Positions 1-48,886 of a DNA stretch of 48,886 nt are shown here, in pieces. Both the position numbers and the translations under genes were made by a program. Every line of letters begins with the position of its first letter. Position 1 is the first letter of the stretch. The stretch comes from an archaeon (GTDB taxonomy: Archaea; Nanobdellota; Nanobdellia; Woesearchaeales; UBA9642), in the NCBI GenBank assembly GCA_043806035.1, contig JAZDHK010000039.1, forward strand, positions 1 to 48,886, written 5' to 3'. A model generated the notes under the pieces. The model was not told where the DNA came from. It worked only from the letters and a program-made list of their open reading frames with translations, and did no database searches.

Positions 1-7725: not shown

Positions 7726-7785
7726 ATTTAAATACTTTTCTATTTTAACAACTTATTAGTGGTGACAAAACATAAGATTTATAAG
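7726..7785. promoter_or_regulatory. back-to-back TATA boxes with central ACT-N4-AGT palindrome
   Basis: Minus-strand TTTAAAT starting at 7732 and plus-strand TTTATAAG at 7778; ACTTATTAGT at 7751-7760 lies 18 and 17 bp from them. Confidence 0.6.
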
Positions 7786-7806
7786 CACAATCACACTTCT
7801 CGCAAC

Positions 7807-7920
7807 ATGGCACGCATCCATCTCATCGGCACCATCCACAATGCGTTCTCATCCAAGAAGCCTACGAAAACAACATCAACATCGATTTTAGCGTCTGTGA
7901 AAAAATCAACGTTTCTGTGA
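7807..7920 (+). pseudogene. gene remnant (MARIHLIGTIH..., TraB/GumN-like start)
   Basis: ATG ~29 bp after a TATA box; protein-like first 12 codons, then an out-of-frame protein-like piece (LIQEAYENNINIDF) and a duplicated TCTGTGAAAAA. Confidence 0.4.
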
Positions 7921-7964
7921 AAAATTAGGGGTCAATTTTGCACAAAGCCGCCAAATCCGCAAAA

Positions 7965-8011
7965 TATATAAATAAGTATCTTATCTCTACCTTGTTGATG
8001 TTAAATCAACA
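7965..8011 (+). promoter_or_regulatory. grpE-dnaK-dnaJ promoter with inverted repeat
   Basis: TATATAAA at 7965-7972; perfect IR TGTTGAT-N5-ATCAACA at 7993-8011. Confidence 0.55.
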
Positions 8012-8026
8012 GAATAAGGTGGGTGT

Positions 8027-8539
8027 ATGAAGGAACGCACAGAAAAAGAAAAAACTGAACAGGCAGAGCCATCGCCTCCTAACGAGAGCGAAGCAAAGAT
8101 TGCAGATTTGACAGACACGCTCAAGCGCCTCCAGGCAGAGTTCGACAATTACAGGAAAAGACAGGCAGCAGAACAAGACGTGCATGACAGAAAAGTCATG
8201 GCGAACCTGCTCAGGAAGCTCCTCCCTATAGTTGATAGCTTCCAGATGAGCATCAAGAGCCTCAACGACTCCTGCAAGCCAGAACACGAACAGTACAAGA
8301 AAGGCATAGAACTCCTGTACGCGCAGCTGTACGCATTCATGAAAGAGCAAGGAGTGCGAGAAATGGCAGTGCAGGCAGGCAAAGAACTTTTCGACCATAA
8401 CAAGCACGAAGTCCTCATGCTCCACGAGAGCGAGCTTCCAGAGCACACCATCATCGAAGTCTTCCAGACAGGATACTGGTATAATGATGAAGTCCTAAGG
8501 ACGGCAAAGGTCAAATGTGCGATGAAAAAGAACCAGTGA
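8027..8539 (+). CDS. grpE: nucleotide exchange factor GrpE
   Basis: [34 protein letters not shown]...VLRTAKV; directly before dnaK. Confidence 0.95.
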
Positions 8540-8549
8540 GGTTGGTAGT

Positions 8550-10466
8550 ATGGCAAAGATCATAGGTATAGATTTGGGAACGAGCAACAGCGCAGCATCG
8601 GTCTTAGAGGGTGGAAAGCCGCGAATAATCCCGAGTGCAGAAGGAACTACGGTGGCGGGAAAAGCATTCCCGAGCGTCGTCGCATTCCTCAAAGACGGCT
8701 CGCGAGTAGTAGGAGAGCCTGCGAGAAGGCAGGCGATAACGAATCCTGACGGCACCATCATGGCTGCCAAGAGAAAGATGGGCACTGCCCACAAGTACAA
8801 AATTCTTGGAAAGGACTACACGCCGCAGCAGATCTCTGCATTCCTCCTCCAAAAGATCAAGGCGGATGCAGAAGCGTTCCTCGGCGAAAAAGTCGAGAAG
8901 GCAGTCATCACCGTTCCCGCCTACTTTGACGACAATCAAAGACAAGCAACAAAGGACGCAGGACAGATTGCCGGACTTGACGTCATCAGAATCATCAACG
9001 AACCTACTGCTGCAGCGCTCGCGTACGGCCTCGACAAGCAGAGCAAGGAACAAAAGATTCTTGTCTTTGACCTTGGAGGGGGTACGTTGGACGTCACCAT
9101 CATGGAATTCGGCGATGGCGTTTTTGAGGTGAAGTCAACATCGGGAGACACGCAATTAGGGGGCACGGACATGGACAAGGCAGTCATCGACTTCTTGCTT
9201 GCCGAATTCAAGAAGCAGGAAAACGTCGATCTTGCCAAAGACATTACCGCCATGCAGCGCCTCAGAGAGGCTGCGGAGAAGGCGAAGATCGAACTCTCGA
9301 CAGTCATGGAAACAGACATCAACCTGCCTTATATTACTGCCACGAATGAAGGGCCGAAGCATCTCATGATGAAACTGACGCGTGCTAAGCTGGAGCAGCT
9401 CATCGATCCTGTCATCAGGCGGTGCAAGCACCCGCTTGAGCAGGCATTGTCGGATGCAGGACTCAAGCCAAGCAACGTAGACAAAGTAATACTTGTTGGC
9501 GGGCCGACGCGCATGCCCATAGTGCACAAGTTCGTGGAAACGACTCTGGGAAAGAAGGCCGAGCGCGGTGTTGATCCTATGGAATGTGTTGCCATGGGCG
9601 CTGCCATCCAAGGAGGGGTGCTCGCAGGAGATGTCAAGGATGTCCTTTTGCTTGACGTGACACCCTTGAGTCTTGGCATTGAGACACTTGGGGGCATTTT
9701 CACCAAGCTCATCGAGCGAAACACCACCGTCCCCACAAAAAAGAGTCAAATCTTCAGCACGGCTTCGGACAACCAGCCGTCAGTGACCATTCACGTGATG
9801 CAGGGTGAGAGAAGCATGGCCCAGGACAACAAGAGCCTGGGCAAGTTTGATCTGATGGGCATTCCTCCAGCGCCGAGAGGCATTCCGCAGATCGAGGTGA
9901 CATTCGACATTGATGCTAACGGCATCGTGCACGTCAAGGCAAAGGACCTGGGCACGGGCAAGGAGCAGAGCATCAAGATAACGGCAACTCAGAAGCTCTC
10001 TGACGAGGAGATCGAGCGCATGCGGAAAGAGGCGGAAAGCCACGCGGAAGAGGACAAGAAACGCAGGGACAACGTCGACATCATCAACCAGGCAGACAGT
10101 CTCGTGTACAATACCGAACGGCTTTTCGAGGAAGTCAAGGACAAGATAGACACGGCAAAGGTAGAAGACATCAAGAAAGAATTGGCAGAGCTCAAGGAAA
10201 TGCTGGAAAAGCCGGATAAGTACGAACAGGCAGAGCAGATACGCAAGAAGGTCGATGCGGTGAACAAGAAAGTGCAGGAATTAAGCACGGAACTCTACCA
10301 GAAAGTCTCTGAGCAGCAGGCGCAGCAAAATCAAGAAGCTGCAAAAGAGAGCAAAGATGACAGTGAGAACGTGGTCGATGCGGAATTCAAAGATAAACCC
10401 GACGAAGACAAGCATGACGAGAAAAAGCACGACGACAAGAAACATGACAAGCATAAGAAGAAGTGA
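8550..10466 (+). CDS. dnaK: chaperone DnaK (Hsp70)
   Basis: [51 protein letters not shown]. Confidence 0.99.
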
Positions 10467-10471
10467 AGGGC

Positions 10472-11548
10472 ATGAGCAAAGACTACTATGCCACACTCGG
10501 TTTGAGCAAGCATGCCACGCAGGAAGAGATCAAGGCTGCGTACAAGAAACTTGCAAAGCAATACCATCCTGACGTGAACAAAGACCACACGGCGACAGAG
10601 AAGTTCAAGGAAATCAACGAGGCCATGTCCGTCCTCTCCGATCCCAAGAAGAGGGAGCAGTATGACCGATTCGGCAGCGACTCCTTCAGGCACAACCAGC
10701 AGGGATTCGACAATTTCGACTTCAACGATGTCTTCGAGCAGTTCTTCGGCGAGGACATGGGCGGTTTTGGCTTCAACTTCAGCCAGAGGCAGCGCCGCGG
10801 CAAGGACATCGTCCATGATGTAACGCTCGACCTTGAAGAAACGGTTACAGGCAAGAAAGAGACGCTTTCTATCAGAAAGACCGAGCACTGCTCGCACTGC
10901 AACGGCGAGGGGGGAACGGGACTCAAGCAATGCAAGGCCTGCCATGGCAGAGGAGTCAGGGCCGTAACCCACAGGACCCCCTTTGGCTTAGTGCAGACGA
11001 CGGGCACATGCAGCGACTGCCACGGCAAGGGAGAGATTGCCGATGAGGAATGTTCCCACTGCAATGGCGAAGGTGTGCAGCACACGACGAAAAAGATCGA
11101 GGTAGAGATTCCTCCTGGCGTGAGTGATGACACGCGCGTACGGCTGGCAGGACAAGGGAATGAGATGCGAGGAGGCCCTGCAGGAGACTTGTACATCCGC
11201 ATGCATATCCGAGAGCATCCGCTTTTCGAACGGGAAGAGGATGACGTGTACATCGAGGCACCCATATCCTATTATCAGGCAGTCATGGGTGGAGAGATCG
11301 ACGTGCCCACATTGGATGGCAAGGCGACACTGAAAATCCCCGCAGGAACGCAACCAGGAACAATATTGCGGATGCGCGGCAAAGGCATCCCCCACCTCCA
11401 CCATACCGGCAGAGGCGATCAGAACGTGCGCATCACCATCAACGTGCCAGACAAGGTGAGCAAGAAGCAGAAAGAACTGCTCGTGGAACTCAACAAGTTG
11501 AGCAGCGAAAAAAACATATTCCAAAAAATACGGGGTGTGTTCAAGTAA
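10472..11548 (+). CDS. dnaJ: chaperone DnaJ
   Basis: J domain with HPD, G/F region, four CxxCxGxG repeats, C-terminal domain. Confidence 0.98.
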   Translation: MSKDYYATLGLSKHATQEEIKAAYKKLAKQYHPDVNKDHTATEKFKEINEAMSVLSDPKKREQYDRFGSDSFRHNQQGFDNFDFNDVFEQFFGEDMGGFGFNFSQRQRRGKDIVHDVTLDLEETVTGKKETLSIRKTEHCSHCNGEGGTGLKQCKACHGRGVRAVTHRTPFGLVQTTGTCSDCHGKGEIADEECSHCNGEGVQHTTKKIEVEIPPGVSDDTRVRLAGQGNEMRGGPAGDLYIRMHIREHPLFEREEDDVYIEAPISYYQAVMGGEIDVPTLDGKATLKIPAGTQPGTILRMRGKGIPHLHHTGRGDQNVRITINVPDKVSKKQKELLVELNKLSSEKNIFQKIRGVFK

Positions 11549-11655
11549 ACAGAGCGAGAGTGCGTCTGGCAAATGACAATCTTTATGAATATCCACGCAT
11601 CCGTACTTTAAAAACGGCAAAAATAGATATTGGCCATAATTTCGAGGGATACACC

Positions 11656-13521
11656 ATGGGCAAGAAAGGTAAGGGACTGTACAAATCTGGCGCAGGCAAA
11701 GTGAGTGCTGGCAAGCATGACGACAAGCCTGAGGAAAAGAAAGAGATCTTCGATCTTGTTTCGCAGAACATTCCTGATGAGCAGAAGGCTAAATTGAGCG
11801 AGCTCTCCGCGAAACTTGAGAAATTCAAGGAGAACGTGCTGGAAAAGTTCAATGAGTACGTCCTGGGCATCGCCCTGCTTCCCCCCAGCCAAGACGAGAA
11901 AGAAAAGCACAACATCAACGTCCTGGTGCTCATCGACGACAGCGACAGCCAGAAGATGACCAAGCTGGAACTGAAGGAGAAGCTGGCCAAGATCATCGAC
12001 GAGATGGCGAAGAGCATTGACAAGAACCTCGCTCCCGAAACCATCATCCTCACCGAACTGTGGCAGAACTGTTTCGATGCACGCTACGAACTCCTGCAGG
12101 GCATCGCCATGTCTGCATTCATTTATGACAAGGGCATGCTTTCTGCAATCAAGATCTGCGAAGTGCACAAGACCATGGTGCTCAAGAAATTCGAAAAATA
12201 CATTGTGAGTTACGTCCTTGCCGGGAGTTTCGTGCAAGGCAAGCCAAACCCGCACGACATCGACGTGTACATCGTCATTGATGATACGGATGTCAAGAAG
12301 ATGACCCGGGCGGAGCTCAAGGACAAGCTTCGTGCCATCATTATCGGCATGGGCATAGATGCGGGCAAGATGACGGGCATCGAAGGGAAGTTGCACATCC
12401 AAGTGTACATCCTGACGGATTTCTGGGAGAGTATGAAAGAGGCCCATCCTGTCATCCTCACCTTTCTCAGGGATGGCGTGCCATTCTATGATAGGGGCAT
12501 ATTCATGCCGTGGAAGCAGTTGCTTGCCATGGGCAGAGTCAAGCCAAGCCAGGAAAGCATCGACATGTTCATGCATACCGGCGACCAGATCCTTGAACGG
12601 GTGAAATTCAAGCTGCAGGAGATTGCGACGGAGGATATTTTCTACGCCACGTTGACGCCCATGCAGGCGGCCATCATGCTCATGGGCTTCCCGCCGCCAA
12701 CGCCGAGGGAGAGCATCCAGGTGGCGAAAGACCTCTTTGTCGAGAAGGAGAAATTGCTCGAGCAGGAATACGTGGACATTCTGGAGAAGATTGTGATCAA
12801 GACGAGAAAGGCTATGGAGTATGGTGATAAGAAGACCATTTCAGGCAAGGAAGTCGATGATCTTGTAGAGGATGCCAAGAAGTATCTCAAGCGGATCAAC
12901 GAATTGTTTAAGCAGATTCAGAAGCTCAAAGAAGAGGAAAATATCGTCCACACGTACGAGCACATCCTCACCATCGTACGTGACTTGCTGAAAGGGGAAG
13001 GTAACGAGAAGGTGTCTGACAAGGACATCTCCAAGGCGTTCGAGACGGAGATCATCCACAAAGGGCTCATCCCTGAAAAATTCCATAGAATCTTCAAGGA
13101 ATTAGTAAAAGCAAAGGCAGACTATGACCTGCACAAGCTCTCGAAGACGGATGTCAAGCTCGTCATCAAGGAGACGCATGAGCTCAGCAAGGTGCTCATC
13201 GAGTACATCCAGCGCAAGAGAAGCCAAGAGCTTGAACAGGCCAAGATCCGTGTCAAGTACCACGACAACAAGTATGGAGAGGTGCTCTTGTTAGGGGATG
13301 AGGCGTTCATCATCCATGACATCGAGACGCGTCAGGAGATCAGCCGGGCAAAGCTCACCAGCAATGGAGGTCTGAGCACCATTGCAAAGAGTTCGCTCGA
13401 GGAGATCGAGGAAGCCCTTGCCAATAAGAAGATTTCAGGCAAGACGTTCATCAAGGAGCCTATCTTCGAGGATCTCAAGCAGCTCTTCGGCAGCGATGTC
13501 GAGATACTCGTGCAGTGGTAG
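11656..13521 (+). CDS. tandem Pol-beta-family nucleotidyltransferase + HEPN-like protein
   Basis: Two internally repeated NTase units: degenerate INVLVLIDDSD and intact LAGS...HDIDVYIVIDD; then a HEPN-like helical region (FYATLTPMQAAIML...RKAMEY). Confidence 0.75.
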   Translation: MGKKGKGLYKSGAGKVSAGKHDDKPEEKKEIFDLVSQNIPDEQKAKLSELSAKLEKFKENVLEKFNEYVLGIALLPPSQDEKEKHNINVLVLIDDSDSQKMTKLELKEKLAKIIDEMAKSIDKNLAPETIILTELWQNCFDARYELLQGIAMSAFIYDKGMLSAIKICEVHKTMVLKKFEKYIVSYVLAGSFVQGKPNPHDIDVYIVIDDTDVKKMTRAELKDKLRAIIIGMGIDAGKMTGIEGKLHIQVYILTDFWESMKEAHPVILTFLRDGVPFYDRGIFMPWKQLLAMGRVKPSQESIDMFMHTGDQILERVKFKLQEIATEDIFYATLTPMQAAIMLMGFPPPTPRESIQVAKDLFVEKEKLLEQEYVDILEKIVIKTRKAMEYGDKKTISGKEVDDLVEDAKKYLKRINELFKQIQKLKEEENIVHTYEHILTIVRDLLKGEGNEKVSDKDISKAFETEIIHKGLIPEKFHRIFKELVKAKADYDLHKLSKTDVKLVIKETHELSKVLIEYIQRKRSQELEQAKIRVKYHDNKYGEVLLLGDEAFIIHDIETRQEISRAKLTSNGGLSTIAKSSLEEIEEALANKKISGKTFIKEPIFEDLKQLFGSDVEILVQW

Positions 13522-13630
13522 CCCGCTTGCCGAACAAAACACTTGTTTTTTTTCACTTTTAAGTAGTAAAAATATAGAAAGATTTAAATAGTACAGATGC
13601 TTTCTTTATCCATACACTCAGGTGATATTC

Positions 13631-14401
13631 ATGACTGACTTCGTCGAGATGATTACCAAAGCGGAAGAAACAATCCAGGCAAAATACAAAGAACTCTGGT
13701 TAGACCAAGATAATGCAGGCAGGCAATCCTACCTCGACTTCGAGGCACTGTTCAAGCTTACAGGTAAGATGCCAAATCCGGAAACTGTGAAGAAAGGGCT
13801 CGTCATGCGGCTCAACATGCTCACTGATACCTATCATCCTCTTGAAAACAAGGTAGACAAGCAAGGAAAGCCAGGAGAGGATCTTGACACGAATGCTGCA
13901 AGCCTCATCATACGAGTGGCAAAAGGCATCAACGACATGGGACTGCACTGTGAAGTGGACCCGGACACTATGAATCGTGCATATAACAAACTACTCATTG
14001 ACTACACCTCACAAAAAACACAATTTGCTGGGCTCAAGGCAGCACACCATCTCGCGCAGCTTACCGGCATACCCGTTTCTGCAGAAGTATTGGCATCAGG
14101 CATCAGTCATGCACTATCTACCAGCGATGAAACAAAGAACATAGCATTCATCGCACAAGACACTGCATCATTCCTGAATGATCCTGCCGCGCTTGAAACC
14201 ATCTACACGGGCATCGCCAAAAAATGCACTGCGGAAGAACTGCTCGCCTACGAGAAAAGTGCACAAAAATACGCAACGGACAATACGAACGTGTCCATGA
14301 CGCAAGATGTTGTCGAAAAAGTCCTTGCGAGCTACGTGGAAAGGAACAGATATGCTGATGCACTCAAGATAGCAACGGCAAAAAAGATGCTCCCGCAATA
14401 G
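13631..14401 (+). CDS. hypothetical protein (helical)
   Basis: 256-aa ORF with GGTGA RBS and a TATA box at 13583. Confidence 0.75.
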   Translation: MTDFVEMITKAEETIQAKYKELWLDQDNAGRQSYLDFEALFKLTGKMPNPETVKKGLVMRLNMLTDTYHPLENKVDKQGKPGEDLDTNAASLIIRVAKGINDMGLHCEVDPDTMNRAYNKLLIDYTSQKTQFAGLKAAHHLAQLTGIPVSAEVLASGISHALSTSDETKNIAFIAQDTASFLNDPAALETIYTGIAKKCTAEELLAYEKSAQKYATDNTNVSMTQDVVEKVLASYVERNRYADALKIATAKKMLPQ

Positions 14402-14453
14402 TTTTTCACAACTTTTTTAAAGCACGCATTCTTCCCTTTTTTTAGGTGATGTG

Positions 14454-14891
14454 ATGAAGACCGGCATGCAGATACACGAGGTCATGACCAATACGCCCGT
14501 TACCGTGAGCCCTACAGCGACCGTCCAAGAGACTGCGCTGCTCATGACCAAGAAAAATGTGAACAGCGTTCTCGTCGTCAAGAACGACCAAATTCTAGGC
14601 ATTGTTACTGACGAAGACATGGTGCGACGGATCGTCACCCAAAGCAGCCCCGCAACACAAGAACCCATATCAGCAATCATGGTCAAGGATCCCTTCATCA
14701 TCTCGCCAGGACAGGATCTCATGGACGCCATCGTGCTCATGGGCGATAACGACATCAGGCATTTGCCCGTCGTTGACAAGAAAAAGCTTGTTGGCTTCAT
14801 CACCATGCGAGACATTCTGAAGATGGAGCCAGAACTGGTGGAACTGCTCTCCCGAGACACATTACAGCGAGAAGAGGAACAAAATTTATAA
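14454..14891 (+). CDS. CBS-pair domain protein
   Basis: VM..PVTVSP, LGIVTDED, IRHLPVV, LVGFITMRDIL. Confidence 0.92.
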   Translation: MKTGMQIHEVMTNTPVTVSPTATVQETALLMTKKNVNSVLVVKNDQILGIVTDEDMVRRIVTQSSPATQEPISAIMVKDPFIISPGQDLMDAIVLMGDNDIRHLPVVDKKKLVGFITMRDILKMEPELVELLSRDTLQREEEQNL

Positions 14892-14914
14892 ACATTCTGC
14901 GAGTTGAGGACGCC

Positions 14915-15607
14915 ATGAATCAGCCGCACCACGTTGCTGTCATACTTGATGGAAATAGGCGGTTTGCGAAACGGCTCATGGCCGAGCCGTGGAAGGGGCA
15001 CGAGTGGGGCTATGAGAAAGTAAAGAAACTCATGGACTGGTGTAAGGAATGCAACATCCCCGAACTCACCCTCTACGCCTTCTCCTTACAGAACTTTCAT
15101 CGGCCAAAGAATGAGTTCGAGTATCTCATGCGTCTCGCCGAACGCATGTGCGATGAGGTTCTCGCTCAGGAAAAGACAACCAACGACCCTCGCGTTTCCT
15201 TCATCGGACGCACGCATCTGCTCAACCCCGCTCTGCAAGAGAAGATGCGTAACGTAGAAACGACAACAGAACAGAATGCAGGCATGCAGGTCAACATCTG
15301 CTTCGCCTATGGCGGCAGGGAAGAGATCACTGATGCGGTCAAGGCCATCGCTGAAAAAATACGTGCGGGCACGCTTTCTCCTGACGACGTCGGAGAAGAG
15401 CTCATCAAGCAACACCTGCAGCTCCCTCGAGAGCCGGATCTCATTATCAGGACGGGAGGCGAAAGACGAACGAGCAATTTTCTCATGTGGCAGAGCTCGT
15501 ATGCCGAGCTATACTTTACTGATGCGCTCTGGCCAGAATTCGAGAAAGAGCAATTCTTGGCGGCACTCGAAGACTTCGAGCAGAGGAAGCGCAGGTTCGG
15601 ACAATAA
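14915..15607 (+). CDS. uppS: cis-prenyltransferase (polyprenyl diphosphate synthase)
   Basis: PHHVAVILDGNRR, LTLYAFS, YGGREEI, PDLIIRTGGERRTSNFLMWQ, RRFG. Confidence 0.96.
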   Translation: MNQPHHVAVILDGNRRFAKRLMAEPWKGHEWGYEKVKKLMDWCKECNIPELTLYAFSLQNFHRPKNEFEYLMRLAERMCDEVLAQEKTTNDPRVSFIGRTHLLNPALQEKMRNVETTTEQNAGMQVNICFAYGGREEITDAVKAIAEKIRAGTLSPDDVGEELIKQHLQLPREPDLIIRTGGERRTSNFLMWQSSYAELYFTDALWPEFEKEQFLAALEDFEQRKRRFGQ

Positions 15608-15835
15608 GCAGAGCGTAGCACGCTCTTCTCGTCAATGGGCAAGTAACCATTTCCTGCAAAAGCAACACACACATAATATTCATTATCAAGTAGAACATTC
15701 TTGATTGAATGAGGACTTCCTCTTCCCTCTCTGACGAGGTTTTTAAGAAAAAATGTTTTCACCGTAAAGTATAAATATAACTTACCACATGCAAGCAGTT
15801 GTATCTATTTACGAGTTAAAAAATAAGGGTGGTGT

Positions 15836-17092
15836 ATGATGAAACAACTTATCGTGTTTCTTGTTCTTGCAAGCATTTTCCTGACGGCATGTCAGACCGG
15901 ACAGCAAAAGAACGAATCCGTGGTCTGCCCCATCAACGGCAGTACCGATCCGGCATGTGCATTACCACAAGACAACACCACTCCTGTCATGGAAGAGGAA
16001 ACGCCCGACATCACTGAAGATGTTGAAATCAGCATCAGTGAAGAAATTCCTGGGAGGAACGGCGAGGAAGTCAGCACTTCAGTAACCGGAACAGAAGGAG
16101 ACCTGATCCAACTCAAGCCGCACGCAATAAGCCCTGAAGGCGCGGACATCACGTACGAATTCAGCACGCCCTTCAACAAGAATGGCCTCTGGCAGACGAA
16201 AGATGGAGATGCAGGCAAGCACCTTGTCACCATCACCGCAAGCGACGGCATCACTGCCGCAAGCGAGAGCGTCCTTGTTGAGATCAAACCGAGCAACAAA
16301 GCACCGGTCATCGAATGCCCCAACGAAATCACCGTCAATGAAGGAGAAACCATCAAGATGGACTGCAACGTCTACGACATCGATGGAGACGAGGTCATCG
16401 TGAGCTACAGCGGCTTCATGACCAACCCGAGCTACAAGACAACGTACGATGACGCGGGATCCTACAGCGTCGTCATCCGTGCTTCAGACAAGATGCATAC
16501 GACAACAACGACAGTCCCTGTGCTCATCAAGAATGTCAATAGGGCACCTGTCTTTGAGACGCCTCTTGATGACTTCACCGCGCAAGAGACAGATGTCGTC
16601 ACCCTCAACGTCAAGGCATACGACCCTGATGGCGATCCCATCACTGTCACGTACGGAACACCATTCGACAGCCAAGGCGTGTGGAAGACGAAGATAGGCG
16701 ATGCGGGAACCTACCAAGTATCTGTAGTCGCTGCAGACTCCGAACTCACGACGAAGGAGACAGCCCAGCTCACCCTGAAGCCCATCAACACGGCACCCGT
16801 GCTGAAGTCCATAGCACCCATCGTGGTGCGTGAAGGGGAAGAGCTCGTGATCAACGCTGAAGCGTACGACCGGGAGAATGACGATCTCGTCATCACGTAT
16901 AGCGGCTGGCTCACGAACGGCAAGTACGATGTCAAGTACACGGACGCCTATCCCGACGGCTGCGGCGTGCCGCTCTGCAACGCAACGTACATCATCACGG
17001 TGAAGGCAAGCGATGGCTTCCTCTCAGACAGCGTTGACGTACCCATCACGGTTGTCGACACGTGGAGAGGTCCGGTGTTCGAGCCAAAATAA
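15836..17092 (+). CDS. surface lipoprotein with tandem Ig/cadherin-like repeats
   Basis: Lipobox-like FLTAC; ~80-aa repeats N.APV...V.EGE...D.DGD...Y...ASD. Confidence 0.8.
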   Translation: MMKQLIVFLVLASIFLTACQTGQQKNESVVCPINGSTDPACALPQDNTTPVMEEETPDITEDVEISISEEIPGRNGEEVSTSVTGTEGDLIQLKPHAISPEGADITYEFSTPFNKNGLWQTKDGDAGKHLVTITASDGITAASESVLVEIKPSNKAPVIECPNEITVNEGETIKMDCNVYDIDGDEVIVSYSGFMTNPSYKTTYDDAGSYSVVIRASDKMHTTTTTVPVLIKNVNRAPVFETPLDDFTAQETDVVTLNVKAYDPDGDPITVTYGTPFDSQGVWKTKIGDAGTYQVSVVAADSELTTKETAQLTLKPINTAPVLKSIAPIVVREGEELVINAEAYDRENDDLVITYSGWLTNGKYDVKYTDAYPDGCGVPLCNATYIITVKASDGFLSDSVDVPITVVDTWRGPVFEPK

Positions 17093-17131
17093 TTTTTTTT
17101 CACTTTTCATTGTAACTTTTTTGAGGAACGC

Positions 17132-17533
17132 ATGCAAGACTTGGACGTACTCCTGGGGATTACCTTTCTGGAATGGTTAGACATGCGAGTACATACGAGG
17201 AGAAAGGTCAATATCAAGAATGCCCGTGCCTACATTGACGAGTACAGCAAAAAAATAAGCCGTACAGAGGCGGATACGCTCTATGCTATGGTTAAAGGGG
17301 GCGGCTTCCTGCTCTATCCCACCAAACTTGCAACGGGCATGGACGTCGGTTTCGTCGTCGCATCAGTCGATCAAGGAAAGGTCTACAAGCACTTGCAATT
17401 TGTTGAACAGCAACTGCCTGACGGGTATTCGTTCATGACGCTTTCTCGCACCTTCATGGCAAAGAAGAATCTCGCCCTTGCCGAAGAAGCAGGAGTGCAC
17501 ATTTTAAATAATAGAGCGCATTACCTTTCCTAA
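17132..17533 (+). CDS. hypothetical protein
   Basis: 133-aa ORF with GAGG RBS; stop overlaps the next start. Confidence 0.65.
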   Translation: MQDLDVLLGITFLEWLDMRVHTRRKVNIKNARAYIDEYSKKISRTEADTLYAMVKGGGFLLYPTKLATGMDVGFVVASVDQGKVYKHLQFVEQQLPDGYSFMTLSRTFMAKKNLALAEEAGVHILNNRAHYLS

Positions 17534-18465
17534 TGGTCAGCTGCGTCATCCTTGCAGGCTACAATGCACGAGAACTGCGCGCGTACAAGAAAGCGCTCCG
17601 TTCTGGATATCCTGGAGAGGACATCATTCCCAGCTACAAGGCACTGCTCTCCTTTTCCAGTGCGCAGGGAAAGACAACGCTGCTGCAATCCACCATCGAC
17701 ATCACGTCTACTCTTGAGCAGCAGAACGTTCTTGATGACGTGGTCATCGTGGGACCTGAACAGCGGCTCCTCCCGCATGTTCAGCACTGGCTCTCGAACA
17801 AGCACGTGCTCGTCGATCAGAACGCCTCCCTCGAGAACTTGGCGGAGGAATTCTCGCTCCAACTGGACACGAACAGCTTGTGCGGAAACGCCATCAAGGG
17901 CTATGCGAGAACGCGTGCATATGCGAAAAGAGAGCCTGCGCTCTTCCTTGCATCAGACAGTCCGTTCACCTCACCCGACGGCATCTCTGCATTCCTTCTG
18001 AAGGCAAAAGATGCTGCGCTGGTTTTGCCCATAGTCAAAATGCAAGGAAAACGCGATGCGTGCAACAGAAGATACTTCTATCTCAACACACTCGAGGGCA
18101 TACGTGGCTTTCGGCTGAGCAGCTACCTGCTCGCCAATCCTCATCAGCTTGACATCAGTGTCATCGAGAAAGTGTATAGTCTGCGCAAAATTCTTTCGTG
18201 GCAAGTGCAGAAGCGCTTCTTCAGCGCCCTGCTCAAGACTGATATCCTGGGCGGGTTGTGGCTGCTCGCAAAATACGCAGTCTATCAACTACACAAGGAG
18301 GATTGCGAAGACTATCTGAGCAGAGCACTCAAGGGCAAGTGCCTACTGCTGCCCACGGATGACGTCTATTCCACGTATGATGTCGACACGAACAAGGACG
18401 TCTCTCACTTGCAGCACATCATGGAAAACTATATAAAGCAACCCCCGCTGACGAGCACCAGGTGA
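17533..18465 (+). CDS. MobA-like / GT-A-fold nucleotidyltransferase family protein
   Basis: CVILAG, YKALL, VVIVG, LFLASDSPF, YDVDT..D. Confidence 0.65.
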   Translation: MVSCVILAGYNARELRAYKKALRSGYPGEDIIPSYKALLSFSSAQGKTTLLQSTIDITSTLEQQNVLDDVVIVGPEQRLLPHVQHWLSNKHVLVDQNASLENLAEEFSLQLDTNSLCGNAIKGYARTRAYAKREPALFLASDSPFTSPDGISAFLLKAKDAALVLPIVKMQGKRDACNRRYFYLNTLEGIRGFRLSSYLLANPHQLDISVIEKVYSLRKILSWQVQKRFFSALLKTDILGGLWLLAKYAVYQLHKEDCEDYLSRALKGKCLLLPTDDVYSTYDVDTNKDVSHLQHIMENYIKQPPLTSTR

Positions 18466-18469
18466 ATAC

Positions 18470-18658
18470 ATGGCAGAAAAAGGAAAAGCGGCAGTGAAGA
18501 AAAAAAAAGGATCACGACAGCTCTGGAAACTCTACGAAGTCAAGGATGGAAAGCTGACGAGGAAAGGCAAATTCTCCCCGAAAAGCGCTGGTGACTTCAT
18601 GGCCGAGCACAAAGACAGGAGAACATGCGGCAAGACAGGATATATGGAAAAGAAGTGA
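18470..18658 (+). CDS. rps27ae: 30S ribosomal protein S27ae (Cys-depleted)
   Basis: LYEVKDGKLTRKGKFSPK...FMAEHKDRRTCGKTGYME. Confidence 0.93.
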   Translation: MAEKGKAAVKKKKGSRQLWKLYEVKDGKLTRKGKFSPKSAGDFMAEHKDRRTCGKTGYMEKK

Positions 18659-18837
18659 GGAGGGAAAGCCTTATCATCAGGAGAATACTCCTGCTGTGCG
18701 TCATTCTGGCAGTGTGGATCGCTGATCTCTTCATCCCCATGTCACTAACAAAAATAATCATTACCATCATAGCAGTCCTCCTGCTATTCGGGACGTTCAA
18801 ACCTCAAAACTTAAATACTACTTCTCCCAAGAAATAG
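18655..18837 (+). CDS. small two-TM membrane protein
   Basis: GTG overlapping the rps27ae stop (GTGA); two hydrophobic helices. Confidence 0.55.
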   Translation: MRRESLIIRRILLLCVILAVWIADLFIPMSLTKIIITIIAVLLLFGTFKPQNLNTTSPKK

Positions 18838-18838
18838 T

Positions 18839-19669
18839 GTGGATGTGCATACGCTCAAGTACGTATCCTGGCAGATGAGCAAGGAAGGCCGGGAACTCAA
18901 AGACATTCTTCTGAGGGAATTCCCCGAGACATGCATACAGGTTATACGCCGCATGAACAAGCGAACAGGAGCAGCTACAACGATCGGCGGCGCGTTCGTT
19001 GACTACTTCACCATCATGCGCATCGCACGAGACAAACGGGAACTCATCAGGGAGAAGAAGAGCCCTCGTCTATTCGAGTATTATACCGTGCCATTGACGG
19101 CAAAGACCTTCTTCACCAAAAAATGCGGTGATGAGCAGGCGCTGCACACATTCGACGCTGCAGACCGGCTCGTGGTGTATTCATCCTTGCATGAAAGCTT
19201 CGCCCATCTCGATCAGACACCGTACGAGCTGACGGAAGAGCAACAGCTGTCCGTTTGGCAAAGCATCCCCCAACGCAGAGAACACTATCGCGTGCATGAC
19301 CTTCTCGGCATACTGCTCGAGGAACACCCCTACGGCATCGTCAGCATCGTACGCGAACATGATCCGTCAATGAACACCGTCATCGTGCATGATGCGTACT
19401 TCTCGAAAGAACAGGCGCAAGAGGAAATGTACGTCAGCGAGAGCATAGCGAAGGGCGATGCGCGCAACCGGTCACGTGCTGAAGGTAGACACAGCACTCC
19501 CTACACCTACCATCTCCTGCAGGCACCTGTAGAGACGCTTGTCGCCCAGCACGTGTACGATCCCTTCGTGGAGAGCATGTTCACGACCGAAGAATGTGTT
19601 GATGTGTTCATCTCGCTCGAGCAGAAGCTGCACGCGCTTAGCATTGAGCATGAGCTCATGAAAAAATAA
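18839..19669 (+). CDS. hypothetical protein
   Basis: 276-aa ORF with host-like codon usage; TTAAATA box ~28 bp upstream. Confidence 0.7.
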   Translation: MDVHTLKYVSWQMSKEGRELKDILLREFPETCIQVIRRMNKRTGAATTIGGAFVDYFTIMRIARDKRELIREKKSPRLFEYYTVPLTAKTFFTKKCGDEQALHTFDAADRLVVYSSLHESFAHLDQTPYELTEEQQLSVWQSIPQRREHYRVHDLLGILLEEHPYGIVSIVREHDPSMNTVIVHDAYFSKEQAQEEMYVSESIAKGDARNRSRAEGRHSTPYTYHLLQAPVETLVAQHVYDPFVESMFTTEECVDVFISLEQKLHALSIEHELMKK

Positions 19670-19678
19670 GCTACTGCC

Positions 19679-20668
19679 TTACATCCACTTGTTCTTTTTG
19701 AAGTAGAACAGCATGATGATGACTGTCATCGCAATGACGCCGAGCACGGCAAAATAGCCCCATCGCCAGTACAGTTCCGGCATGTAGTGGAAGTTCATGC
19801 CGTACAGTCCTGTGATGAATGTCAAGGGCAGGAAGACGGTGCTGATGACCGTAAGCCGATGCATGACGGAATTGAGCTTGTTGCTCGTCTCGGCGAGCCG
19901 ATTGTTGATCATGCTCACGTACGCGTCGAAGGTTGACGTCGCAATATCCCTGATTGCCTCCAGGCTGATGTATGCACGATGAATATGGTCAGAAATGTCC
20001 TTGAAGTACGCCACTGCTTTTTTGGTGATGAACGCACTGTTCGTTCTCGTGAGCTTGTCGATGAAGTCGCGCTGCGGCCCGATGGATTTTTTGAAGCTGA
20101 TAATGTTCCTCTTCATGGTCAGCAGCTTGCGCATGGCGTTCTTGTTCCTACCTCTGATCACTTCCTCCTCGATCATTGCAAGCTCGTCATCCCAGAGGTC
20201 GATGATGGGCAAGTACTGGTCGATGAAATAGTCAATGTTGCCGTGCAGCAGGAAGTCAGGCCCTTGCGCAAGGATGATCGGATTGATCTCAATCTTCTTC
20301 CGCATAGCATTGATGCTGGGAAATTCGACTTCGTGCGCGCTGACGAGATAATTCTTGCCGAGCGCAAAATCGATTTCTCGTACGACGAGCGATTTTTGCC
20401 GTGCATCGTAGTAGATACGGTGGAAGATGACGAAGAGGTATTCATCGTACTCGTCTACTTTGGGCAATGCCGTAAATTTCTTGATGTCGTCGAGGGTGAG
20501 ATCGTGGAATCCGAACGCTTCCTTGACCAGCAGAATTTCCTGCTCGTTCGCCATTTCGAGATCGAGCCAAATCACAAAATCAGGATTGTTAACATACTGT
20601 TTGACATTCTTGGCTTCTTCCTTCAGGAGTGCCTTTTTTTTCTTATCATACACATGCGTCGTAATCAT
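19679..20668 (-). CDS. corA: CorA Mg2+/Co2+ transporter
   Basis: IWLDL, FHDLTLDD, TVFLPLTFITGLYGMNF, MPEL signature; start at ATG 20668. Confidence 0.95.
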   Translation of the reverse strand: MITTHVYDKKKKALLKEEAKNVKQYVNNPDFVIWLDLEMANEQEILLVKEAFGFHDLTLDDIKKFTALPKVDEYDEYLFVIFHRIYYDARQKSLVVREIDFALGKNYLVSAHEVEFPSINAMRKKIEINPIILAQGPDFLLHGNIDYFIDQYLPIIDLWDDELAMIEEEVIRGRNKNAMRKLLTMKRNIISFKKSIGPQRDFIDKLTRTNSAFITKKAVAYFKDISDHIHRAYISLEAIRDIATSTFDAYVSMINNRLAETSNKLNSVMHRLTVISTVFLPLTFITGLYGMNFHYMPELYWRWGYFAVLGVIAMTVIIMLFYFKKNKWM

Positions 20669-20820
20669 TTCGGCACGGCTCCGACGAGGCAGTACTGTTA
20701 TACTCTGCCCACGCCATTCCGTATTTAAATACTTTCTTCTTTCGCCGCAAATGCTTCGTTTTTCTTGGCGATACGCATAAATTATGTAATCACGGGTATG
20801 CACGAGAGGAGGTGAGTGCC

Positions 20821-21132
20821 ATGAGCATTCTAAAAACCGCAATAATGTATGGATTGGTTGCGTGCGTCGGGTGGGGAGCCCACACCATCTATAAGGGCTG
20901 GCAACAGACGAACAGCAATTACAGCTTGGATATCGTCAAAAAGACAGCAATCGTCACAAAGAAGGATGAGCAGCTTTCCGTTCCTGCAGATCTGCTCTTC
21001 GAGAATTACAAACTCACGGGTTTCGTGAAGAAGCAGCTTGACGGTTTCGACAAGCTGTATCAGGAGTTCAAGCAGGGCTATTCTCCTGCAGAGAAGAAGC
21101 CATCGACCATTGAACGGTTGCTGCCAGAGTGA
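20821..21132 (+). CDS. hypothetical protein with N-terminal membrane anchor
   Basis: GGAGGTGA RBS; hydrophobic N-terminus; first gene of a five-gene run. Confidence 0.7.
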   Translation: MSILKTAIMYGLVACVGWGAHTIYKGWQQTNSNYSLDIVKKTAIVTKKDEQLSVPADLLFENYKLTGFVKKQLDGFDKLYQEFKQGYSPAEKKPSTIERLLPE

Positions 21133-21142
21133 AGGTGCAGAA

Positions 21143-21580
21143 ATGCATGCATGCACGGGAATGGACGGCGTGGCATTTGAGGAATACGTCGCAAAACTCT
21201 ACAAGGATGCAGGGTATTGGTTCGTGCAGAGAACACCGCAACCGAAACGGACCATGCTGGGAAAGAATCTCGGCCAGGTAGACCTCGTCTATTTCGATCC
21301 GGGCAGACAGTCGTACATTTATTGCGAGTGCAAGTATCGCAGCCAGAGCAAAGTAACGCGCAAGGACGTCGTCTATTTTCTTGATGTACTGCAGCGAAGG
21401 CATCACGCTCCCGCACATGCGGAAATGATTACGAACACCGCATACGATGCGGGAGCCGTTGATGCTGCACGTAGTACAGGATTGCGGCTGTTGCGCGTCC
21501 AGGACATAGAACGCGAGACACGGCCTGGACTTATTGATATCATCATGAGCGAGGTGAGACGATGGATACGGAAGACATGA
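21143..21580 (+). CDS. Mrr-like restriction endonuclease (PD-(D/E)XK)
   Basis: FEEYVAKLY...GY...VDLV...CECKY...MITNTAY...A..AA...GLRL, matching the Mrr catalytic domain pattern. Confidence 0.8.
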   Translation: MHACTGMDGVAFEEYVAKLYKDAGYWFVQRTPQPKRTMLGKNLGQVDLVYFDPGRQSYIYCECKYRSQSKVTRKDVVYFLDVLQRRHHAPAHAEMITNTAYDAGAVDAARSTGLRLLRVQDIERETRPGLIDIIMSEVRRWIRKT

Positions 21581-22530
21581 CCGACAGCAGAGGAACGTAT
21601 GCGGCATTGTTGAAGACACTTCCGCAAGGAAAACTGCAGGTTGAGGACGTGCAGCAGTGCATGAAGGACATGAACAGAGATGTGCTTGAGGAGCGCTTTT
21701 CATCAATAAAGAATGAGACGGTGAAGAAGCTTGCGATAGAGACGTGCCTGCTCCTGGGAGAATCAGCGACGAGCACGATTAAGAGAAATCAAGGAAAGCT
21801 CGCCGTGTCAAAACGGCAAGACAATGACTTGCTTCGCAAGCAGGAGAAGACGCTGGGCAAGATCAGCAGAGAATGCATGTTCGAGCGTGAGAAACTGGAT
21901 GATCTCATCCTGTTGAGCGATAGGTATGATGATACGATTGTGTACTGCAAGAAGGAGCTTGCCGAGCTCGGCAGTCTCATCGATGCAAAGCGGAAGAAGC
22001 AGCCGTACACGGGAAGCACGGACATGCTCAAATCCGAAACTCTGAACGCGGACATAAGCACACTGCTCAGGTATAGGGGAAAGGTTGCTCATCGGCTTGC
22101 GGACATGCAGTATGATCTTGGACATCTGCATGCAGAGCTCAAGAGCCAACACATCAAGCTAGTGCAGTATGAAGAATTGCGCAAGGTGAATGAGCGTGCG
22201 ATAGCCAACATCCATGAAGGCCAGCTGAAAAAGGCGGAGCAGGCGACGCAGTTCACGCTTCCTGAATTCATTGAGGTGATAAAGACCAATCTTGAGGTCA
22301 TGGTCAAGGCCGAGGCGGATGTGGAGCTCTATGATAAAAACAAGAGAATGAGCGCAGTCATCCTCGACCATCTTGGCAGGAATCCCGTGCAGAACCCCTA
22401 TCAGGGAAAATTCTTGCAGAAGCCGACACTTGGCAATGCTGTTTTTGGAGATGATGATGCATTGAGCACGACTGTATTGTATGATGCGCTGAGCAGAGAA
22501 GCTGCGGCCATCAAGGAATTGTACAGGTAG
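21577..22530 (+). CDS. long coiled-coil protein
   Basis: ATGA overlap with the nuclease stop; heptad-rich helical sequence. Confidence 0.75.
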   Translation: MTDSRGTYAALLKTLPQGKLQVEDVQQCMKDMNRDVLEERFSSIKNETVKKLAIETCLLLGESATSTIKRNQGKLAVSKRQDNDLLRKQEKTLGKISRECMFEREKLDDLILLSDRYDDTIVYCKKELAELGSLIDAKRKKQPYTGSTDMLKSETLNADISTLLRYRGKVAHRLADMQYDLGHLHAELKSQHIKLVQYEELRKVNERAIANIHEGQLKKAEQATQFTLPEFIEVIKTNLEVMVKAEADVELYDKNKRMSAVILDHLGRNPVQNPYQGKFLQKPTLGNAVFGDDDALSTTVLYDALSREAAAIKELYR

Positions 22531-22533
22531 GGC

Positions 22534-23664
22534 ATGATGGACGTAAGTAGGAAGGCTCTTGCCGACACGTGGCTGTATTTGGAAGAGAAGATGCGTGCTG
22601 AAGCCAGGCTGATTGAGTCTGATGCTGCACGGCAGGCATTCTCTCTCTTCTACACGCTCGCCCAGCAGAGCAGTGCAGAACAGGCCGCACACGCCTGCGC
22701 CCAATACTACCTTCGTGCGGCACCACCTACTGACAAAAAAGCATATCTGTCGAGGCAATTGCCTGCATTGCAGGGGACTGCGCTGGACATGACCCATGCA
22801 TTGGTACAGGCATACGGGGGAAAAGAAGATTTTTTCATAACGCTCGAGAAAGAGACGAGTGGAGATGTGGATGTGCTCGTCGACGGCAAGCAGCTCACGC
22901 AGAAAAAGAGCGTTCCTGCAGCAAGACCATCATGGGATGACTTTGTCGGGTACGCAGAGGTAAAACGCTATTTCCAGGACCTCAGCGTGCTGGTCATGCA
23001 CAAGCAGTTCGACGTGCTCTCCAAAGGCATCCTGCTTGCAGGCCCTCCTGGTGTCGGCAAGACTACGTTGGCAAGGATTTTTGGGCAGTCCTGCAATCTC
23101 GGTTATGTGGAGTTGAGCATGCTCGATGTGGCCAGCAGTTACGTCTATGGTGCCGTGCAGAAGTTCGAAGAGGAGCTCATCACGGCGGGACGGCTTGCTG
23201 ACGAGCAGGGCGGCGTTGTCGTGTTCATTGATGAGCTGGACGCGCTTGCAGGGCTGAAGAGCGATCATGATACTGAAGGAAAAAGGATCATCACCGCACT
23301 CAACCTGTACTTGGACGGCAGCAGGGCAAAGGACGACATGCTTTTTGTAGGGTCGACGAATAGGGAGGATCTTATTGAACGCAGCCTGCTGCGCCCGGGA
23401 AGATTTCATCCTACCATTCTGCTTGACATTCCCTTACGTTCAGGATTGCAGGAGCTGGTTGTGCATTACTTTCCAGGACTTGACGAGCGCATAATCATGG
23501 AAGCGTTGCCCAAGCAGTGCACAGGAGCGTTCATATCCAATCTGAAGCGGGAGGCGAAGAAGTACGTGTTACTCGAACAGTACAGGACTGCAGCCGAGCA
23601 GCCACGCGCACTGCGTGTAGATGATGTCGTGGAGGTGTTGCATGAATTTGGAAGAGGCGATTGA
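22534..23664 (+). CDS. classical-clade AAA+ ATPase (single module)
   Basis: Walker A GPPGVGKT, Walker B VFIDELD, SRH STNREDLIERSLLRPGRF; ~130-aa unique N-terminal domain. Confidence 0.9.
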   Translation: MMDVSRKALADTWLYLEEKMRAEARLIESDAARQAFSLFYTLAQQSSAEQAAHACAQYYLRAAPPTDKKAYLSRQLPALQGTALDMTHALVQAYGGKEDFFITLEKETSGDVDVLVDGKQLTQKKSVPAARPSWDDFVGYAEVKRYFQDLSVLVMHKQFDVLSKGILLAGPPGVGKTTLARIFGQSCNLGYVELSMLDVASSYVYGAVQKFEEELITAGRLADEQGGVVVFIDELDALAGLKSDHDTEGKRIITALNLYLDGSRAKDDMLFVGSTNREDLIERSLLRPGRFHPTILLDIPLRSGLQELVVHYFPGLDERIIMEALPKQCTGAFISNLKREAKKYVLLEQYRTAAEQPRALRVDDVVEVLHEFGRGD

Positions 23665-24046
23665 GCAGGCAGAGCAGATTGACAAGGGTTGTTTTCCGAA
23701 GAAGGTGAGTCCTGCGCTTGCCGAATACTACCCGCAACAATACAGAACGTTCATCAGTAGGCAAGAGGATGAGCGGGCGGCGATGCGATACGAGTTCAAG
23801 CATGATATGCGCAGCTTGGAACGGACGATGAAACACGTGGTTGTACGAGGAGTTGGCATTCTTGGCGTGTGCGCTTGCATTGGCTTGCTCGCGTATGGTG
23901 TGAGTCATATCACTCCTGCTCTTGCAGCAAGGCAGCAGCAAGAGATGTCTTGTCCTGTTGAAAAGCCTGCATATCATCCTCAAGTCCATGAAACTACACG
24001 ACAGCACTTGGACAACAAGTACAATCTGCCAGCCGAACTGAAGTAA
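23642..24046 (+). CDS. single-TM membrane protein
   Basis: GGAGGTG RBS within the ATPase gene; central hydrophobic helix. Confidence 0.7.
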   Translation: MNLEEAIEQAEQIDKGCFPKKVSPALAEYYPQQYRTFISRQEDERAAMRYEFKHDMRSLERTMKHVVVRGVGILGVCACIGLLAYGVSHITPALAARQQQEMSCPVEKPAYHPQVHETTRQHLDNKYNLPAELK

Positions 24047-24095
24047 GCGGCCAGTTCTAGAAAACTATTTAAATGGAGTTGACGAAAGCAACGAC

Positions 24096-24479
24096 ATGGT
24101 GCCGAGCCCGAACGATCCCATAATCGATCCCGTCCTGTCCAAGAGCAAGCGCCTGCTCAAAGCGTTGCTCTTCATCCTCACAGGCTATCTCGTGTATTAT
24201 CTCTTGATTGATTTGGTTTTGTTGCGCCCCAATCTTGGCAGCAAGAACATGCTTCTGCTCAACTGGGTATTCTTCATCGTCTGGACGCTCATGAGCTTCA
24301 TCACCATCCTGAGCATCTACTGGCCTGATTTCAAGAGCATGAAAAAAGAGGTCGTTCATGCAGAAGCCACGCTGGCTGTCGAGAAGCGCCTTGAACAAGC
24401 AGCACCTTCTCTCACCTCAGAAAAGAAAAAAATCAAGAAGAGAAAAAAGAAGCCAGTGAGAAAAAGGAAATCTAGATAA
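24096..24479 (+). CDS. two-TM membrane protein with Lys/Arg-rich tail
   Basis: Two hydrophobic helices; KKKIKKRKKKPVRKRKSR C-terminus; own TATA box at ~24068. Confidence 0.75.
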   Translation: MVPSPNDPIIDPVLSKSKRLLKALLFILTGYLVYYLLIDLVLLRPNLGSKNMLLLNWVFFIVWTLMSFITILSIYWPDFKSMKKEVVHAEATLAVEKRLEQAAPSLTSEKKKIKKRKKKPVRKRKSR

Positions 24480-25272
24480 AACGTATTCTGCCCGTTGCCG
24501 TATCGATGATGGCTGCCTTCCCTTCTTTTCCAGGACCCGTCGCAATGATGCGTGTTCTTCCCAGTCTTCTCACGCCTTGCCATTCGTGCATGTGCCCGCA
24601 GACGAAGAAGCTAGGCTGGAATTTTTTGATGAACGCCGTGTATGGCTTGAATCCGACATGTTTGCCATGCATGGGGCTTTTTTTGTTCATGACCTTGTCG
24701 AAGATGCCGTAGGGAGGGTAATGTGCGAGCACGATATCGATGCCTTTTCTTCCTTTGCTAAAGAGTTGTTTACTCTCCATTGCGTGCATACGTCTGTGTT
24801 TTTTTCTTCTTGCAGGATCAAAATCTTCCTTTGAAAGATAGATGCTTGCCGTGACCATGCCTCCAAACCCGTAAATGGAGAGTCCTTTCCAGTGCAGCAG
24901 TCGCTTGTGCAGAAAACGCACGTGTTTTGTCCTGCGCATCAGCTCAGGGTAGGTTGCTGCAATGACTGCCCTGTCGCTGTTTTCTTTGACGAAATCCCAG
25001 TTGCCATCGACGCTGATGAGGGGTATGTTCAGCTTGTCCAATGCGAGAATAACGTTTTTTCCCGAGCAGTAGTCTTTCATGAGGAGCTGTCTTGTCTTTT
25101 TCTTTCCTATCTGCTGCATCCAGTTGCTCGTGAAGTATTTGAAGATGACCCTGGTAAGTTCGTTATTGCCGCCATAGTCTCCCGTGCTGAGAATGAGGTC
25201 GCAGGACTTCGCTGCACGGCAAAGTTTTTGCGGAAGTTTGCCGTGGAAGTCGCCCATGCAGAGAATTCTCAT
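24472..25272 (-). CDS. calcineurin-like metallophosphoesterase
   Basis: GDFHG, TGD, GNWD, AHYPP, GHMHE motifs; follows lonB. Confidence 0.9.
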   Translation of the reverse strand: MRILCMGDFHGKLPQKLCRAAKSCDLILSTGDYGGNNELTRVIFKYFTSNWMQQIGKKKTRQLLMKDYCSGKNVILALDKLNIPLISVDGNWDFVKENSDRAVIAATYPELMRRTKHVRFLHKRLLHWKGLSIYGFGGMVTASIYLSKEDFDPARRKKHRRMHAMESKQLFSKGRKGIDIVLAHYPPYGIFDKVMNKKSPMHGKHVGFKPYTAFIKKFQPSFFVCGHMHEWQGVRRLGRTRIIATGPGKEGKAAIIDTATGRIRFI

Positions 25273-25276
25273 GGTA

Positions 25277-27259
25277 TCACATGTGCTTGCATCGTTTAAT
25301 GCTCTTGAGCAGTTCTTTCTTGCCTTTCCAGTCGAAGGCAATCTCGAGCACCTCATCGATGTGCTCCACAGGCATGAGCCTAATCTTGTGCAGTTTCTGT
25401 TCGTCGATGATGATGTCCTTCATGTTCGCCTTGGGGACAATGACGATGGATATGCCCGCCTCGATGGCAGCTTCGACTTTTGCCGAGACGCCGCCGATGG
25501 GCAGCACCTCTCCCCTGACGCTGAGGCTACCCGTCATGGCAATGTTCTGCTTGATGGGGATCTTCTTGAGTGCCGAGACGATGGCAGTGGCGACTGCTAT
25601 GCTTGCGCTGTCTCCCTCAACGCCTTCGTACGTCTGGAGGAATTGCACGAAGATATCATACTTGCCTTTGATGTCATCGCCAAAATACTTCTTGACTATG
25701 GCCGTGACGTTGGTTATGGCTTCCTTGGCAATATCGCCCAGCTTTCCTGTGGCGATGACCACCGTGCCTTTCTCCCCTCCCACCGTGACTTCTGATTCTA
25801 TGGGCTGAATGATTCCTGAGAAGCCTTGCGCGCCTTTCATGCTCATGACGGCCATGCCGTTCACCCTGCCAATGCGTTCTCCTTTGGTGACGATGACTTC
25901 GTACTCTTTCTTGAGCTCGATGTACTTGTCTGCTACTTGTTTTTCTAGCGTGCGTGCGAACTTCTGCGCCTTGTCAATATGGACGGGGGTGACGAGATCT
26001 GCTTTTTCCTCAACAGCAACATCGCCTGCAGCACGGATGAGCCCTCCCAAGTCCCTGAGAATGAGTGTGAGGTGTCCTTTTCTGTTCGCTCGGCGCCGCG
26101 CTTCTTCGATGATGCGGTCTACTGCTGCACGAGAGAAGTGGGGGATCTTCTTGTCCTTGACGACTTCTTGCGCAACAAATTGCACGAGCTTCTTCCTGTT
26201 CTCTGGATTGTCGATCATGGTCTCTTTCATGAACACTTCATAGCCATACCCTCTGACCCTGCTCCTGAGTGCAGGATGCATGTGTTGAATCGTCTCAAGA
26301 TTGCCTGCTGCGACGAGGATGAAGTTGCATGGCACAGGCTCTGTCCGGACCATGGCGCCTGCGCTGCGTTCGCTCTGTCCCGTTATGGCATATTTTCCTT
26401 CCTGCAATGCCGTGAGGAGTTCTTGCTGCGTGCTCAATTCCAGCGTGCCTACTTCGTCGACGAAGAGGACGCCGTTGTTCGCCTTGTGGATCATGCCGGC
26501 AACAATACGTTCGTTCGCTGGAGTTCCCAATCCTCCTGACTGGAAGGGGTCGTGGAGCACGTCGCCGAGCAGCGCGCCTGCATGTGCTCCTGTCGCGTCA
26601 AAGAATGGCACACGGTTCTTGTCGAAATTGTCCACGACGAGCTTCGGCGTCCCTGTCCGCTCATTGAGCATCTTCCTGCCCATGTTCATGCTCATGACCA
26701 CGACGGCAAGAAAGATGAGTCCACCGAGAAAGAAGGCGGCAAACATGATGTCTGACTTGTACTGTGCTCGAATCCACCAGGGAACGAGCATGGCAGCTAT
26801 TGCCAGGATGAAGATGATGACGTTCTGATTCCGGAAGATGCCGCTGTTCTCTACTTTTGACCTGAGGACGATGTCTCTGCCCTTGCCCGCTTCTACTGTC
26901 CTGATAAGGGGCTGGTTCTCATCATTCGGGTTGGGGAAGGCGAGGATGTCCACCATTTTCTCTTTTGGGATGAGTTCTGCGAGGGCCATGCCGAGCATAC
27001 TCTTTCCCGTGCCCGGCTCTCCTATCAAGAGAACGTGCCTTCTCTGCCGTGCTGCCTTCTTGACGATCTCGACGGCGTCTTCTTGGCTGATCACTTGATC
27101 GATGAGTGTCTTGGAGACGGGGACGTCTTTTGTTGAGGCGTACGTGGTGATGTTGAATTCCTTTGCTGGCTTTCCAGCGCTCACGCTCGCTTTTGTCATT
27201 GCTGCAGACCTTGAGCTTTTTGCAGCTTTCTTTATCTTGCTCTTCACTTTCCTTGCCAT
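25277..27259 (-). CDS. lonB: ATP-dependent protease LonB (membrane-anchored)
   Basis: GEPGTGKS, two TM helices within the AAA domain, LFVDE, catalytic EGDSAS and GGVSAK dyad. Confidence 0.96.
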
Positions 27260-27432
27260 GACAACCCCTGTATCGAGAAAAAAGACGGTGTGTTTTTAAA
27301 TATTTCTTATTTGTACTCCAGCAAAGAACAGCACTGCCAAGCGCAGTACTTGATAGGCACAGTGTATTTCGTCTAGACTCGGTGGCGGCATCAATAACGC
27401 TTCTTTCACGGAGCGCAGTGCTGTGGTGGAAT

Positions 27433-27849
27433 CTAACTTTTTGTTTCTTCTTTCTTGCGCACGGGAAGGCCGTAACGAGCAGAATCATCACCGCCATGCA
27501 TTGATTCGGGAACGGCATGGATGATGGCGACAAGACCCTCGTCCAGTAGACATTTACGACCTTCAAAATTTTCGCTATAGGTGCGAGATGACTTGGAATA
27601 GGTTAAACCTAGATCGCGCCTATTTGAATAAATTTTGCGCAAATCCATGACTTCAACAGCATATCCTTCCTTTTGTTCAAATTGCTCTTTTGTTCCTGGA
27701 AAGACAATGATAGATTTCCATGCAGCATGAACACGAGATATTTCTTCTTCGAGTTGACGTTGTTCCTCCTGCTCTGCCAGTTCTCGTTCACGTTGGTTAT
27801 TTCGTTTCGTTTCTCTTTTCATGAGCCAGAGCGAGAATGCATTGACCAT
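27433..27849 (-). CDS. hypothetical protein
   Basis: ORF with N-terminal coiled coil and C-terminal YGLPVRKK; follows the lipoprotein gene closely. Confidence 0.6.
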   Translation of the reverse strand: MVNAFSLWLMKRETKRNNQRERELAEQEEQRQLEEEISRVHAAWKSIIVFPGTKEQFEQKEGYAVEVMDLRKIYSNRRDLGLTYSKSSRTYSENFEGRKCLLDEGLVAIIHAVPESMHGGDDSARYGLPVRKKEETKS

Positions 27850-27861
27850 CTGCACACCAGT

Positions 27862-28254
27862 TTACTTCAGAACGGTTATGAGATCAGCTTTGAGTTTTCC
27901 TATTCTATCACCACTGAAATACTGCGTATTTGGCTCAATGGTGATGGGAAAGCGTATACTGTCTCCTTCTTCTATCGCCAGTGCGAGCCCTTCAATCGTC
28001 TTGCCAAAACACCCATTTTGGACATCAATAGTATAGAGTCCTTGGCTCGTCTGCACTTGGAGAAGATATGTGGGATTGCTGAATTTTACTGATTCGTTTC
28101 CGAACAACGCTCCGCTGGATTCGACGACTGAAGCAACAGAACCTGCCTCCTTGACTACCTTTCCTTGCAAGTACGTGGTATTAACACAGCCGCTCATAAG
28201 GAGTGTTCCTATTATCGTTGTACCATATCCTAACATTCGCACAGTATTATTCAT
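27862..28254 (-). CDS. hypothetical lipoprotein (beta-rich)
   Basis: Lipobox-like LLMSGC; GAGGT RBS. Confidence 0.7.
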   Translation of the reverse strand: MNNTVRMLGYGTTIIGTLLMSGCVNTTYLQGKVVKEAGSVASVVESSGALFGNESVKFSNPTYLLQVQTSQGLYTIDVQNGCFGKTIEGLALAIEEGDSIRFPITIEPNTQYFSGDRIGKLKADLITVLK

Positions 28255-28258
28255 TTTC

Positions 28259-28660
28259 TTACCTCATACACGCGCATTCCTTGTAGCCCTTGCGTAGTGC
28301 TTTGATGCGGCTGTCGAAGAATACCTTGTTCTTTTGGTTGATGTTCTTTGAGAATGGGCAGTCGGTGACGTGCACTTTTCCTCCGGTGATGCTGCCGACG
28401 AAGAGTTTCTTCGGCGCAGGAGTTGCTGTCCTGACGATGGTGGGCGCTTCCCGTATTTTCCGTGAGACGAGTGCTGACTGGAGTTCTGCTATCCTTACTT
28501 TGAGCACTTCGAGTTCTTCTTGCGTCACTTTGAGCTCTTTTGCGGTTTCTGATTGTGCCAAAGAGAGCTGATTGTATCTCAGGTTAAGGTCTGTGATGTC
28601 GTTCTTCACTCGTTGGAATGAGAGCCTGATGCTTTCGACAAACTGTGCAAATTTCCCCAT
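28259..28660 (-). CDS. coiled-coil protein with C-terminal Ada-type metal-binding motif
   Basis: FVGS..GGKVH..DC...I...N.VFF.S...A...GYKEC; GGTGA RBS. Confidence 0.75.
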   Translation of the reverse strand: MGKFAQFVESIRLSFQRVKNDITDLNLRYNQLSLAQSETAKELKVTQEELEVLKVRIAELQSALVSRKIREAPTIVRTATPAPKKLFVGSITGGKVHVTDCPFSKNINQKNKVFFDSRIKALRKGYKECACMR

Positions 28661-28760
28661 GCTATCACCAAGAGGAGAGAAAGCTACGAGCATTTATAAA
28701 TATTGTGTAATGTAATCACTATACAGTGATGTATGAGTGCGGTGAGAACAAGCAAAAGCT

Positions 28761-29495
28761 TTACGCAAGAATGAAATCTCCTTCCGCATACGCTGGAGAA
28801 GATACGCACAAAATGGCAAGTTCTTCTGCAGCACTTCCATTTTCCAGAGCATGAACGGTATTTGTCGGAACGTATATGACAGACCCTCTTTTCACCGCAA
28901 ACGTTTGTTCTCCAACCCTGACTTTCCCCCTTCCATCGATTACATAATAGAGTTCTTCACTATCGGCATGATAATGTGGAATTGCCTTCCTGTGCTGAGG
29001 CAAGACACCGACCGCCAATGCGACATCGAGGCGTTTTCTCTCTTCTGCAGTCATGAGCTCATAGATCAGGGCACCATCTAACGCAGTTATCGGAGATTGC
29101 ACATACATGAATTGTTCAGGAGCACTATCTTCGGTCGGAACGTCCAAGAGTTCAACATCCTCAGCCGCAAATGGTGGAATGGCAAGCACCAAATGCTCTA
29201 AATCAGATGTTCCCGTATTCCTTACCATGTGGGGAGTGGATGGTGGAAGAACAAGATACGCTCCTTTTTCAACACGCATTCCTTTATTTCCATGATATAC
29301 AATTCCTTCACCGTCTAAGATAAAATAAATCTCACTCATTCGTGCGTGCTGATGCCAAAGAGAAACATTGCCTGCATGCATGATGACATGGGCCAGGCTC
29401 ACGTTTTGCAAAGAAATAACTTCTCGTAAAACTTGATTACATACATTGTCAACAGCAGGTAATTCGTATACGTCGATCAGTTTTGGTTTTGACAC
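28761..29495 (-). CDS. bicupin protein
   Basis: Two cupin motifs: HQH...EIYFILDG...PH and HYH...ELYYVIDG...VH. Confidence 0.88.
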   Translation of the reverse strand: MSKPKLIDVYELPAVDNVCNQVLREVISLQNVSLAHVIMHAGNVSLWHQHARMSEIYFILDGEGIVYHGNKGMRVEKGAYLVLPPSTPHMVRNTGTSDLEHLVLAIPPFAAEDVELLDVPTEDSAPEQFMYVQSPITALDGALIYELMTAEERKRLDVALAVGVLPQHRKAIPHYHADSEELYYVIDGRGKVRVGEQTFAVKRGSVIYVPTNTVHALENGSAAEELAILCVSSPAYAEGDFILA

Positions 29496-29559
29496 CTACA
29501 GAGGATATGTACTGAAATATATAAACATTCGTGATTCAGTCGTTACACAGAAGAAGGTA

Positions 29560-30981
29560 CTACCGATAATATCTTTCCTTAGAGCCAATCAGCACGTCCG
29601 CAAGTGCGCCAATGCCTAGGCCGCCACTTACACCCAAGAATGACCAGAGCACGACCATCCATGGCCTGAACCTGCGAACGTCAAAGCCATTCTTGAAGTT
29701 TTGCTCATATAGTCCAAAGGCTTTCAGGAGCAAGTCTTTCCGTTGTCCGTCCGGCCGTTCATGCCGTTGCAGGACCGCTTCTTCATAATCGAGAATCATC
29801 TTCTTGAGTTCAGGTGCGTTCTGCATCGTATACTGCACACCACCGAGAATCTCGGACAAGTTCTTTGTCATGTAGGCGACACGGTCTATTCCTTGCTCTG
29901 CCACCTGGAATTCACGAGGTCCATCGTCAAAATGAGAATAGGTTATGTAGCTGTCACTGTGCGCGTACGGTTCCGCTCGTATCCAGTTTTGCGCTGATGT
30001 ACGTACGGCTGGCCACACGGAGATAATCTTCGGCAAGTTGATCATGAGCGTGGATCCTGTTTTCCAGTATGCGGCAAGTTCTGCACACTCGTTTGCTGAG
30101 AGCGAATCTCTCTTTAGCGCAGCGAGCGATCTCCGTATTGCATTTTCGTTCTGCTCGTGCGTGATGTTGCTCGGCAGCAAGCGCTCGTCGAACAAGAGCA
30201 CGGTTGGCTGTTCGAGAAGGATGTGTGCTTCCTGGACTGCAGCTTTCCCTCGTGCGGAATAATAGTCATAAGAGTGCGTGGTGTAATCGTAAACTTCATA
30301 CGATGTCGTCGTGGTATTACCATCTTCATCGATTGATGTCGAATATTCTGTATGATAGCTGTCCCAGTGCGAATCGTCCCAGGCAGCGCTGAGATGCGTG
30401 CTGAGCTTGCCTGCCTGCAATGCTGCATCTATGAATGGCTGTAATGATACATATGCCCTGGTCGCCTCTATGGGAATTGAGTCAAGCAATGCATCAAGCA
30501 TAAAATTGTGCTTTTCCAGCGTCGGATCGAGCTTGCGCTCGAGCTGTTCGGCGAATGCGAGGTTGAAATTTTCTTCGCCCGACGCTGCCGCAAGGGTATG
30601 TGCCTCGAATATTTTCATCGTCATGTCGTTGACGCTCGTCAGATAGTCCGTCCAGGGACCTATGTCTTCCCCTCGTGCTTCTGCATCTTTGATGATCTGC
30701 GTCTTTTCAGAGAAAACAGTAGGTATAACCGAGCCTCGTTCTTTCTCGTGCTGATAGCTCATAATGCCCGCCATGAGTCCAAAGCCTATTGCTCCGATGA
30801 GCAGTTCTGCTTTCGTTCGTTGGAAGAAATCGAACATGCCTGATGCTGCCCTCTGCGTCGCTCCAGTGATGCCTGCTGCCGTTTTTTGTGTTACTGCCTT
30901 GACATCTGTTGTCACATCTTTAACGAACTCTTTCACCGGTTCATTGGGAGGGTTTTGTTTAAGGTATTCGTTGAGGTCCAC
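29560..30981 (-). CDS. hypothetical membrane protein (N- and C-terminal TM, large extracellular domain)
   Basis: 473-aa ORF, GTG start after a TATA box; TM segments near aa 60-77 and at the C-terminus. Confidence 0.75.
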   Translation of the reverse strand: MDLNEYLKQNPPNEPVKEFVKDVTTDVKAVTQKTAAGITGATQRAASGMFDFFQRTKAELLIGAIGFGLMAGIMSYQHEKERGSVIPTVFSEKTQIIKDAEARGEDIGPWTDYLTSVNDMTMKIFEAHTLAAASGEENFNLAFAEQLERKLDPTLEKHNFMLDALLDSIPIEATRAYVSLQPFIDAALQAGKLSTHLSAAWDDSHWDSYHTEYSTSIDEDGNTTTTSYEVYDYTTHSYDYYSARGKAAVQEAHILLEQPTVLLFDERLLPSNITHEQNENAIRRSLAALKRDSLSANECAELAAYWKTGSTLMINLPKIISVWPAVRTSAQNWIRAEPYAHSDSYITYSHFDDGPREFQVAEQGIDRVAYMTKNLSEILGGVQYTMQNAPELKKMILDYEEAVLQRHERPDGQRKDLLLKAFGLYEQNFKNGFDVRRFRPWMVVLWSFLGVSGGLGIGALADVLIGSKERYYR

Positions 30982-31099
30982 ACTTGACGCAAATGACCCT
31001 GCGTTTATAAATGTTATTATTGTTATTACTGAATAGGAGTATACACATTTGATTTATTGCCCCGATATAAATTTAAAGACTGAAAACACTCCAAATAGT

Positions 31100-31618
31100 A
31101 TGGGCAGAATATACACGAGAACAGGGGATCAGGGCATGACGGCAAATTATGCCGGCGAGCGCATCCCGAAAGACGACAAAGCCATCGTCATTGCAGGACT
31201 GCTGGACAGCTTCCAGGCAGCCATCGACCTTGCCATAAGCTTTCTCGGCATAGACCAATTACAACTGCACATCAAGCAAGACCTCCAGAACATTCAGGAT
31301 AGGCTGTGGCAGATGGCAGGAGAACTCAGCCTCTGCTCCCTCGGCAAGAATGTCAAGCAGCCCATAACTGGCGAGGACGTTGCAATGCTCGAACGCATTA
31401 TCGACAGTCTGGGAGATACCCCAGAAAAGTTCGTGCGATTCACCCTCCATGCTGCTGCATTCCTGAATGAAGCACGGGTGCGCTGCAGGGCTTTGGAAAG
31501 CGCTCTCACTCCGCTACTGAGAGAACACAAAATCAGGCAGGACGTGTACCAGTATCTCAACAGGCTTTCTGACACGCTGTTCATGATGGCATATGCGGTG
31601 CAGACAGCAACGCGCTAA
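31100..31618 (+). CDS. pduO: PduO-type ATP:cob(I)alamin adenosyltransferase
   Basis: RIYTRTGDQGMT, ARVRCRALE, YLNRLSDTLF. Confidence 0.88.
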   Translation: MGRIYTRTGDQGMTANYAGERIPKDDKAIVIAGLLDSFQAAIDLAISFLGIDQLQLHIKQDLQNIQDRLWQMAGELSLCSLGKNVKQPITGEDVAMLERIIDSLGDTPEKFVRFTLHAAAFLNEARVRCRALESALTPLLREHKIRQDVYQYLNRLSDTLFMMAYAVQTATR

Positions 31619-31619
31619 G

Positions 31620-32879
31620 TCACCAGTGTCTATCCTTATTCGTCAGAATTGCCGTTCTTGCAGCTCTGGTCCAGAGAGTTTGACCACCATCAGAATAGGG
31701 GTTCATCAAGGAGTTTCGAACGTAATCATGTTCGGCGTCAAAGAGATGACCAAGTTCATGGCAGATCACTTGCACATTGTCCTGCTCACCCACTTCTGCC
31801 CAAAGACAGCCCGTAGTTGGAGATGCCTGGCCGTGGACGCTGCCGACGATGTCATCATTGCTGTTTCCCCAATCCGTGCCCGTGAGTATTATGCACAGTG
31901 TTCCTGGTGTTTGCTTTCTCATTTGCGTTATAATAGAAGTGAATGACCAGGAGTCTCCAAGATGCAACGGATAATAGTTACCCGTGAAGGATATGCCAAA
32001 CTGTTGCTGATATTCTTGGTTAACGCTGCGCATCAGTGTTTCTGCTGCATGTCGGGAAACATCATCGAGGTAAATGCTCACGGGAATGGTGCGTTCCCTT
32101 CCTTTTTCGGGAACGACGGGTGGTTGTTCCAGAACAGGATACTTTGCCAGTTCGGTGACGGGAGTGAAGCAGAAATAATTTTTGGTAAGAAAGGTGCCGT
32201 TGCTTTTTTTGGCCAAATACCTACAGGTTTCCTGGGCTAACACTCTTCCCAGATCACGTGCAGGCACATCATCATCGATCAGACTCACTCGCTCTGAGGG
32301 CACTGATTTGATTGCCCAGTCATCATCGCCATGACTATAGTCATTTTTTGTTATAACAAAATAGTACTCGTGACTATTCTCGAATGATCGCTTGACACAA
32401 TCAGGAAATTGGTTTTCGGAGAATGAATAAGGCATAGAAACAACGACGCGTTCTGCTTCGTCAAGCACAACACTTTGCAATGCAAGCAAGACGTTGGCTC
32501 TTTGCAAGGCCCAGCAATAAGCGTCTATATTCCCGTCCAGAGCGATACCAAAGGAGACGTGTCTTGCGACCGTCGGTGTAGTAGATAACAGCAATTGTTC
32601 CAGCTGAACCGTGAATGCAGTATATGCCTGCACGTTATCTGCATACATCCAGAAGGGAACAAAGACATGTTCAAGCCTTTCCGACAAGTCAGCGTTAGCC
32701 TGCACAAGCTCATCATGCGCTTCATGCTGCCGTATTAGTTCCAATTTCTCTTTGTTTTCGAGGATACTACTCGTGAGGGTTCCTCGCTGCAGTACATTGT
32801 AGCCAACATTTCCAGCAAGTGCCGCAGCCAACGTCAATGCAACAATCGTCTTTCCTTTCAAGATATCTCCTCTGTGCAT
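31620..32879 (-). CDS. secreted/anchored metzincin zinc metalloprotease
   Basis: N-terminal hydrophobic helix; HELGHLFDAEH followed by Met-turn SLM. Confidence 0.8.
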   Translation of the reverse strand: MHRGDILKGKTIVALTLAAALAGNVGYNVLQRGTLTSSILENKEKLELIRQHEAHDELVQANADLSERLEHVFVPFWMYADNVQAYTAFTVQLEQLLLSTTPTVARHVSFGIALDGNIDAYCWALQRANVLLALQSVVLDEAERVVVSMPYSFSENQFPDCVKRSFENSHEYYFVITKNDYSHGDDDWAIKSVPSERVSLIDDDVPARDLGRVLAQETCRYLAKKSNGTFLTKNYFCFTPVTELAKYPVLEQPPVVPEKGRERTIPVSIYLDDVSRHAAETLMRSVNQEYQQQFGISFTGNYYPLHLGDSWSFTSIITQMRKQTPGTLCIILTGTDWGNSNDDIVGSVHGQASPTTGCLWAEVGEQDNVQVICHELGHLFDAEHDYVRNSLMNPYSDGGQTLWTRAARTAILTNKDRHW

Positions 32880-33017
32880 ACCGCTTTGACTTGAGAGAAA
32901 AACAATATCATTTATAAATATCGTCATTAATGACCATTAAAGAGTGATTACAATATCTTTGTTTTTGTGTTGTCAACGTCACAGAATAAACACCGAAACG
33001 TATCAGAAAGAAGGTTC

Positions 33018-35969
33018 TCAGAGTAATTTGTGCTGCTCAATAATGTCCTGCAGCGTGTTATTCACGATGAACTCAACAGCATAAACTCCTCGCTGATTGG
33101 GATCAAAATAGATGTTGTTGAAACCGCGCACGCCCGCAGGCTTTCCGATGAGCGGGACGTACTTGTTCATGGGCTCCATGCCCGGATGGAGCACGACGAT
33201 ATGCCCATCAGCATAACCCACGCCAGGCTGGTGCCTATCTCCTGCAATGACGATGTCCGCATCATTATTGCTTCTCAGCAGGTGATGGAGAATGCCATAC
33301 ACTTCATCTTGTTTTGTGGGGAATTTGTGCATGGCAAAGAGCTTCTGCCCTCCCTCAAGAACAATCGTGCCTACTCCAACATCGTTGCCTTTGCCAGAAA
33401 GCACGTACAGCCTCTTGTCATCAAGATAGTGCTCGTCAAACTGCAGGCTCAACTCAATTGCCTCATCTGCTGTCGGCTCCGACTTGTTGGCATGGTTGCC
33501 GCTCATGAGCACGCCTCTGCCTCCAGCAGCAAGGATGCCTTGAGCATAGGGCTTGAGGAGCAACTTGAACATGTGTTTCTGCTCGGAAATATTATGCACG
33601 GTTATCGCCCGAAGATTGATGAGGCTCTGCCGGGCAAGCTCCTCCAGCTTCTGAACAGGAGTCATGATAGTGTCAGCGAGTATCTTCTCGACAATTTTTG
33701 TGCGGAAACTCTCGGGATTATGCCCTTCATACCGTGCAGCACTCTCAAATATTCTTTTTTCTGTGCCGTGCAGCACTTCATCCCAGCAAAAGTAGTCCGG
33801 CAAGCCATGCATCTCCTGGTAGAGCATCATCGCCCTAATCATCTGCGACGCAGAATACCTGTCAGGATCATTGGATGTGCCAAGGTGGAAATCACCTGCT
33901 GCCTCTATTCTCTTGAATGCTATCTTTGCTTCGTCTTTCCTGCCCTGGATGCGTTGGATGAGACGCTCCTTCTCGCCATCAGTGATATTTTCTTTAGCCA
34001 ATTCCGCTCTGTACGAGTCTATCTCTTCGGCAATCTTGCCGTAGCGTATGAGTTGGCTCGTGTCAATGACCGTGAAACGGTTCACGCCACGATCATCCTC
34101 GGTGTGCAAGACTGCGGCACTGCCATACGGTCCTGCCTTGTAGCGTTTCGTGTGCCAATTCCTGAAATTATGATTTACTGCCCATTCCAGCCGTGAAACG
34201 CTCTGGAGCGTGGGAAGATTGATCAAGTATGCTATGCCTTGATCCTTCACGAACTGGCCAGAGATGAGATGCTCGCTCTCCTTGAACCAGGGCATAACCC
34301 TGAAGCCACCTCCAGCATGGCCTCCAAGAAGAATGATGTCTGGGCGATTGTCTTCGTCAAGAGCATCGTATAATTTGTGCAACACCATGTTCTGGTAGTT
34401 CAGCTCAAGCTTCGCATCCCTGATACTGGACGGCTTCACGCTATCAGAGAAGATATTGTTGATGTTGTGCACAAGCAATATTTTTTTCTCTCCCCGTATC
34501 AACTCATACTCGACGTCCGCAGTGTCTTTCTTGCCTGTCTTGACATCCAACAATTCTGTGTCGACAGTGATGAGCTTTCGGGGACTGGTGTGCGTGACCA
34601 GCGGCTGCTTGAGGGTCCAGCTAAGGAAGTGCTTCTTGTAATGCTCCTTTGCTTTCTTGAAGACAAGCTCCACTTCATCCGCCATGGCAGGGTACTGCTT
34701 CGTGAACCACGTTATCTCTCTTCTCTCTCCTAACAGGCGCTCCGTCCAGCTCATTAAGGCAATAAGATCCCGGTTCTGGAATCGCACCTCTTCCTTCCTT
34801 TCCTCTTCACGCTCAAGTATGCCTTCCAGTTTCTTGACACGGGCGCAGATACGGTCCTGCATAGCCTGATCAGGGGCATTTCTTGCCCAGTATAGGAACT
34901 TGAGGACGTCACGGATGGTCGTCTCATATACCGACTTGTCCAATTTGATATCAGAAGGAATTTTTTCAAGGTACGCATGAGCAAGTTCGTCGAATTCAGG
35001 TTTCACTCTCGCATAATATGCTTCCCTGCCCTCTTTCTTGTTTCTCAGGAGGCTGGTCTTTTTCCTTGCATCTTCCAACGCCTTCTTCTCAAAATCATTG
35101 AGGTAGAAGGAGAGCATTGCTTTCGCCAACTCTGCGTTTTGCTCTTCCTGCAGCATCTTGATCTGGATGGCTTTCTCTTTCGCCCACTGCTTCAAGTACG
35201 TTTCTTCTATATGGCGCATGTTTTTCCTGTCTTCCTCACCGAACTGTATCCTCACGACAGTATCTTCTGGAAGCGTATCCATAAGGGTGACGATCTGCTC
35301 CTCTGCTGCCATGAATGCATCCGTGAGCGAGGTGATCTTTCGCCGCTCAAGATTATTGATGTGCCGTTCATAGAATTCCTGCTCTGAGTCATTCTCCAAG
35401 CGTTCTTCAAGCAAGACTTCCGCAAGCCCTTTGTCCTTGACGTTCCTTGGCACGTACCCGAGAAAACGCAGGTCTGACTTGTAACTCTCTGATGTGTATG
35501 GCGGCACGTGAGGGATGACTCCTCCCTGAAAAACGACCTCATCGAGCGTTCTCGATATGTTGTTCACGTCCAAGAAGAGAGAAAGCCCTTTCAGCGTTAA
35601 GGGATCATACACTTTCGTCCCGAATGCTGGCTCTGCAATGTAGAGCGCGCTATAACTGTAGCCATCATGCTGCGGCTCCATGCTGGGTTCTGCACGGACA
35701 AGGATGTCAAGCGCTTCCGGCGAGAGCGAATAGTACGTCTTCGTTTCATTCTTCTTTTTTTTCGTTTCTGTGTGGATGCTGATGCCCTCTCTTTGGCCGA
35801 GGCTAGTGATGATGCGCTTAGTTTTCGCAGGGCTTATGCTAAGAAATTCTTGAATGTCATGGAACGTCGGCTGGGTTTTTGTGTCAGCGCTTCTCCCTCT
35901 GAGAAAGTTGAACAGGCGCAACTCAAGAGTGCTAAGATGGACGACATTATACTCATCGTCTTTTATCAT
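33018..35969 (-). CDS. large wHTH + tandem metallophosphoesterase-fold protein (983 aa)
   Basis: N-terminal HTH-like segment; C-terminal GDFHLG/WDEVLHG/SGNH/AMH/GDRH motifs; an earlier degenerate copy (AEPAFG/QGGVI/FGEED/LVHN/GGH) split by a long helical insert. Confidence 0.75.
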   Translation of the reverse strand: MIKDDEYNVVHLSTLELRLFNFLRGRSADTKTQPTFHDIQEFLSISPAKTKRIITSLGQREGISIHTETKKKKNETKTYYSLSPEALDILVRAEPSMEPQHDGYSYSALYIAEPAFGTKVYDPLTLKGLSLFLDVNNISRTLDEVVFQGGVIPHVPPYTSESYKSDLRFLGYVPRNVKDKGLAEVLLEERLENDSEQEFYERHINNLERRKITSLTDAFMAAEEQIVTLMDTLPEDTVVRIQFGEEDRKNMRHIEETYLKQWAKEKAIQIKMLQEEQNAELAKAMLSFYLNDFEKKALEDARKKTSLLRNKKEGREAYYARVKPEFDELAHAYLEKIPSDIKLDKSVYETTIRDVLKFLYWARNAPDQAMQDRICARVKKLEGILEREEERKEEVRFQNRDLIALMSWTERLLGERREITWFTKQYPAMADEVELVFKKAKEHYKKHFLSWTLKQPLVTHTSPRKLITVDTELLDVKTGKKDTADVEYELIRGEKKILLVHNINNIFSDSVKPSSIRDAKLELNYQNMVLHKLYDALDEDNRPDIILLGGHAGGGFRVMPWFKESEHLISGQFVKDQGIAYLINLPTLQSVSRLEWAVNHNFRNWHTKRYKAGPYGSAAVLHTEDDRGVNRFTVIDTSQLIRYGKIAEEIDSYRAELAKENITDGEKERLIQRIQGRKDEAKIAFKRIEAAGDFHLGTSNDPDRYSASQMIRAMMLYQEMHGLPDYFCWDEVLHGTEKRIFESAARYEGHNPESFRTKIVEKILADTIMTPVQKLEELARQSLINLRAITVHNISEQKHMFKLLLKPYAQGILAAGGRGVLMSGNHANKSEPTADEAIELSLQFDEHYLDDKRLYVLSGKGNDVGVGTIVLEGGQKLFAMHKFPTKQDEVYGILHHLLRSNNDADIVIAGDRHQPGVGYADGHIVVLHPGMEPMNKYVPLIGKPAGVRGFNNIYFDPNQRGVYAVEFIVNNTLQDIIEQHKLL

Positions 35970-36180
35970 TCTCGAACTACCACCCTTGCTTTTTTCAGGA
36001 ATAGCATTCTTTATATGTTTATCGTCAATGTGCAAGGTATAACAGAAAAGAAAGAATCAAACATATAGATTAGTTAATACTCTTCGTTTCGTCTCCAACA
36101 CATAATGAATAGTGACGATGAATGCGGCGAACGCATTAACGTGAAGGCATCGCAAAAAGAAACGCCATTGGCAGAAGCGA

Positions 36181-37527
36181 TCATTTCTCCTTGATGATGC
36201 CGTATCCAATGAGCCTGAATCTCTGCTCGACCCTTCTTGAAAGAGTAACGCGTGCGCCGACAGCAGCACAGACGGGCAGACGGAGCTTGCACTTTATCGT
36301 GTCCTTTGCCATGCCACTGATGATGCCGACGGTAGCGCAGCTGTTCACGTTGATCATGAGCATCTCCGTTAGCTTGAGTGGGTCGACTTTCCTGTCTTCC
36401 TTGCTGCCCACCACTCTATCCAGCAGCTTGTACTGTAGTGTCAATTCATGCCAGACCGGCGGCAGCTTGCCAACTCTGCCCACAAGATTTCCCGTCATGG
36501 CGTCTCCCTTGATGATGCTCGGGTCGAGATCGGTCAGGATGGCCACACTGCCTCCTGGACTGAGATGGTCTACATGTTGCCCTCCGGTCACGAGGTCAAG
36601 CGCAACCGTCATGATGGGCTTTGCAACGATTTGATTGTGTTCTTCTGTGACCTGTCCTGGTCTGATCTCGATAGTCTCCCCTTTCGTGATCTTGCCTGTC
36701 GCCACGCTTCCACCGAGGACTCCTCCCTTGATGTCCTTGACTGCAGTTCCCGGCTTATTAAGGTCGAAGCTCCGTGCAATGAACATGAGGAACTCGTCAT
36801 CTTCCTTGCGTTCCGGCGTCGGGATACATTTCTGTATCGCGTCGAGCAAGAGGTCGGTGTTAACGTTATGCTGCGCACTGAGCGGGATGATGGGGACGTG
36901 CTCATATGGCGTGCCCTTGATGAATTCCTGAATCTGTTTGAAATGGCGTTGTGCCCGTTCGGCAGAGACGAGATCTATCTTGTTCTGGACGATGATGACG
37001 TTCTTGATGCCACAGATTTCCAGGGCCATGAGGTGTTCTCTCGTCTGGGGCTGCGGACAGGTTTCGTTCGCTGCAACGAGCAGGAGTGCGCCGTCCATGA
37101 TGTTCGCGCCTGAAAGCATGGTTGCCATAAGACTTTCATGTCCGGGAGCGTCGACAAAAGAAATTTTTCTCACTACTTCGGTTTCTTCGCCGTTCGGCCC
37201 TTTTTCCTTCGTCGTGAAGCATTCTGGTTCTGGCAGTCCTTTGATTCTTCTGACGCACATATCCGCATAGCCTAGCCTGATAGTTATGCCTCGCTTCATT
37301 TCTTCAGAATGCGTGTCCGTCCACTTTCCAGAAAGGGCTTGCGTGAGCGTCGTCTTGCCGTGATCCACATGTCCCACGAGGCCGATGTTGATTTCAGGCT
37401 GTACGGCATCATGAGGTACTGCATCATGCACTGCAGGCTTGTGCTGCTCTGAAGGCTCTTCTTTCTTTTTGCTCTTTCTCTTCTTCTCAGGGCCTGCCGT
37501 GTCTTCTTTCGCTTTCTTCTTCACCAT
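36181..37527 (-). CDS. eif2g: translation initiation factor aIF2 gamma
   Basis: QPEINIGLVGHVDHGKTT, RGITIRLGYA, DAPGHE, NKID, RLIGYG. Confidence 0.97.
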   Translation of the reverse strand: MVKKKAKEDTAGPEKKRKSKKKEEPSEQHKPAVHDAVPHDAVQPEINIGLVGHVDHGKTTLTQALSGKWTDTHSEEMKRGITIRLGYADMCVRRIKGLPEPECFTTKEKGPNGEETEVVRKISFVDAPGHESLMATMLSGANIMDGALLLVAANETCPQPQTREHLMALEICGIKNVIIVQNKIDLVSAERAQRHFKQIQEFIKGTPYEHVPIIPLSAQHNVNTDLLLDAIQKCIPTPERKEDDEFLMFIARSFDLNKPGTAVKDIKGGVLGGSVATGKITKGETIEIRPGQVTEEHNQIVAKPIMTVALDLVTGGQHVDHLSPGGSVAILTDLDPSIIKGDAMTGNLVGRVGKLPPVWHELTLQYKLLDRVVGSKEDRKVDPLKLTEMLMINVNSCATVGIISGMAKDTIKCKLRLPVCAAVGARVTLSRRVEQRFRLIGYGIIKEK

Positions 37528-37595
37528 CGTCTTGCAAGAAAAGATGGACGTTTATAAAAGTTTGGGTGCATGATGCTGCTGCAAAGACGCGAACA

Positions 37596-37736
37596 CTACC
37601 ACCAACCAAGAAATACTCTCCCTAATAGGAAGAGCATGACGAGAACGATGACAAAAATGAAAATGATGACAAGGTCTACTTTCCTGAGGCGAATCTTGCT
37701 CCCTTCAGGATCTTTCGGTGGTGGTAGGTCAGGCAT
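37596..37736 (-). CDS. 46-aa single-TM small protein
   Basis: MPDLPPPKDPEGSKIRLRKVDLVIIFIFVIVLVMLFLLGRVFLGWW; GGAG upstream; too short for the ORF track. Confidence 0.6.
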   Translation of the reverse strand: MPDLPPPKDPEGSKIRLRKVDLVIIFIFVIVLVMLFLLGRVFLGWW

Positions 37737-37764
37737 GCAGTACTCCGTTATACATCATGTTCGT

Positions 37765-39063
37765 TTATCGTGTTCCTTTTCTTCCCCAGTACTCGAGCGC
37801 TATCTTGAGTTCAGGACTGGTTTTTGCCGCCTCGGCAAGATCGATGCCTTGCAAATATGCCTCGACGGCTTCGCGCATTGCCTTTGCTCCTGCAAAGCTT
37901 CCCTGCGGATGTCCGTGGATTCCTCCGCCTATCTGCAGCATGATGTTGCTGCCGAGTTTGTTCATGACCTTGTCCACGAGCAATGGATGCAGTCCTCCCG
38001 AACTGCACGGAAAGAGGGGTTTTGTGCCATACCATTTCTGGGGAAGCATGTGCAGTGTATCTTGGGCAGGAACGTCTTCGAGCGTCGTCTGGTCACGCAA
38101 ATGCAGGGTCTCTTCTTCGCTGCCAACGAGTTTTCCTACATTTGCCGTTCCTATGTGCAAGGTGTCCACGCCGAGCAGCCGGACGCATTTCGCGACGCAG
38201 TTCATGCTGAAACCGTGATTTTTGTTTCTGGTCATGGCACCGTGCATCGCCCGATGCGCGTGCAGGGCGAGCTTGTAATCGCCGCAGATCTCTCTCATGC
38301 TGGCGATGGCAGCCCATCCTGTCGTGATGATATCGATCATGGCGAATTCATTGCCGTAATTTCTCACTATCCGTGCTCGTTTCTCCATCTCCCTAACAGT
38401 GCCCGCAGTTATGTTGATAAGATAGCTTTTTTTCTCGCCCGTCTTTTTCTCTATCTGGTCGCGCAGCTTGATGCAGGATTTCACTCTGTCCTCGAACTTG
38501 TTGAAGTCCTGGCCTGCAAGGTTCTCGTCATCTTTCAAGAGATCAAGACCTCCTTCCCAGACTTCTCTGCCCACTTCAGTATGCTCTGCAGTGGTCATGC
38601 CGACTTTTGGTTTTGCGACGCTGAGCATGATGGGTCGTTTTGGGACTTTCATGAATTGCCGTATGCCCTCTCGCCCAAATTTTGGGCCAGGGAATGCCTT
38701 GACGTGCTTCTCCGTGAATTGTATATCCTCCAGTCTAAGAGAGTCGACTGCCTTCATGCCGAAAACATTGCCTGCGATGCTGGCGAGGATTTGCGGTATG
38801 TTCCCGTACTCGAAATGGTCTTCAGGATAGGCTATCTTTATCCATTCTCCTTTCGCCTCGAAGACCCACGCACGCACTTTCTCGACGGTTGCGTAATGCT
38901 TGTTGAGAATAGGGCTCCACGTGCCGACGCTGGATTCTGCAGCAACCGCTCCCCACGCCCGTTTCTTGGATGACCATCGGGGAACTTTGACCCTGAATGA
39001 GGCTATGACATCATGCTCACCAGGCATTCTTGAGAAATCAACGAACTGCTCGTAATCAGCCAT
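37765..39063 (-). CDS. rbcL: form III RuBisCO large subunit
   Basis: AAESSVGTW, KPKVG, LKDDEN (carbamylated Lys-Asp-Glu), HAHRAMH, loop-6 GKL, SSGG, GGGIHGHP; catalytic residues intact. Confidence 0.95.
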   Translation of the reverse strand: MADYEQFVDFSRMPGEHDVIASFRVKVPRWSSKKRAWGAVAAESSVGTWSPILNKHYATVEKVRAWVFEAKGEWIKIAYPEDHFEYGNIPQILASIAGNVFGMKAVDSLRLEDIQFTEKHVKAFPGPKFGREGIRQFMKVPKRPIMLSVAKPKVGMTTAEHTEVGREVWEGGLDLLKDDENLAGQDFNKFEDRVKSCIKLRDQIEKKTGEKKSYLINITAGTVREMEKRARIVRNYGNEFAMIDIITTGWAAIASMREICGDYKLALHAHRAMHGAMTRNKNHGFSMNCVAKCVRLLGVDTLHIGTANVGKLVGSEEETLHLRDQTTLEDVPAQDTLHMLPQKWYGTKPLFPCSSGGLHPLLVDKVMNKLGSNIMLQIGGGIHGHPQGSFAGAKAMREAVEAYLQGIDLAEAAKTSPELKIALEYWGRKGTR

Positions 39064-39120
39064 GTTACACACCTCTTTCCCTTTTTAGGAAAAAGGTTAT
39101 TTATAAACGTTGTGCGTCAT

Positions 39121-39257
39121 GAGGCTTCATCCTGAGAGTCTCGTGCACCCCCGAGCGAAGCAGTCAATTAACACAGCTATTGCGTGAAAGTTCGTATGCG
39201 TGCACCTGCTTACACTGCTGTGCGGAGCGGAATGCGAAAGAAATTCAGGATGAAGCC
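39121..39257. mobile_element. MITE-like element, copy B
   Basis: TIR GGCTTCATCCTGA (39123-39135) / TCAGGATGAAGCC (39245-39257); 7-bp direct repeat GCGTCAT at 39114-39120 and 39258-39264. Confidence 0.85.
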
Positions 39258-39276
39258 GCGTCATAATCATCTCGCA

Positions 39277-40011
39277 TCAGGATTTTCTTGCGAGAGCCAG
39301 ATGATACGTTGCCAGCCTGTTTATGCCAGGAACCGCATCAAGATACAAGAACTGCAAACGTTCGCTTGTCTGTGGCGAGACAACATAGAACGTCTTTTCC
39401 TTATGAATACGAATAGGGCTGATGACACCGACATAGGCAAAATGCTCAATGGAGAATCCTGCATCGTGCAGCATGCCCGTGAATTCTTTTTTCGTGTACG
39501 GCTGAAAAATATCACGTCCTAACTCCTGCTGGCCAAACAGAGATTTCACTCGTCTGCGCAGGCTATGCGCGTTATCGGCATCAATGATAAGCAAGCCATC
39601 CTTGCGCAGAACACGATGGAATTCCTCCAGCGCCTTTCTCGGAGAGGGATAATGCACCAATGCCTCGAGACACACGATTGTGGACATGCTCTCGTCAGAG
39701 AAACTCAGCTGTTCAGCATCTTCAATGCAGAACGACGCAGCCGGAGCTTGCGTTCTCGCGAGAGCCAGCATCTGTTCGGAAATGTCGCTCGCAATGTATT
39801 CTTGTGACAAAGGAGAGAGCTGTGCGGTTATTCTTCCTTTGCCGCATGACACCTCGAGGCAAGGATCTTGCGCATATCTTTGGAACCAGTCACGAACGAT
39901 CCGTTCTTCTCCACGGTAGATGTGCGCATAATCATCTTCTGTAGGATTCCACCAACGGGCAACAGTGTCCTTGCCTCTGAAATAGTTTTTCACGAATTGC
40001 ACATCCTTCAT
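39277..40011 (-). CDS. class I SAM-dependent methyltransferase
   Basis: LEVSCGKG, SDISEQML, EDAEQLSF, HRVLRKDG; ATGA overlap with the upstream gene. Confidence 0.9.
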   Translation of the reverse strand: MKDVQFVKNYFRGKDTVARWWNPTEDDYAHIYRGEERIVRDWFQRYAQDPCLEVSCGKGRITAQLSPLSQEYIASDISEQMLALARTQAPAASFCIEDAEQLSFSDESMSTIVCLEALVHYPSPRKALEEFHRVLRKDGLLIIDADNAHSLRRRVKSLFGQQELGRDIFQPYTKKEFTGMLHDAGFSIEHFAYVGVISPIRIHKEKTFYVVSPQTSERLQFLYLDAVPGINRLATYHLALARKS

Positions 40012-40874
40012 GTTCCCCACTCGCAGTTATTACAGATGAAAGAGAGGTCTGTGCTGTTGCGTATCTTGTCCCTGATAGTCGTATACTGTTCTCCCCTCCA
40101 GATCTGCTCGATGGATGCCGTGCACAAATCTCCTAAACGATAACGCCTAAACCAGTCCATGCAACACAGCACGACCTCGCCCGTGCTCAGGATGTGCAGC
40201 CAATTGTCCTGCCGGTCATACTTGCAGCCCGTTATCGTGCTCTTGGAAGGGGACGGGTCGATGATGCCGCCCCGGCTCACTTTTGCATAGGAAGAAACCT
40301 CTATGCCCCGTTCTCCCCAGAACTGCCTATCCTCCTCCGGATGGTCTGACCCGACGAGAATGATCCTGTACCTTCCCCTGCCGTTCGTGGCACGTGCTAG
40401 GTCTATAAACTCCAGGACATTGCGCAGCGTCCGGCCGTAGGACAATCCCGTTCTTCCTTCATACTCCTCTTTTTTCCAGGAAGAAAAGTTGATCTTCACC
40501 TCATCGACCCGGACAAGAGATGAGAGTAGCAGTTCTGCCTTCTCCCGCGTCAGCAAACTTGCATTGGTGGCCACATCGATATAGGCATCAGGAAGGACAT
40601 CCCTGATCGCGAAAAGACGCGAGAAGAAGCTTACATCCGCCAAGGGCTCATTATTCATGTATGGCGCGACAAGCAACGGTTGAAAGTCGCGCAGCTGCTC
40701 GAGAATACTGGCAAACAGGGCATCAGGCATGCGCGATTGAGGAAATAATTTTGAGGTTATCTCGTAAGGACAACAGGAACAATGGCCATTGCAGTACGAG
40801 ACAGTCTCTATCTGGACGGCACGAGGATAGTCCTTGTCCCAGGGCAGTGCGAGCACGTCATCGACCGTTCTCAT
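40008..40874 (-). CDS. radical SAM protein with SPASM/twitch domain
   Basis: CNGHCSCC motif, NEPL, ATNAS; C-terminal GC...GEVVLCCMD...LGD...IW...CNNC. Confidence 0.92.
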   Translation of the reverse strand: MRTVDDVLALPWDKDYPRAVQIETVSYCNGHCSCCPYEITSKLFPQSRMPDALFASILEQLRDFQPLLVAPYMNNEPLADVSFFSRLFAIRDVLPDAYIDVATNASLLTREKAELLLSSLVRVDEVKINFSSWKKEEYEGRTGLSYGRTLRNVLEFIDLARATNGRGRYRIILVGSDHPEEDRQFWGERGIEVSSYAKVSRGGIIDPSPSKSTITGCKYDRQDNWLHILSTGEVVLCCMDWFRRYRLGDLCTASIEQIWRGEQYTTIRDKIRNSTDLSFICNNCEWGT

Positions 40875-41458
40875 AGTACACCCCTGTTCGTCAGCTCCTG
40901 CTCGATGGTCGTCACGACATCCGCAAGAGCGAGCTTTGTCGTATCCACTGCAAGAACGCGTTGTCCTTCCAATGACCAGGTGATCTCCCGCTCGAGGCGC
41001 TCGAATTGCTCGGGATTATTAAGAATGAGTTTGTCGAACGCTGAATACGCATTGCGCGCGGTGCTTCTCTGTATTGCTTCCTCGATGCCACAGGAAAGTC
41101 GCACAACAAGCAGCGGCTGGATAAAGTGTCGACGCAAGTCTACTGTATAATGGATAGACTGTTCCTTATTGAGGAATCTTCCGTACGCCACGGTGCTCAT
41201 CCAGAAGCGATCCTGGATGAAAAGTTCGTCACGAGGACGTGCATCGTCCTGGTAACGATCGATAAGATAGGCGAGCGTATACTGTGTCTCTCGCTGCAGG
41301 TCATCTGCAGGAGGAGGCAGAGCCAATGCCTGCTTATGTATCACGCCCGTATTGTGCCTGACTTGTTGGCCGTTCTCTAGCAGGTGCTGATAGAGCAATG
41401 TTGTTGTCGAGCTTTTGCCCGCATAGTCATGACCTTCCAAGGAGATAATCCGCGTCAT
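40871..41458 (-). CDS. thymidylate-kinase/CMPK2-like nucleoside monophosphate kinase
   Basis: IISLEGHDYAGKSS P-loop, DRFWMSTVAY, lid R...R; ATGA overlap. Confidence 0.85.
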   Translation of the reverse strand: MTRIISLEGHDYAGKSSTTTLLYQHLLENGQQVRHNTGVIHKQALALPPPADDLQRETQYTLAYLIDRYQDDARPRDELFIQDRFWMSTVAYGRFLNKEQSIHYTVDLRRHFIQPLLVVRLSCGIEEAIQRSTARNAYSAFDKLILNNPEQFERLEREITWSLEGQRVLAVDTTKLALADVVTTIEQELTNRGVL

Positions 41459-42024
41459 TTTTTCCTCAACAATAGGCAACGATGGTTGAAGGCGTCCATC
41501 CAGTCCTGCTCGAAATAAAACAGGCAAAAGTCCTCCTGGAGTGCAGCCGAGTTATACTTCGTGTGCGGTATTCCTTTTTCAGTTCCTACTTGCGGAATAA
41601 ACGTGTAAGGATTAATCCAGCGAGCATCGTCGGGAACGTAGGTGGTGAAATTGACAAAGAAAAGCCCTTCCGGTTTGCAAATGCGATGCACCTCGTTTGC
41701 CACACAACGCACCAATTGCCGTGCTGCGTGATAGATTGACTGTATGGCGATAATGCCATCGAAATAGTTGTCAGGATAGGGCAATGCTTCATACATGTTG
41801 TGCTGCACGAGCATCGCTCCTATCTTTGCCGATGCGTGTATCGCCACGGCAGAGCTATCGAGCCCGTGTGTTTCAAAACCTCGCGTGAGCATGGGCAACA
41901 AATGCCTACCCGTTCCGCAGCCAAGATCGAGCAGTCGTCCCGTGCCTACTTTTTCCAGAAAAGTTTCGAGGTATTCATGCGGGACAGCCAGCGGCGTTGT
42001 CTCGTTAAACTGGTCCCAGGTCAC
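41455..42024 (-). CDS. class I SAM-dependent methyltransferase
   Basis: LLDLGCGTGRH, GLDSS, LPYPDNYFD, HRICKPEG; GTGA overlap. Confidence 0.9.
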   Translation of the reverse strand: MTWDQFNETTPLAVPHEYLETFLEKVGTGRLLDLGCGTGRHLLPMLTRGFETHGLDSSAVAIHASAKIGAMLVQHNMYEALPYPDNYFDGIIAIQSIYHAARQLVRCVANEVHRICKPEGLFFVNFTTYVPDDARWINPYTFIPQVGTEKGIPHTKYNSAALQEDFCLFYFEQDWMDAFNHRCLLLRKK

Positions 42025-42488
42025 GTTGCACGCTCCGGGTAGGCAAATCTGCCCAGATGAACGGGGCATTGTTTGAACGATTCTTGCAAGTCACTCAGAA
42101 GACGGAGCGCCAATTGCCTGGGATGAAATTCAAGAGAGGAAAGTTTCGCCGCATCGACAAATTTGACGTCTTTGAGTCGGGAGACAGGACCATCTTCCGG
42201 GTCATATCCAACGCGCAATGTTCCTCCCATTCGTTCGCCAATAAGCACGATATCTATGGCTTCCTCATCCGCAGTATAGAGCTCTTTGAAATAGCCCATC
42301 GTAATGATGCGTACGTCAAGGTTCGTTTCCTCTTTGACTTCACGTATGGCTGCATCGTAGATGGATTCTCCCGGTTCGAGACCTCCTCCGGGAAGCACGT
42401 AACTACAACCACGGTCGTTCTGCATCTTCACCACAAGCACTTGCGTTCCCTCGAAAAGCAAGACCGAAACACGAATACGCCTTAACAT
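42021..42488 (-). CDS. NUDIX hydrolase
   Basis: Nudix box GGGLEPGESIYDAAIREVKEETNL. Confidence 0.93.
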   Translation of the reverse strand: MLRRIRVSVLLFEGTQVLVVKMQNDRGCSYVLPGGGLEPGESIYDAAIREVKEETNLDVRIITMGYFKELYTADEEAIDIVLIGERMGGTLRVGYDPEDGPVSRLKDVKFVDAAKLSSLEFHPRQLALRLLSDLQESFKQCPVHLGRFAYPERAT

Positions 42489-43606
42489 GTTCTCACCTCA
42501 AATGCGATGGGCACATAAATTGTGGAGAGATAGGATTCGTGCACGAATTGAGTCTCGTGTAAGGGAACAAAGGAGACTTGTTTTCTTTCAGAAGGATCAA
42601 GAAAACAGTAGGGGTCATGGCTGCTGGAGAAGAGATACCGATCCGTATCGTCGCCGCCGCCACAATGAGCGACATTGCAGCACGCTTTGCATTTTCCACC
42701 AGGAGCATACGCGGGAGAAGGAAGTGCAAGGATGTCTTTCAAACGCATATGAAACACGTTGCCCTTCACGGCATCAGTGAAAATATTCGACACCACTCCC
42801 CCGTCAGATTTTATTCTGAATGAGAGCTTGCCATAGGGAGTTCCGGGCACAACTCCCTTGCCCACGATAAGTGTCCGGAACACGGGATCAGAGACAGTAT
42901 ATTGTCTTGAAGCATTCGTAACGCTCGCAAGGAACAGGAATGCTTCTCGCATCTCTTCAGGCGTGCAAGCAAGATAACTCACATCCATGACCTCATCAAG
43001 CCCAGTTACGTCTGCAGAGAAGCGAGTCAGGTCGTTCTTCGTCGGATGGAATCTGTTGAGCCGCCACATGTCAACGTTCAGCGATTTTGCCAGCACATAG
43101 AGCTGGGGGAGATCACGATAGTTCTGGTGCATGATGCACGTCACCATTTCCGTCTTTACTTCACCTGAGCTGACGAGTTCTTCGAGGGCAGCTACCGCCT
43201 CAGCGAATGCTCCAGCTCTTCTTCTGTTATCGGAGTGTCGGTCGTCAGGATAATCGATGGAGACGCCAATATCGTTGAAAAGACGCAAATGACCACGCAA
43301 AATCTTCATTTTCGATCCATTCGTCACGAGCGCCACTTTGATGCCCGCATCATAAAGCATGTGCACGATATCGATGAAATGCGGATGGAGAGGTGGTTCT
43401 CCCCCGCCAAGATTGACTCGGGTAACGTGTGCTTCGATAAGTTGTGGCAGGAGTTGCTTAAACTGGTCGAATGAGATGGATTTCACTCCGTAATGCGTTT
43501 TTCTCCAGAATATTTTTCTGCCGATGTAGCAGTGCTCACAGGCCATGTTACACGCTTCAGTCAATGAGATGCCTGCAGTGTGTTCATCTGCATCTTCCAT
43601 CGTCAT
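42482..43606 (-). CDS. radical SAM protein (PqqE/MftC-like core) with degenerate SPASM domain
   Basis: CNMACEHC, LGGGEP, VTNG, GVSID; C-terminal CKAC...CGGGD...DPYC, while the first SPASM Cys positions read GTPYG/VVSN. Confidence 0.9.
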   Translation of the reverse strand: MTMEDADEHTAGISLTEACNMACEHCYIGRKIFWRKTHYGVKSISFDQFKQLLPQLIEAHVTRVNLGGGEPPLHPHFIDIVHMLYDAGIKVALVTNGSKMKILRGHLRLFNDIGVSIDYPDDRHSDNRRRAGAFAEAVAALEELVSSGEVKTEMVTCIMHQNYRDLPQLYVLAKSLNVDMWRLNRFHPTKNDLTRFSADVTGLDEVMDVSYLACTPEEMREAFLFLASVTNASRQYTVSDPVFRTLIVGKGVVPGTPYGKLSFRIKSDGGVVSNIFTDAVKGNVFHMRLKDILALPSPAYAPGGKCKACCNVAHCGGGDDTDRYLFSSSHDPYCFLDPSERKQVSFVPLHETQFVHESYLSTIYVPIAFEVRTC

Positions 43607-44496
43607 GTTTTCAGCCTCTTCGTGTCGTCCAGTCTTTTCCAGGAGTATTCATGAACGTGTCGCATGATCAAGAAATAGGCGCGCGCACCGTGATACAATG
43701 TTCGTTCAAGAAGGAAATAGGGGATGTCTTTCGGAGGAATGCCTGCCCAGTCGAGTTTTGTTTTCATGACTTCTCGAAGCGGGAGGAATTCGGGATTGTT
43801 GGCATAGAGCTGATCGAGATCGCTCCATATTCTTGACCATTTGTGCCACCACGAGCGGATGCTCCGCACGGCCTGGTAGTGGACATTTGCGTCCAGTCGT
43901 GCTGCAATTGCTGTCGGACCATACTGTTGTAGTATGTGGTGGCTCAGGAAGGTATCATCGCCAAGGGCACCAGGAAAGGTCGGGGCGAGCGTTGTAAAAA
44001 CTTCTTTGCGTACCGAATAAATCCTGCCATGCAGGAATGGCTTCTGTTTTTTGTTTCCGTGTTTTGCGATTTCGATGCCAGGATGGAGCATGCGGGCATT
44101 GATGACCTTGTACAGGAAAGATTCATGTTCATAGGGTAGGGGCGTTCCCGTTACCGCCTGGATAGATGGCGTGTAGGTCTCAAGTAGCCTGGAGAAGCAG
44201 TCTTTCTCAACAAGTGCATCTGCATCAGTAAAGATGAATGTGTCTGCAGGCGAGGATTGCACAATAGCGTTAATCGCCGCAGGCTTCCCGTGCGCACTTT
44301 CTATGATTTTCAGGAAAGGGATAGTGTCTGCATAGTGTTCTGCGATGCTTCGTCCATTATCGGTTGTGCCGTTGAAACAAAGCAGGATGTCACAGGGAGA
44401 AGAAATGCGCGATGCACTTGCGATAATGGTATCTAACGACTGCCGAAGCGTTGTTTCCTCGTTATGCACGGGAACGCCGATTGTGACATACGTCAT
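43603..44496 (-). CDS. GT2/GT-A glycosyltransferase
   Basis: IGVPVHNEE, GKPAAIN, FTDAD (DxD), GDDTFLS. Confidence 0.9.
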   Translation of the reverse strand: MTYVTIGVPVHNEETTLRQSLDTIIASASRISSPCDILLCFNGTTDNGRSIAEHYADTIPFLKIIESAHGKPAAINAIVQSSPADTFIFTDADALVEKDCFSRLLETYTPSIQAVTGTPLPYEHESFLYKVINARMLHPGIEIAKHGNKKQKPFLHGRIYSVRKEVFTTLAPTFPGALGDDTFLSHHILQQYGPTAIAARLDANVHYQAVRSIRSWWHKWSRIWSDLDQLYANNPEFLPLREVMKTKLDWAGIPPKDIPYFLLERTLYHGARAYFLIMRHVHEYSWKRLDDTKRLKT

Positions 44497-44557
44497 TACT
44501 TCGAGATAATAAATGTCTCTTTATATGCTTTGCTTTTATTGCACCGAAGATTCTCGA

Positions 44558-45082
44558 CTATCCGCGACGGAGCATCGTCAATATTTTCTCGAATTCTTTC
44601 GCCTGCTGGACAGCATCATCTAATGCATTGTGCGGCTGTTTTCTCACATCTTTGACACCGATGTCATGCAGTCTTGCCTTGACGTTTCTCATGACTCCTC
44701 TATAGAAAGAACTCATGTCCTCGCCGCTGTGCCCGAAAGGGTTCCTGCCGAGGAAGTTGTCGAAATACCATGTCGTGAACATGCCGTCGAACTTTATTGG
44801 TGCAGCCGCTTCTACCGGTCTGTATCCTTCTGTTACTCGTTCGACCCATGCTGCATAGTCTGCCATTGCTTGTTCTGGGCTCGTGCCTTCCTCTTCGAGG
44901 ACGTCAAGAACGTATTCGGGATGGAAGAGTTTGCTTTCTGGATTGTAGAAAGAGATCATCTTGCGTTTTTGGAGGCAGTGGAGGCCGAGGCTTCCTATTC
45001 TCATCGCTTTAGGGAGGAAGTTTCTCGAGATAGGCATGAATTCAACATAGAACTGCTCTGCGGTGTTGCCGACGACGCATGC
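44558..45082 (-). pseudogene. DEDDh 3'-5' exoribonuclease (Rv2179c-like), N-terminal ExoI motif missing
   Basis: ACVVG...FYVE, FD..F..WYF, NPFGHS..D, HNALDDA present; upstream in-frame sequence is AT-rich and lacks D-x-E and a plausible start. Confidence 0.65.
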
Positions 45083-45160
45083 ATTGGGGAATGCCCTATT
45101 TTTGTTGTATGAATCTAATTCAAATTCGAAATGTGCATAAAAAAAATATTCGTTGATAGC

Positions 45161-45731
45161 ATGACCTATCCAATAATCCTCGTCCAGTATGCAGACAGGC
45201 ACCTAGATAAACGGACACAGAGGAACATTGCCAAAGCGATTCATAAGAACAAAGATTCTATCGATGCACTTTTTTGTGAGAACATCACGGCGACAGATGT
45301 ACCTATATACGTAAGCGAGATAGCATCTCAACTAACTCATCCAGATTATCTTCTCATGCTCAACACGCCAATTCCCATCTATGGAAGCGAAAATAAACTC
45401 TTGCATAATATGCACACTCAATTGCTCGTACGCTTGCATGAACTCAAAGAGCGCGGAGAAGATCCTCTTATAGGTCCAATTCTTCAAGCACAAGCAGCTC
45501 TCACCCTGAAGCAACGCAACGGCAGCAATGCTCAAGCATATTGAAAAAATATGCTCAGCACAAGGGTACAGAACTGCAGGGTTGGTGCTCGGTTCAGCCC
45601 ATCGTGCAGATATGAAAGAGCGAGCCTCCAGACAAGGCATGCAGTTTCGTTATGTCAACACCGTAAGTCTCTTTCCCAAGAATCATAGCGAGGACATTCT
45701 CAGAACATTGGCTGGACGCAACAGAACCTAA
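45161..45731 (+). pseudogene. frameshifted hypothetical gene (TraB/GumN-like RN..M / VLGSAH motifs)
   Basis: ORFs 45161-45544 and 45528-45731 fuse to ...LKQRNAAMLKHIEK...LVLGSAH if one G at 45521 is removed. Confidence 0.6.
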
Positions 45732-45796
45732 AATAACAACTTTTATAAAACACGCCCGATTTCTGCAACAATTCAATTGGTTATAGGTGGACAGTA

Positions 45797-46297
45797 ATGC
45801 GGACAAACGACGTTCCTACAAACGCACTCATTGAAAGAGTCGCAAAAAAGCTTCAAACAAAGATAAAAGCGCCAGATTGGTCTGTTTTTGTCAAAACAGG
45901 CGTTCACAAGCAAAGACCTCCTCAGCGTGATGACTGGTGGTATGTGCGCGCAGCAGCCATTCTCAGGACTATTTCTCTGAAAGGTCCCATCGGTGTCTCC
46001 AAGATACGGACGAAGTATGGCGGCAGAAAGAACAGAGGCATGAAGCCCGAGAGGCACATGAAGGCTTCAGGACATATCGTCAGGACAATACTCCAACAGT
46101 TTGAGCAGCAAAAATTAACCAAGCAGGGCAATGTCGAATTGCATAAAGGACGCATCATCACGAAAGAAGGACAATCCCTCCTCGACAAATCCGCCGCTGA
46201 ACTTGCAAAAGAGATTGCTGCGGCAAAGCCCAAGGTCGAGAAGAAAGAACATAAGGTAGAACACAAAGAACAACCTAAGGAAGAGCAACCTACGTGA
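45797..46297 (+). CDS. rps19e: 30S ribosomal protein S19e
   Basis: PDWSVFVKTG, DWWYVRAAAILR, GPIGV, YGGRK. Confidence 0.97.
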   Translation: MRTNDVPTNALIERVAKKLQTKIKAPDWSVFVKTGVHKQRPPQRDDWWYVRAAAILRTISLKGPIGVSKIRTKYGGRKNRGMKPERHMKASGHIVRTILQQFEQQKLTKQGNVELHKGRIITKEGQSLLDKSAAELAKEIAAAKPKVEKKEHKVEHKEQPKEEQPT

Positions 46298-46302
46298 TAC
46301 TC

Positions 46303-46476
46303 ATGGCACGATTCATCCATCTCAGCAGAAAGCTTCGCCTTGCAAAACTGGGCAGGCAGACACGCTGGGCTCCATTCTGGACCGTCCCAAAAATCTACGG
46401 CAAGGGGCGGCGAGTGCATCCCGGCAGGCACACCACGTCCAAACGAAGCTGGCGACGGATAAAGACGAAGGCGTAA
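46303..46476 (+). CDS. rpl39e: 50S ribosomal protein L39e
   Basis: KLRLAK..RQ...P.W, HP, R.WRR; located between S19e and L31e. Confidence 0.9.
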   Translation: MARFIHLSRKLRLAKLGRQTRWAPFWTVPKIYGKGRRVHPGRHTTSKRSWRRIKTKA

Positions 46477-46479
46477 ACC

Positions 46480-47049
46480 ATGGCAGACACACTCGAACGA
46501 TCCTATAACATCCCGCTCAGGAAAGGGTTCATGAACACTCCTCGTTATAAGCGCACGAAAAAAGCGGTGGCAACACTCAAGGAATTCCTGCTGCGCCACA
46601 TGAAAGCAAAAGAGTTGAGGATAGGAAAGGCGCTCAACGAGAAGCTGTGGGAGAATGGCATCAAGAATCCCCCCCATCATGTCAAGGTCGCATGCTACAG
46701 AGAAGCAGCTATCTGTTATGCCGATCTTGAAGGCAATGATCCGAAGAAAGTGAAAGTCGAGAAGAAGGAAAAAGAGAAAAAGCAGAAGTCAAAGATAGAA
46801 GAGATGACTGAGAAGATCATGGGCGAGAAGAAAGAAAAAGCGTCCTTCAAGAAGAAGGAAGAGACACCTGAAGCTCCCGCTGAAGCAGCGACGACGGAAG
46901 AAGCCGCAACGCCAGAGGCTGCTCCTACAGAGGAGAAAGCAGAGAAGCCAAAGAAGGCAGCGAAAAAACCTGCAGAGAAAAAGGAAAACAAACCAAAAGT
47001 GGCGAAGAAGCCAAAGGCTGAAAAGTCAGAAAAGAAAAAGAAAGAATAA
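46480..47049 (+). CDS. rpl31e: 50S ribosomal protein L31e with long charged C-terminal tail
   Basis: ERSYNIPLR, KRTKKAV, LNEKLWENGIKNPP; ~100-aa K/E/A-rich extension. Confidence 0.95.
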   Translation: MADTLERSYNIPLRKGFMNTPRYKRTKKAVATLKEFLLRHMKAKELRIGKALNEKLWENGIKNPPHHVKVACYREAAICYADLEGNDPKKVKVEKKEKEKKQKSKIEEMTEKIMGEKKEKASFKKKEETPEAPAEAATTEEAATPEAAPTEEKAEKPKKAAKKPAEKKENKPKVAKKPKAEKSEKKKKE

Positions 47050-47097
47050 CTATTCTTTGTTTCTATCATTCATTGCACGAATGCGGTGTGCAAGCTA

Positions 47098-48886: not shown

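Follow-up and report, generated by a model that had tools for sequence, protein, structure and literature searches.

A conserved four-gene archaeal enzyme core and its possible role in making glycosylated, radical-tailored nucleosides or nucleotides

Results

The window, a 48,886-nucleotide stretch of DNA from an archaeon of the Woesearchaeales (contig JAZDHK010000039.1), contains a cassette of seven minus-strand open reading frames between positions 39277 and 44496 (Table 1). Every junction overlaps, from the GT2 end to the MT2 end by 4, 7, 4, 4, 4 and 4 nt, and the shared letters are, in gene order, ATGA, ATGTTAA, GTGA, ATGA, ATGA and ATGA. The overlaps were read from the sequence and recomputed by script, which reproduced the five 4-bp overlaps and one 7-bp overlap of the initial annotation. 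Three start codons are choices: MT1 could begin at ATG 42069, which would lengthen its overlap to 48 nt, and the alternatives are TTG 41527 for the kinase and GTG 40020 for MT2. Neighbouring genes overlap at every junction whichever start is taken.

Table 1. Genes of the cassette, listed in operon order
Gene product	Positions	Strand	Features
GT2-family glycosyltransferase	43603..44496	-	297 aa, soluble; first operon gene; core; Pfam PF00535
rSAM1 (radical SAM enzyme 1)	42482..43606	-	374 aa; C-terminal 4-Cys SPASM/twitch-type domain; core; Pfam Radical_SAM
NUDIX hydrolase, small, MutT/NudI-like	42021..42488	-	155 aa; core; Pfam NUDIX
MT1, class I SAM methyltransferase	41455..42024	-	189 aa from GTG 42024; predicted lineage-specific insertion; Pfam Methyltransf_11
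NMP kinase, thymidylate-kinase fold	40871..41458	-	195 aa; core; not housekeeping Tmk; Pfam PF02223 (Thymidylate_kin)
rSAM2, BtrN-like twitch/SPASM radical SAM	40008..40874	-	288 aa; accessory, putatively tailoring; Pfam SPASM + Radical_SAM
MT2, class I SAM methyltransferase	39277..40011	-	244 aa; accessory, putatively tailoring; last operon gene; Pfam Methyltransf_11

All seven domain calls exceeded the Pfam gathering score, which bears out the families first assigned: GT2 reached 62.7 bits, rSAM1 71.8, NUDIX 61.4, MT1 55.3, the kinase 39.2 (cut-off 27) and MT2 76.3, while rSAM2 scored 44.9 bits for SPASM and 33.7 for Radical_SAM. In the equivalog model search, none of the seven proteins reached a curated cut-off. 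No hydrophobic 19-mer exceeded 1.34 on the Kyte-Doolittle scale and no transmembrane helix was found, so all seven proteins appear soluble. When small ORFs beside the cassettes were compared across loci, no conserved one was detected; the matches lay antisense to the GT2 start or came from one locus pair only, whose upstream small ORFs were all 100% identical. The scan and the comparison both agree with the earlier observation that transporter, flippase and precursor peptide are lacking.

We compared the cassette with seven other DPANN-type archaeal loci that carry a close rSAM1 relative. GT2 and rSAM1 lie side by side, together with NUDIX, at all seven. The Tmk-like kinase is present at six, and the seventh contig ends before the kinase position. 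Since the same gene set recurs at every close locus, the arrangement goes beyond chance. The initial annotation had envisaged that the homologues might never co-occur; they were found together at these seven genome loci, and among 8 metagenome loci selected by GT2 orthologues of at least 40% identity, rSAM1 follows GT2 at 7, the eighth stopping at GT2. The core therefore comprises four genes (GT2, rSAM1, kinase and NUDIX), and rSAM2, MT2 and MT1 are add-ons. Homologues of rSAM2 occur at four of the seven close loci, with another radical SAM enzyme and another methyltransferase instead at L030 and L031; MT2 occurs at two, L029 and L032. For MT1, tblastn found no homologue at the seven loci, and in L027 nothing separates the NUDIX gene from the kinase gene. 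Judged from these sequences, MT1 is unique to this window among the loci compared and is a lineage-specific insertion. The unit described initially thus stands as an overlapping seven-gene operon in this genome; as a conserved unit it shrinks to four.

The trees of GT2 and rSAM1 were congruent, with the same three starred clades, and those of NUDIX and kinase matched them where resolved. Long branches (1.58 and 1.23, respectively) lead to the window's kinase and NUDIX and could reflect relaxed constraint. Close relatives are rare: of 400 other genomes in the phylum, 2 carry them. At 29 loci where the rSAM1 relative is more distant (about 35% identity), a Tmk-like kinase adjoins it in 24, and variants add an MTAP/purine nucleoside phosphorylase, a nucleobase-deaminase-type amidohydrolase or a MutT-like NUDIX. 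No glycosyltransferase was found at the distant loci examined. The MTAP and deaminase genes could merely salvage 5'-deoxyadenosine, a by-product of radical SAM enzymes.

Across 19 rSAM1 sequences, Cys23 and Cys26 of the CxxxCxxC motif were invariant and Cys19 was nearly invariant; no variation occurred in the GGGE motif or in the cysteines C306, C309, C315 and C334, which were invariant as well. So were the basic residues H124, R128, R182, R185, K305 and H356, which would fit an anionic substrate. The AF2 model (pLDDT 87.9) had as solved neighbours, by VIA-align Z, anSME (22.7), SuiB (22.4), SkfB (20.8), BlsE (20.0), viperins (about 19) and MoaA (18.6). Foldseek ranked BlsE first by E-value (5e-14, 22% identity over 315 columns), and in a PDB profile search SkfB scored 83 bits, BlsE 66 (second best) and viperins 27-31. 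Because the Z-scores for anSME/SuiB, BlsE, viperins and MoaA are nearly equal, the fold does not indicate a nucleotide substrate. rSAM1 belongs to the SPASM/twitch enzymes and not to the viperins.

The kinase scored 48 bits on the TIGR00041 equivalog, below the cut-off of 83.25. In the alignment, its P-loop, DR motif and LID arginine were invariant; it has lost the REPGG loop present in the housekeeping Tmk. The first 25 solved neighbours listed for its AF2 model (pLDDT 89; ranks 1-27) were all thymidylate kinases, with TMq values of 0.60-0.70; on this model the protein has a genuine Tmk fold, and its P-loop, DR and LID Arg are all intact. It is distinct from the genome's housekeeping Tmk (105.4 bits), which is encoded on another contig. 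The initial annotation had read the DRFWMST motif as CMPK2-like. The motif is present. However, each of the 13 Tmk-like proteins in the alignment has DR, and the housekeeping Tmk carries DRSYWST in the corresponding place, so that DRFWMST is a general Tmk-family motif and no special pointer to CMPK2. In the NUDIX protein, the Nudix box GGGLEPGESIYDAAIREVKEET is intact, and the best solved relatives are of the MutT/NUDIX, 8-oxo-dGTPase and NudI types.

In GT2, the motifs NGTTD, DxD and GDD are invariant across all seven orthologues aligned, as is a helix rich in Trp, SWWxKWxRxW. Its Atlas model is similar to the catalytic domain of GT2 enzymes of the PgaC/chitin-synthase type (TM 0.84), without their membrane part. 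We surveyed fusions in 20 proteins, chosen by odd length or closeness among the 150 best GT2-profile matches, and found GT2 fused to a Tmk-like domain once, NUDIX to GT2 twice and GT2 to a HAD phosphatase three times. In the first of these, the Tmk-like part aligns with the cassette kinases (98.4% probability), with its DR motif lost, and the GT2 part aligns across residues 4-286 (E 2e-22). NUDIX and GT2 are likewise joined in an Atlas cluster with 60 members. The NUDIX-GT2 and GT2-HAD fusions suit sugar-phosphate or NDP-sugar handling equally well.

Among the accessory proteins, rSAM2 has an invariant CxxxCxxC motif and invariant C237, C238, C281 and C284 (14 sequences), and its sole solved sequence relative is BtrN (42.8 bits). 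The solved relatives of MT2 are generic small-molecule methyltransferases.

Discussion

The host is a tiny symbiotic-type archaeon, and the tightly packed, rare enzyme set that it carries fits no described pathway. We found no published description of such a cassette in the literature. Its conserved, self-contained make-up agrees in part with the earlier proposal of an undescribed pathway. Our tentative reading, to which we give a probability of about 0.45, is that these soluble enzymes build a nucleoside or nucleotide analogue that is both glycosylated and radical-tailored. The four-gene core would convert an ordinary nucleotide or nucleoside: kinase and NUDIX would control how far the nucleotide intermediate is phosphorylated, GT2 would join to it a hexose from an NDP-sugar, and rSAM1 would remodel a sugar ring, with the steps possibly in another order. 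In this genome, the BtrN-like rSAM2 might decorate the analogue further by oxidizing a sugar hydroxyl, and MT1 and MT2 by methylation. The NUDIX protein may also shield the producer by hydrolysing the triphosphate form. The product would serve as antimetabolite, antiviral or signal. Core conservation, congruent trees, the GT2 fusions, the distant rSAM1-kinase pairs, the Tmk-fold kinase beside a separate housekeeping Tmk, the solubility of the proteins, the flanks devoid of glycan machinery, the basic residues of rSAM1 and the precedents of thmABC and BlsD/BlsE argue for this reading; the neutral rSAM1 fold, the possible salvage role of MTAP and deaminase, the fusions that suit sugar handling, the polysaccharide-synthase-like GT2, the DR-less fusion domain and the long branches argue against it.

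In the main alternative, which we consider unlikely, the product would be a tailored sugar rather than a nucleotide derivative. Here the radical SAM enzymes and methyltransferases would tailor an NDP-sugar or glycoside, GT2 would transfer to a glycan, a lipid-linked intermediate or a small acceptor, and kinase and NUDIX would merely recycle or trim the carrier (NMP to NDP, NDP-sugar hydrolysis), resulting in strain-variable surface or solute decoration. The closeness of the GT2 model to PgaC/chitin-synthase catalytic domains, with the Trp-rich helix kept like an acceptor site, fits this view, as do the aminocyclitol substrate of BtrN and the GT2-HAD and NUDIX-GT2 fusions. Moreover, STT3 and five NTP_transferase matches indicate that NDP-sugars and protein glycosylation exist in the genome. 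However, STT3 and the sugar nucleotidyltransferases lie on other contigs, and the flanks of the cassette, which differ at every close locus and are unrelated to each other, are devoid of glycan machinery. The homologues do not, then, sit within ordinary surface-glycosylation loci, an outcome that the initial annotation had considered. No flippase, polyprenyl-phosphate transferase, nucleotidyltransferase or other glycosyltransferase was found in or beside the cassettes examined, all seven proteins are soluble, and the rSAM1-kinase pair persists without a glycosyltransferase at the distant loci (kinase in 24/29).

Nucleic-acid hypermodification with a logic like that of phage T4 appears improbable. 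An NTP pyrophosphatase, a dedicated NMP kinase, a glycosyltransferase and methyltransferases do parallel phage hypermodification pathways: NUDIX would remove a canonical (d)NTP, the NMP would be altered by one of the radical SAM enzymes or methyltransferases and rephosphorylated for incorporation by the Tmk-like kinase, and GT2 would glycosylate the polymer. The kinase also fits phrog_761, a phage Tmk family, better (57 bits) than it fits Pfam Tmk (39). Yet we found no relative of rSAM1 or GT2 on viral contigs, and tblastn with rSAM1 against phage and plasmid records gave partial core matches only. The cassette has no polymerase, transglycosylase, DNA-binding or thymidylate-synthase-like gene, and the GT2 fold is probably unlike that of known DNA glucosyltransferases.

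A genuine viperin-type antiviral, in which dehydration of an NTP by rSAM1 would yield a chain terminator like ddhNTP, supplied by the neighbouring kinase, is very improbable. PADLOC pVip profiles match rSAM1 at 81-83 bits, the kinase matches VakA weakly (19.9 bits), and viperins are known to be linked to kinases, with one found within three genes in 12% of bacterial cases and 5% of archaeal ones (10.1101/2023.09.13.557418). However, the PADLOC match is restricted to the common radical SAM core (profile positions 5-178 of 257), the NCBIfam prokaryotic viperin model gives 70 bits against a cut-off of 180, rSAM1 bears an additional 4-Cys auxiliary-cluster domain, and the PDB profile scores of viperins fall below those of SkfB and BlsE. 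The parallel drawn by the initial annotation holds at the level of logic only, as a radical SAM enzyme paired with a kinase. A defence role likewise gains no consistent support from neighbouring genes: the sole strong defence match among 50 flanking proteins was a type I methylase about 5 kb from one close cassette (L031).

The least probable reading is maturation of a ribosomal peptide (sactipeptide, glycocin or mycofactocin-like), crosslinked by rSAM1 and rSAM2 and glycosylated by GT2: the best rSAM1 neighbours by Z modify peptides or proteins (anSME, SuiB, SkfB, CteB), distant rSAM1 relatives reach 156-180 bits on the MftC model (under its 265-bit cut-off) and GT2 matches MftF-like models faintly, but a conserved small ORF is absent beside the cassettes, the rSAM1 Cys motif begins at residue 19 and leaves no space for an N-terminal peptide-recognition domain, the seven proteins gave no PqqD-like match at E 0.01 or better, and kinase and NUDIX would stay unexplained.

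Among known systems, the mycofactocin set likewise has a SPASM radical SAM enzyme (MftC) together with a GT2 (MftF) and a methyltransferase (MftM). Its models score low here (MftC 69.5 bits against 265, MftF 18.9 against 280), and no MftA- or MftB-like gene was seen in the cassette or among the small ORFs compared beside cassettes. BtrN, the 2-deoxy-scyllo-inosamine dehydrogenase of butirosin synthesis (4m7t), has the short twitch architecture of rSAM2; their similarity is low and confined to two stretches, and the cassette lacks aminoglycoside genes. In pVip/VakA and RSAD2-CMPK2, a radical SAM enzyme likewise lies near a kinase of the NMP-kinase superfamily and the products are nucleotide analogues. 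These systems have no counterparts of GT2, NUDIX, rSAM2 or the methyltransferases, and rSAM1 adds an auxiliary Fe-S domain.

Two described routes are precedents for the preferred reading, a nucleoside or nucleotide analogue. In the blasticidin S pathway, BlsD (CGA synthase) joins a sugar to CMP-derived cytosine before the radical SAM decarboxylase BlsE acts (PMC3715490); as proposed here, a moiety derived from a nucleotide first receives a sugar, which a radical SAM enzyme of the twitch type then remodels (BlsE structure 7vob). rSAM1 scores 60 bits on the BlsE equivalog TIGR04466 (cut-off 400), BlsE ranks under anSME and SuiB by Z, and the pathway passages of that paper mention neither kinase nor NUDIX, both of which the cassette has. 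In Photorhabdus asymbiotica, thmABC makes the nucleoside antimetabolite 4'-thiothymidine with a radical SAM enzyme (thmA), a nucleoside kinase (thmB) and a nucleoside triphosphatase (thmC) that confers self-resistance (PMC12691670). Compared by description, both are compact, co-inherited sets of radical SAM enzyme, kinase and triphosphatase with variable flanks. The paper describes thmB as a nucleoside kinase of the AbmG type and does not mention the Tmk fold of the cassette kinase for it, thmC is never termed Nudix, and the bacterial set has no GT2, second radical SAM enzyme or methyltransferases, in contrast to the archaeal cassette. By analogy, the logic of the cassette resembles that of thmABC and of BlsD/BlsE.

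Organization of the cassette

Seven ORFs lie in head-to-tail order on the minus strand between positions 39277 and 44496. They encode a GT2 protein, two radical SAM enzymes (rSAM1 and rSAM2), a NUDIX protein, two methyltransferases (MT1 and MT2) and a Tmk-like kinase. The overlap of all genes, as proposed in the initial annotation, was reproduced: read from the sequence, and in agreement with a script recomputation, the six junctions are, in order, ATGA, ATGTTAA, GTGA, ATGA, ATGA and ATGA, with overlaps of 4, 7, 4, 4, 4 and 4 nt. Longer alternative starts are available for MT1, the kinase and MT2, and with these all junctions overlap too. Since the genes overlap at every junction, the gap before GT2 (61 nt) contains an A/T-rich stretch and MT2 is followed by about 200 nt before another gene is reached, the seven genes look like one transcription unit.

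All seven domain assignments of the initial annotation were borne out by scores above the Pfam gathering scores, while none of the proteins reached an NCBIfam equivalog cut-off. All cassette enzymes belong to well-known superfamilies and none passes a curated family-level test. No membrane helices were predicted in the seven proteins, the top 19-residue hydropathy being 1.34.

Positions of the cassette genes, their neighbours and related sequences
Feature	Sequence	Positions	Strand	Remarks
GT2	window	44496-43603	minus	Pfam PF00535
rSAM1	window	43606-42482	minus	Pfam Radical_SAM
NUDIX	window	42488-42021	minus	Pfam PF00293
MT1	window	42024-41455	minus	Pfam-supported methyltransferase
Tmk-like kinase	window	41458-40871	minus	Pfam PF02223
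rSAM2	window	40874-40008	minus	Pfam SPASM
MT2	window	40011-39277	minus	Pfam-supported methyltransferase
RuBisCO large-chain homologue	window	37765-39072	minus	same strand as cassette, about 200 nt past it
47-aa ORF	window	39127-39270		just past MT2
214-aa ORF	window	44558-45202	minus	same strand as GT2, 61 nt upstream of it
Phage-integrase-family gene	window	48025-48792	plus	Pfam 103.9 bits; about 3.5 kb from cassette
Second coupled operon	contig 29, same genome	about 7166-15354 (L014:1166-9354)	minus	nucleotide-type
Long operon (L026)	G011 contig 17, same-family relative	6092-16771		includes an rSAM1-like gene
Chimeric ORF	L065	5934-6695		rSAM1 front half, MT2 tail

Conservation, rarity and decay

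A profile search for rSAM1 relatives across one genome per species (185,579 species) recovered 36 loci, nearly all labelled as DPANN archaea. Seven of them, L027-L033, are close to the window's copy (48-64% rSAM1 identity). By tblastn, GT2 was found directly upstream of rSAM1 in all seven, as was a NUDIX gene in each locus; the kinase was present in six (locus L028 stops right after NUDIX), rSAM2 in four, MT2 in two and MT1 in none. In loci L030 and L031 another radical SAM enzyme and another methyltransferase occupy the places of rSAM2 and MT2. Three well-supported clades were common to the GT2 and rSAM1 trees, and the NUDIX and kinase trees were concordant with them where resolved. Given this gene content and the agreement of the trees, the conserved core comprises GT2, rSAM1, kinase and NUDIX, with a variable tail of radical SAM and methyltransferase genes; MT1 is an insertion peculiar to the window's genome. 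The genes therefore do co-occur, and the seven-gene unit first proposed narrows to this core, with rSAM2, MT2 and MT1 as inconstant members.

Scanning metagenomes with the GT2 profile yielded eight loci of at least 40% identity; rSAM1 was adjacent in seven and the eighth ends at GT2. Since the tblastn statistics of four of these loci were identical to those of genome loci, they probably represent the same populations.

The cassette is thinly spread. Full-length rSAM1 relatives occurred in 2 of 40 near-relative genomes, both of the distant type, and matches in 7 of 400 other genomes of the phylum (two close, five distant). When 5.8 billion protein clusters were searched by word index, rSAM1 retrieved 18 proteins (E 1e-20 or better) and rSAM2 26 (E 1e-10 or better), with at least 46% identity for 16 of the latter; about 16 orthologue clusters were counted for each enzyme. 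For the kinase, word-indexed searching returned a single relative. An exhaustive GT2 profile search gave roughly ten orthologue representatives before falling off sharply to general GT2 proteins.

Two further sequences, the chimeric ORF of L065 and a protein (P0059) in which the GT2 front half is joined to a SPASM tail, are decayed cassette copies produced by two independent deletions, which makes the cassette dispensable. The ORFs upstream of the L065 chimera match their L028 counterparts with 100% identity, so that a single population seems to hold both intact and decayed copies.

Genomic setting

The source assembly measures 1.5 Mb and is 93.7% complete. Besides the cassette, the window carries genes for eIF2-gamma, S19e, L31e, a LonB-type protease and a RuBisCO large-chain homologue, which mark its source as an archaeon; the genome's STT3 and sugar nucleotidyltransferases are found on other contigs. 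The flanks of the five long loci were wholly different from one another, with RuBisCO and an exonuclease-like ORF in the window; RPA and YdjM in L027; a type I methylase, RadC, NYN and GluRS in L031; a divergent two-domain AsnC-type regulator, nucleotidyltransferases and extra NUDIX genes in L032; and PIN, MazE-like proteins and an ABC-2 transporter in L033. None of these flanks contained a glycan locus, so that residence in ordinary surface-glycosylation loci, named in the initial annotation as the outcome that would speak against it, was not observed. Among 50 flanking proteins, PADLOC gave a single strong hit, the type I methylase of L031, and weak candidate-family hits in L032.

The composition of the cassette gave no clear foreign signal (GC 0.504 versus 0.495 in the rest of the window; tetranucleotide distance 0.160 versus 0.110-0.159 in other 5.2-kb windows), and no convincing flanking repeats surround it. 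Synteny with four family relatives was retained only at S19e-L31e, so no insertion site could be demonstrated in them. Neither the rSAM1 nor the GT2 profile had a relative among viral contigs. Using tblastn against phage and plasmid records, rSAM1 gave only partial core hits, to a Pelagibacter phage hypothetical protein and a haloarchaeal mftC, and the PHROGs search gave generic hits only.

The 47-aa ORF beyond MT2 was not conserved beside other cassettes, and by tblastn the 214-aa ORF was absent beside all of them. The latter had no Pfam hit and scored 86.7 bits against the PADLOC 'Effector Exonuclease' model; an HxxxxD-type motif lies close to its C-terminal end. The integrase gene does not obviously bound the cassette, since the S19e and L31e genes lie between them.

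Enzymes of the cassette

Among 19 aligned sequences, rSAM1 carries the marks of SPASM/twitch enzymes: a CxxxCxxC motif (C23 and C26 invariant, C19 nearly so), a GGE motif (as GGGE, invariant) and a C-terminal Cys cluster (C306, C309, C315 and C334, invariant). Its C-terminal tail is a conserved VHExYLxTxYxP. Pfam records SPASM on several orthologues; the window's copy itself has only Radical_SAM and Fer4_12. The best neighbours of the predicted model (pLDDT 87.9) by Z score were SPASM enzymes, while the Foldseek E-value ranking was led by BlsE, the nucleoside-sugar decarboxylase of blasticidin S. The predicted fold places rSAM1 in the SPASM/twitch group and does not discriminate its substrate class. 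Against the BlsE model TIGR04466 it scored 60.3 bits, under the 400-bit equivalog cut-off. For rSAM2, membership of the same SPASM/twitch subgroup follows from its Pfam SPASM score (44.9 bits, cut-off 21.5) and auxiliary-cluster cysteines (C237, C238, C281 and C284, invariant); its sole solved sequence relative is BtrN.

The kinase passed PF02223 (39.2 bits, cut-off 27), with invariant P-loop, DR motif and LID arginine, and the first 25 solved neighbours listed for its model (ranks 1-27) were all Tmks; the predicted structure is a genuine Tmk fold. An assignment as dTMP kinase orthologue was rejected, as it scored 48 bits against the TIGR00041 equivalog cut-off of 83.25. Neither is it the genome's only housekeeping tmk: a separate Tmk on contig 5 scored 105.4 bits on PF02223 versus 37.8 for the cassette kinase. 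The motif that had been likened to CMPK2 also occurs in that housekeeping Tmk. The REPGG loop of housekeeping Tmk, which contacts the NMP, is missing in all cassette kinases aligned, including the window's; its loss would suggest a different phosphate acceptor.

The NUDIX protein is small and MutT/NudI-like, with an intact Nudix box (PF00293, 61.4 bits, cut-off 21.1). It reached no NCBIfam equivalog, the best being NudI with 30 bits versus 95. The window's kinase and NUDIX sit on long branches (1.58 and 1.23, versus orthologue medians of 0.58 and 0.42) with intact catalytic motifs. Only in the window's genome does MT1 sit between these two genes. GT2 (PF00535, 62.7 bits, cut-off 23.3) has an invariant DxD (D91/D93), and its Atlas model is similar to the catalytic part of PgaC and chitin-synthase-type enzymes, minus the membrane part.

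Fusions and the wider family

Of the 150 best GT2-profile hits, 20 chosen by unusual length or closeness were scanned with Pfam. One fused GT2 to a Tmk-like domain, two NUDIX to GT2 and three GT2 to a HAD phosphatase. In the first, the GT2 part is a full-length relative; the Tmk-like domain matched the cassette kinases with 98.4% probability, and its DR motif is replaced. The Atlas also holds a NUDIX-GT2 cluster of 60 members from ultra-small bacteria.

The 29 distant rSAM1 loci, from DPANN and a few other MAGs, differ from the GT2-led cassette. Their SPASM radical SAM genes stand in tandem, two or three together, with a Tmk-like kinase behind them in 24 of the 29 loci, and a divergent two-domain regulator of AsnC/Lrp type is encoded in 18. 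In some variants there is also an MTAP/purine nucleoside phosphorylase, a deaminase-type amidohydrolase, a B12 radical SAM enzyme or a MutT-like NUDIX. Since the kinase recurs in 24 of these loci, the pairing of rSAM1-family enzymes with Tmk-like kinases is older and wider than its GT2-led version. A tetrapyrrole (Ahb/NirJ) reading of the distant relatives was rejected, as the two-domain protein matched Lrp/AsnC regulators with 81-87 bits versus 27-29 for AhbA/B.

A long operon in a same-family relative (L026) includes an rSAM1-like and a second radical SAM gene. It also contains a gene without assignment, a PfkB kinase, two B12-binding radical SAM genes, TatD, a split transketolase and an APH-kinase/methyltransferase fusion, whose methyltransferase part is the nearest MT1 relative found (32% identity). 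The window's genome has a second coupled nucleotide-type operon on contig 29. This encodes a NUDIX, a GTP-cyclohydrolase-II-like protein, a 278-aa radical SAM enzyme, a Tmk-like kinase, a PRA-isomerase-like protein, a 442-aa unknown, an arylformamidase-like cyclase, an adenine phosphoribosyltransferase, a HAD nucleotidase and a 478-aa unknown. The best family of its radical SAM enzyme was prokaryotic viperin (107.9 bits, cut-off 180; PADLOC pVip 109 bits). Judged from these genes, the operon looks like a purine-remodelling pathway.

Proposed pathway and alternatives

DPANN archaea are thought to live on host-made compounds, and DPANN-type organisms are believed to have next to no secondary metabolism. 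The cassette is real, rare and conserved, and it is unexpected for DPANN. We propose, with a probability of roughly 0.45, that it encodes a soluble pathway to a glycosylated, radical-tailored and, here, also methylated nucleoside or nucleotide analogue; which class of substrate it uses, in what order the steps run and what role it plays are all inferred. Kinase and NUDIX would set the phosphorylation state of the analogue, and the NUDIX may double as the producer's safeguard.

The main rival, a serious if unlikely one, is sugar or glycan tailoring, in which kinase and NUDIX would do no more than serve the nucleotide carrier. In its favour are the fold of GT2, the likeness of rSAM2 to BtrN and the GT2-HAD fusions; however, the cassettes are soluble, GT-poor and context-free, and the distant relatives examined have no GT. 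Three other readings are less likely than either of these. Hypermodification of nucleic acid appears improbable. A true viperin system, the analogy drawn in the initial annotation, is very improbable: the pairing stands in that a Tmk-fold kinase lies three genes downstream of rSAM1 in the same operon, but rSAM1 itself was rejected as a viperin, scoring 70 bits against the curated 180-bit cut-off of NF038283 and matching PADLOC pVip profiles at positions 5-178/257 and 9-183/262 only, which leaves the viperin-specific C-terminal part outside. RiPP maturation is the hardest to credit; a mycofactocin system was rejected on scores below cut-off (MftC 69.5 versus 265, MftF 18.9 versus 280), and the test for MftA/MftB found no conserved small ORF by the cassette.

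If the soluble nucleoside or nucleotide pathway is correct, the cassette would be a compact seven-enzyme route to a new analogue; if the glycan alternative holds, it would still be a new sugar-tailoring module. It brings two uncharacterised radical SAM families and a soluble synthase-like GT2. Moreover, it belongs to a wider undescribed theme, the sets of radical SAM enzyme, Tmk-like kinase and NUDIX in ultra-small archaea and bacteria; working out any one of these would help to understand many others. We consider it doubtful that DPANN own horizontally shuffled radical-SAM/kinase/NUDIX cassettes of which the GT2-led one makes a glycosylated, methylated nucleotide antimetabolite against host, competitors or viruses, with the NUDIX as self-safeguard. 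Were this true, DPANN would have their first nucleoside pathway of a natural-product-like kind, and a nucleotide sugar would be the substrate of new radical SAM chemistry.

Comparison with known systems

In the openly searchable literature we found no description of this gene combination, in line with the initial view of an undescribed pathway. The cassette would belong to a known kind, the radical-SAM nucleoside/nucleotide tailoring clusters. Of these, thmABC shows a similar logic of radical SAM enzyme, kinase and nucleoside triphosphatase, the last of which confers self-resistance (PMC12691670). BlsD and BlsE follow the same join-then-remodel logic as the pathway proposed here: a sugar is attached to a base that derives from a nucleotide, and a twitch radical SAM enzyme then remodels the sugar (PMC3715490).
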